From Tubulanus polymorphus (taxonomy: Eukaryota; Animalia; Nemertea): a DNA stretch of 64,000 nucleotides. Where the stretch lies: positions 17,878,210 through 17,942,209 of the forward strand of contig NC_134030.1 in assembly GCF_964204645.1 (NCBI RefSeq), written 5' to 3'. The notes beneath the pieces were generated by a model. The model had not been told where the DNA came from. It worked only from the letters and a program-made list of their open reading frames with translations, and did no database searches. The position numbers and the translations under genes were made by a program. The first letter of the stretch is position 1. Every line of letters starts with the position of its first letter. Below are positions 1 to 64,000 of the stretch, piece by piece.

Positions 1-1937
1 TAATTATAATTGATGATGAAATAAATTACATTACATATATCATATCATGTCATTTTCTTTATCTTTCAATCGGACGACGGGGACGTAGAAATTAAAACTC
101 GAACAAAGTGTGAAGATGGGTTAGGTTGGTCGGTAAGGCTTACGCCATGTAGTACTTTTCAAACATGTTTGCAAGTCAGGTCCAAACGAATTTCCGTCGT
201 ACTAGACAAAGAGTTGAGATTATAATCAAATACAATGCAAGTTTAATTATTCACTAAATGTTATTTCATATTCAATTAATTAATCACAAAAATGATTGAT
301 AACATTCTCAGATCTAAGATTTTAATATTCACTTTTAATTAGTTCTGGATAATCAGATTTGATGTATGTTCCGAAAGCTGCAGCACTTTTCTGAATGAAT
401 TTTCTCAATAGTATTTGTTATTGGAGGATCTGAATAATTGCATCAGAATTAGAATTTAAAATATAGCTGCCAAGCAGCGATGACGGGTTTTCTGCAAAGC
501 CATTCAGAATGATGGGAATTGTAGTAAATTGAAATACCGATACATAAAATAAAATGCATTGACAGATTCGAACCTAATATGCAAACACTGTGTTAACGTC
601 AAATATGATTCAGCTTTGAAACCGAACATACGCGGACGTACAATCAACAAATATTAATTTATTTGACCAGGCATTTATTTTGGCATTCAAACATCATGAT
701 ACTGTATTATCACCATGCTTAAAAATGGATCTGTCCTATTAAGAACTCATCTTAAGCACCTGATGAGTCGATAGATTGAGTGAATTCACAGATAAGAACG
801 TATTGTGATTTAGAATAGATTTAAGAAGTTAATGTTTTTATTGAAATATTTGAATAAATACATATATAGTAGTGTAGATTCAATCAATAAATTATGAATT
901 GATTTGGTCTGGGTTTCCGGCTGATGTTGATTTTGGCTTTTATGGATTACAAATTCTATAGTGATAAACAATTGATACCTGCAACATGTGTGTAAATCAA
1001 ACCTATTCCACTAGTTGCGTGTGTTTCCTAATAAACGGGAAAGTCACTCTTGATCTGAGTTATTAGAAAAATAATGTTCATTTAGCTATAGAAATTCATT
1101 GCCTTTTTGGAAATTCTGTAATAATATTTGTTCTGTCCTAATTTTTATTACTGTATGAACCAATGATATGCTTTGTAAATATGATGTAATGAAATAAATT
1201 TGAATTTGAATTAAATTTATACATGAGAATCAAGCATAACTTGTGTTTTTTCGTCTTTTGTTCCAGAGTTTCAATTACAATCAAATCCAAATTGGCTAAA
1301 AAGTACATAGGACTAAATGAAATGAACCGTTAGTTACTGCAAACCTATTCCAGTGTTATGTCGATCGTGTTGAATCACTTTCCTTGAGTTAAAAGAATCA
1401 GATCTTCTATGGTACAACATCGGTCGAAGAGAGATATCTTGGTGTTGACGGTCCTTGACCATCTAACTTCATGCGTTTGACATTGGAATCAGCATCATAC
1501 CCATTTGAACTGCAAAATATTCATACAACATGAAAACCTACAGTACATGTATACAGTAATCAAACTTTCACCGATGTTGGATATTTGAATGAACATTAGG
1601 TTTATTTCAGTATTCTATAGGAGGAAATAATAAGCCCAATCAATAGGCCCTATTCCCATTGGAACAATTGTATAATGCGTACAGCTGTACCGTACACTTA
1701 TCAGTCAAGAATGGAGAAATCGGTATAGGTTAGCCGTATGTGAGTACGTTGACGCTCAGACTTGCAATATTGGGATTTGAAACCAAACGAAAAAAAAATC
1801 CAGTTATAGTCCGGTGATTTACCCACTGTGCCACAGAACGTAACTGCAGGGTGGATGAAATTTGATTTACAAATAGCCTAGCCTCACCTAACCCAAACTC
1901 TATTCTTTCACGCATGCGCGTTTGCAGATTATAGACC

Positions 1938-2135
1938 TAGGAACTCACGTACGGCGTTTTTAGGGAACTCACGAACGGTTAACCTGTGGATATCACCGTA
2001 CAGTCACGTACGGGTAACAACTTCGTATATACTTAAAATGGTATTGGCTACTAGGAACTCACGTACGGCGTTAGTAGGGAACTCACGTACGGTCACGTAC
2101 GGGTAACAACTATGTACTTAAAATGCTATTGGGTA
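1938..2135. repeat. Short imperfect tandem repeat (~113-bp unit) with GGAACTCACGTACGG motifs
   Basis: CTAGGAACTCACGTACGGCGTT at 1938 and 2051; GTCACGTACGGGTAACAACT twice. Confidence 0.6.
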
Positions 2136-2901
2136 CTATATAATAGGCCTATATATATAGACAAATAAATACCGGTAGGTAGGCTTTCTTGCTTAGCTTC
2201 CACACTTTACAACCGAACCAACTGACCAACCAGTATATTTATTCCCAGTACGCACCAACCGGCACAAGCCTAACACTGTTTGTCAACTGTGTTTACCGTA
2301 GTAGGCTATCGATAATCACCTGATACTTTTCTGTCGTTTGTTTTCTCTCTGAGTCGAACGTAATTCCTAATTCTAGTAGGCCTCCGCGACTCAACGACCT
2401 TGATTTAAACTTGATCAATTCAAAATCTGTTTATTGACGCTTTTGGTTACATGAACTGATCAGCAATATACTTAAATGAAATAACCGGAATAACAAGAAA
2501 TCAAAAATATTAAAGAGGTAACAAACAAATTCGCGTAAACCTGTCAGACACGCGAACGCCGGACTCGTAAACTCTTGGACTCGGACCCGCTGAGCAATAA
2601 ATTCATAAAATTGACTTTGAAATTGATTGTGGGGAAGAGAGGGAATTATTCGATAGCTCTTCCTCGAAAAGAAGAGAGAAATTTCTGAAAGAAAACACAA
2701 CATGGCTACTAATTGAACGGAGCCAAATTTCCGATGTTTACGGCTCGACAGTGCCTTTATAACGTGGATTTATCAACATTCCCATGCAGTATCTGGAGAT
2801 TGAAGTGAGCTGAAGGATATCATGCGGATTGTATCGGCGACAGCGGTAAGGTAAGGAAGCCTTTACACTTTTAACAAAAACTGTGTGGAAAAGGGAAAAA
2901 A

Positions 2902-3007
2902 AAATAATCACGCGAATTTCAATAGGGTTTTCTGTGAAGAAACAGAAAACCCTAATAATCACGCGAATTTCAATAGGGTTTTCTGTGAAGCAACAGAAAA
3001 CCCTAAT
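2902..3007. repeat. 51-bp tandem duplication containing the hairpin TAGGGTTTTCTGT-N6-ACAGAAAACCCTA (Helitron/Helentron-like non-autonomous repeat end)
   Basis: Two adjacent copies; related hairpins near 49015 and 55277. Confidence 0.55.
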
Positions 3008-3179
3008 TATGTATCTTATCTAGTTCGATCAGTTAATTCCTTATTCAGTGGCACGAAATCTCCGCGTATTACAAATGGTACTTTATTCTTATATTCATAT
3101 TTTTTTAATTTTGATTCATTATCTTTTTCTGTTGGTAAAGTTAATTTACAATAGTCATGATTATCACATAATTGCCGTA

Positions 3180-3236
3180 GGTATGTACGTATGTACGTGC
3201 ACGTACGTATGTACACGTACAAACACACGCACGCGC

Positions 3237-3289
<53 letters not shown>

Positions 3290-3295
3290 CACACA
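3180..3295. repeat. (CGTA)n/(CGCA)n/(CA)n microsatellite
   Basis: Read directly; replaces the segment equivalent to about 6560-6730 of the main element. Confidence 0.95.
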
Positions 3296-4382
3296 TAAAT
3301 CTTTTGATAGATATAAAGCATTTAATGTAAAATGTTTAATATTATCACCTTTTGTATTTGGTAATTTGATTAAATCAAATGCAGTTGTCTTTTAATTGTT
3401 GTCTCTTTCTATTATTTTATTCGAATATTTTTAATTGTAACAGGGTATCTGTCTATGTTATGTCTATTTTTAAACGGCATATAATTTGATAATCTAAAGC
3501 TATGTGTATTATCAGTTGCAGGATGTAGGGAACATATAATTGCTTATAGAAAACATTTATTATCTTCATTCTGTACGTTTATTAATGCATTAGTTTTAAG
3601 TGGTAATTTGATATAACTTGATGTTTCAATATCTGGATCTTTATAATATGATAAATTATCTTCGGATATTGGTTTCGATTTATTCAATTTATTATTTGTT
3701 TGTGTTATGAAACTTGTAATGTCAAAAATATTATCTTATCTAACACTAGACCTGATCCTTCAAAATGTGTCTCTTCAATTTTCTTTTTTACTTCTATATG
3801 AAATTTGATTAATCTACCATATATATGTTGTTTTGAAATAATATGTTGTGTTAATGAGAATTTATATTATACATGGGTTTATCTTCATATTTTAAAAATT
3901 TAACTTTAGCAGATATCCTAACATTTTCCATGTATGGTCTTTTATTATTTAATTCATTTTTTATCCTTTTAATTGTCCTTTGTTTTTCATTTTTATTATT
4001 ATCTAAATAATCTTCACCTAAAATATCATAAGTGATATTTCTAATATGATTTTTAGATTTTAAATCATGTTTATAATATCTTTTGTTACGGAATGATTGA
4101 TTACATGTAATACATATATTTCTTTTTCATTCTTCAATTCTTCTAATTTAGTTTCTAATATATCATCTGTATATTCTAATTTCAATTTATTTTCTAAGTG
4201 AGATTTAGTATTATTATATCTTGCTCTTTGAGATTTATCTATATTCATGTTACATGTTGGACAGTAGTACTTCTTATTTTCCTCCATTTAAATGACAGAT
4301 TTCTTATTAAAATTGATTCAGAAATATTATATAATATATGGATAAAAATTATATATATAAATATCACATATATAGATATTAA

Positions 4383-4807
4383 AGTACGTGTATATATCTT
4401 GTTTCATACCAGAGGTTGAAGGTTGACTGAGTTGAAAGAAAAAATGTAAAAAGTAATTTTAATTTCTAACTTTAACATATATTTGTAGTCGTGTGTATTC
4501 CTAGGTAATGATTAACAAAATAATTAATATTATTAGAATAGATTTAATTTTATATAAATATTATTCTGTTTGTGTATTGAAATTAAATCAATTGGGAGCG
4601 GAGCGTGCTCGTGGAGTGACCAATTGTTTTAATTTCAATATGCTTTGGAATTAAAATTATTAATATTTTAGAATAGATATATACAATATATTTAAAATTA
4701 TACAGGACTATGAATATATATTATATTAGAAATTAAAGTTACTTTTTATATTTTATATTTTTTCGACCGTTCGACCTCTGGTATGAAACAAGATATATAC
4801 ACTTACT
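4383..4807. repeat. ~425-bp imperfect palindrome forming the terminus of the second Polinton
   Basis: AGTACGTGTATATATCTTGTTTCATACCAGAGG at 4383 versus CCTCTGGTATGAAACAAGATATATACACTTACT ending 4807; central CAATTGG...CCAATTG stem. Confidence 0.85.
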
Positions 4808-4900
4808 TCTAATGCAATTGTTGATTTGAATGGAGCCTTCTTAGCCTTCTAATATATAGCTTGGCTTTTCGCTACTGCTTATCGAAAAATACGGGAGACG

Positions 4901-5476
4901 AGTAATAGGGGTAATAGGCTTTCATACCAAAGGTCGAAAGGTCGAGCCCATTAAAAAACAAAATATTAAAAGTAATTAAAAAACTATAATATATTTTCAT
5001 AACCGCGTGCATTTTATATCAAAACTAAATATTTATTCTAAGATATCAATAATATAAAAAGCATATTGTATTAAATCAATTGGTCGCTCCACTTCGCTAC
5101 CGCTCCGCTCCGCGACCAATTGATTTAATTACAATACACAAATTCAAATAATCAAATATATTCAAATGATAATAATTATTCTATTATTCAACTGAAATGC
5201 ACGCGGTTATGAAAATATATTATAGTTTTTTAATTACTTTTAATATATGTTATTAATGAACTCGATCATTAAACCTTTAGCTTGAAAGCCCATTACCCCT
5301 ATTACTCTTAAAATATTCACATAAATGAATAACATTTAAATCATTGAACTTCTAAAATCAATTTTAATAAAAAAATATAGTATTAAAATGGAAGCAAATA
5401 AGTACTACTGCCCAACATGTAATATCGATATAGATAAATCCCAAAAAGCAAGACACAATAAAACTAGAACACATTT
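4901..5476 (+). repeat. Left terminal inverted repeat (576 bp)
   Basis: Reverse complement of 23801-24375 with, by eye, one substitution and one 1-bp indel. Confidence 0.97.
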
Positions 5477-8400
5477 AGAGAATAAATTGAAATTAGAATA
5501 TGAAGATGATATATTAGAAAATAAATTAGAAGAATTAAAGGATGAAAAAGAAACATACAAATGTGATACATGTAATCAATCATTCAGTGATAAAAGATAT
5601 TATAAAGAACATTTAAAATCTATAAGTCATATTAGAAATAAGAATAATGATATTTTAGGTGAAGATTATTTTGATAATGATAACGATAAGAAACAGAAGA
5701 CAATTAAAAGAATAAAAAATAAATTAAACAATAAAAGACCATACATGGAAGATGTAAGAAATTATATTAATTCATTAGATAATAAAAAAGATATAGAGAT
5801 AACCGAAGCATTTAAAAGTGATATTGGTCCAGCAGCTATCGAGTTTAAATTTCATAAAGGTAAAACATTAGAAGAAAATAAAAAACATTTAGAAAATATG
5901 AAAGAAATAATAAAAATAATTACAAACGTAGAATATCCAAAAATTAGTTTATCAGTTAAAGTAAAGTTTATAAAATCTGAAGATAAACCAATATATAATA
6001 TAAATTCTCATTCACAACATATTATATCTAAACAACATATAGATGATAAATTAGATAAATGTTATAATGAAGTAAAAACTAAAATAGAAGAGAAATATTT
6101 TGAAGGATCTGGTTTAATATTTGATGAGATAATATTTATAACTTTACATGTTTATAACACAAAATAAAATAAGTTAACTAAATCAAAACCAATTGATGAA
6201 AATAATTTATCATATTATAAAGATGATAGTATAAATGGAACAAGTTATATTAAACTACCATTTAAAACTAATGCTGTAATAAATGTACAAAATGAAGATG
6301 ATAAATGTTTTCTATGGGCTATAATAAGTTGTTTACATCCAACAGAAGATATTACACATAGTTTTAGATTAACTCATTATAAACCATTTGAAAATAATTA
6401 TAAGATAGATAAGTATCCTGTTAGAATTAAAAACATCCCAAAAATAGAAAGAGATAATAATATAAAGATAAATGTATTTGATTTAATCAAATTACCAAAT
6501 ACAAAAGGAAATAGTATTAAACATTATACATTAGAACCTTTATACCTATCAAAAGATTATGATTCAAATGATTTTATAGATATATACTATATTATGAGAA
6601 TCATTACATGTGGATTAAACAAATCGATTTATTCTTTAGAACAGAAAGTGATCACCATAATAAAATATATCTATGTAGAAAATGTTTACATAGATTCAGT
6701 AATGAAAGTACATTATTAAATCATAAACAACTATGTGATAATCATGATTATTGTAAATTAGTTTTACCAAATGAAAAGGATAAAATATTAGAATTCAAAA
6801 ATATGATTACAAAAATAAAGTACCATTTGTAATATATGGAGATTTTGAATCATTAAATAAAGAATTAACAGATAAAGATAGAAAAGATATATATTATAAA
6901 AGAAAGAAATTAAATTCTAATGAAAGTGATTATTCAGAAGACCCACCAAAAACAAATACTATTAAAAAGATTCATCAATCAGCTGCAGCTTTCGGGTTAT
7001 ATATTAAATCTAATTATCCAGAACTAATCGAAAGTGAATATTATAATTATAGAAATGAAAATGTTATCAATCATTTTTGTGACTTATTAATTGAATATGA
7101 AATAAGATTTAGTAAATTATTGAATACAAATATAGAAATAATTATGACAGAAGAAGATAAAGAAGAATTTGAGTTTGCAGATAAATGTTATTATTGTGAA
7201 AAGATATTTAATTATATAGATAAAAAAGTAAGAGATCATGATCATTTGAATGGAAAGTTTAGAGGCGCTGCACATGAGAATTGTAACTTACAAGCTAAGA
7301 AAATTAACTTTGTACCAGTTATATTTCATAATCTATCGGGGTATGACGCGCATTTATTCATCAAACAGTTATGTCATAAAATAGAAGAAATCAATAATGA
7401 AATAGAAATATTAAATTCAAATAGATCAAAAGATAAAATACCAACTTATAAATTTAGAATGTTAGCTAAAACATCTGAGAATTATATATCTTTCCAATTT
7501 GGTTGTCTAAGATTTATAGATTCATATAGATTTTTAAGTAGTTCATTAGATAACTTATCAAAATCATTAGTTGATGATGAATTAAAGATATTAAAAGAAT
7601 ATTACCCAAATAATGATGATTTTCAATTAATGAGATATAAAGGAGCAATTCCATATTCTTTCTATAAAAATCATAATGATTTTAAAATAACTGAATTATT
7701 AAAAGAACAATTCTATGATGAATTAAAAAATGAATATGTTAAAGATGAAGTATATAATAGAACATTGAATATTTGGAATCATTTCAAAATAGAAAATCAT
7801 GGGCAATTAGTAGATTTATATTTAAAATCAGATGTATTATTATTAACCGATATATTCGAAAGGTTTAGAGATGTAAACCTAAAATATTTCAATATTGATC
7901 CTTGTCATTGTTATTCATCACCAGGATTAACATGGGATTGTGGATTAAAATTTACAGATATAAAAATGGATTTGTTAACAAATATAGATCAATTACTATT
8001 ATTTGAAAAATCTATAAGAGGAGGTGTTTCAGGTGTATTAGGTGATAGATATTTCAATGTAAATGATAATCCTGGATATAAATTATTATACATAGATGCA
8101 AATAATCTTTATGGTTGGGCAATGATGGAACCACAACCTTATGGGATGTTTGAAATAACTGAAGTTTTACAAATTGATAAATTTGATTGGAAGAAAAGAA
8201 TCCTAGATATTGCAGATGATTCAGATACTGGTTACTTCTTTGTTGTAGATTTAGAATACCCTGAAAATATTAAATTCAAATCTAGAAATCTAGCATATTG
8301 TCCCGAACATAAAACTGTTAAACATGAAGAATTATCAAATTATCAAAAAAGAATTAAACCCGATAATCATATTCATACTGAAAAGTTAATGGTAACTCAA

Positions 8401-9420
8401 GAAGATAAATATAATTACGTTGTGCATTATAGAATGTTGAAGTTTTATTTGAATCAAGGAATGATATTTAAAAAAGTACATAGATATATTTCATTCAGTC
8501 AATCTAAATGGTTAGAAAAATATATAGATTTTAATACTACACAGAGAACTAAATCTAAAACTGATTTTGAAAAAGATTTTTTTAAGTTAATGAATAATGC
8601 ATTCTATGGTAAGACTTGTGAAAACATAAGAAATAGAAATGATATCGAGTTAGTCAGTAATGGTAAAAGAATTAGGCATTTACAATCATATCCTAAGTTT
8701 ATAGGTAACAGAATATTTGATGAAAATTTAGCAGCAGTTAAAATGAAAAGAACTTCAATGAAGTTCAATAAACCTATTTATGTTGGTGCTGCAGTTCTAG
8801 AAATTTCAAAATTCCTAATGTATAAATTTTATTATAATATACTACAACCTCATTTTGGAGAAAAACACATAGAAATTCTATACTTTGATACCGACAGTTA
8901 CATATTAAAGATAAAAACTGATAACATAACAGATGATTTAAAAACATTAAAACACCATTTTGATTTTAGTAACTATCCTAAAGATCATGAATTGTTTAGC
9001 AATGATAATAAAAAAGTTCCCGGTAAATTCAAAGATGAATTAGGTGGTGAAGAAATGATAGAGTTCATTGGTATTAGATCTAAAATGTATTCATATAAAA
9101 CTAAAACTCATGAAGCTAAAAAGTTAAAAGGAATAACCAAAAGCGTTGTTGAAAAGAATATTCATTTTAAAGATTACATCAATTGTATATTTAATGAAGA
9201 AGTTAGAAAACATAAGATGAAATGTTTAAGATCTGAAGATCATGAAATGTATATTGAAGAGATAGAGAAGATAAGTCTAAACCCATTTGATGATAAACGA
9301 TATATATTAGATGATGGTATACACACAGTCGCCTATGGTTGCAATTTAGATGAATATATAAAATTCAAAAGAGAAGAAACAAAAGAAAATGAGATTATGA
9401 AAAGGATTCTAACGTGTTAA
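5388..9420 (+). pseudogene. pPolB: Protein-primed family B DNA polymerase with N-terminal C2H2 zinc fingers and an inserted endonuclease VII-like domain; disrupted in this copy
   Basis: One gene split by a TAA at 6165 and frameshifts near 6585 and 6800. Motifs: SYIKLP..INVQNEDDKCFLWA; ExoI VIYGDFES; CYYC..VRDHDHLNGKFRGAAHENCN; FHNLSGYD; motif A YIDANNLYG; motif B KLMNNAFYGK; motif C YFDTDS. Confidence 0.95.
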
Positions 9421-9448
9421 TCAATTTCAATAAAAATTTGTATAATAA

Positions 9449-9790
9449 ATGGAGAGTAAACAAGTACACAGTGAATTCTTAGATAGAATTAAAGATACTT
9501 CAAGCGTCAAATCTGTAGATTATAAATTTAAAAAGTTAACAGAATTAACAATTCACAAGAAATATTTAATTACTAACATTGAAACAATTACTAATAAATA
9601 TGGAGATAAATTAGTTATACACTTAGAATATGAAGGATTAAAAGGAAATAAATATAAATTCAGAACTTATTTACCAGATAGATTTCATAGATTATCAAGT
9701 GAAGATCTAGAAGAATTATGTTCTGGAGATTTCTATTTCGTATATTAAGGTAAGAATGAAAAAAGGCACCATGAAATAGATTTCGAATGA
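9449..9790 (+). CDS. Small conserved Polinton protein (possible OB-fold/ssDNA-binding); in-frame TAA at 9746
   Basis: FKKLTEL..Y.I..NKYG..TYLPDRF pattern; frame continues FVY*GKNEKRHHEIDFE to TGA at 9790; follows pPolB. Confidence 0.55.
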
Positions 9791-9807
9791 GAAAATATGT
9801 AAAATAA

Positions 9808-10556
9808 ATGGTAGAATTAAAAGAATACAGAATATTTGTTGATTCTAGAAAACTTACAAATTATAAATCACATAATTTATTAGTACAATTAGACAGAGAA
9901 TTCAAAAATTGTGTAGATTTAAAATTAGTTAATATAAGTTTATGTAATTCTTTTTATAATATATCGGATAAAACTTTTGAACATAGAGGGTTTATGATTT
10001 ATATGAGAAATAAAGATAAATGGTTTCATATATTTTTAAAACCAGGATTATATAATTTAGAATCATTAGCGCAGGAAATTAATAGAAGAGCTCGGTTGAA
10101 AATCGGGGGCACTTCTGTATTTGAAATTAAATTTAATATAATTGATAGTACTAATAAAATTAGAATAAAGATATCTAATGAACAACATAAATTTATGGTA
10201 AACAAACCACTAGCTAAAATGTTAGGAATTAAATCGCTTACAGTTACTGGAAACGCAGAAGGCAGCTCAAATATAATACCTTTTACACACTTTTATATTT
10301 ATTGCAATTTAATCGAGCCTACAAAAACTTTCGAAGCAACTAAAGAAACAATTTGTAGTTCTAGTATACTAAATATTTTACCGCTAAAAAATGTTAAACA
10401 ATTTGGAACTCAAATAAATTATAATTTAACAGAATGTGATTTTAAACCATGCATTCCTAAATTTAATAATTTTAAATTAGAAATCATAATGGATACTTAA
10501 TTGATTTAAATAACTTTCCTGTGATATATGAATTAGTTATAAGATGTAAAGAGTAA
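9808..10556 (+). CDS. Minor capsid protein (penton, single jelly roll); frameshifted C-terminus
   Basis: NSFYNI, PGLYNLESL, LAKMLGI, YIYCNLIE motifs; alternate frame ends NGYLIDLNNFPVIYELVIRCKE*. Confidence 0.8.
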
Positions 10557-10571
10557 TTTTTTGATATATAA

Positions 10572-10928
10572 ATGAATATAACTGTTGGACCGAGTATATG
10601 TTTTGGATTTGATTTTAAACGTGAGAAAGAAATGAAATTTAACATTAATGATGTAATAACACATATTAAAAATATTGCATTTTCTAATGAAACAACATTT
10701 GAGTATGAAACAACAATTGATAAAGAAACTTTAAATGTAGAAAAGATTACTAATTTAATTAGAGAATCTTTAAGATTTTATGAATTAGATGAAGATTTTA
10801 TCATCGATGATATTAAAAAAATAATAATTGAAATATATGATAATCATAAAACTAGTAATGAAATAAATGTTGAATTAATCATAAATAAGTTAACTAAATA
10901 TTTTGATGATAGTAATTTTTTTGATTAA
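10572..10928 (+). CDS. Hypothetical protein, 118 aa
   Basis: Intact ORF with TAAATG start inside the compact gene array. Confidence 0.7.
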   Translation: MNITVGPSICFGFDFKREKEMKFNINDVITHIKNIAFSNETTFEYETTIDKETLNVEKITNLIRESLRFYELDEDFIIDDIKKIIIEIYDNHKTSNEINVELIINKLTKYFDDSNFFD

Positions 10929-10931
10929 TAA

Positions 10932-11146
10932 ATGAGTGATAATTAGTGGATAATAACTGGATTATATAATGGCGCATTACTATCAGTTGGAACTGTTGGT
11001 TATTCAATGGTATTAAAAAAAGTATTCAAAATGGGAAGTGTTAATGTTGATAGATTTGATATAAATGATATTTTAAAGTTAACATTAGCAGATCTAATTT
11101 AACTATTGATTATTTGGAAAAACAAAAATATATTCCTCCCATATAA
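10932..11146 (+). pseudogene. Small hydrophobic Polinton protein (~70 aa), not in ORF track
   Basis: TAAATG start; MSDN*WIITGLYNGALLSVGTVGYSMVLKKVFK...DILKLTLA, then frameshift to TIDYLEKQKYIPPI*. Confidence 0.7.
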
Positions 11147-11171
11147 ATGCATAATTTTTTTTGCTAAATAA

Positions 11172-11584
11172 ATGGCTTCTGCAATTATAACTATTATAGG
11201 ATCAGCAATTGTTAACGCTTTAGCATTTACAGGTGGTGGTTATTTATTTAAACATATTGATAAAAATAGTTCATTAGGAGAACAAAGAAGACATAACTTA
11301 GCGTTAGAGAAATATAATAAAGCTGCAGAAGAATATAGAGAAAAAAGACAAAACTATATGGATTACATCAATAAAGAATTATATGATCAGAAGATTTCAC
11401 ATAGAGATTTTCAATCAGTTGATGATGCAATGAGTTTATATAACGCAGTAACAAATTACATCTATACAAACCTAAATTATCAGATTATTATACCCCAAGT
11501 AAAGAACAACAGAAATATGAAATAATTTGGATTTTAGGTGGAACTGTTATTGTTATATTTGTTGCTTATAAGTTTACTAATTAG
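11172..11584 (+). CDS. Membrane protein with N- and C-terminal hydrophobic segments; frameshift near 11455
   Basis: MASAIITIIGSAIVNALAFTGG...EQRRHNLALE; second frame KPKLSDYYTPSKEQQKYEIIWILGGTVIVIFVAYKF. Confidence 0.75.
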
Positions 11585-11603
11585 TAATTTTTATTCTAAA
11601 TAA

Positions 11604-12038
11604 ATGGAAGATAAAGTTGATAATATTGATATTATTCCTCATGATATAAATAAAACTAAATTAAAAACATATTTAGAAAAACAAATATTAGAATTTGAAA
11701 GTGACTTAAAAGTTAAAAAGAAAAAATATTTAAAAAGTAAAATTATATATTATTTGATTATAAGTGGTTCGGTTACAATTAGTTCTGTAATAACATTTCT
11801 AGCAATATTCAGTCCATTAACACCTTTAGCTATATCAATTGGTGTATTAGGATTAAGTTCAAGTGTTTTAACTGGTATAAGTTCAAAATTAAATATAAAA
11901 AGTAATAAAGAAAAAATTAAAACTAATATAAAAGAAATTAATAAATTAAAGAATACACTAGATTATATAATAAGTTTAAATGGTCATATAACAGTTGAAG
12001 AACAAGATAAATTATTAAAAGAATTAATAAATTATTAA
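11604..12038 (+). CDS. Two-TM-helix membrane protein, 144 aa
   Basis: Hydrophobic hairpin IIYYLIISGSVTISSVITFLAIFSPLTPLAISIGVLGL flanked by Lys-rich helical segments. Confidence 0.8.
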   Translation: MEDKVDNIDIIPHDINKTKLKTYLEKQILEFESDLKVKKKKYLKSKIIYYLIISGSVTISSVITFLAIFSPLTPLAISIGVLGLSSSVLTGISSKLNIKSNKEKIKTNIKEINKLKNTLDYIISLNGHITVEEQDKLLKELINY

Positions 12039-12054
12039 TTTTTTAATTATATAA

Positions 12055-13444
12055 ATGGTAGATAGTTTTCCAAAAGCTTTCCAATATAATAAATCAATTA
12101 AATATAATATTCCAGCAATAGATTTTAATAAAGATATTACATATAGAAATGAAGTTTTAAATTCATTAATTGATTTATATATTTATGTTACTGAAACTAA
12201 TAATTTTAATGCAAAGATGGAAAATATATTTCATGTATATTTAATTAATTTTAAAAAATTGAAAGATGAAAAACAATGGTTATTAAAATCTAATATGAAG
12301 TATTGGCAGAATCAATTAAATTTTGCTGTTTATTGTGCAACAACAGGATGTGGAATTAGTTGGAATGATCATTTGAATAATTCTAAATATAAATTAATTC
12401 AAAGTTTATTTAGATTTCATACATACTTTCAAATCAGAATAATATTAAATGAATTAGAGTGCGCTTTACCAGGATCTAGATATTTTAAAGAATTAGATAA
12501 TAATATTAATTTATCTAAGTTTTATAAGATTTGTAATGAATTTAATATAGATATAAATAATTCTGATTTTAGAACAAAAATTGGAACAATAAGATCACTT
12601 CCTTGCCCTAAAAAGATTGCAGAATATTGTGCACTTCCCATACCATCTAATAGTTTTTATAATATCTATAATAATAAATTAGGTTATGGTAAAATAGAAA
12701 CAAAGGATTTAGAAACATTAAATTTCAATAAATTACCAAAATTTTATGATAATTTAAAACAAGAAAACAATAATGGTTGGGTTTATTTCATTTTAGAGAA
12801 TAGTGAAAGTTTTACTAAATCAGGTATAGAAAGAATAAATCAATCTATTAGAACTTATTTGATTTGTATTCTAGGATCACAAGTTGAAACAAGATCACCG
12901 ATAATTGGAAATTTGAATACATCATTCGATAAACAAAAACAATTTAAAGTTTTATTTGAAGATTCAATTCATAATGATAAAAATAGATCGATTCCAGAAA
13001 ACATTATAAGATATCAAAATTATTTAGATAAATCTCATGTAAGACTTAATTATTGTATAGGCCCTAATCTATTAATTATTTCTAATGATTTAGTATTGAA
13101 GATGGGAAATATAATTGGTTATAATAATCTAATTAAAACCGCAACAATAAATAATTCATTTGGGTTAAATGATATAAATAAAAAGATTATCACTGCTCCA
13201 AAATTAATGGAAGGTGAAAAAAATAAAAAAACATATTCAATCAACTGAAACTAAAACTAAGAATATTAAATTGGATAATGATTCTAAAATAAAAGATTAC
13301 AATACATCAGAAAATATAAAAACTGATAATATTCAACATGATATAATTAAACTAAATGATGATAATAAATCCCATGAAAATACTAAATTAGCTATAACTT
13401 GTATAGGAATTGTAATCGGCGGAATATTATATTTTAAATTTTAA
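12055..13444 (+). CDS. Hypothetical Polinton protein (WQNQLNFAVYCATTGCGIS motif) with C-terminal TM anchor; frameshift in A-run near 13220
   Basis: ORFs 12055-13248 and 13214-13444 overlap at a homopolymer; the second ends LAITCIGIVIGGILYFKF. Confidence 0.75.
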
Positions 13445-13461
13445 TTTTTTTTATTATGTAA

Positions 13462-15189
13462 ATGGATGTAGAAGGTGGAGAAGATTATGAAATGGGAGAA
13501 ATGGGAAATAATAATGAAGGATATATTGATGATGAACCACAACCCGATTTTAATGAAACTAATATTGATAATAATGATGAATCAGCATATAATTCTAATT
13601 TAGGTGAAGATGATTATGATGATGATGATGGAATTAATACCGAAGTACGTGAAAAATTAAATAAATATTTAAAAGCTCCTGAAAGTGGTAGAATTTCAAC
13701 TAGAACAGAAAGAAAAGAATTCATGAAACTATTAGAAAAACAACAAGAAAAATATCCTAATGAACATTTGGAATTATATAGAATGAAATCTAGAGTAACA
13801 GATACAATTGTTAACGAATTATTACCATAAGTTGTAATAGATGAAATTGATACTGAAGATGTTGTAGAACAAATTTTTAAAGATGACCCATATTTCACGA
13901 ATAATTTAGAATTTAAAAATGATTCATGGTATTATAATCTTGAATTAAATAGGAATACTGTATCAATTCAATTATCTAGAATGGGTCAAGAAAATATTTT
14001 TGAACCTGGAATGCGAGCATTATCTACAATTGAAGGTTCAAAAGGTGGTAGAGAATTTCTTAGAATTATATGGAATGCAATCGATAGAATAAATGAAGAA
14101 GAACCAATTCCTAATATTAATATAAACAAATATTCACCATTTAAAAATCCAAATCCAAATCCTACTGATTTTGATCCAGAAATGGAAGAGAATAGAAATC
14201 GATTAGATAGATTAAGATCTTCAACACCCGAAACATCGAGAAGAGACACTCAACCAATTGATAATGATTCAAGTCAATTACAATTAGTAAAACATTTTGA
14301 TAGCATGTTAGATACAATTCATTCATTTGAAGAAGAGATGAATAGTGCTTTAGATACACCCGGTACTGAAACTGGAATAAATCGAATACAATCTTTACTA
14401 GAAAAAGGATTATTTGATTTAACTGATGATGAATTAGAAGCATTTCCTGAACAAACACATAGAGAAATTAAAGGTATGCAAGAATCAGCTGATAAAATTG
14501 CGCATGAAAAAAGTAAAAGAGATATTAAAATTAGATTTTTAGAAAAAGATAGAACTGATAAAAATAAAGAAATAGAAAAATTAAAGTCTGATTTAGACCA
14601 TCAAGTAATTGATGAAATAGAATATAGGCAAAAAGAATTACGTTTAGAAAAAGAAATAGATGATTTAGAATATAACATAGAATTACAAAAAGAAGAAATT
14701 AAATTATTTTTAAAATCATATGATTATAATATTAATAGATTAAAAGTTATTTTTAAAGATTTGTTGATTAAACCAAATTCTGAAATATCATTAAAAGACA
14801 GAATAAAGTTATTATTTAAATTAGAAGGAATAAAAATTCTTTCAATTCTAACAGCTGTAACTATGTTATTTACAACAATTGGTTTAGCAATATCAAATGC
14901 TTTGAAATCTACTCCTACTCCCAATAAACCAGATAAACCTCCAGGTAATAATTCTATACAAGATAAAGTTATGGATGGTTTAAAGAAATTAGCAAAATAT
15001 TTATGGGAACTATCTAAAAAATCTGCTGCAGCATTGCCAGGAGTTATTGCTTCAATTGTTGGTTTTATATTGAAATCTGCTGGGAATATTCTTAACTTTG
15101 CTGCTGAACATATTATTTTATTTTTAATTACAGTTGTAAGTGCTATTATTTTTGGGTTAGTAAATATGATATCAAAAAATATCAAGTAA
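13462..15189 (+). CDS. Large acidic/coiled-coil protein with C-terminal hydrophobic and amphipathic helices; one in-frame TAA at 13828
   Basis: ORFs 13462 and 13981 are in the same frame and open between them; C-terminus ...AAALPGVIASIVGFIL...AEHIILFLITVV. Confidence 0.8.
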
Positions 15190-15261
15190 ACCATGATATC
15201 AAAAAATATCAAGTAAACCATGATATCAAAAAATATCAAGTAAACCATGATATCAAAAAAT
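15166..15261 (+). repeat. 27-bp tandem repeat, ~3.5 copies
   Basis: ATGATATCAAAAAATATCAAGTAAACC repeated perfectly over the 3' end of the upstream gene. Confidence 0.95.
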
Positions 15262-15288
15262 AAATAATTAATTTTTTTTGTTAAATAA

Positions 15289-16536
15289 ATGAGTGGGAGT
15301 TATATAAGTCCTTCCAAGATTTCTAGAATATCTAATGCTATTAAAGCAGAAAGATCACATCATATAATTACTCATAACCCTTCAAATATTAATCCCGATG
15401 AAACTTTATATGTTAGAATTCCTAGATTAACACAAAATACTTTTTATGTTCCAAACAGTATTTATTTATCAGCCGATATAAAAGTAATCGGTAATAATAA
15501 TAATTATGTCGTTGATAATGTTGGAAGATATTTGATTAAAAAGTTAACAATAAAGATTGGTCCAGAAACAGTTTTCTCATTAGATGATTATGATTTATTT
15601 ATGCATTATAAAGATTTATGGTTAACTAAAGAAAATAGAAATAATATGATATTTCAGGGTATTCAATCAGAAAACCAAAATAAATTAAGATCAGAAGCTA
15701 ATAGCGCAATATTAACTAATGATGTAGATAAATTGATAAAAAGTATATATGGAAGTAAATATAAAATTCCATTAGACTTTGAATTGATAAATAATAATGC
15801 ACCTTTATATAAATACGCAATTCAAGAAGACGTTATATTTGAAATAACATTTGCTCCTGTAAATGAAATTGTATTATCTAGCGTTAATAAAGATATGAGT
15901 TATAAATTATCGAATATATGTTTAGAATATGATACAGTAACTGATGAAAATATTTCAAGTATAATTCAAACTAAGTACAATCAAGGGTTTTCATTATTAT
16001 ATGATTATATTGATAAATTTAAAACTGTAACTATTAATGCAAATGATGAAATAATTAATGAGAATATTAACTTTCCTAGAAGATCTATTAAAGGTATATT
16101 AATATTTTTTACCATTGGAACGTTTACTAATGGCGCAATAAATGTTGACAATTATTATAATCCTGAAATAACAAAAGTAGAAATAACTATCGAAGGAATA
16201 GCGAATAAAATATTTTGTCAAGGAATGAGAATGATTGATCAATGGGTAGAAATTAAAAAACATTTTATGAATGAAAAAATAAAATCATTTGAAAATTGTA
16301 ATATTAATCAAATTGATTATTATACCGGTAATAAATATGCATTATGGTTAGATTTTAGAACAACTGAAGATAATTCATTACATGGTTCTGGAAAAAAACT
16401 ACAAAATACAAAAGATGGAATACAATTATTCATGACAAAGAATAAAGGAATCAAAAATTTTTAAATGCACATTTATATTATATCTGACGCACAATTAAAT
16501 ATTGTAAATTCACAATTAGATAGTGTTATGTATTAA
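15289..16536 (+). CDS. Major capsid protein (double jelly roll); in-frame TAA at 16462
   Basis: ~415 codons, beta-rich: NPSNINPDETLYVRIP, VDNVGRYLIKKLTI, YKLSNICLEYD, KYALWLDFRT; frame continues MHIYIISDAQLNI to 16536; position in a Polinton. Confidence 0.75.
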
Positions 16537-16568
16537 AATTTTAACTTTAATAAAAATATATATATTAA

Positions 16569-17600
16569 ATGGAAGGTGGAATATATGAAATACAATCTCC
16601 AAGTGAAATGATATCAGATATATATTATATATTACCTTATGATGAATACAGTAAGTATTTTGGAGATTACTTTAATCAATTCAAATATAGAATAAGTAAA
16701 ATAGATAAGAATATTGAAACAAAAATAGAAGATAATATTGAACCTAAAATAGAAGATAAGAATGATATTGAATCTAAAATAGAAGATAATGTTATACCTT
16801 CTACATCGAATGATGATAAGATTGAAACAAAAATAGAATATAATATTGAACCTAAAATAGAAAAATCAAATGTTCAACCAAAAGATAACATCAGATGTAT
16901 GTATTGTGAAGAAGATTTTGATAATTATAATGATTATTTATTACACATCAAAAAAGATGAACATATTTTACAATTAGTAAAAACATATGCCAATATATAT
17001 AAAGATAAATGCAAAGAGGATCAGAATTATTGTGCCTTCTGTAATGAATGTATAACAAAGGCTAATTGGGCAAAACATTATAAATTAAAAACAAAAGGTG
17101 GAAATGATTCAGCCCATGCAATACAAGTATTTAAATCTTGGTGTGAAAAATGTAAAGAATATGTAATATATGATAAACAATTGAATCATAAATACTCAAT
17201 TAAACATATTGGTACAGATAATGTAATAGAAAATCCAACAGTTATAAATCCAAAATTTAATAAAAAGAATATATTAGATTATCGGTGGTATAGAAAAACA
17301 TTTATAGATTATTTCTTGAGTAATGATATAGTTACCATATTGAAAAAGTTAGATAACTTTAAACCAAATGTAACTTATGCAATGAACTTATTTGAACTTA
17401 AATATGATGATTTTAGAGAATTTTTAAATAAACATCCATCTAAAACTGAAATCGAAAATTATATTCCAAAAATATTTTCAAGAGAAACATTCAGGAAATA
17501 TAAACTCGAGAATTATTTAGGAATTATACCAAAGAAAATGCAGAGGGATATATATTTAGAATACAATAAGCTTAAAGAAAAATATGAAAATGAAAATTAA
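16569..17600 (+). CDS. Zinc-finger protein with IE(P/T/S)KIED low-complexity repeats, 343 aa
   Basis: CMYC-x12-H-x5-H, CAFC..H and CEKC..H..H clusters. Confidence 0.8.
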   Translation: MEGGIYEIQSPSEMISDIYYILPYDEYSKYFGDYFNQFKYRISKIDKNIETKIEDNIEPKIEDKNDIESKIEDNVIPSTSNDDKIETKIEYNIEPKIEKSNVQPKDNIRCMYCEEDFDNYNDYLLHIKKDEHILQLVKTYANIYKDKCKEDQNYCAFCNECITKANWAKHYKLKTKGGNDSAHAIQVFKSWCEKCKEYVIYDKQLNHKYSIKHIGTDNVIENPTVINPKFNKKNILDYRWYRKTFIDYFLSNDIVTILKKLDNFKPNVTYAMNLFELKYDDFREFLNKHPSKTEIENYIPKIFSRETFRKYKLENYLGIIPKKMQRDIYLEYNKLKEKYENEN

Positions 17601-17604
17601 AAAA

Positions 17605-17982
17605 ATTATAGAATTCACTGTATATTGATGGATGAATGGATGAGTTGGATGAGTTGGATGAGTTGGAAGAGTGGAAGAGTGGAAGAGTGTAATAATATAT
17701 ATATTTTACTTTTTAACACATAAATTGGAAGAATAGTATGAGTATAAATATAATATTTTTATTCTTTATTAAATTTAACACAATATATATATATTATTAA
17801 AATAATATTTAAATATAGTATAAAATTGATAAAATAACTTCAAATCAAACTCTTACTGTTTTAAAAATAAAAAACATATGTAAATTATATATTATTACAC
17901 TCATCCATTCATCCACTCATCCAATTCATCCAATTCATCGAATTCATCCACTCATCCATTAGTATACAGTGAATTCTATAAT
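17605..17982. repeat. Imperfect palindrome (~100-bp arms with GGATGAGT-like repeats) between convergent genes; candidate bidirectional 3'-end signal
   Basis: ATTATAGAATTCACTGTATA at 17605 and TATACAGTGAATTCTATAAT ending 17982; fills the gap between stops at 17600 and 17999. Confidence 0.85.
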
Positions 17983-17998
17983 ATTTTGAATTAGGATT

Positions 17999-18610
17999 TT
18001 ATTTTATAAATTTATATTCATATGGAAATTGTAATCTCATAAGTAATTTGGAACCTTTATTATTCTTTAATTTATTCATATATTCATCATGTAATTCAGT
18101 AGGTATAATTTGATTTTCTTCCAATGATTGTTGCATAGATTTTTTATCTTTGTTATAAAATAAAACTAGAAATCTTATATTCTCCCTAAAGTCTTTAACA
18201 ATTGAATTATATTTTTGATTTAAAACCCATGTTGTTTTCCTAAAATGTCTACCAGAGAAAGCTAAATAACATAACTCACTTTCTCTAATTTTAGAATCAT
18301 GTAAATTTGCGCAATCATCTATAATGAATAATGTATTTGATCCTTTATAAGTATCAATTGCTATTTTTATACAATTATCTAAATTTTCTTTTACTGTTTT
18401 AGGATCTAATATAATAAACTTTTTTATCTTAACTATGTCTCTATTATATGTTTTATTCATTTCATAAGTAGGACAGAATAATATTATATTATCAAAATGA
18501 TTCTTATAAATAGTTTCTAACAAGTCTAATATGAAGTGTGTTTTACCACAATTTGTAACTCCAGTAACTAACATATTATGTGGTTCAAATATAAATAAAT
18601 CTTTATTCAT
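17999..18610 (-). CDS. A32/FtsK-like genome packaging ATPase
   Basis: Walker A GVTNCGKT, Walker B LFIIDD, arginine finger GRHF, LNQ. Confidence 0.93.
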   Translation of the reverse strand: MNKDLFIFEPHNMLVTGVTNCGKTHFILDLLETIYKNHFDNIILFCPTYEMNKTYNRDIVKIKKFIILDPKTVKENLDNCIKIAIDTYKGSNTLFIIDDCANLHDSKIRESELCYLAFSGRHFRKTTWVLNQKYNSIVKDFRENIRFLVLFYNKDKKSMQQSLEENQIIPTELHDEYMNKLKNNKGSKLLMRLQFPYEYKFIK

Positions 18611-19691
18611 TTATTCTTTTAATTTTACTAGATAAAATCCATTCATTAAATTTATCATCATATCCTTTATATTTCACCAAAGAATACTTTTTTCCTTTAA
18701 GAGTTTTAGTTTTTAATATCTTTTCTATTTTGTATTCTATTTCATCTGGATTTGGTACAAGTGATAATTCTTGTTCATAGAAATAACCTAATATTTCTTC
18801 ATCTTTTAGATCTTCTAATTTATAAACAAATGGTTTAGTTAATATAATCTTTTTAATTTTAAATATTTCTTCAGTAAAATTAGGGGTATAACCTTTATAA
18901 AATGTTTTTCTATATTTAGAAATTCTAACATGTTGTCCTATTTTAAATTTAGGTTCTCCAAAATCATGTGTAACAAATGCTCCATATAAATTATTCCAAA
19001 CTATTTCTGAATTTTCTTCTTTTCTAGCTTGTATAGGTTTCATATTTATAGAACTATGTTTAGAATTATTATAACCTTTAACTAAATCATCTAACACATT
19101 GATATATTTATATGTTTCATTAGCGGTGAAATATTTCCACATTCTAGTTTTCAATGTTTTATTAAATCTTTCTATAACAGATGCTTTTTTATCTGAATGC
19201 GTTGAAAAATATTCTACATCGTTATCAGATAATAGTTTTTTGAAATGTTTGTTATAAAATTCTTTACCTTCATCAAATTGTATCTTATCTGGAATAGCTT
19301 CTTTAAATATTAATTTGAAAGAATTTGTAACTTCTATACCAGTTTTATTTTTAATCGGGATACTCCATGCGTATCTACTGAATATATCTATAACATTTAG
19401 TATCCAAAAATATCCTTTGTTATATTCTTCTAAGTTTTTCATGTCAATTAAATCAGCTTGCCATTGTTGGTCAATATATGAAACCATAACTTTTCTTGTT
19501 AAATATTTTTTATCCATCTTTTTATGAATTTGATATGTGGGTTGATTTTGTAACCATGATTTTAATTCACTATATTTTATTTTTTCTTTATTAGATTTAA
19601 TTTTATTCCATAATTCTGAAACACTTGAATATGAAACTTCACTTTCTGGGTTGTAATATAAATCTCTCAAATATTGTTCTTTTTTCATCAT
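18603..19691 (-). CDS. Retroviral-like (RVE, DDE) integrase with C-terminal chromodomain
   Basis: WQADLIDM, IDIFSRYAW, FDEGKEF, ASVIERFNKTLK; YKIEKIL...VKYKGYDDKFNEWI. Confidence 0.96.
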   Translation of the reverse strand: MMKKEQYLRDLYYNPESEVSYSSVSELWNKIKSNKEKIKYSELKSWLQNQPTYQIHKKMDKKYLTRKVMVSYIDQQWQADLIDMKNLEEYNKGYFWILNVIDIFSRYAWSIPIKNKTGIEVTNSFKLIFKEAIPDKIQFDEGKEFYNKHFKKLLSDNDVEYFSTHSDKKASVIERFNKTLKTRMWKYFTANETYKYINVLDDLVKGYNNSKHSSINMKPIQARKEENSEIVWNNLYGAFVTHDFGEPKFKIGQHVRISKYRKTFYKGYTPNFTEEIFKIKKIILTKPFVYKLEDLKDEEILGYFYEQELSLVPNPDEIEYKIEKILKTKTLKGKKYSLVKYKGYDDKFNEWILSSKIKRINE

Positions 19692-19694
19692 ATT

Positions 19695-20090
19695 TTAATC
19701 CATTAATAATATTTTAGATTTATTTTCATTTGATTTATGATTTGACTTATTTTCTGGTATAATAGGTTTATCATCATTGGAATCATCTTTATCATCAGAT
19801 TTGAATTTTGATTTATATATTACACCAGATAATATAATAACTGTTACTAATCCAATTGTAATATATAATTTATAATTACTTCCAGCATTAGAAGAATTAG
19901 ATGGATTATTATTTGAATCAATACCACCGTGTGGGTGCCGTACGGCACCATCAGATAAAGTCTGTGATTCATTTATATCAGTTAATTTCTTTTTCTTAGC
20001 TTTTTTTAATTCTGATGATCTTTTACCTAATTCTCTTGCCCATATAATTTGTTTCTCGGATCTAGGCTTCTTCTTAACGCTGTCACTCAT
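19695..20090 (-). CDS. Basic N-terminus, single-TM protein, 131 aa
   Basis: LYITIGLVTVIILSGVIY hydrophobic segment; TAAATG start. Confidence 0.75.
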   Translation of the reverse strand: MSDSVKKKPRSEKQIIWARELGKRSSELKKAKKKKLTDINESQTLSDGAVRHPHGGIDSNNNPSNSSNAGSNYKLYITIGLVTVIILSGVIYKSKFKSDDKDDSNDDKPIIPENKSNHKSNENKSKILLMD

Positions 20091-20685
20091 TTATTTTAGT
20101 TAATTTTTGTTCTGATTCATTTTCTGTTTCGACGTTTGGTTGTAGTACATCTGTTTCGTTCTTACCTGATTTATATTCCATAGGCTTGATGTTCGAAAAT
20201 GTTATGACACCAGTAGAAATCAATGTCATAACCGATCCTAATTGAAATGAAGCATAACCAACCCATTTTTGTAATTCAGTCATAACTAAGTAGTCATTTT
20301 TCAAATCATTATATAATTTATTTTCATCATCAATTGGTATTAACTGGTTACATAATTTTGAATAACATTTAACAATACCATCTGAAATAGAATCATTTAT
20401 TCTAGCTAATCGAGCTTCTTCATAAATCTTAAAAAATTTTATTACTTTATCGGGTTTCATAGCATCTAGTTCTTGAAAAGTAATGATTCTATTTAAAAAC
20501 TCCTTAGATTTCCCGCCAGCAATTAATAATTCAAGATGATGCTTACAATATAAGTAGTATTCATAATCTATATTGTTATTAACTTGAATAGAATTAGTTA
20601 CAACTGTATCTTTATTATCACTTATACCCAAATCATCTAATGTTTTTTCAATATCAATACTATTCTTATTAGATTTCTTTGACAT
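20083..20685 (-). CDS. Hypothetical Polinton protein, 200 aa
   Basis: Intact ORF with TAAATG start; stop overlaps the next gene's start. Confidence 0.75.
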   Translation of the reverse strand: MSKKSNKNSIDIEKTLDDLGISDNKDTVVTNSIQVNNNIDYEYYLYCKHHLELLIAGGKSKEFLNRIITFQELDAMKPDKVIKFFKIYEEARLARINDSISDGIVKCYSKLCNQLIPIDDENKLYNDLKNDYLVMTELQKWVGYASFQLGSVMTLISTGVITFSNIKPMEYKSGKNETDVLQPNVETENESEQKLTKINE

Positions 20686-21541
20686 TTATATTAGAGAAAT
20701 TTAATAAGAAAAATATTATAAGTATTCTTCAAATGATACTAGTATCTCTTTAGGTTAATACTAAATTGACTAAGTTAGTTAAAGTTAAAGAATTTCTATT
20801 CAAATCTATTCAAAATCTATTCAATCTAATGTCAATTAGAATTAACAAAAGAAAATATTGAAAATATAATAGAATTGACTAGCTAGTTGAAGTTATTGTT
20901 TTTTTATTATATTTTATTTAAATTAGGATTTAGATTATCTCACTACTATTGTTGTCCAGATAAGTCATTTCGGATCCTCGATATCAAATCCTCAACTGAA
21001 AATAAATTCAAAGAAACGACTGGTGGAAATATTATTTCATAAACAGATATATTTATTATACACATTTTAGCGATCAATAGTAGAACAATGGAGAACAATA
21101 GAAATGCGGTCCAATCGGACCGGTTATTGCGCAATACACAGTTAACAGTAAACAATACAATATTAAAACAGATATATACAATCGAGATCTAAGACCTTCA
21201 GTATTATAATTCATAATTTTGTCCAGAATTCTTTAATTACTGGATTGTTTCCAATCATTTCTTCAATTTCTGGTAAATGTCTTACTACTTCACTAAATGC
21301 TAATCCTAATATTTTGAATTTTTCATATTTTATTAATATTTTATTATGTGAATGTTGATTTCTAACTGCCAACGTGGCGCACGTTCGACCAAACTAATTA
21401 TTTCTGCACAGATGTTCTTTGTGATGAAGTTAATTAATTCTTTAGAATTGAAAACAAGATATATTTGGCAACATATGTTTTAGTAGTAAGCAAAAGCTAT
21501 GTATTATATACATACAAAGCTCAAATAGAATTACCAGCTTT

Positions 21542-22207
21542 CTAACCACTGATCAAAACCTCAGAATGCGGTTGATTCTGTGAAATACTATTCCATAATT
21601 CAACAAATGTCTTTGCTTTATCTAGTTGATCTAAATATAACTGTAAATCTAGTTTATTGGATTTAATAATGTTTTCCTTCTTTTCTAAAGGTCTTAGATT
21701 CTTCCAATTCCAAATAAGTTTTTTATTGTATTCATCATTCATGTCAAATTTAGAAATCGGCAACACATGATCAATATGAAAGTATTCACCATAATTATCT
21801 ATATTCATTTTATCGTCGAATTGATATATTATCCATGATTTGAGAAATTCATCTGAACAACCCAATAGATTAGATAGTGTTTCTGAATATGTTTCTTTGT
21901 TAAATAATTGTGTTAATCTAGACCGTAAACATTGTTTCAATCTAAAATTAAGATCTGTTTGATATCTTTCTCTCATATATTCTGTCATATAATCATTATA
22001 AGATTCTCTATTATCTTCTCGATATTGTTTGGTATATAGTTTAATGCAAGTTTTACAGTAATATTGAAAACCATCTTTGCTAATCTTACGCTTACTAAAT
22101 TCTGTTAATGATTTATCTAATTCACATTTAGAACACTTTTTGTAATATATGTTTATAACACCAGTGTTATTTGTAATATTGATAATTTGTGGTTGTTCTG
22201 GTTCTAT
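21542..22207 (-). CDS. HNH/endonuclease VII-like nuclease of the type common in large DNA viruses; start codon appears as ATA
   Basis: Frame open from TAA-ATA-GAA at 22207: KKCSKC..KDGFQYYCKTC, LLGCS, NYGEYFHIDHVLPIS, NWKNLRPL..KENIIKSNK. Confidence 0.8.
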   Translation of the reverse strand: MEPEQPQIINITNNTGVINIYYKKCSKCELDKSLTEFSKRKISKDGFQYYCKTCIKLYTKQYREDNRESYNDYMTEYMRERYQTDLNFRLKQCLRSRLTQLFNKETYSETLSNLLGCSDEFLKSWIIYQFDDKMNIDNYGEYFHIDHVLPISKFDMNDEYNKKLIWNWKNLRPLEKKENIIKSNKLDLQLYLDQLDKAKTFVELWNSISQNQPHSEVLISG

Positions 22208-22342
22208 TTATTATACATATTTTTTTACTAAATTGGTTAATATTTTAGAATCCTCTTCCATTTCTTCGATCAACGTCATCCTTTTTCATTCCTCGCTGCT
22301 TTTGATAAGTTGTTTCGATTCCTTGATATCTAAATAATACCA

Positions 22343-22785
22343 CTGGGCAAAACCGCGCATTCATGCGCGCTTTTGCTTAATGCGCATGCGTTAATCATAA
22401 TTATATTTACATAATGAATATATAATTATGTAAATAGAAACAACCGACATAAAATATCTAAATCATACAACTGAGCAAACCGCGCATTCGTGCGCGCTTT
22501 TGATCAATGCGCATGCGCTAATCATAATTATATATTCATTCTATAAATTCTGTAAAATAGAAACAAAAAATGCGTTACATGTGTTACATGCGTCACATGC
22601 GGCCATTTGTGGCCGGTTTTGCTTAATGCGTATGCGTTAATCATAATAGAAACGACCGAACATAAAAATTCACAAATCATACCTGAGCAAAAGCGCGCAT
22701 TCGTGCGTGCTTTTGCTTAATGCGCATGCGCTAATCATTATTGAAACGAATCATTATTGAAACGACTGAATATAAAAATTCACCA
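22343..22785. repeat. Cluster of ~4 imperfect GC-rich direct repeats with hairpins and TGCGCATGCG
   Basis: GCAAAA(G/C)CGCGCATTC(A/G)TGCG(C/T)GCTTTTGCTTAATGCGCATGCG units; motif at 22381, 22508, 22627, 22721. Confidence 0.85.
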
Positions 22786-23715
22786 AGTAGATTTACACAA
22801 TACATTATACAAGTTGTTCAGTCATTTCTTCTAATACATCATTTGATTTCTATAAATACAATTTATAATTACAAACATTTTTTCAATTGCTGGTAAATAT
22901 TTAACTACATCAACAAATGTTAAACTTAATCATTGGAGTCTCAATGTTTTTGAAATTCTTATATTTCTTCTTCGATCTTTTGGTGATTCTATTGGTTTGA
23001 TATCCATTGCTGTTGATTCCTCAGGTAGAAAGAGTATCTTGAGTTTCTCTATCACTTCTTGATGTGTATTACTTTTTATTAATCTAAAAGATATTAGCGG
23101 TAACTCTAGCTATCTAAAAGATATACTAAATACACTTAAATATATCTAAAGGTTTCATATTTAATAGCCCTAATAACTACAAAAAACAGTACTTACATTT
23201 AGATTTATAATTGTAAACTATAAACTCCTAATTTCGTTTCGAAAGATAGAATATCCTGAGCACAATATTACAGCGTATATCCATTTCCGGGGTGATTTCT
23301 AGAATGACACGTTGTTGATTATGCTACGTCATCTAGTTCCGGTTCTAGAGTGTTCTCTCTCTACACATTTCTGATTATGACGTGTCATAATGTCTCGTTG
23401 TTATAGTAACAACCGTAACAGTTGCGAATTTATAGATTTATTCTATAGCTCTATACATTGAATGTATATAGGTTAAAATAGAATCATGTTCTAGTATAAA
23501 CATCTAGAACAAACGTGTTGAGACTTGTAAATTATGAGATTTGTGATTTGCTACGTTCGCCGTATACACAACGCGTTGAAGTTGAAAAAAAAATCAATAA
23601 TAAAGGCATTTAGATCAATGAAATTAATTAACTCTTTACAATTGAAATATAAGCTGGTAACATATGTTTACTAGAGCTAATACAACCAACTATATAGCTG
23701 AGTATTATCAGGCGT

Positions 23716-23889
23716 TTATAACGATTCAACATATTTTTCACTATATGTTGAGTTCCTTAATTCGATAAATGTCTTTGCTTTAACCAACTGGACTAAAAAC
23801 AAATGTGTTCTAGTTTTATTGTGTCTTGCTTTTTGGGATTTATCTATATCGATATTACATGTTGGGCAGTAGTACTTATTTGCTTCCAT
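23716..23889 (-). CDS. 57-aa zinc-finger micro-ORF initiated inside the right TIR
   Basis: MEANKYYCPTCNIDIDKSQKARHNKTRTHL-FLVQLVKAKTFIELRNSTYSEKYVESL*; first 30 aa identical to the pPolB N-terminus. Confidence 0.4.
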   Translation of the reverse strand: MEANKYYCPTCNIDIDKSQKARHNKTRTHLFLVQLVKAKTFIELRNSTYSEKYVESL

Positions 23890-24375
23890 TTTAATACTAT
23901 ATTTTTTATTAAAATTGATTTTAGAAGTTCAATGATTTAAATGTTATTCATTTATGTGAATATTTTAAGAGTAATAGGGGTAATGGGCTTTCAAGCTAAA
24001 GGTTTAATGATCGAGTTCATTAATAACATATATTAAAAGTAATTAAAAAACTATAATATATTTTCATAACCGCGTGCATTTCAGTTGAATAATAGAATAA
24101 TTATTATCATTTGAATATATTTGATTATTTGAATTTGTGTATTGTAATTAAATCAATTGGTCGCGGAGCGGAGCGGTAGCGAAGTGGAGCGACCAATTGA
24201 TTTAATACAATATGTTTTTTATATTATTGATATCTTAGAATAAATATTTAGTTTTGATATAAAATGCACGCGGTTATGAAAATATATTATAGTTTTTTAA
24301 TTACTTTTAATATTTTGTTTTTTAATGGGCTCGACCTTTCGACCTTTGGTATGAAAGCCTATTACCCCTATTACT
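23801..24375 (-). repeat. Right terminal inverted repeat (575 bp)
   Basis: Reverse complement of 4901-5476. Confidence 0.97.
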
Positions 24376-25570
24376 GAGACACTATCGAAGGACATTCGAT
24401 ACGAAAACCATTATTTGCTCATCACTTCACGACGAAAAGTAAAAATTCCAGTAACCGGAATCTGAAACACAGCAGGTGAGCAAATATATGTAATTGAAAT
24501 TTTGAAAATTATACTGAACATTCGTACAACGGTTTGTTTAGTGACGTGCCAATCATCGATCACATCTTATAGACCTGCACGTATAGTATCTGAATTTCAA
24601 TTGATGGGGTTTTAGCTATTTTAGCACTTATAGCCATACTTCATTAGATATATAGTCAACACCACCCCCCCCCCCCCAGATATGTGACCCTCGCCTATCG
24701 CCATGTTTTCTCAAATAATGTAATATTTGGCTTGAAAACTGAAGATAGCACCCTGATACAATCTCGCTTGGCCATCACCGCAATTACGTTTCTGTGTTGC
24801 AATAAATAATAAGGGTTTACCTTTTGCGTTTGACTGATGGGAAAGAAGTATGAAATACGTGGAAGCCTATGATGGACCACTGTCAAGAGATATGTTTGTT
24901 CTCAAAGTGGATCCCACTACGTAAGTAACGTGCTGTATGCCACATTACAGAATATATGCACGGTATAGGTCTATTCGCACTGCTTCAGTGCCACATTTCA
25001 GGAGACACGTTTCTTTCGTCAATGTTTTACTGCTGCAATAAGCACTTGAACACACGAAGTATTCTTAAAGAATTATTTACCCGCTTATAGTTTACAATGA
25101 TACAAGACCAACCAGTAACTGCTGTTATGAAGTTTCACGTATTTTGTTGTGTCACTCGATCCGAAATACGGTACCGCCATACGCGATGTGGGCGGTATAT
25201 CAGGGGTTGACTGTAATTGAAACGTCTTTATGTCTAACGCAAATAATTAAGGCTGATGAATTATCCTCAATGAAATGGTTGTCGTGTTACTAGCTAATGA
25301 TCGAGGAACTAATTGTAATCAAATGATTCTCTTGTTTTCGAACTTTACTACAACGAATCATGTCTATTCTGGGAATGGACGTGTCACGGTAACTGCGTAT
25401 GTATCACAGCCTTAAGTTTCGGAAGCAGCAAATACCACTTCGTCTAGACATCATTATCAATCGCATAGCACGATTCACATTTATTCATCTGGAGTTGTAG
25501 GGATTACTGCGAGTTACTGAAATTAATGTCGAAGGATCAACACAGCATGCGAAAAGTAAACTGTGGCTTC

Positions 25571-25639
25571 TATAAGTATTCAAACTAATGCTCGACAGTT
25601 AACAGCAGCAGTGGGGGACATCGTGAAGACAAAGTAAGT
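25571..25639 (+). promoter_or_regulatory. Candidate TATA/Inr and non-coding exon 1 of the knottin gene
   Basis: TATAAG at 25571, CAGTT at 25596, donor GTAAGT at 25634, matching acceptor TTTTTTACAG ending 26337. Confidence 0.45.
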
Positions 25640-26346
25640 ACCTCTTGCGATAATAGTAATATCTGATGGGCTGCAATAGCAATAAGTCTTTAATACCCAA
25701 GTTATAAGAGTCTATCATGGTTTCGACACGTGGAATATTCGGAGTCTTCTTATATTTGGCTATGGCACAGACAATGCACGTTGATAATGGCCTACGTACC
25801 ATCATCATTATTTATACTGGAACATTTTTCAAGCGTTATACACTATGTATGCGATAAATCCGAAAATTAAAGCTATGTTCAGGAGCGGGTTATGGTAACT
25901 TTTTTTGAAAAAACTCGTGAAAGGCCCGTGCAAACCAGGGTTGGTCTTTCCTAAGACTTCAACATTTCCAATTCACTGCCCTAAAGCAGCATTTTAAATA
26001 TGATCTATATGTGACTCAAGCTATGTATTAGAATACAAAGTAGATTTTAGATAATAGTTTTCAGTAGCAAACAATATAATATTCCCCGCACTTAGGTCGA
26101 ACTTCTGATCTATCGACTGAACCGCCGAGACTACCAACGTATTACTACATAATATCACAAAATTGCGCATCGTGTAATGCTTTGATGAAATGCTGCGATT
26201 GATCATTATTATCACTACAACTGACACAGTGTAATAAATTAATTAGCGTCCTACGACTTTTTTACCCCACCCATTTGATGTCAAGGGATTAAGGCAACTG
26301 AAACATACAAAATAATTTATGATTATGTTTTTTACAGGTGTTAAAA

Positions 26347-27105
26347 ATGTTTGCTAATCTGATATGTCGTGTATATGCTATTATCTTGATTGCGGTCAGT
26401 GTCGCATTATTTGCAGATGGTGAGTAACGACTGGAAAACTAATAGACGATATCATACGATTTTATATCGAAAATATTACTGGAATTTTACGTATTCACCT
26501 ACACTTTGCGAACGTTGAAACTCCCAGTCCGGTAAATTGTCGGCATTTTGAATGGAGCTTGATTTTTAGCGGCTTTGATCATGGAATTTATAATGTCAGG
26601 TTATTTTTCCAAACGAAAATCGCTTATTATCGCTAAACACGTCGTAGTTTTAGTCTTATCGGTTAAAAAGACTTTGTTATGTATCTAAATAGGCAAAAAA
26701 GCAATACATTAATTCTGACAAAAAACCCTTCAAATTTTGCGACAAGCTTCAATTTTTCTCTCATATGTTCTAAACGCTGTATATATTTGTGTTCCCCATT
26801 AGAAGTGTGCTTAATATCTCACTCTAAATGCCCGTTGGAAAGAGGTGATGGGAAGGGGTGGGTGTGCTGTTGGTGTTGGCGCCTATCACCTCTCATTAAC
26901 TGACATACCACTGTTCGTCGTCACCGATTCTACTGAGGATTGGTTTTGTTCATTAAAAATAAAGTGATAAGTTCAAAATTCCAATTTCTAATATCTCGTG
27001 CTCGTTTCTATAGGTTGCAGAATGTACGACAGTGACTGTTCCGACGACGCTCCGTGTTGCAGCGGTTCGTATTGTAATAACGGACATTGTTGGCCGATTA
27101 TATAA
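26347..27105 (+). CDS. Secreted inhibitor-cystine-knot (knottin/toxin-like) peptide precursor, 54 aa; coding exons 26347-26419 and 27014-27105
   Basis: MFANLICRVYAIILIAVSVALFAD|GCRMYDSDCSDDAPCCSGSYCNNGHCWPII*; phase-1 intron GTGAGT...TTTCTATAG; C-C-CC-C-C framework; AATAAA at 27245. Confidence 0.85.
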
Positions 27106-28329
27106 TCGGACATGTTTGTGGAGGTTGGGGAAATATCCGATTATGTCACTGACTGACTGACTAGGTCGCGTGTACGTTAAGAAAACACTCGCATTGATTT
27201 TGTACTTGTAACTCAGTCGTCGGATCAAGTGTATAATTAGATTCAATAAAACTTGCGAGTTAATTATTCATTATTCATCGGTTTGATTTCTTATCTTGGA
27301 ATAGGGATTGACCCTGTGATCTATTTGAATGGTAGATATCGTTCGATTTGTTTTACTTTGGTGTCTCAAACAAAACCTACCATCATGTCAGGAGCGATAC
27401 ACGGGGTTTGGCTTTGAAGCTAGAAATCGAAGCACAAATATAGATGTGTGATCGGCGGTCAAATTTACAGAATTTGTTATGTTTAAATCGGGAGTACGTA
27501 ATTGGAAATTTCACTTCCGGTTTATTCACATAATCTCCCTACCAGCCTGATCCGGAAAGCGACTGATTCGGGTTAATTTTTCGGGTTTCTAATGATCGGT
27601 TAACTGTTCATGATTGGTGGCTGAAGATTGCCAAAGCTATAAATTGAATTCATAAAATTCATACTCGGAAAATCCGATTAAAAAGTTATTTTTTGATAGT
27701 GCGCTAGTCTCGTTCACACATGCAGTCAATTTACAGAAAACTACAGGAATTAAATTTGGGATGAAATTACAGGAACTCAAATGCATAAGTCAAACTAGTT
27801 TCTCCAATATGACAAACCGTGTAAAAGCGTCACGATTAAACAACGATTAAATAGCCACTAACCACCGCACTTTTCAAGGTTTGACGTGTTATATAGAGGA
27901 AAAAATCGTTAATAATAGTTAAGATGCTTATCGTCGCAAAGTTCATTCGCTCATATGTGACTAGGGCCTACCCCAATCCCGATTCGAAGGAAAATAAAAC
28001 TGCTCTAAAATGAAAATATACGCTGAAAATTGTTTGACCAATACATTGTATTAGGCCACACGGCCACATGGCCAGTGGTTATACAGCTTAATGAAGTATT
28101 TGCGTATTGGCCTAGTGTAAATTCTGCAGTTGCAAATGAAAAATTGATTGCAGTGATATCGACGTGTATATTTTTACAAACGCGGGTAATTACAGAAAAT
28201 TCAGAATTAATTGCAGCAACATCGAAAGTATCTGTTTCAAAGAATTTTCTGATTGGTTGAACTGCAATTTGTGTCGAATTTGTAAGTAATATGCAAGTTT
28301 TGATGATTTGTTAGAGATCGTTGTTCGGT

Positions 28330-29511
28330 ATGGATCGACTGAGAACGCTGTTTACAGCGTCTCTGATCGTCTGGCGAGTTAACATCGCACACGCTGATCT
28401 GTCTGACTCTGTGACAGTCAGTTCGTCTTGCAACAACACTTGGTACCCCGTCGATTCTACGTCCGGTTACATCGTTTCACCGAATTATCCGTCGTTAATG
28501 CGCGGTGTTGAATGTCGTTGGTTCGTCAACAGCTCTTTACCGGGAACTTTAAACATCAAACTATACTACGACATCGAGCCGTCAATATCCTGTAGTGATA
28601 ACTACCTTCTCGTCGGTGAGTCCGATAGCAGATTCTGCGGTGAAGGAAAACATGAAATCCGCCGTAACGATTCGATCTCGTTGATGTTTAGAAGTAACGC
28701 CTATGGTGTGCGGGGTAGTCAGGTTTATATCATATATCGTTTTGAGCGAAACCATTTGAAACTAATTCACAACTGCGGAAAAAGTAATGTCAGAGTAAAG
28801 ATATTACAAGATATCACATCGTCAGGATACAAGTTCGCAATACATTTAAGCCGATGTAAATTGTATTTGGAATGGACTGGAATCTCGGATGGTTTTGCTA
28901 TGAATCTGACGTTCACGTATATGGATTTCAAATTAAATCCTAACGCTCTTTCTGAGACAACATTTCCAATTTACGATGGATGGAACACTAGTGAACCTAT
29001 AGCTGTTATGCGAGAACAAACCGGTCATCCAACTTCATCATTTTACACTAAAACTAACAAAGTCATTATCGATACACGTCAAGTACTTAAATTTCAGTCG
29101 CAACTATCAGTTCAGGTCTATAGAATATCTGATTGGAACGTCACTAGTCCGTTAATCCAAATCTATGATAACGAGTCTGGAGTGCTCATTCCTGATGACA
29201 ACAGTTTACACGTAATAACTCGATCGAAGCACTTACACTGCTGGTCTATCACAGTGCAGGTGCTACAGTTTGTCGTCTTCAACAATACATCCGGTGACGT
29301 CATTGGTGTATATAAACTAGAAGGGTTAAGCGTTGTAGGAACTGATATTTTGCTCGGTTACAACTACCTGGAATCACCGAGTATTAAATCTGACGGCTTT
29401 CTCGTCATGCTGTGCGTTTTAATAAGACCAGGTGTTTTACAATCGAATGTGAAAATTGAATTTGAAGTGAAATCTATTTCTATTGCAGAAATACAAGTCC
29501 ACAAACAAAGG
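28330..29511 (+). CDS. Exon 1 of GRL101-like LGR receptor (signal peptide, CUB domains)
   Basis: ATG at 28330; SGYIVSPNYP..CRW..C..NYL..RFCG; phase-0 donor GTGAGT at 29512. Confidence 0.8.
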
Positions 29512-31299
29512 GTGAGTGACAATAACTTACTCTGCTTCAGTTGAATATACGTTAAATATCTTATTTGAGTCAACAACCGGATTTATCAGCTGATGGAGAA
29601 ATTAACTTCATGCCGATCGCACGAAATAGTATTAGCGCCAAACTTGAAAACAAGCTCTACGTTACTAAACCAGATAAAACAAATTAAGCAAAAGAAAAAC
29701 AAATGTTTTATGTTCATCTGATTGGAAAAATGAGGTATTTGTAACTATTGAAAAAATGATTGATGATCTATTTAGTGATAATCTACCCAGTGGGCATTTC
29801 AACGTCTGTATAACGTTGTAAAGACGTCAAAACTTAACATCTCTGACGTTGGTTTTTGGTTGGGAAACAGGTTGAAAATGGAAGTTTTCTTAATGTCAAT
29901 AACAAACGTTGTGACAACGTTGGTTAAAATAACGTCGGATTTATGTCGTTATCAGGTCAGATTTAGGTCGTCAGTTGGTCATGATTTGAACGAAGGGTAG
30001 AAAATCAAAAAATCCTTTTGTAAAATTAAATGACCACTCAAATTAAATGTATACATTCAAAAGCCAACCTTCCCATTCAAATATATGGAACGTAAGAATT
30101 ATACACACAATTTGAATGGTCAGCTAGTGTTTCTTGCCTTAATAATTAACCACTCAAGAGATTAAGTTTAATATACAATTGGTAACTTAATTATATTATC
30201 ATCAACAAAACAAACAGTGAGAATGTCAATTTGACAATAATAACAATACATGACAATAAAGATTTTCTTTTCAATAATTTTTGGTGTGATCCGACATTAC
30301 TGCTAAAACGAATGCCTGAAATTTCCAGAAAATATTTTTGATGATTTTGGCTAAATCCATCGTAATTCGGAAATTTCTTGATTGAAATTTTGAATCCAGA
30401 AAATACTTAAATAGATGGGGAGGGGGTATATCGCAACTCCAGAAAGGTATCTCTTTCCAAAAAACATTTCAAGCAATATAGAATTGCAGAGGGTGGGGGT
30501 CCCTCGGTGTGCCTAGGTACACCATCCTGTTCGATGAATCACTTCTCCGGGAAGTGAACAAAAAATATTGGAAAAACGGAAGAAATTTTCTAAAATGTCG
30601 GATGCCACACAATTATAGAAACATGAGGACCTTTTAAATTTATAGGCTATTAACATTTTTGTCCATACATACTTTTCCTATAGGCATAACAAGTTCTGAA
30701 ATTTAAGATGGCCCCAAATGTGTTATGCTTAACTGATATGAAAACCCATTACAAATCTAAATGAACCCATCTCTCTTTACACCATATCAAATTTTGATTC
30801 ATTTAAGAAAACAGTTAACAAGCTACAAATCTTGGAATTGAGATAAAAAAATTACCTATTTTCAACATAAAAAAGGGTCACAAGATGGCTATCTTGATTA
30901 AAATCGACCCACTTGCTCTTGACATCCTGATGGGCTACATATACAATAAACATTAACACAATCGGATGAATGTGTTGTATACGTGCGAAAAACAGAATGT
31001 TTATGAATACAAGTAGCCTTTTGGTTGGAATAGCTCCGCTGTGTTGGTCAACTTCATCCAAAAAGTGAGGGGAAACTTTAGGACCTTAGTATTAATAACA
31101 GTAAAAACATTAAAATGGACAACGACTGACCTTCCGTCACAGCGGAGCTAAAAAACAAACATACAAGAAATACATCAAATACATGTACATGAATGATCAA
31201 ATTACATCAAGATCCGATTCTCATTCACCCGATTGGAAAGTGATCTTTAAATGAATGAAATTAAAATCATCCAAAAGCATCCTTTAATATAACAGTTCA

Positions 31300-34200
31300 T
31301 CAATTTATTCATCTCGATTGATCGGTTGTTTCCGTCCCCCACCGCCCTTGCGATCGGGTGCATACTTCAGGGTATTCCCAATACATTTCATTACGGCCGC
31401 TTCCGAAGTATCGAATCTTTTCATAACGCATTCTGAAACATCAGAAAAATTACACGTATTAGCAAAATTCTTATCAAACTCTAGACTTTGACATATTCAA
31501 CTGATGAAGTAATAATAATTGACAAGTGGGGGTTCTTAATTATGATAGAGAGATCATGTCATAAGCAACAACATTGTCATTGCAAAATATGCATATTTTC
31601 CACTATGAATGAAAAACCATCAGCAAAGTACAACTTTACAATTTTTCAATTCATTATGGTCACAAAATGTAAATAACTACCGGTCTAAATCACAAACTTG
31701 TTATTTCTCAATATTAACGCCCCTGGTGGTGAGAAAACTATAAGGCAATCAGCCCAAAAAAACCCGTGTCTAACAGTGCTAACAATATTTCAAAATCGAA
31801 GTCAAGATTATAGAAATTGTCCTCAAAAAATACTTTTCGACCTTAGTCGTTTTATTTGTGAAATAAAATTCCAAATACAGTGGAACCTCTTTACAGCGAA
31901 CTTCAAGGAACCAGAAAATCTGTTCGTTATTTCCAGTATGAAATCAATCAAATTGTCTTGCTTGGGACGAAATTCTATATTTGTTATATCCGAGTTCGTT
32001 ATAATGAGGTTCCACTCCATATTACAGTTGAATCATAAGAAAACTGACTACTAGTTTAGGCGGACCCTTCTCCCTTTGCGCCCTAAACAAAATTTTAATA
32101 TAAACAAATAAACAAGAAGCTACAAACCCTAGTATTGTAAAACTTCTTCAAAATGTGTTCTCGAAAACTTCAATAATGTGTAAAAAGATGTAGATTTTGG
32201 CATATATCAATAAGCGCTAGTCAAACAATTTGAATCTAAACGGGCCAGTTATTTTTGGGCTTCAAAATTTGCAAAAATAACTGGACTCCATCTACAGACA
32301 GACGGACGAAAAAGTAAACGCTATAGTCCTAAAATGGAGTTGGTTAAGTACCTCTGATTGCTCTACAAATATTTGTGTTTTCAAAAGCGACCTTTCCTCT
32401 TGTTCCCTTCATATTAAATTTTGCCATGACTTCATTCGTCATAATTCTTTAAAACAAAACAAAAAAAACACATTGTGGCATAAATCATACACATACTATG
32501 ACACCATAAAATACTATCAGTTTTATATTACAGAAAAAACAAAGCCCAAAATTCTTTAAAAAGGTACAAGAAGCGGTATCCAAGAGTGATATTTATTAAA
32601 TGATTTTTTCAACAAATTTGGAATTTGGTCAAGAAACGTGGTATAATATGAGCTCAAACAGTATAAGGACAGCATTCAATAGGAAACTGGTATGTGTATC
32701 CCAATTGTAATTTCAATTTCACTTTGTTTTAGTTACTGTCAAGGTCTTTTGAAGAATGGATATATCACCTTTGCATGGCTCTCAAAACACTCTCATTGAC
32801 ACTTTCACCACCAATCCTCTGTAATCGTTGTACCTTAACAATAAAGAAAAATATTAACATCTATAAAAATATAAAATTGATTGGAGTTTTTATTTTGGAG
32901 GATACATCACAGTTAATTTGTGGGCTGTTTCTTGTTGACCTGAGAATAATTTTGTTCTAAATAACTTCGAGATCATGGTTTTAACTGATAGAATACATTG
33001 TGGCCTGGTACATACCAAAAGTAGTCTCTGCTCATCATTAGCAATATAATTCTCCATATCCATGAACTCCTTATATCCACTTATACAATCTAAATCGAGA
33101 TCCTGGATATCTTTCTGCCTTGAAAGCTCCTTCACATTTTTCGCTATGTCCGACAGGACAAAGAGTACCTTCTTTTGGAATCCTGGAAAAAATTGATATT
33201 TAATATCTGACTGAAATGTTATAAATCTTTGTTGAAGATGTGAACACCTAATTTTGTAACAAGATTATATGAAATAAATGGAGACTAAGAGGATAACATT
33301 AATGCAGCATGTTATTACTTACTTTCCTCCGTTAAAGGAAATCCTGTATTTCTCAATCCATCCATTGTTGACTGCGATGTCAATTGAGCAGAAGATGGCC
33401 TCTTATGACCGGAGGAACTCCTTGAAAATTGGCGTTGATCCGGATAAAATGAACGCACAATCTCATCTGATGAAGTAGAATCGGAATGTTGCTCTAATTT
33501 ATTATGCGACCGATCACGGTAATACAAACAAGAATCAGGTGGACAAGAATCGGAACGTGACATCGATTTGGTACGCAAACGATCAGGAGAATGTGAACGA
33601 ACTATCGCATCGTGTGAATGAGAATCGAAACGTGACATCGATTTGGTACGCAAACGATCAGGAGAATGTGAACGAACTATCGCATCGGGTGAATGAGAAT
33701 CGAAACATGACATCGATTTGGTACGCAAACGATCAGGAGAATGTGAACGAACTATCGCATCGGGTGAATGAGAATCGAAACGTGACATCGATTTGGTACG
33801 CAAACGATCAGGAGAATGTGAACGAACTATCGCATCGGGTGAATGAGAATCCATCGATTTAGTACGCAAACGACCAGAATTATGTGAAGGAACTATCGCA
33901 TCGGGTAAACAGAAGTTAGAATGACTGGGCAAATACGAATCTTGTGAGACATTAGATGAAAATCGTGCAGGGGAAATGGTATCCCGCTCAGGTGTGTTTA
34001 ATTTATCAGGCTTTGTCGATATTTTTGATGAATTGCGACAATTCTGCGTCAGTGCATCTTTTGTAATGGTGTGCTGAAGATTATATGATGAAACCTTTTT
34101 TGGAACTAATGGTAATGGCTTGTATCCTTAAATAGATAAAAACTTAATAGTTTGAGTCCATAGTTAAAACCTAAAAAAAACTCTGGCCAACTTTAATAAT

Positions 34201-35141
34201 GATGGATATACCCTTCAAACTTTTTAGCTGACTTTCACTGCTATGATCATCCATGGTTTCCTCATCAACATCTGTATCTAAATCTAATTGTAAAAAGTAT
34301 GAATTAGGAGGCTGCACAATTGAATAAACACATTGAATGCTATATTAGACAACAAAGAGTTGTAAAAACTGGAAAACATAGGCTTTGATGAATGGTAGTA
34401 TTTTAATGCCGGGAACAATTTAATTCTATATGGAATTATATGTCAATGCCCAAAAATGATAGATTTTCTGGAAACTTAGGACCACTGCAAACCCAAAACA
34501 TAATCAGCACAATTTTTCTTACGATGATGATATTTTGGGATACCAATATTCAAGCAAAATTTAACTGAGATGATAAGAGAATGCAAAAGCTGCACTAAAA
34601 ATGGATTAAAAATTAACCTGATAAAAAATCTGTCATCTTCCTCTTTTTTGAAACTCGCCCAGAATTTGTTTTTTCTTCCTCCTCAGTAGTAACCTCTGTA
34701 TCAGTGCAGTTATTACATGCGTTACGATCAACTGAAATAGAAAAGTATCAACACATTTAATGATCTGAATGATATGATAAGAAGGTTCATAAAAAATATG
34801 TATTCAAAAAATTCCCATAATTCGTGTTTGAATCTAGAATCAAGACATAAATTCAGAGGTAAGTACACATTTTCAAACTAAAGGTATCAAGCAAAAATTA
34901 CTGTAGTATCATGCATGGACTTAAAAATTCTTCACATAGGCCTACCTGAAACACGCTTTACTTTAATTAATTCAAATGAGCGCCAATTAGTACCAGGTGG
35001 CACCATGTTTGACAGGGACTTCGAGGCATCTACTCCAGGTGGCCATTTGAGTCGGCCTTCGTTAATCCAACAATGCGGTACTGTATCTTCATATTCGGTA
35101 TCGTTCTCTTTCCATACTACTCGTGCCCATTGTCTATCCAT
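31300..35141 (-). CDS. Multi-exon accessory gene of the EnSpm element (DUF4806-like); boundaries approximate
   Basis: Exons read WARVVWKE..TVPHCWI..LKWPP; LQRIGGESVNESVLRAMQ; IMTNEVMAKFNMKGTRGKVAF; CIGNTLKYAPDRKGGG; GT-AG sites present. Confidence 0.7.
33546..33910. repeat. 75-bp coding minisatellite (~4.5 copies; SHSPDAIVRSHSPDRLRTKSMSRFD)
   Basis: Visible in DNA and in both ORF translations. Confidence 0.95.
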
Positions 35142-35364
35142 TCTTCAGACTGACTAATGAAACTAGCAATGAATACTGCAAAAAATTGTAGATTAATTAC
35201 TAGCCTATACCTATCCACGAGCAATAATATCACAATAATGCTGTCAAATAATTATTAAGTGCCATCATGGGCTAGTATTACTTAATAGCATTCAGTCCAA
35301 TTAATGATAATTAACCCAGTGGTCTTAAATCAGACAGCAAAATGAGTCTCTACCTGGGAATATG

Positions 35365-37323
35365 TTAAAACGAAACATCTTGAAGAAGCGGTATAAGAAC
35401 ATGTCCATCTCTGTAAGGCAGAAACACCATTTTGCGCAAAAAGTCGGTTTTTTCCAACTTCCTCCTATTTAAGGGGATTCTTTCTAATTGTAGAATGTAT
35501 ACAATCCCTAATAATTTTGATTCGCAGGGTTTTGTGAAGAAATTCCTTGTATACTGTTTCTTCAAAATATCACATATAAAATTGGCTTGACCTCTGACCT
35601 CTTTGATAAATGCAATGTCTCCGTTATATAATAAAAAACAGGAATTTTTTTCAGAATTGGAAAGAACTGTCACATGTTTTTCGTTGTTCATTGAGGCAGT
35701 TGATTGCTCTTGTTCCTTTAGCCTTTTTGCAACCTGAATGGCTGGATTATTTGAATTTTTAACTAATTTCTTCAATGTGTGTAGATAGTTTTCAAAGGGA
35801 AATGCTGAAACTGCATGTAATGACGTTCCGAAATATTCAACATCCTCATGTAGATGAATTAACATATGCACATTGAAAACAGTGAAGTAATTACCATAAT
35901 GTATTTTGGAATTGCTCACGAAGAATTCCAAAAGCTGGCGCGCATTATCTAGGTACACAGTTCGTTTTTCATCATTTTCATCTAGCATTATATATATAGC
36001 AATAGAAAGTGACATAAAATGTATGTAAGCCTTTTGCGACAAAACTCTCTTAAGAACTACTGGACCTGTGTATATCAAGAACTGTCTTAACTCAGTGGCT
36101 TTCCACCTTTTCAATTCACTTAGACTTCTTGGCTGTCTTGCAAATTCAGAAGGCATTCTACCTTTCAATTCTAACAATCCATCAGAAACCATTTTAATCT
36201 GTTGAATGGAGAGTTTACAGATCCGTGGTCCTTTTGTTAGAAATAGCAATACGCGCCGTACAACTCCCAAGCAAACTAGATGCATGTAATCTAACGAAAA
36301 ATTGTTAACACATGATATCCCAGTACCAATAAGTGGTGATACGCCTCGTTGATGTGTACCCATGTATGCAAGTGTATTAAAATCCTCATCTGAACGTGAG
36401 GGCATTTGTCTGTCACTGAGGAAAACAACCCTTCTTTCAATATTCTGACCCTTCGCAATGCATCTTTCACATGCATAATACCCAGTATGCCCAATAGTAC
36501 ATTTTATGAAACTCCTTGCAGGGGCATCACATATAAAGACTTTGATTGAAACACTGAAGTGCTTTCCTGAATATAAAATACCATTGATTTTGATATCCTG
36601 ATATTCATCCAATAAGTCCTCTAAAAATTCTTCGACTGAGGATGGCTTCGTGGAACTACAGTAAACAGCAACAACCGCAGGATTAACGCCTGATGGCTGA
36701 GGGAAAAAACAACATAATATAGGCCACAGCTGAGTCCCACTAGATTTAAAAAGTGGCAAGCCATCAATATTTAACATTAGTTCAATAGAATTTCGTTTAG
36801 AATACTGCCTATTGCACTTGTCTAATAGGTTCAATATTGACTTTTTCAAACCAATATATAAATAACTTCCGCCACACTTTTCTATGGATGATAATTTGAC
36901 AGGACTTTGTAGTAATTTTCTGGCGTCTTTCGGAAGTTCATGATCGTGGCCATGTCTTCTGAGAATAGCAAGCAATCTGTCACAACTTGCCCGAGAAACT
37001 CTCTCTTCACACACCCACTTGGCAAGCTCATGTCTTAGTTCTACTTCTTGGTTATTTTCAGATTCACTGGATGAAAGGACATTATCACTACTATTATTAG
37101 AACTGTCAGAGTTAGAATCACTAAAAGATTCATAAAAAATATTGTTTTCTTCTGCTGAACCAAGAGCATCGACATCTGGTATAACTTCGTTATCAGAATT
37201 CTGATCTTCAGAAGGTTCGTTTAATGAATGATTATCATCAGTCAGGATTAACTCATCTTCAATGTTAGTATTGACTAATTTCTCAAGGTCTGCACGACGT
37301 TTACGCCATTTCCTTTTATCCAT
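35365..37323 (-). CDS. EnSpm/CACTA-type DDE transposase, 652 aa, intact
   Basis: NIDGLPLFKSS..QLWPIL, FICDAPAR, GHTGYYACERC, LDYMHLVCLG, WKATELRQF, SAFPFENYL. Confidence 0.93.
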   Translation of the reverse strand: MDKRKWRKRRADLEKLVNTNIEDELILTDDNHSLNEPSEDQNSDNEVIPDVDALGSAEENNIFYESFSDSNSDSSNNSSDNVLSSSESENNQEVELRHELAKWVCEERVSRASCDRLLAILRRHGHDHELPKDARKLLQSPVKLSSIEKCGGSYLYIGLKKSILNLLDKCNRQYSKRNSIELMLNIDGLPLFKSSGTQLWPILCCFFPQPSGVNPAVVAVYCSSTKPSSVEEFLEDLLDEYQDIKINGILYSGKHFSVSIKVFICDAPARSFIKCTIGHTGYYACERCIAKGQNIERRVVFLSDRQMPSRSDEDFNTLAYMGTHQRGVSPLIGTGISCVNNFSLDYMHLVCLGVVRRVLLFLTKGPRICKLSIQQIKMVSDGLLELKGRMPSEFARQPRSLSELKRWKATELRQFLIYTGPVVLKRVLSQKAYIHFMSLSIAIYIMLDENDEKRTVYLDNARQLLEFFVSNSKIHYGNYFTVFNVHMLIHLHEDVEYFGTSLHAVSAFPFENYLHTLKKLVKNSNNPAIQVAKRLKEQEQSTASMNNEKHVTVLSNSEKNSCFLLYNGDIAFIKEVRGQANFICDILKKQYTRNFFTKPCESKLLGIVYILQLERIPLNRRKLEKTDFLRKMVFLPYRDGHVLIPLLQDVSF

Positions 37324-37675
37324 AACCTATATGATAAACGATATCTGCAATGTTTGGGAGATGTTTTTTCCTGCAATATTTTGGGAGTACACATATCCCA
37401 ATACAAAACCACAATACTTATAATGGGCCACTATTTTAAAGCCGCGAGTGGAGCAAACCCAGTGCAAGCGCTCTATTGATCCACTCGAGGTTTCAAAACA
37501 GCGAGCCATTTTAAGCATCACGCTAATGCCGAGTTAACATTTATCGATAAACAAAGACAGATTTCAAATAAATTTGTATTCAAATCTGAAAGCAATAGTT
37601 ATTCTGATGAGGTAGGCCTGTGGATAAGGTGATTATCACAAAATTACAGACCGGATGGAAAGTGTCGCGCGCACA

Positions 37676-38110
37676 GGGGCTCGTATCAGAGTAAGGGTAA
37701 TGCTAAAACGATAATCTGTAAAATCCAGTATCAATAATATATATATAAAATAACAAGGGGGCTAACGACGCTCACACACTATGTACTCAACTTCGATCGC
37801 CAAATTGCTTTGACGCCAGCTTTTGTCGATTTCAAAATTTGAAACATTAAGTTCGACAAGAAATCCTTCACTGATTTTGACGATCCAGGGCTTTCTGAAC
37901 GCAGAAAAGCCTAAATTTCCACAATTACGCTGTTAGTGTTATTTGGTTCATCCACACAATTATCCAACTTTGCAAACAAGATTTATCCGATTATTAATGA
38001 ACTTCGCCGTACGTGAGCTACATTAGCTCCCTTCTTATTGTGTATACTATTGGCACTGGATTTTTACGGATTATCATTTTAGCTGTACCCCAAACTCTGA
38101 TACGAGACCC
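37676..38110. mobile_element. Nested MITE-like element with ~65-bp imperfect TIRs
   Basis: GGGGCTCGTATCAGAGT..GCTAAAACGATAATC versus GATTATCATTTTAGC..ACTCTGATACGAGACCC. Confidence 0.65.
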
Positions 38111-38295
38111 TCCGGTGGTGCCACAGACTGGAGTTGGAGAGCATGACACTGACAAACAGTAATCAACCACCACAGCAATCAGTCTGTTGTATATATGTTA
38201 CCTGGGATATTGGGGTAAAGGGTTAGGACTATTAGTATTAGCCTACTATTCTTACGATTTGTAGCCGAAACAAGGAAGAATGATTGGCGCCATTG

Positions 38296-38403
<108 letters not shown>

Positions 38404-39366
38404 CATGTGTTCTATTTTCAAGAATCGGTTGAAAATTCTAATTTAAGCATAAGTAAGTGCCTCGCGAGGGCGGGCTGCTGATGTCAACCGCAAGCATCCC
38501 TCCTCTGTGTTCTCTCAGACCGCGCTCGAGAATCCAATAAGGCAATATGGCGTCTCATTCGGTCGAAAAACAGCTCTTAACTCAGGCCCAAATATTAAAA
38601 TTTTGACCAAAAAAGTAAGTTTTTTTAGGCTAAAAGTAACTGATTTTTATTCCCCAGACCTCACTGATAAATAATATGCTAAAATAAACATTTTTGGGAG
38701 GGGGTACGAAAGTGCAATAGCGCTGAATGATATTAGGCCTCTGGACTGTACTGTTGTAGGCCTAGTTAGTATACGATGATTGGTAAATTGGACGGCGAAC
38801 AAAATTGGCAATGAATGTGGGTCTAAGGCCTAATAAAATACACTCATTTGGCTTCTCTGGTTATTCTGTGATTGGAATGTAACATTCTAAATAACATTAA
38901 AGGCATCTTACCTTAAGTTCTAGAAGTGATTAACAGAAAAGAATGAAATAAAACGTCAAGACACTGTTTCTGTTCTGCATTGACTACGGCGCGGGATTAC
39001 GTTAGAAGCAAATCACCAGAGCCGCATTGATGACGTCATGTACGCGGTACGCGTTAGTTCGAATCCCTTAATCATGAAATTTTAATTTGAAGTTCTTTTT
39101 TAAATAGCTGCACGCGAAGCACTGTCTTGACACTGCTATTCATAAAGGAAAATCAAATTGTCAATATTACTCGTGTGTTGGACATATGACGTTGATACGA
39201 CGTCTTAAAGGTTGTTTTTTTGTCAAAATGCAACAAAAAAAATGATTGGAAAAATACGACGTCACGACCACGTTGTAATCTAGTAACATCATGACAAAAC
39301 TAAATGTCAACCAAAAGACAACGTCGGATATCGGTCAGATGCCTGCTGGGTATTCGTATGTTTCAG

Positions 39367-40689
39367 GTATCTGGCTCGAGTTATACTTTGGCTTCTCGAT
39401 ATTTGTTTCCGAATACAAAGAAGACTATATTGACGTATCGTATAAATACAATCGAATTTATTGGGAAAGTTGATATTTATGAGGATAGACTAAAACTAGA
39501 AGTTTTATCAGAGACGTGCGAGAGAGCTGGATTTTATATATATGATGGTGGTGATTTTACAGCTAGACGATATGGTCCGTATTGTCCTGGTTATAAATAC
39601 GGTCGTAGCGTCGTCAGCCTGATTATATCAGGAGGACCGATTACTGTAGTAGGGTTCTCTTACACCGGTAGACCTGGAACTGGGTCACTAAAATTCATTC
39701 TTACCGATTGTGATGGGTATGTTCTACAGGAAGGAGAGAATCAGATTAGTAGGTCGTCAGACTGTCTGGCGATTACACCTGTAAACCGGCGCCTTCCTTT
39801 AAAAAGCATTTACATATTATCAGAATATGAATATCAAATTGACTCTTGTTTCCGTGGTTATCCTTCATGTGACACTATTACTGTTACAACCGAATTACTG
39901 AATAACGGTCTCATATCAAATCACCTGAGATTAAAAGGAAGTAGTTACAGATTCTGGAGTACTTCACTGTTGATTTTACTAAGACGTAAATGTTTAGGAT
40001 TGGTGCCTTTTAAAGGTTATCCGATAATTAGTTCTAAAAGCTTTGCATTCATCCCATTGATGAAGGAGGATTGTGGAGTCATACAATCACCGAACTATCC
40101 TGGATATCGCTCACAACGCAATAAATCAATACTTTATTACTCATTTCATTACGAAAGAAACCCTAGTGCATTCATCAGATTCCTGATAAAATTCATTGGA
40201 CAGACATCTTGTAGTCCTTCTGATAACCGTTATATGAGAGATCTTTTATTACTGGTACAGATAATCTGGAAATTTGGTCAGCGTGAAGCCGACCAGCGAC
40301 ACGAAACTAAAATATGTGAAAATAACGCTTTACCTGGAGTTGTCTTATACAGTCTACTCGGGTATGACTTGTATTTTGAAGTGAAAAATTATATCACAAT
40401 ATTTCAAGTACAATATTCTTTAGAACAGTCACCTTTACAAACACATCGAAAAAATGGCTGTGGATCAGGTTTTCTAGATTCTGGTGCTTCTTGTATTAGA
40501 TACGTCAGAGATGTTCGTCTAAATTGGGAGAAAGCTGAAATGTACTGTCAACAGAAATACGGAGGACATCTTCTCAGTATCAACTCTGAATATGAAATGA
40601 CGGCTATTAAAAAACTGTTCGCTACGAAACTGTTTCTGGAAGCATATTCACAGGCGGCGCTTATTGTAATGATTGGATTGAAATTGAAG
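39367..40689 (+). CDS. Exon 2 of GRL101-like receptor (CUB-like repeats, start of C-type lectin domain)
   Basis: Acceptor TTTCAG ending 39366, phase 0; CGVIQSPNYPG; NWEKAEMYCQQKYGGHLLSINS; donor GTAAAT at 40690. Confidence 0.85.
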
Positions 40690-40929
40690 GTAAATCAAAT
40701 GATAGCTCAGAAAACCTTGCAACCGTCATATTCATCTGAAAGTGATATAGAAACCTATTAATTTGACATTGGTTAACATAATTCAGACACATTATGAATT
40801 TGAGTAACATAAACTGAATTTTACGCATTAAATACCAAGAGTTAATTGTCATTTCAATCATAAATGTATGTATAAAGCCATACATCTTTTTGTAGTAGAT
40901 GAAAGAAATCGAATTTTATTTTTCAACAG

Positions 40930-43900
40930 AGTAACGGTCATTACACGTGGACTGATGGGAAACCCTTGAGTTACACAGAGTGGTTTAAACCTGCTATGGT
41001 AAACGAAACTAAACCAGAAGTTATTCAAGGATTAATATCTCCTCTACGAAAACAACCGATAAATGACGTCAACATGCCGTGTACGGCGATGATACTGAAT
41101 AATCCACGAGGTTCGGCGAACTGGGTTCGATTCCCGTGTCAAATCGAGGAGACTCGAACAACTTTCATTTGTGAAAACGACACAAATAACTACACTACTG
41201 ATTATAATCAGAAATCAAATGTTTCAGAGGAAAACGATACTTATCATATTCAGATGATTGAAAGGGTAGGCTCTACATGTCTAAGAGGATGGATTAGTAT
41301 TGAAGGAAATTGCTATCAGATACTTACAGCCTGGGATAGTAACAGATTGACAATTCGGGATGCTGAGGAAATGTGCCTTACAATCGACGGTGACATTGGT
41401 GTAATACCCCATGATGATATTATTCAAGTTTTGATACAATCACTATATTATGAATATCAATATGGTGCGATACTAGCAAAGGATATGGATAGCGGAATTG
41501 TAGCTATAAAACCTGTCTTAACCAGGAACGAAATAACTTATATCAAAACAGTCAAATGGTCAGTGACTGCCTTCGCTTTTGCCAAAGATGTAGCGCATTC
41601 CGTGCTATGTTCCTATAATGTAACTGATGAAGAGTTAGCTTCTTTAAGCGGTTGTAAATCGTGGCAGTTTAAATGTAACGACCAACGATGTATCAGCAAC
41701 CATCGCGTATGTGATACCAGAAACGACTGTCAACACGGTGAAGATGAACTCGATTGTTTGGGTTCAAACTTACGGAGTCAGTTCCACTGTTCAGATGGAC
41801 GTGTTACATCAGTGAGTAATGTTTGTGATTTTACACAAAATTGCGCTGACGGATCAGATGAGAACTCGTGCTATCATACGTTATGTTCGTCTGAACAGTT
41901 TACGTGTGACAATGGACAATGTGTGGGTAAATATAAACGATGTGATGGACTGGTTGACTGTAAAGATAAATCTGATGAGATCGGTTGCTCTTCAGATGAA
42001 TGTAACGGGTATTCGTGTGTAAATGGTGAATGTATCAGTTCTCTGTTGTATCGGGATGGTGTCGTAGATTGTGGCGGTAGCCTCGAGGAAGATGAATTTT
42101 TAACATCGAATGTTACAGTGAATCCTACAGTTCACTGCAATAATGATAACTACTGTACGACTAATTTCACAAACTTTTGTAAGGAATCTGATGAACAAAG
42201 ATGTTCTTTCGATTCTCCTCATTGTTATTCTAGACGTCATAGGTGTATCTTAGAAATGATGCCGATTGGTTACCCGGTATGTAGAAGGCTCGAACATATA
42301 CAAGGTTGTACTGATTTCCAATGTCCAGCTGGTACTGTAAAATGTCCAACATCTTACTGTATACCGATGGGACAGGTGTGCGATGGTCGATCCGATTGTC
42401 CTAATTCAGAAGACGAGCAAAACTGCGGGATTTCGTCATGTCCCGGCATGTTCAAATGTGGCCAGGAAAACCGATGTATACCTCAATCTGAAGTTTGTGA
42501 CGGTGTTGTAAATTGTAAACATAACTCGGATGATGAATCTTTCTGTGACGTCACGTGTCCACATAGTTGTAAATGTCAAGGTCATTTAGTCGATTGCAAT
42601 GATGCTGGTTTAGTAGAAATTGCCGACCTTTTCTCCGCATCAATTCGAATACTGATTGTATCAGAGAACCGAGTTGTATTCAATGAGTCCACGTTTTCAT
42701 CTTACCTCTATCTACATTTGCTCAATATTTCACGTAACAATCTGTCTTTTATTGTTCCGAACGCGTTTTCAAACCTGCATAATCTACATACATTAGATCT
42801 TAAATATAACCATATAATATCGTTGTCCGCTAATACATTCGCCGGTTTGTATCGTTTGAAAGTGCTCTTGTTTTTTGGAAATCCAGTGAGGTATTTAGAA
42901 GAAGGCAGTTTTAAAGGTTTAAAGTCAATCAGTGATCTCGATCTTCACGGACTTTCCTTATCATTTCTCGAGGGAAATGTATTTAGTGGTCTATCCGCTT
43001 TAGAGTCGTTAAATATCAGCAGTATCAGAATCAGTAATATTTCACCCAATGCATTTTCTGGATTAACAAAACTTAGAAATCTAGATCTTACTAAAAATGC
43101 GAAGCTCTTATCCGTAAATAGAAACATTTTTGACAGTCTAACCTCATTGAGTTACATGGTTTCTGACGCGTACAAATTTTGTTGCATGGTTCCGCATGTA
43201 AGACAGTGTCTCCCGGAAGCCGACCAATTTTCATCTTGTTCCGACCTGATGGGTAACACTGTTCTTAGAGCAATCGTTTGGGCGATCGCTTCATTCAGCT
43301 TTTTGTTGAACAGTGTTGTCATCTTACTTCGCGTTCAAGCGTTTCAAATTTCATCCTCAGAATCACACAACATATCCTCTGATATCCTTATCATTAATAT
43401 TGCCACCTGCGATTTTCTTATGTCGATTTATTTGTTTCTGATTGCAGGAGCCGATTATGTTTATAAAGGTGTTTATTACCTAAATTCTGAACGTTGGACA
43501 GATAGTTCATTGTGTCGACTCGCTGGGATTATAGTGACTCTCTCGTGTGAGGGATCGTTGATTTTTCTTCTCATTCTTACTCGTCAAAGATACTCGAATA
43601 TCGTTGACCCATTTTCTGGGAACCTAATCGTATCTACGAATTCAGTATCCGGAATTTGCTGTATCTGTTGGATCATTTTGGGCATCATTTCAATGCTACC
43701 GCTATCGACATCTTCCTTTTTCGGAAATAACTTTTTCGGTACAACTGGTGTTTGTCTGCCTATGAATTTACTAACCATCAATGTCCACGCCTGGCAATAC
43801 TCATTCGCAATATTTGCCGTATTTAACTCGGTCGTACTAGCTACAATAATGATGACGTATGCACAAATGTATAGACTGGTATCTGTAAGCAGGTCTGGCT

Positions 43901-44163
43901 CGGGCAGAGCTGATCCTACCGAATTGATTCTGGCACGTAGGAGTTTAGTCATAAATCTGTGTAATTTGTTTTGCTGGTTACCGATAATTGTCGTTCAGTT
44001 TTGCGCTGTATTCCGAGTAGAAATACCGAACCAAGTGGCGGCTTGGTTGGCGGTTCTTTTCCTACCGATCAACTCGTCACTGAATCCACTTCTTTACACC
44101 ATTCTCACTATCGATATGAAATCAATACGAGCTAGAGGTAAACGGGTTTGGAGAACTGGCTGA
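40930..44163 (+). CDS. Exon 3 of GRL101-like receptor (CTLD x2, LDLa repeats, LRRs, rhodopsin-type 7TM)
   Basis: Acceptor TTTCAACAG ending 40929; WTDGKPLSYTEW; repeated CD...DC.D.SDE; LxxLxLxxN; FSSCSDLM; CWLP; LPINSSLNPLLY. Confidence 0.93.
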   Translation, partial: SNGHYTWTDGKPLSYTEWFKPAMVNETKPEVIQGLISPLRKQPINDVNMPCTAMILNNPRGSANWVRFPCQIEETRTTFICENDTNNYTTDYNQKSNVSEENDTYHIQMIERVGSTCLRGWISIEGNCYQILTAWDSNRLTIRDAEEMCLTIDGDIGVIPHDDIIQVLIQSLYYEYQYGAILAKDMDSGIVAIKPVLTRNEITYIKTVKWSVTAFAFAKDVAHSVLCSYNVTDEELASLSGCKSWQFKCNDQRCISNHRVCDTRNDCQHGEDELDCLGSNLRSQFHCSDGRVTSVSNVCDFTQNCADGSDENSCYHTLCSSEQFTCDNGQCVGKYKRCDGLVDCKDKSDEIGCSSDECNGYSCVNGECISSLLYRDGVVDCGGSLEEDEFLTSNVTVNPTVHCNNDNYCTTNFTNFCKESDEQRCSFDSPHCYSRRHRCILEMMPIGYPVCRRLEHIQGCTDFQCPAGTVKCPTSYCIPMGQVCDGRSDCPNSEDEQNCGISSCPGMFKCGQENRCIPQSEVCDGVVNCKHNSDDESFCDVTCPHSCKCQGHLVDCNDAGLVEIADLFSASIRILIVSENRVVFNESTFSSYLYLHLLNISRNNLSFIVPNAFSNLHNLHTLDLKYNHIISLSANTFAGLYRLKVLLFFGNPVRYLEEGSFKGLKSISDLDLHGLSLSFLEGNVFSGLSALESLNISSIRISNISPNAFSGLTKLRNLDLTKNAKLLSVNRNIFDSLTSLSYMVSDAYKFCCMVPHVRQCLPEADQFSSCSDLMGNTVLRAIVWAIASFSFLLNSVVILLRVQAFQISSSESHNISSDILIINIATCDFLMSIYLFLIAGADYVYKGVYYLNSERWTDSSLCRLAGIIVTLSCEGSLIFLLILTRQRYSNIVDPFSGNLIVSTNSVSGICCICWIILGIISMLPLSTSSFFGNNFFGTTGVCLPMNLLTINVHAWQYSFAIFAVFNSVVLATIMMTYAQMYRLVSVSRSGSGRADPTELILARRSLVINLCNLFCWLPIIVVQFCAVFRVEIPNQVAAWLAVLFLPINSSLNPLLYTILTIDMKSIRARGKRVWRTG

Positions 44164-44871
44164 AACGAAGATGCATCGAAGATAAAATTTAATATTGGTC
44201 ATTCCACTTTCTTTGTCGTTCTCCGCCTAATAACGTTTGCCATTTTTCTCGCATGGACGACTGTATTTTAGTAAACTACACACCGGGTTGTCCCGTAAGC
44301 AGGGTGCGAGACATCTTTTTCTAATGGTGAATTATGATTCAATTTGATTTAATCATCTACATTAAGTGATTTTACAAGTTTGGATATATGGGTGCCGATA
44401 AATGTCTTTTTTAAAGAAACTGTCGCAAGTCAATGATTTTTTGCTGATACGGGAGCACTGGTTAAATAAAGTAAATCTATCTACGTTAAATATTAATAGT
44501 TTAAGCCTTCATGCCAAATCGGGTATGGATTAATCAATACCATTGAGATAGGCCCTTTGGTGGGATTGCCATATTATGGAGAAACCCCTTTGCCGTGGAT
44601 ATTATGTTGTGCAGATAGTTTAGTAGTTTAGATAAATGTGCGGAAGCTGGAGTTCATGGCCAGTGTTGTTATTGCCAGATAACGTGCGTTGATGCGTACG
44701 TCATACATAAACATAAATAGAAGTAATATAGATAAACAACTCTGGAAGTGACGTATGTGTCTACGTAGGTAAACCTAATATGGTGCGGCCATGGACTCTA
44801 ATGAGTGCAAAGGGATATTTATAGATAATTGTGACATGTGCAGATACCTCATCACCCATACATGGGGGGAA

Positions 44872-45153
44872 TGTTGTGACGTATGAAAACGTCACAATCC
44901 ATGAATTCCAAGCCATGTGTGGTAGAGGGCCTGTACACTTTACTAAAGATAAAATAATATTAAAGGGTTTAAGAAAGCTTTAGAGGGGCTGGAGAGAAGA
45001 GGTTTTAGGGAGAGCTTCGGGGAATGATCTTGTATACATCTGGTAAGAGAAAATAAACGAATAGATAGCTTAAGAAATTGTTAAGTTATATCCGGGAACC
45101 TTGTAAGAAAGTCAGGACCAAGGACTCGCAAGGAGAGATCACTATCCGGAACA
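44872..45153 (+). mobile_element. Possible remnant 3' LTR
   Basis: Polypurine GGGGGGAA directly before TGTTG..., internal AATAAA, ...AACA end; no partner LTR or TSD found. Confidence 0.3.
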
Positions 45154-45226
45154 CCACCTTCAATAGAAAAAACCAGGAAAAAACAATACGTTGAATATTA
45201 GTCAAACACCATGACTTGTTATTTGT

Positions 45227-48200
45227 ATGAAAAGCTCAGTAACTGATATACCTTGTACAAACAACAGTTGTTTGTACCTTAATGTTGCTGAGGATTCTCC
45301 TCTTGAACGGGGAAGACTATCCATCATTTCTCATAACATCAGAAGTGTCAACAAAAATTTTGACAGTTTAACTGATTTTTTGAATTGTTGTAATGGTAAA
45401 TTTTCGTTCATTGGTTTGACCGAGACTTGGACTAATTCAAATAATTCTAACTCCAATTTGTATAGAATTAACGGTTACACGAGTATTTTTAAATCCCGCG
45501 CCAATGGTCAACTTGGTGGCGGCGTAGCTCTCTTCCTAAAGGAAAATTTCAATTTCAAAGTACGGACAGACTTATCAACTAGGAATCATACTTTCGAATC
45601 TTTATTCATCGAAATTGTTTTAGATAAAAAATCCAATATTATTATTGGAGTAATATATAGACCTCCAGGAGGAATATTACCAACTTTTCAAGATGAATTT
45701 GAAGTTTTAACGGCAGAAATTACTCGCGAGAACAAACTTTGCTACCTGGTGGGGGACTTTGATATAGATCTCATGAAATATGATACGCACAAAGATACTG
45801 AAATATTTCTCGAATCTTTATTTTCTCATTCTTTTTCACCTTTGATTGACAAGCCAACTCGAGTAACTTGTGACTCGACATCCTTAATTGACAATATTTT
45901 TTGTAACGATTTGCGACATGTTCACAAATCTGGGATTTTTATGACCGACCTTTCGGATCATTACCCAATATTTACTATCTGCAGTGGTGATCAGCCTCTG
46001 TCTGACAGACAACCTTTTAAAACTAGAATTTTCTCGCAGCGCAATATTTCTAATTTCAACAGATTACTAATGAATATTAACTGGAGTGAAGTGTATTCAT
46101 CTGATAATCCCTCAGTTGCTTACACTACTTTCATTGAAAAAGTTTCTTTAGTTTTCAATCAAGTTTTCCCTCTGGTACCAGTTAATCATATTAATCCCTC
46201 ATTCCATAAACCATGGATAACTCCTGGTATTATCGCAGCAATTAAAACAAAAAACAACCTTTATAGGAAATTTGTTAGAACACGTTCAGAAAAAATAAAA
46301 TCAAAATACAACTTGTACAAAAATCTCATTTCAAAGCTTATTAACAAAGCCGAATCTAATTATTATTCTGAAAAATTGCTCGCTGCTGGAAATGATATGA
46401 AAGAAAAGTGGAAACTGTTGAACACATTTTTAGGTAGAAACATTTATTCTACAATGCCTAATTCTTTTACTTCTGATCAACGTGTTATTTCTGGTAATAT
46501 AAAAATCGCCAACGAGTTTAACAATTTTTTTGCAAATATTGGTGAAAGGCTTGCTACTCAAATCCCTGATACAGGGCAATCCTTTCATCAATATATGAAT
46601 AAACGTGTCAATGAAAGTCTATTTCTCTTTCCGACTTCACCTCATGAAATAAGTGATGTGGTCTCGGGTTTCCCCTTAAAGAAGAGTGCCGGTGTCGATG
46701 GTTTGAGTATTTTTGTTATAAAACAGGTGATTGACATCATTAAGTTCCCTTTATCCCATATCTTTAACCGTAGTCTTCAGACTGGAATAGTTCCCAATGA
46801 ACTCAAAATTGCGAAAGTTTGTCCTTTGTTTAAATCCGGAGCCCCTAATTCTTTAAATAATTATCGACCCATATCTTTGCTTCCTAGCTTCTCAAAAATT
46901 CTGGAAAAACTAGTTTACAACATATTGGTTTCCTTTTGTAACAAACAGGATATTGTAATCCCCGACCAGTTTGGCTTTCGTTCAAAACATTCAACAGATT
47001 TGGCATTAACCAAGGTTGTTGATAATCTTTCTGAAGCCTTGGAAAATAAGAATATTACTATTGGATTATTCTTGGACCTGTCTAAGGCATTCGACACCGT
47101 TAAACCGTGACATTTTGTTAATGAAGCTTGATTATTACGGAATCCGAGGTGTTCCTCATGATTGGTTTAAAAGCTACCTGACTGACAGGAGTCAAGTTTT
47201 AAGTTTCAACAATACCTTATCGTCTCCATTAAATATATCAATTGGTGTACCCCAGGGTTCTATTCTAGGCCCTTTGCTCTTTTTATTATACGTTAACGAT
47301 TGCGTTAATGCGTCAAAATTACTCCATTTTATCCTCTTTGCCGATGACACGAATTGTTTTTATAGTAACTCTAATATCAAAGAATCGGTTTCCATAGTAA
47401 ATTCTGAACTGGCGAAACTTGGCATCTGGTATCAAGTAAACAAACTTTCAATAAATATTGCGAAATGCCACTTTATGATTTTTGGTCGTGTAGATCACTT
47501 TAATTCTTCCATTTGGTTAAATGGAGAATTAATCAAACGTGTACATAGTACGAATTTTCTTGGTCTTTTTATAGATGACAAATTAAATTGGGATGTCCAT
47601 ATCAAATATGTCTGCAGTAAAGTGTCACGCTCCATTGGAATTTTAACCAGATTAAAAAAGCATTTCCCATCAAAAATCCTTATAACCCTTTATTATAGTT
47701 TTGTTTATCCTCATTTACAATATTGTAATTTAATCTGGGGAAGTAATTATGCAAACAAGCTTAATCCACTAATTTTACTACAAAAAAGAGCAGTAAGAAT
47801 AGTTAATAAGTCTCATTTCCTAGAACACACTGACCCTATCTTCAAGAAATTGAATATCCTAAAATTTAGACATATTACAAAATTTCAATTAAGTCTATTT
47901 ATGTTCAAATTCAATAATTCAAAATTGCTTAATTCCTTTAATCGGTATTTCAAAAAGAATGTTGATATACACTCGTATTCAACCAGAAATATGAATTCTT
48001 TTCGTCTTGCCAGATTTCGGACTAACAAAACAGAATTCACAGTAAAAATTTCTGGTCCTGTTGTCTGGAATAATTTGCCAAAAAGTTTAAAACAACTGTC
48101 GTGTATAGATACTTTCAAAAGAAAACTTAAATTGTATCTAATGAATTTGTAATTAATCTGTCTGTATCTGTCATCTATTACCAGATTGTAAGAGTGAATG

Positions 48201-48436
48201 AAAGATAGTGTGATTGACCGCCTGAGTGACTACGTGTGTGGGTGCATGTTGGGTGAAGGTGTATGACTGCATGTGTGTATGAGTTGAGTGAATCGGTGTA
48301 TGCTAGGGGATTAGAGATTTTATAAGCTTTCATTGGCTTCATCTAATCTCCTCCACATTATATTAAAACATTTCATATTTGTATATCTCTTTATGACATG
48401 TTGTAATTTTATTGTGGAAATAAATTTATTATTATT
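45227..48436 (+). mobile_element. CR1/L2-group LINE: APE endonuclease + reverse transcriptase ORF (45227-48152) with one frameshift near 47100
   Basis: LTETW, YRPP, GDF, SDHYP, NYRPISLL, DLSKAFD, GVPQGSILGP, FADDT; 3' AATAAA(TTA)n tail. Confidence 0.95.
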
Positions 48437-49012
48437 CATAAATCGTCCAGAGAAATCATTACCACAACACTGGTAGATATACGCAACCACAACAATAAAA
48501 CCGATTGATATTCTGTCTTGTCTAGACGTGCTTGTGCTGTACGAATTATTGACAATTCTTCTGCTGACTCATTCTGGCTAATGTGGACATGCCATGTGAC
48601 ACCACATACGATCAAAATAATGTTGACGAATTATCTGATATTCTGTTACAAATTTCTGAGTCTACCACTGCAAAATTCCCACTGATGCATGCATTTGATC
48701 GAACCCTGGGTGTACTGACCATTGCTCTCCGCCTTATTCTCTGGCACAACTTATGGAAGGCTTACGACTGTCCTATCGATGGCATTATTGCTGATATACG
48801 GCGTGATACCCGGCAAAAATATCATTTAGTAGACAATTATGTTAAACCCAAGAAACTCACTCATCCCAAAGATTTGCAGAAGCCCCCAGCTCTAATAAGT
48901 CCAGGGATTTCTGGACTGAAGTTAAAAACATTCGAGCAAGCAAAAGGACACGTACGACGTCTATAGACGGCTTGGTTGGTTTGGTTGAAATTTCTAATTT
49001 ATTGTATATTTA

Positions 49013-49248
49013 ATTAGGGTTTCTGCTGCTTTTGCAGAAACCCTCTTGTAACTCTGTGGATTATTTTTATTAGTATGAAAGTTTCCACTTTCCAGCCAAA
49101 AACTTTTCATAAAATGTTACTCCTCTCAGATTCGACTACTAACAGCTTATAAACATAATTTTCAATTATGACCGAAATATAACTCGAATTTGCGTAAAGT
49201 AATTTATTATGAATTAATCCCGCGTAATTACCGGGTAAGTAGTTAGTA
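49013..49248 (+). mobile_element. Short Helitron-like fragment
   Basis: AGGGTTTCTGC..GCAGAAACCCT hairpin; CCCG..CGGG hairpin followed by TTAGT (CTAGT-like end). Confidence 0.35.
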
Positions 49249-50408
49249 GAGGGCTGATTGACACTTATCTATACGACTACTTATTTCGATAACTTTCTTT
49301 CCAACTATTTTTCGTGGAATGAACTAGTCAATACGGTCTTCAATTCCTTTGCGGCTTCTTGCAGCTGGTGGAAATAAATTCAAACCACAGTGTGCAAGTG
49401 TACTTTTCAAATCAAGGTTTTTCGCCATTCTTGTAACTTAAACACAACTGTATCAGATGTTGTAAGTACTGCGACGTTTTGTGTAATTGTTTTTTTTATT
49501 CAATTTGCATGTTTACAATATTTGGATTAGTAATCAGTCGTACATGCAGAATTGGATTCAATGTTATTATGGGATGATAATTCATGGGCGTCAACAGTCC
49601 TGCTACATACCCTTGATATGAGGATTTTTAAAATTTATCAGAAAATTGTTTTGGAGTAAACTGAATAGCCCTTAAAATACTAATTCCACATGGCTTATCG
49701 GTGTCTATGCTCTGCGAGACAGCAGTCTCCTAAGTGGTCTCCTAAGATTTCTATTATAGTTTCTGAGTAATTATTAAATTTGGTTGCTTTATCACAGGTG
49801 GAAACAGGTCAGCTGGCATGAAAATCGACTGGGGCTGACTAATTGGTGCGGGTAGATGAAGCGTTGAAGTTTCAAAAGGTGTCGCCAAAATGCTGGAATC
49901 ATCTGGGGTAGACAAATTATCTGAAGATAAATGGCAACTTCAACTTCTTGATCTTCAGTTGATTTTGCTGTAATTATTTTGTCTGGATAAATCGACACAT
50001 AATTCATTTCAAAATCTGTGTTTAGAAGATTTTCTTTCCATAGAATAAAAATCTAATTGACTAATTTTTATGTATTCAAGATTGAATTTAAATTGATCTC
50101 AAAACCAGAGAAAGCATTCAGAAATTTAGAAAATCCTAGACTCATAATTAAATTCTTTGAAGTCAGTTATGGTATTTTGCTCGAATCAAGCCGAGGGCTC
50201 AGGTGGCTAAAATTCAATTCCTCAATGTCCCTCTAATGCCGAGTACGATGGAGTTTACAGAGTGAGCGTTGGGCTGTGTAAGTGTAATTTGGAAATCGGT
50301 AATATAGTGACCGCCCTGCCCCGCTGCAACTGAGATGTAAACAAGTAAGTTGTTGACCCAGATTTCGCTTCTTGGGAATAGTCATATGTTATGGACTGAT
50401 GAGCTCAA

Positions 50409-51701
50409 TAGCCCTACAAGACGCATATATTTATGTATGGTTTAACTATGTAACTCATATGGTTCTCCAGTAGCGCCACCTATGCTGGATAATGCATTTT
50501 CGTCTATATTGACAACTAAGCGTATAAATGGATTTCTATGAAAATTGATTCACACGTACCTGATTACTAAATACAACGAACTCCGCACATAATTGGTTCC
50601 CTTTTTAACCACTAGGGGGCGTATGTTTTAAACACTCATTTATTATGAAAATTACAAAACTGAGTATAATTCCATAGACATATGTGTAATATGCCAAGCT
50701 GCATGAATAGTTCATACAATTGCCACCAGGGGACTGTGAAAACAACGTTTTTTGCTCCGAGCTCCTTAACCGTTGGCGATAGAATCGAGGTTGCAATGTT
50801 TGGTTAGTAGCCCTTTACAAGATACCTGTGTTGATGTATGGTTTATGTAGGTAACTTAAATGGTTCTCCAATGCATTTTTATCGATGTCTACTGAGCGGA
50901 TAAAGGGATTCTATAAAATTTGATACACATGTACTTGGATGTGAAATACAACAACCTCTCACATAATTAGTTCCTATTCTAACCACTAGGAGGGGTAAAT
51001 TTAGAAAAACTCATTCTAGTATCCGTTTATCGAGTGAGAAGGCAACCATTTTATTATAGATAATCACAAAACCTGGCGTGAATACATATATTTATGTAAT
51101 CTATGCTTACCAGCTGATTAGGTCACAAAACTGCCACCTAAACTTGGTACATTAGTACTTTGCACTTAGTCGTCATGTGGGTCAACGATACGATTCGTGC
51201 TGACCCCCAGGTGGCGCTCCTTCAAAAAAGCGGTATGTAATGGACTGATTTCAGTGAAATGTTTTGCAAGCTTCCTAGTACCACATTTAACCATAGAACT
51301 CTAAGCCAAAGGGAAGGCCAACTCCGTGACGTCACTATACATTTGCCTTTGCTATCTTCGAAATTGATCAGCGCCCTCACCGGTGGCGATAAACAATAGG
51401 TTCTTGGAAATATTTACGATTATATTAATCACTGCCAGCATTGAAAATTACCGTTTTGAAGATTTGGTATTAAGATTTAAACAAATCAATGAAAAACGCT
51501 AAATTAAGAATGGAGATCACCAACCATTCCACAAAATCTATTGTTTATCGCCACTGGTGAGGGTGCTGAACAAAACACAAGATTTCTAGCGGTGCCTTGT
51601 GGATTTTTGAGGAGTCGGCCATCCTGTTCGCTTATAGTTCTATGATTTAACCCAGCAAGGCAGCAGGGCAGAAACCCGTTATCGCTGCTTTGCAGCTATA
51701 T
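50409..51701. repeat. Helentron/HINE-like repeat with two diverged ~400-bp units and a nested MITE (~51291-51645)
   Basis: Units start near 50409 and 50808; end GCAGAAACCCGTTATCGCTGCTTTGCAGCTATAT is a near-inverse copy of 461-495; MITE arms CATAGAACT..GGCCAACTCC / GGAGTCGGCC..AGTTCTATG. Confidence 0.55.
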
Positions 51702-51874
51702 TTTTTTCTAATGTTTGTCAGTCTGCTTTTGAGGCTTTAAACTAAAAACACTTTTCAAAGAAAAGTGTTTGCAATTTTGCACAATGTTTATGCTCCAAAA
51801 ATCACCCGATATCGGTGCAACAAGCTCTGTCAAAAATTCATAATTGAAAAAAGACGGCAACTTTGGTGATATAC

Positions 51875-54836
51875 TTATTTATTTATTTATTTCGTGAATA
51901 ATTTACATCAACAAATAAATACCAGACAAAATTACAATAGATAATTAATTTGATTCATACAAAATATATGTAAACTGATGTAAAATAACAGCAAGGCAAC
52001 CAGAGGAAAGCAGAGCTTGTAATATCAGGCACCCCAAAAGGAACAAATAGAGATGAAATACGCACGCTACGCACAAACACACACGCACGGACACACACAC
52101 ACACACACACACACAAACGCACGCACGCACGCTCGCAAGCAGCACACACGCACACACCAAAACACCCACCACATATAAGAAAAGCACACACATATATTCA
52201 CACACATTTACAAGTAGACACACACAAAAAATGTATACATATAAATACATTAAGTTATACCTTGGAGTTTACTCCAAGGTTATACATACATCATATGAGC
52301 ATAAGTAAGTACCATTTGAGAAGGTCATTGCACCTTATACATAATTATCATTATTATTATTTTCATGAATAAACTTTAACGATTAATAATGAGAAAGTAA
52401 AAGGTTTTTGTTCGATTTTTGAAACTTTCAATAGAAGGGGAGTTTTTAATTGAATCATTCATAATATTCCAAATATTTGGACCGTTGACTGGGCAATCCC
52501 CCTATCAGGCTCAGCCCCTAGGGCTTGGGGTTTTCCTTCTTATATATGTCTATTTATCTACGCAATCATATCCAAAGAAACTATGTTTATAATCTTGTAC
52601 ATATTATAAGTAAATAAATCATTCATTGACTTTTATTGAAAAACGTTTTAGATTTGTTTTGAATGAGTCAGGGTGGATGTTGTTCCTGTTTCTAGTGTTG
52701 TATCCAACGTAATTCGGCTTAAAAAAATTATTGAACATCTCAGGTAACTTGTTATTGACATATAGATACATGAATTGTCCAATTTGAAAATTGTTTAAAT
52801 CTGCCAATTTAAGAATTTTTGCAGACTTAAATAATGGTGAGGTATGGGCTTTAAAATCGGTTTTAAAGATAATGCGGACCGTTTTCTTCTGGAGAAGTTC
52901 CAGCTTTCTTAAGTTTGAAGGATAAGTATTACCCCATACAATATTACAATAGGTGAGATGGCAATAAATGAAAGAATAATAAAACTGCAGTAAAGTTGTT
53001 TTTAACAAAATTCCATAAAGTCTACCCATTATACCAATGAACCGTAATAGTTTAGTACAGATGCTATTAATGTGTGCCTTCCAAGTAAGCTGGTCGTCAA
53101 CTTGAACGCCTAGAAATTGTGTTGTCGATATAGACATATTGTTGATTTTGATATAAATTGAGTGTTTATGTTTAGCACGACTGAAAAACATGAGAAGAGT
53201 CTTTTTCAAATTCAATGAAAGCCTGTTTGCCCGATATTGGTCTGTAGTTTGTAAAATGTGAAACATCTCCAGATTTGAACGAAGGTAATATCTTAGATAT
53301 TTTGAAGGATTCAGGTACTTGCCCATTAATCAAACTTAGATTTAAAATATGAGCTAACGGCCGAGATATAGCGTCAATTACTCTCTTGAGGATCTTTTGA
53401 TTGATGCCATCATGACCAATGTTATTACTATTTTTAAATTTTGAAACAATATTTTCAATTTCTAAAGAATCTGTGGGAGAGAAAAAGATAGTATTTTGTT
53501 GTGGCGGACTCAGAAAAGAGAAAAATGTTTTGTTAGTAGGTAAAATATCATTGGCTAGATTTGGACCCGCTTGTGCAAAACACTTATTAAATTCATTGGC
53601 TATACTAAAATTATTTTTGTACATAACACCATCCAGTTCAAAAACATCAGGAAATTTAGAATTTGTTGATTTTCTATTAATTAGGTCATTTATTATTTTC
53701 CAGGTTTCCTTGGGATCTCTCGCATTGTTTAATATAGAGTTATAGTGAAGCCTTTTAGCCTTTTCGATACAAGTATTAAAAACGTTTCTATATCTATTGT
53801 AGATATCTCTATCAGTTTGAAGTTTACTAGACAGGTGTCTTCTATAAGGAGAATCCTTCTCTTTTAAAGCAATCAATAAACCGTTAGAAAACCATCCGTA
53901 TTTCTTGTCCCTATATATCGAAAACTTTTTATTGATTATAGGGAACATTCTGTGTAGTATTTATAGAATACATCATAAAAAGAGTTATAGGCAACATTAG
54001 CATCATGAATATTAAACACATGAGTCCGATCATGTGCAATTAGCTTTCGTTTAAATCGAGCGATATCATGATCAGACATTTTTCGATAACTAACTGTCCT
54101 AGTTGATGAATGGTTGACTTTGATTTCCGGCATAATTGCAAAAATTGGAAAGTGGTCAGATATATCATTGATCAGTATCCCTGAAATTGCATCGAAACTA
54201 GAATAACAGTTTGAATATATATTGTCAATAAGAGTAGAAGATCTGTCGGTTACTCGTGTTGACTTTTCTATTAAATTCGTGAAACCAGTTGAGAGCATAT
54301 TAAAAATAAAATCTCCAGTCGGTTTAGAAGAGTCGGCGTTGAAAAGATTGATATTGAAATCGCCCAATATGAAACACTTACGCCCTGTTCTAGTTAAGTT
54401 TTCTAAGAGTGGTAGAAAATCAGTATCAAAGTTATTGACACTTGCATCAGGCGGTCGATAGATAGTGCCAACAATATGTTTTGGCATGTTATGTGGTAAT
54501 TGGATTTCTATAAATAAACTTTCGAATGTGTCATTTACACATGTAAAATCATCCAGTATCCTAAATCTAATGGTGTTGTGGACAAACATCGCTATTCCAC
54601 CATCACGTGTATCCTGTCTACTTATGAAAATCGACTCATAATCAGGCAAATTATACATTGACATGTTGAAGTTTAGTCCACGTTTCAGTAAAAGCTAAGA
54701 TCCCAAAATTGAAACAGAGGGAGTGTAAATATAATAGCAAATTCTCAAAATTCTTATTAAAACTCCTTATATTTAGATGAAACAAGGAGAAGTTTGATAA
54801 TCCAAACATTGATAATTGTGTTAAATCCACGAACAA
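51875..54836 (-). mobile_element. Degenerate CR1-group LINE with frameshifts and deletion of the RT core
   Basis: FTETW, YRPP, GDFN, SDHFP and NYRPIS joined almost directly to the post-RT region; (AAAT)n tail; microsatellite in 3' UTR. Confidence 0.9.
52491..52625 (+). mobile_element. 5'-truncated retroposon 3' end inserted antisense into the LINE
   Basis: TSD TTGACT at 52485-52490 and 52626-52631; removal restores FSIKVNGPNIWN. Confidence 0.75.
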
Positions 54837-56602
54837 AACTATACTATTATAGGTTGTTTAAAAGGAACTGCTTTTAATAACAGTATGAATAAACTTACTT
54901 CACAAACAAGGAAGTACATTTTTAACTTGTGAATGGTCGAACCCCAGTTATTCACAATAATCTGTGATATTCTCGGAGCCTTATTTCTTTATTTATTTAT
55001 GAAATGACGTCACAAACTTTCAGATTCGCGCCAGTATGCGCGCCACGATTGATGATTGCTATTTCCACCGGTGTTATCTTTAAGTAACTTCAAGTTTGAA
55101 ATAGGAAGCACAGTACATCCATAGAAACTACGCGCAGAAAGAGTCTGTTATATTATTATCAGAGTTTAACATTTCGTTTCAAAGTTGTTAGTAGTCAAAT
55201 TTAATAGAAGATGATTTTTATGTGACGAAACTCAGTGGAAAATATGTTAAAATAATAATCAGCAGGAATCCAATACGGTTTCTACCGAGGCAGTAGAAAC
55301 CCTTATAAGTAAACTAAACCAAGGTTAGTTCTGCTTCGCTCGAGTAACGTAACTACAACAACTATTGTTGAGTTCGATGACAATAACATTTTGTGAGTAG
55401 TGAGTTATAGGCCTACCACGTTGTAATAATAGTGTATGGTTAGTTAGACAATACTTTTTCTTACAAGAGCCGTGAATGAAATATTTTGCCTTATTATGAA
55501 TAGTTTTTTTAAACAATAGTTATTCATTACCGTTCATCTTGGAGATCCACGTCTAATCTATTTAGTCTATCCGGCCTGTCATCAGGTCGGTCGCCCTCTT
55601 CCGAGTCGGATGCATCTGGCTCATATAAATATGGATCTAGAATTGGTTCTGCCATGTCTACAGTCTCCTCAGATAATTCACTGCCCGACTCACTGTCTTC
55701 CTTTTCAATATAATCATTATCTGACTAAGAATCGTCTGAACTTTCATCGCTGTTGCTTACGTTGTTAATTGTATCCGCCATGTTTGTTTACAAAGTAACT
55801 TCTCGCGCTGACGTTTACTCACGTGACCTGCTAATAACATGTGGTAAACAAAACAGCGGAGATCTTACAAAAGTTTTTTTTCCCTTAAAACAACTTCATG
55901 TAGATGTTTTTTGGGAATCTACATTGTATAGGGAATATGTGTTACTCAATCAACATTATAGTAGGAAAATACGATGCATATTGGGAAAGTGTTCAGTAGT
56001 CCTTTAATAAATAGTTAAATACAAAAAAATAAATAAGTAAACTTAACCAAAGTTAGTTCATATTGAAGTATTTTTGATCTTAATTTTCGGTCATCCAATC
56101 CAAAAATATTAGGCAAATCACGCATCAAAATGAACTCGGTTTAGTCGTTAGAATTCATATGTGGCAACATCTTCATACATCATGCATAGAATTTGAGATA
56201 GATTTCGCTTGCCACGTTTAGCCCGTTGGGGAACTTACGCTTTTACTACAATTTGAAGAAACCGCTAGCTCCCGACGTCATAGTTTTATCTGACCAGTAA
56301 TTTTCCGACAGTAATTTTTGACGCCGAGTAGAAAATAATTACACTTGATAATTTGAAACACCATAATGACGTACACACGTCGGAAGTGTTAAATAATGGA
56401 TTATTTGATATACATCGATATTGACGAATTTTGTGGGTTCACGTGTGATCTCTTTCCCGTATTCCAACCGATCCGAGCCAGTTATTCGCTAAAATTACCA
56501 GTACACAATTCAATAGGACAATTTCCACTACACTTTCTTTCCATGCTCACTTGCGACGCATGGCAGATGAACATTTTCCATTGCCGCGTAGTTGATGACC
56601 TA

Positions 56603-57802
56603 CTACACACTGACATTTGGTAGATCCTCATTCACAATAGTCTCCACCGTGAGATCTTGCCCCGAACGAATAGCGTGTTCCCTGGGTAGATGTTTACTCG
56701 ACCAAGTAGCGGGTTCCTGGGATAGATCTTCAGCCGACCACCAGATATTGGGTCCCTGCGGTAGATCTTTAGTCGACCGAATAGTGGATTCTCGGGGTAG
56801 ATCTTCACCTAACCGATTGGCGGATCCACGGGCATCAAGTTGGCACTTACAACACATATCAAAAATGCACAATGACAACTTTAAAACGTATTTTATATCG
56901 TTGTAAAACCTTTCACTGGTGGCACTCAAGAAATACATGTTTATTATATTGTTTAGCGACGAAAAATGGGCAAGAATGTTATAGATGAGTAGAAGTTTAT
57001 CGTCCGAGTAAAATTCTGGGTTGGCTTTCACGAAGATCGTCGCTACCGAACTCGTTATGACGTAAATCATGCCGACAGTTACGATGCTTTGTGTTATCGG
57101 TTCGGAGATGATGTTCCGCGCGGAGGAATTCTCCGGGTTAACGGCTGATCTACGGTGACGCAGGACCGCGCGCAAAATCACCGAATTGGACACGATGATG
57201 ATAGCGGAGGGTAAAACGAAATACAGCATCATGTCCACAAATAAAAACGATTCGTAATGCGGGCTAAAAAACGGCAGCGGTTGGCAAATTCCATCTACGA
57301 TGTCAAAGCCAAAAATCAGTTGGGAATAAAACAGCGATAAGGCAACGATTTGAACTACGATAACGGCATGCCAGAACTTCTTTCGTCTAAGCTCTACCGA
57401 AATGCGCGGGTTATATCTCGCCCGAGCCATGATTAACGTCCGTTCAACGCATAAGTCACACGTGATCCAAGTCGAAATAGTTGTTAGGAAACATCGACTG
57501 AAATGGACGGTTCGGCAGAATAGTACACTGCGGTTCTGTAAGTTGTGCACCGTCGAGTCGGCTAAATTCATCGGCAAGTACGAAAAAAGCAAACATATCT
57601 GATCGCTGATGCAAAGCAGCAGAAAAATCGAATAAACGGTGAACTTTCGATACGTTTTCGACTTCAGCACAACGATAGCGATCACGTTTCCGAAAGAACC
57701 GATCGGTAAAATCGTACACAGCCCGACAATCGCGGAAATACGTTGCGCCAGAAGCCAATTCGAATTCGACTCGGAGTTCGTACCATTATTTTCAGCGTAC
57801 AT
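56603..57802 (-). CDS. Intronless class A (peptide-receptor-like) GPCR
   Basis: GSFGNVIA (TM1), LCISD (TM2), C..H, CVERT (DRY variant), LPSAII (TM5), NNIINMYF (TM7); first ATG at 57802. Confidence 0.88.
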   Translation of the reverse strand: MYAENNGTNSESNSNWLLAQRISAIVGLCTILPIGSFGNVIAIVVLKSKTYRKFTVYSIFLLLCISDQICLLFSYLPMNLADSTVHNLQNRSVLFCRTVHFSRCFLTTISTWITCDLCVERTLIMARARYNPRISVELRRKKFWHAVIVVQIVALSLFYSQLIFGFDIVDGICQPLPFFSPHYESFLFVDMMLYFVLPSAIIIVSNSVILRAVLRHRRSAVNPENSSARNIISEPITQSIVTVGMIYVITSSVATIFVKANPEFYSDDKLLLIYNILAHFSSLNNIINMYFLSATSERFYNDIKYVLKLSLCIFDMCCKCQLDARGSANRLGEDLPRESTIRSTKDLPQGPNIWWSAEDLSQEPATWSSKHLPREHAIRSGQDLTVETIVNEDLPNVSV

Positions 57803-58645
57803 TTTCCCTATGTAACGTATATACGCTGTCTCAGATTTTTTCGCTGGCGGCCTCCTCAATCGAGACCCCTTCTCATCGGAATATTTGATCCAAATGACAC
57901 TGATGAATATTTTAGACTAATAACTTTTCGTTTAATATGAACATTGTTGTTCCAATCAATTTCTCATTAAATGCGATGTAATTCGCTGCCACGCTTAATA
58001 AAACGACTGAGTTGAAATTGCCAAACCCAACAATACAACCGAGTTGAAGTTGCCACACCTAACGATAAAATGCGCAGTGGGCGGATCTAGCCCTCAATTT
58101 GAACATGTCACAGCTTTTGAAAGGGCATTATTATTTCCATACTTATAGACTCAAAAAGGGTTAACCCATATAGCCATTAATCATCTCACAAAATTTAAAT
58201 TCATTATCTTTCTTTTTAGGTTAGCATATTTAAAACGTCAAAATTGATGAATGAGATTCACACAACATTTTATTTCTTGTACAAGTAAAATTTGAAATAA
58301 GATCAATAAGGCCTTCCCAAATAAAAAGGGAATTTCGTTTTAGTTCCTTTTTAGTCCTAATTCCTGCAATATAAACACAGAATACACTCCTCCATAGCCA
58401 AAAACAACTGAATCGCGTCGACTATAGAGTGAAAATGTCATTTATTAGTTCACATAAAACAGAATCTTACATACAAAATCAAGAGCTTTGAGTCCTGAGA
58501 CACAATCAATGGGGTTACATGATTCAAGTATTTGTAGTTAATACAAGAAATTGAGTCTCAGGACGCATTTTAAAAGATTAGTTTGAGGTATTATTTGTAT
58601 CGGGTCTTAAAACATGCATTTTAGGAATATTGCTATGATGAGAAA

Positions 58646-58915
58646 TTAGAATCGAGTCTTGAGACTTTTTGTATCTACTTTTCTAAATTGCGTCCTAGGA
58701 CTCATTCATCGTTAGATTCGAGTGTTGAGACTCATTTTAGTATCTGATTTACTAAATTGCGTCCTAGGACTCATTCATCGTTAGATTCGAGTCTTGAGAC
58801 TCATTTTTGTATCTACTTTTCTAAATTGCGTCTTAGGACTCATTCATCGTTAGATTCGAGTCTTGAGACTCATTTTAATATCTGATTTACTAAATTGCGT
58901 CATAGGACTCTAACG
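58646..58915. repeat. 69-bp tandem repeat, ~4 copies
   Basis: TTAGATTCGAG at 58712, 58781 and 58850. Confidence 0.9.
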
Positions 58916-59829
58916 TTCTAAATCATTCACTCAATGTATCATTCGATTCCAGAATTGAAACTTATTTTAGTATTTGCTGCACCAGATTTCAGGACGCATT
59001 TTAAAACGTTCATTCAAGATTAGTAATCTGTAGATTTGAGTCCTCAGCCCATTTGAGCCGCGGATGAAAAACCAGTTGAAAAAGCCACCATGGTTTAGGG
59101 AATACATGTATGATAGATAATCAAGCTAGATACTTTTAACACTAAGAATTGAATATCCAAAAACAGCAGATCTTCTGGTGAAAGTACTTAACAAACGTTC
59201 TATACGACAATAATGCTAAACGTGGGCTAAGTCTATCATAAGCTACGCCACAAACGAAACCATCATGCCTCCTTATCGGAAAAAGACAATAAACACACAC
59301 ACAAAATTGCAATCTACAATCAAAAATCCATAGGGGATTAAAATTAAAGAAAAACATTGCGGACAAGCCCATTGTAAGTAAACTACCGCAAATCCAGATA
59401 TAGAAACACTTCAATCAAGCGCACATAATTAAACAAAATGAATGAGACATTGATGTGCTCCTTATACAGTAAACCTTATATATTACGATTCCAGAAAATA
59501 TATATATGTCATATCCAAAATACGGTGTACGGATTTACCGTAGAAGTTTCAATGCTAGAAAAGTGGAATTAATATCTGAATGTATACTTTAAACAAGAGA
59601 ATATCCATATGGTGTACATGAATAATGCTTATGACGTCAACAACAATACCTTATTTCACCTTTTCAATATTTATCTACGATTTGTCTCAAAAAGTAATTT
59701 CAAAACTTCCCGATAGGAGGCAGAACAGTAGAATTAAAACCGATCATGAAATCTTAGCTCATTACAGCAGCTTTCGTTTTTCCGATACGTTTCGACGACA
59801 ATTTAGTTGATTTGGCTTATTGGGACCAA

Positions 59830-62640
59830 ATTAATCATGCAGTGATATGTTATATAAGATACGGTCTATTCGATGATTTCGCGACGGTTTGATAGACGGA
59901 TCGGAAAATTCAGGACTAAAAATAAAACGTTTAAATGAGCTAACACCGACAGCTGCTGTGTGGTTTTTAGCAGTCAGAAAGCCGTCATAATATAGTTTAC
60001 TGAGACATGTAATATAAGCAAAACAATACGACAATATAAATTAATTTAGAAATCGAAAATCAAGGCTAGCCACTATCCACGAACCATTCACTTCGTTTAT
60101 TTTCTTTCCGTCAACGATACTGGCGCCGGGAACCACGAAAAGGACTTGTTTCAGTTCCTGCCGATCGTGTACGTCTAAATTTGATAACGAGTCATCATCG
60201 AGTACGATAGATCCTGATAATTTCCTGACCGGCCTTCTGCAACTTATTAATTGTTTTTCGGATACTGCGGCCACGTAAATCTCGTAATTTTCCCAATCAA
60301 CGAGAACGACGTCTCCGTCGACGAACTGGATATTCTTAGCTCTCTAGCCTGTAATATAACATACATAAACGGGTTTTAGTGTAGAACACATTCATTTATA
60401 TTTTCATTCTAGATGAGTAAACAACCGCAGTCGAGGTTTATGCCGAGTTTGTCAAAAGTTAGCAGTAAAACGTGACTTCGAATCGGGATAAACTTTGATT
60501 TGTTGTTATGTGTGCACAGGACACTTTCGATTGTATCCAATGTAATTACTCTAGTGTTAAAACGATGACATACCCGGTTTGATGAGAAGATTTTCACCAA
60601 CGTCTGGGCAAACGACGTTTATATCCAAGCCAGGAACAGCTAAAACGAGCGGAAAAATAGAAATGATTTTAATATCCTTATCTTAATTCTATCGACTGAT
60701 AAGTAGACATATTTTATAGCAACAATGTTACTTACTGTAGTTTGTCGATAACGTCTTATTTACATCCTGCCCAACCTAAATTAAAAAGACCAAGAACACA
60801 TTGCCAATGATCGGTTTTGACAACACGATTGAAACCATTTGACACGGAATTAATTTCATTATTTGAAATCGCTTACCTTCTGTCTTTTCGGTCGCCTTTG
60901 TTGTTACTGCTGGTCGCTTCTAAAAATGAATATTCATAATTAACACTGAATTGCGTGTACCGGAGTATTATTCATTGAGTTCATTTGTAGCGGTTCAATA
61001 AACCACTGGAAGATATTCAGACTACGAATACGAATACGAATACGAATATTTATTTACACTCCAACCATTTCCATTGTATATGGAGGTAAAACAGTATTTA
61101 CAATAATTACATAAAGTAGATAAAAGCTACAAAACTTAATTAACTGGTCTCACACTTATGTACATAATATACTATTTACTATTTACAATACATATATTTA
61201 CAATACATATACTACCGGAGGGATTGATATACATCTAGACCTATTTTGAGGAATTTAGCCATATTTAAAGTTGGATTTTTTAATACATCTAAGTTCCGAA
61301 AGGTATTTATATCTAAGTGGTTTTCACGGGGTTCGGTTAGCAAATTACAATCGAAAATAAAATGTACTTCGTCCCCTAAAGCGTTGCAGGCGGGGCATAA
61401 TCTATCGGTTCTGGGTAAATGAAGGTTTGATAATCTATTTACAGGTAGGAGATAAGACCCAATCCTGAACTGGAATAAACTGGTCACTAAATCGTCATCA
61501 AGCTGATTAATATAGTTTTCAAATTTAATATCCTTCTTATATTGCCTAAAATTAGTGTATAGCGAGTTATCATTCAACTTAAAATCTATCTCTTGTACGT
61601 GCTGGTCTCGGAGTACACATTTTAATTTCTTTGAGAGTGTCATAGAGTTAACCAGACTCAAACCGGTACGTAGCGCCGCCTGGATATTTTGCGTTTAACT
61701 AAAGCGTATTCTGTTTCGCACATAAACCATGATATACCGGGTACTGTGAATATAACAAAAAGATGAATAGTTTATCTGCAGTTGGGTTTCTAGTTCGTTT
61801 ATTTTAGCCTCGAGGCACTCCTTTTCTTTCTGAATAAAAACGAAATGATTGTTTTTAGTTCCATGTAGTTCACAAATATATCAGATAATTAAGCCTACAC
61901 ATTCGGTTTAAATGCCTACCTCCAAAACTGATATTGTATGGTCACAGTTCTTGAGTTTGAACAGCGTCTCTGAATTCACACCCTACAATTGAACGACGAA
62001 TGCACACATTAACAGCATAATCGTATATTCTATTTAACGGAATATCAACTCGGGATAAACGTACCTTCTGTTGTTTGAGTTTTGCCTTCAGATCACTGAC
62101 CGCCGATCTTAGTTCGTTGTTTTTCTCCTGGAATATAAAGAAATGAAATGTACTTAACTACATAATAGATATACAGGCTCTAATAGGCTGATGCTAAATT
62201 CTATAATTTAGTCTAAAATTATAACGATTCTAAAAATTCAATACCTTTATTTTGACAAGATTTTCATTCAATATAGCATTTCTTTCTGTGTTCGTGACCT
62301 ATAATTAGAAATTTTATCACGTTATCATAATCAACGACATAACAGTGGGTACTAAATGGAAAAACTGTTGGAATATGCGACAATTACCTTTTCAGTGAAA
62401 GCTCGATGATTGGATTGTGGTGTCGTTTCATCACCTTTTGTTGGTTTTCATTGATGTTCTAGGGCAAACAAACACTAGATTTAATTAATCGAATTTTACG
62501 TATGACAGATGTGAATAGGACGGTCTCTCGGTGTTGCATGTTAAGGTAACGTTTTTTTGGTCATAATTACCTGATTTTCGTCAACACTTTCCTCCTCCGT
62601 CTCATCTACTGACATATTGTCTTTTCCCGATATTTCGTTC
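59830..62640 (-). other. Probable multi-exon host gene (short low-complexity exons, unidentified product)
   Basis: Repeated minus-strand GT-AG-bounded open segments, e.g. near 62548-62640, 62385-62460, 62062-62130, 60873-60920, 60572-60640 and 60041-60346; full frame not reconstructed. Confidence 0.35.
61024..61652 (-). mobile_element. 5'-truncated non-LTR retrotransposon (C-terminal CCHC region) with (TATTCG)n tail
   Basis: FRIGSYLLPV..RLCPAC..GDEVHFIFDC; CAGACT on both flanks as a possible TSD. Confidence 0.8.
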
Positions 62641-63860
62641 CTATCGATATCGGTTTAAGAAAGTAAAAAACATCAATTTTTGCACATGCATTAAGGAAAT
62701 TTATAAAATGATTTCGAGTGACGATTTTATTCACCGAATATCGTTCTTTTACTTACGCGCAAGTTTCCAAGAGAGTGGATAAATCCATCGCCCCCCTTGC
62801 CATATCGACGAACACAGTCCGTAACCTGCGCTGATCTTGTTTTTATCCCAAGTCCTTGGAGTAATAAGGTTTCAGTCTTATTACTCCAAGCCGAGTCTAA
62901 CCCTATTGGAGGACTGTTGACGGCGAGATTGCGACCCATACGAAGTGTTGGCGGCAGGCAACCACCCAGCAGGACTCGAAACCGCCTGCCATTCAATCCC
63001 TCTGATTAAACCCTTACCTTAAAAAAATATCAATCAAATATCAATAGTGCATGTTGTACATACCTACAGGACGGGTGCATGTATACACGACATATGACCT
63101 GTTATAGCACTCGTTGACTACGAGAGGTTTGAATGTGAAATCGCAATCGTTTTTCAATTCGCAATCACTTCTTGCTTTTCCCCACGTTGGGCTGAGCTGG
63201 TTGAATATATTGCGGGGCCAGGCCTGTAGAAAACCAATTTGTATTTGCAATTCAATTAACAAGGTATAGGTCGTCATCTGTGGAAGACGTGTCATAAGTC
63301 CCAATTAGATTTCTTACTTTTAATTAGATTAAATTCATTAAGTGCAAGCAATCATTTTGATAATTGATCTTCTTTCTAATTCAATCTATTAGATGTTATT
63401 CATGATTATGATAAGCTGTCACAGTGCGGAAGTCATTTTCTATTTTGAGTCTCAATTTGTATTCAAAATAATTCGATTTACTAAGTGTAAGTCGACATCT
63501 GCAATAGTTGGCAAGATAATTGTCGTTTAAACTGAGATGGCTTATGTTAGGTTTTATATTGGAGCTAGGGTACTATTACAAATAAAGAGATTATGATTTC
63601 AAAGAGGCGTTGCCTCATTTTTCAGCGTACAGTTCTCGGAACTGCTGGCGTCCTCCGGTCCAGACAGCCATTGTATCATATGGATTGGCATATCGTTCAG
63701 ACAGGAGAGAGATATTTGGTAGGGCGACGACGCCGCGGCATATACATCTAAAATAGAGACAATTATTGATGAAACACTGTGAGTCCGCGTTGTAAAGATA
63801 ATGTTAAATCCCTGCACACTAAGAATAAAAAGAGTCTGAAATGTTTCCTTGAGCTTGTGT

Positions 63861-63910
63861 AGTTTATTCAACGTTTCGACTATATCCTAATAGTCATCTT
63901 CAGGAATACT
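63861..63910 (-). ncRNA. Minimal type I hammerhead ribozyme (Penelope/retrozyme type)
   Basis: UAUUC-CUGAAGA-U-GACUAU(UAGGAU)AUAGUC-GAA-ACGU-U^GAAUA: stems I and II pair; palindromic stem III. Confidence 0.75.
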
Positions 63911-64000
63911 GATGTTATCCTTATTATAACCATTGATGAAACACTGTGAGCCCGTGTTGTGAAGATAGTATAAAATCCCTGTACTAGGAATAAAAACGTG

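Follow-up and report, generated by a model that had tools for sequence, protein, structure and literature searches.

TAAATG start signals resembling poxvirus late promoters in one clade of animal Polintons, possibly reflecting dependence on a large DNA virus

The hexamer TAAATG, holding the start codon, marks the genes of a single clade of animal Polintons, whereas Kozak starts are the rule in relatives that do not belong to it; one clade would have swapped its ordinary start context for a large-virus late-type promoter on nearly every gene. In the window (the whole analysed stretch of 64,000 nucleotides from the ribbon worm Tubulanus polymorphus), the ATG of 13 of the 15 ATG-started genes of such an element lies in TAAATG. 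Judged from sequence comparison, the clade Polinton would, with somewhat better than even probability, be an integrated provirophage-like element that relies on a large DNA virus for late transcription of its genes.

The initial annotation had placed a Polinton at 5350..22240; the element itself was borne out, but its limits proved wider (4901-24375, 19.5 kb). As in Polintons/Mavericks, it is bounded by terminal inverted repeats (approximately 575 bp, AG...CT ends) and a 6-bp target-site duplication (5/6 letters matching), and it encodes pPolB, rve integrase, A32 ATPase and a double jelly-roll major capsid protein. The features are as follows:

242..4850, minus strand: adjacent decayed relative (74-80% identical), in head-to-head orientation with the Polinton
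4895..4900, plus strand: left 6-bp target-site copy, 5/6 letters equal to 24376-24381
4901..5476, plus strand: left terminal inverted repeat, starting with AGT; includes an internal palindrome as well as the pPolB promoter and first codons
5388..9420, plus strand: pPolB with N-terminal Zn fingers and endonuclease VII domain (PF03175, E 4e-16); disrupted by a stop (6165-6167) and by changes of frame near 6600-6800
9449..9748, plus strand: unknown gene, 99 aa; TAAATG, T at −12, A-rich upstream
9808..10553, plus strand: putative minor capsid protein (DUF5901, E 0.0014); TAAATG; broken near 10480
10572..10928, plus strand: unknown gene, 118 aa; TAAATG with T-run
10932..11150, plus strand: small hydrophobic gene, broken in the window copy; TAAATG with T-run
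11172..11584, plus strand: conserved gene of approximately 140 aa, broken near 11460-11510; TAAATG with T-run
11604..12038, plus strand: 144-aa gene with hydrophobic middle; TAAATG with T-run
12055..13444, plus strand: conserved gene of approximately 430 aa, broken near 13226; TAAATG with T-run
13462..15189, plus strand: conserved gene of approximately 485 aa with C-terminal hydrophobic segments, stop at 13828-13830; TAAATG with T-run
15289..16536, plus strand: major capsid protein of double jelly-roll type, with a stop at 16462-16464; TAAATG with T-run
16569..17600, plus strand: variable gene of 343 aa containing Cys/His motifs; TAAATG, A-rich upstream
17587..18000, no strand: long imperfect palindrome at the meeting point of two convergent genes, a candidate two-way terminator
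17999..18610, minus strand: A32-like packaging ATPase (PF04665, E 1e-11); TAAATG within the last integrase codons
18603..19691, minus strand: rve integrase with chromodomain (PF00665, E 7e-9); start reads TAAAAT, then ATG
19695..20090, minus strand: 131-aa gene; TAAATG inside the upstream gene
20083..20685, minus strand: conserved unknown gene, 200 aa; TAAATG
21542..22210, minus strand: HNH/endonuclease VII-like nuclease; start not canonical, frame opens at TAAATA
23801..24375, minus strand: right terminal inverted repeat, ending with ACT

Reads of this family stopped at the edge of the left terminal inverted repeat, with mixed flanks, and at the right repeat 1652 reads continued into mixed flanks. 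The family is present in many copies at numerous insertion sites; its reads are mostly 90-99% alike to the window copy, which is decayed, several of its genes being broken. The GC content is 21-28% over 5001-22000 (approximately 24% for the element overall) compared with 31-45% in the flank from 25001, in agreement with the earlier statement that the element is more AT-rich than its surroundings. Gaps between genes had been described as tens of bases: most measure 3-99 nt, but there are two 8-nt overlaps and two long gaps of 856 and 398 nt. No Rfam families were found in the window.

The predicted structure of the major capsid protein (pLDDT 84) best matched the PBCV-1 capsid (E 2e-12), and the 9808 gene, which belongs to a conserved family and gave a weak Pfam match, may encode a minor capsid protein. 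The protein of approximately 430 aa (12055 gene), of no assigned function, yielded no matching fold (highest Z 3.9, to a coiled coil) and no match in Atlas. The 10932 frame comprises four codons here, whereas its orthologue in the related locus L001 is intact (75 aa) with the same start. Among the compared loci, the 131-aa gene and the HNH/endonuclease VII-like nuclease family were confined to the TAAATG clade, and a nucleoside kinase was present in L001 and L008. An adenovirus-type cysteine protease gave no match in 20 window ORFs and 76 ORFs of relatives, among which ORFs of no assigned function remain. Neither an RNA polymerase nor a capping enzyme was matched in the window element or the clade ORFs scanned, as had been claimed of the polymerase for this element.

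All 14 TAAATG sites listed in the initial annotation (13 in the element and that of the neighbour's pPolB at 4287, also with T at −12) read TAAATG with the ATG at the given coordinate; likewise, the TAAAATG of pPolB (T at −12), the TAAATA of the nuclease and the deviating integrase start were recovered, the last being TAAATG in L001 and L002. Within the element, 13/15 gene starts contrast with 47/787 other ATGs (P ~1e-14) and with 48/533 first ATGs after a stop in short frames (P ~2e-12). The hexamer thus exceeds what AT content would yield (P ~1e-12 to 1e-14), and in none of the 13 window starts does the TAA serve as stop codon of the upstream gene. All 13 possess a T at −12 (P 5e-6). Chance from AT richness, which the approximately 24% GC of the element might have suggested, is refuted by these counts and by AT-rich outsiders (0/25 TAAATG starts in four orthologous genes), while clade members at 36-44% GC also carry the motif; its probability is virtually negligible.

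Across the same four orthologous genes, TAAATG was found at 26/28 clade starts versus 0/101 outside, and a purine at −3 at 2/28 versus 85/101. The clade is supported by 100/99, the switch to TAAATG took place once or at most twice in evolution (AU p 0.40), and the clade may be placed with bivalve/cnidarian Aquintovirus-like elements. A T occupied −12 in 63/68 clade starts versus 43/130 non-start TAAATGs, a T-run of at least 5 was located upstream in 35/69 versus 10/130, an A was present at −18 in 50/68, and the base after ATG was G in 48/69 and A in 18/69 starts. No conserved AG precedes the starts in the logo, and trans-splicing was therefore rejected.

A function of the motif on RNA, either as poly(A) signal of the upstream gene or as in-frame stop coupling translation on long messages, could be read from the 31/69 clade starts of sequence AATAAATG, which contains AATAAA, from the TAA being in frame with the ATG and from the short gaps. 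We regard it as highly unlikely: TAAATG is kept at 22/24 divergent starts, which have no upstream gene, the TAA is truly an upstream stop in 1/69 clade starts (it lies within the upstream reading frame in 7/69), and neither poly(A) nor stop signals would be expected to have a T fixed at −12. Together, the divergent starts and the members at 36-44% GC rule out AT content and make stop-start overlap and poly(A) signals unlikely explanations. The promoters might also be the relic of a helper-dependent ancestor, present copies spreading by nuclear transposition without promoter use, as the decay of the window copy and the similarity of most family reads to it would allow; yet the motif is kept at 14/14 capsid starts across 52-76% protein identity and within overlapping reading frames, which indicates continued selection and renders a mere relic very remote.

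The start signal consists of two parts at fixed spacing, like the vaccinia late promoter. TAAAT over the start codon, then G or A, is the arrangement of poxvirus late promoters, and 13/15 window genes display it. In vaccinia, TAAATG is accompanied by a conserved T approximately 10 nt upstream (PMC11980589), surrounded by further T residues, and in the P11 promoter −12 is the last position of the T-run (PMC7117657, Table 1). The clade has its counterpart of this T (63/68), with the qualification that PMC11980589 numbers this T as base 10 when counting upstream from TAAAT, by which count −12 is the 9th base and becomes the 10th only when counting from the first A. Shared with vaccinia late/intermediate promoters are further TAAATG over the start codon followed by G or A, a T-rich core at fixed spacing and an A-rich subclass, as far as these are described in PMC11980589, PMC12917281, PMC5294985 and PMC7117657. 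In contrast, the clade signal, known from sequence, carries the extra A at −18 and precedes almost all genes of a 19.5-kb element in which no RNA polymerase was matched. The late initiator TATA of ASFV (PMC7163114) fitted more poorly than TAAAT.

The initial annotation had proposed a pox-like/NCLDV helper: the two-part motif, the clade limits, the lack of an RNA polymerase match and the animal host speak for it, but TAAATG is not specific to poxviruses. TAAATG starts were counted in iridovirus-like (21/62) and entomopox-like (10/21) records as well as in the giant-virus records G002 (4/9) and G003 (6/16); hence, the helper need not be a poxvirus. The T at −12 was not conserved at TAAATG starts of the entomopox-like (4/10) and iridovirus-like (8/21) records, and it was present at 37/84 (G002) and 15/47 (G003) of all TAAATGG sites. 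A pox-type virus would be the best fit to the T at −12, with iridovirus-like and other giant viruses remaining candidates. Two pattern scans revealed no virus of this exact promoter architecture among the IMG/VR matches listed, and relatives of the element were not found in IMG/VR by capsid, capsid alignment or kinase alignment.

The clade signal comprises an A/T core, in which the T at −12 is nearly fixed, and then TAAATG holding the start codon. According to the helper-dependent reading, it would serve as late promoter, recognised by an RNA polymerase and late factors that a large DNA virus supplies during co-infection. In poxviruses, late transcripts are initiated within the AAA and acquire a 5' poly(A) leader by slippage; in the clade, such a leader would replace the unfavourable T at −3 by A. 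Back-to-back genes might use one common near-palindromic core. The element would supply its own DNA synthesis (pPolB, in some members plus nucleoside kinase) and capsid, and would re-integrate via its own integrase.

Alternatively, the clade could be autonomous and nuclear, with host RNA polymerase II, perhaps aided by an element factor, acting on a short-leader promoter that converged on TAAATG. The large number of copies and of insertion sites, the lack of a helper virus among the IMG/VR matches listed and several conserved genes without assigned function are consistent with this view. We nevertheless judge it unlikely: T at −3 is a poor animal Kozak context, where 85/101 outside starts keep a purine, and the hexamer is common to viruses that encode their own late factors. 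Moreover, if the motif were a TATA box, transcription would begin only after the ATG, and the consensus of YY1/TISU has a purine or C/G at −3. Counted against helper dependence were the copy number, which shows frequent reach into the germline nucleus, the same lack of a listed helper, and the limitation of the switch to one, at most two, events.

TTTTTNT, which in vaccinia is an early and not a late terminator, occurred 17 times in clade coding strands versus 55.8 expected, which was counted in favour of helper dependence; A-runs were likewise depleted (0.76 and 0.61), so part of this deficit is general. AATAAA was not depleted in the coding strands of either group (ratios 1.03 and 1.04) and thus does not separate nuclear from cytoplasmic transcription; splice-donor depletion was likewise uninformative.

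Among the closest known systems is mavirus, which carries rve integrase and pPolB. It offers a precedent: like the clade element it integrates, its promoters match the late motif of its helper CroV, and CroV activates the integrated copy, a role proposed for a late factor of the helper (10.1101/068312). Mavirus differs in its protist host (Cafeteria), virophage-type capsid and the CroV TCTA motif, compared with an animal host, Polinton-type capsid, TAAATG motif and putative helper in the clade. No virophage-type major capsid protein (Virophaviricetes) was found: the Sputnik protein had no match in the window element, whereas the virophage L157 gave one.

Cytoplasmic virus-like elements of the yeast type are known from fungi, and their upstream motif contains a G; to our knowledge, pGKL1/2 have neither capsid nor integrase. 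The clade logo is devoid of a conserved G-containing upstream element, and no polymerase gene was detected among the clade ORFs scanned. A rival modelled on these elements is therefore highly improbable, even though they share pPolB, terminal repeats, AT richness and a TAAAN initiator, which in yeast goes with slippage leaders (PMC6211774), and descend from proto-Polintons (PMC11161782). They also possess their own RNA polymerase and capping enzyme (PMC6211774), to neither of which the window element showed a match.

Entomopoxvirus-associated Polinton-like viruses (PMC11296320) are animal elements tied to a poxvirus; however, the three from occlusion bodies measure 11.4-12.7 kb, all four described have an adenovirus-type protease and two lack the integrase. 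The words promoter, motif and TAAAT do not occur in that paper, and its supplement (proteins and a few repeats) holds two TAAATG matches, none shown at a start. Inverted repeats, a 6-bp target copy, pPolB, rve, A32 ATPase and a double jelly-roll capsid are features that the window element has in common with animal Maverick-Polintons of groups 1 and 2 (10.64898/2026.06.19.733378); it may differ from group 1 by the adenovirus-type cysteine protease, which was not detected in it. According to that preprint, animal Mavericks may be autonomous viruses, transposons or parasites of larger viruses, and no virions have been seen.

If the helper-dependent reading is true, the TAAATG start context would be a sequence-only marker of likely helper dependence, and a large DNA virus, so far undiscovered, is predicted in a lophotrochozoan host. 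More tentatively, and with the balance leaning against it, the germline of ribbon worms and other invertebrates might harbour, in hundreds of copies, a Polinton lineage whose promoters were adapted to an RNA polymerase of poxvirus type. Such a lineage would be a provirophage of animals, activated by a pox-like virus of marine invertebrates that is yet to be discovered, and maybe protective against it; promoter grammar would then divide animal Mavericks into those that depend on a helper and those that are autonomous. No literature report of TAAATG promoters in a Polinton was found, although the supplements of two 2026 preprints may hold relatives. Literature co-mentions of Polinton words and TAAATG include cases in which the hexamer occurs in primers.

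All 14 TAAATG sites listed by the initial annotation read TAAATG in the window, and the observation proved not only real but stronger than first stated. The hexamer contains the start codon of 13 of the 15 ATG-started genes of the element. Of the element's 787 other ATGs, 47 lie in the hexamer (P about 1e-14), and in a control set of 533 first ATGs of short frames, 48 do (P about 2e-12, each versus the 13/15 genes). The two genes without it, pPolB and the integrase gene, have TAAAA directly before the ATG. The nuclease start of the window copy is atypical of its family: 498/504 and 562/563 reads of the DNA run X7 differ from it there.

A second promoter part was found upstream: T occupies position -12 (counted from the start ATG) at 13/13 TAAATG starts in the window, at the pPolB start and at the start of the neighbouring decayed relative (window position 4287), which has the same promoter as the element genes. 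Clade-wide, T at -12 marks 63/68 starts versus 43/130 non-start TAAATGs, and A at -18 50/68 versus 38/130. Many capsid-side genes contain a T-run, pPolB and some others an A-rich core; the two cores may resemble the late and intermediate promoter classes of vaccinia. According to published work, vaccinia late promoters combine TAAAT(G) across the start codon with a T conserved at the 10th upstream base (PMC11980589), position -12 is the end of the T-run in the P11 promoter (PMC7117657, Table 1), TAAA is read by the viral polymerase itself (PMC12917281), and the poly(A) leader arises by slippage at TAAA (PMC6211774). The 10th base is -12 when counting begins at the first A of TAAAT, and -13 when it begins at the T. 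Of the viral signals compared, the vaccinia consensus, taken from the literature, is the best fit for T at -12.

TAAATG might simply be a stop-start overlap with the upstream gene, but its TAA is the upstream stop in 0/13 window starts and 1/69 clade starts (it lies within the upstream reading frame at 7/69). If the region were instead the poly(A) signal of the preceding gene, AATAAATG would be expected, but only 31/69 clade starts read so and 22/24 divergent starts carry the motif; the latter are often 24-30 nt apart and have one A/T core in common. By Kozak rules a T at -3 is unfavourable; its use here would make sense if the message starts in AAA and gains A's. In the comparison of nuclear and cytoplasmic signals, AATAAA was depleted in neither group and so does not tell the two modes of transcription apart; TTTTTNT occurred 17 times in clade coding strands versus 55.8 expected (ratio 0.30; A-runs were depleted too). 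The ratio was 0.74-0.80 in the capsid relatives outside the clade, while iridovirus-like DNA gave 0.98 and entomopox-like DNA 0.64. Long palindromes lie between convergent genes (window 17587-18000; clade loci L002 3687-3853, L003 3043-3209 and L004 3120-3278); stems of 18-36 bp are present in 4/8 convergent junctions of the clade, and 0/33 junctions outside it reach 18 bp. These palindromes are candidate hairpin terminators.

The motif is characteristic of one clade. A capsid alignment search of metagenomes gave 190 relatives, the best 80 of which were retained; the window element groups with loci L001-L014 in the quick tree of 85 rows (SH-aLRT 98) and in the careful tree of 28 rows (support 100/99), and the partial loci L034 and L077 were placed by identity (52% and 58%). 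Over four orthologous genes, TAAATG is found at 26/28 starts inside the clade and at 0/101 outside; the loci include near-duplicates, and the change of start motif amounts to one or two events. Base composition does not explain this border: outsiders of 40% GC or less have the hexamer at 0/25 starts, and clade members of 36-44% GC retain it. Outsider starts have a purine at -3 in 85/101 cases, and from this Kozak context we infer transcription by host polymerase II. A second Polinton lineage (L051, L054, L055, L061) shows TAAATG at 8/10 starts, T at -12 at only 4/8; a common origin with the clade is not rejected (AU p 0.40 for L051). Some assemblies carrying the labels Bartonella, Burkholderiales and Iainarchaeum contain homologues of the capsid protein (protein cluster P0047, L081, L082), which are likely animal DNA; P0047 groups inside the clade by its capsid sequence. 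L062, a relative without the motif, has a weak Pox_VLTF3 match below the cut-off (6543-7049, E 6e-4).

The proposal that a pox-like helper transcribes the element is a plausible hypothesis and need not be restricted to poxviruses: TAAATG starts also occur in other large-virus records. A first scan for back-to-back TAAATGG (at least 120 matches) led to records which, from Pfam matches, we take to be iridovirus-like and entomopox-like; among the matches listed, TAAATG starts number 21/62 and 10/21, respectively, including up to two pattern-selected sites per first record. A second scan (at least 120 matches) yielded giant-virus records with VLTF3, with unselected TAAATG starts at 4/9 and 6/16 among the matches listed. 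Judged by these three kinds of records, the hexamer is widespread among large DNA viruses. T at -12 is unfixed among the matches listed (iridovirus-like 8/21, entomopox-like 4/10, giant-virus 37/84 and 15/47, the last two covering all TAAATGG sites, starts and non-starts), and in both scans no helper virus was found among them. Candidate helpers are to be sought beyond poxviruses, among all large DNA viruses that encode late transcription machinery of their own. Among the capsid loci compared, a nucleoside kinase (L001, L008) and the HNH nuclease are confined to the clade, which hints at contact with large viruses. In the iridovirus-like loci L204, L205, L207, L209 and L213, 21/21 TAAATG starts read AATAAATG, with A at -9 in 18/21, possibly a late promoter motif of their own; a limited literature search found no earlier description. 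The Sputnik-type virophage L157 has TAAATG at 3/7 starts.

The element's anatomy, the motif with its spacing and clade limits, and the high copy number are directly observed. On balance, we favour as moderately likely a model in which, upon helper infection, the helper's late factors and polymerase would read the promoters of the integrated element, giving messages without templated leader; its DNA would be copied by its own pPolB, and the element would package itself and then re-integrate. Should the helper assumption hold, it would work like mavirus, whose integrated copy is proposed to be triggered when a late factor of the helper enters the nucleus (10.1101/068312); by its capsid, the element falls outside the virophages. 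An association of Polinton-like elements with entomopoxviruses has been described, in a paper whose searched text makes no mention of promoters (PMC11296320); the word "promoter" had 0 uses in the searched text of further Polinton papers, and no earlier report of such TAAATG promoters in Polintons was found in the portions of the literature searched.

The element is bounded by inverted repeats of ~575 bp (ends at 4901 and 24375) with AGT/ACT termini and 6-bp target copies agreeing at 5/6 letters. Its products are pPolB, a chromodomain-containing rve integrase, an A32 ATPase, a double jelly-roll capsid protein, an HNH/endonuclease VII-like nuclease and ~10 further products of inferred function or without assignment; RNA polymerase, capping enzyme and cysteine protease had no match among its genes, nor RNA polymerase or protease in the scanned ORFs of relatives. 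The window copy is decayed: seven genes, pPolB and the capsid gene among them, are broken. X7 depth is several hundred across most of the element versus 0.2-4.5 in three flank bins, the other bins being repeats, and 1652 reads cross the right end into mixed flanks; the genome therefore likely holds hundreds of family insertions, an uncalibrated number. Each terminal repeat contains a long imperfect palindrome (4963-5246, 24030-24313) and spans the pPolB promoter and first codons. The decayed neighbour (242-4850, minus strand; 74-80% identity) lies head to head, ~50 bp off the left end. The non-coding right arm carries GC-richer dispersed repeats (22350-22790). Behind the 485-aa gene stands a triple repeat of 27 bp (15166-15262), which is missing from many family reads.

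The flanks contain the following features:
39304-44163 and 28315-29544: GRL101-like host receptor, long uninterrupted frames
35365-37326, 45215-48152 and 52619-54694: transposase-like frame and two LINE-like endonuclease/reverse transcriptase remnants, assigned by eye

The receptor gene matches a Tubulanus polymorphus protein at 71% identity, none of the other 44 matches exceeding 37%, and this single gene suggests a nemertean host; the region at 28315 is repeated, since reads pile up on it.
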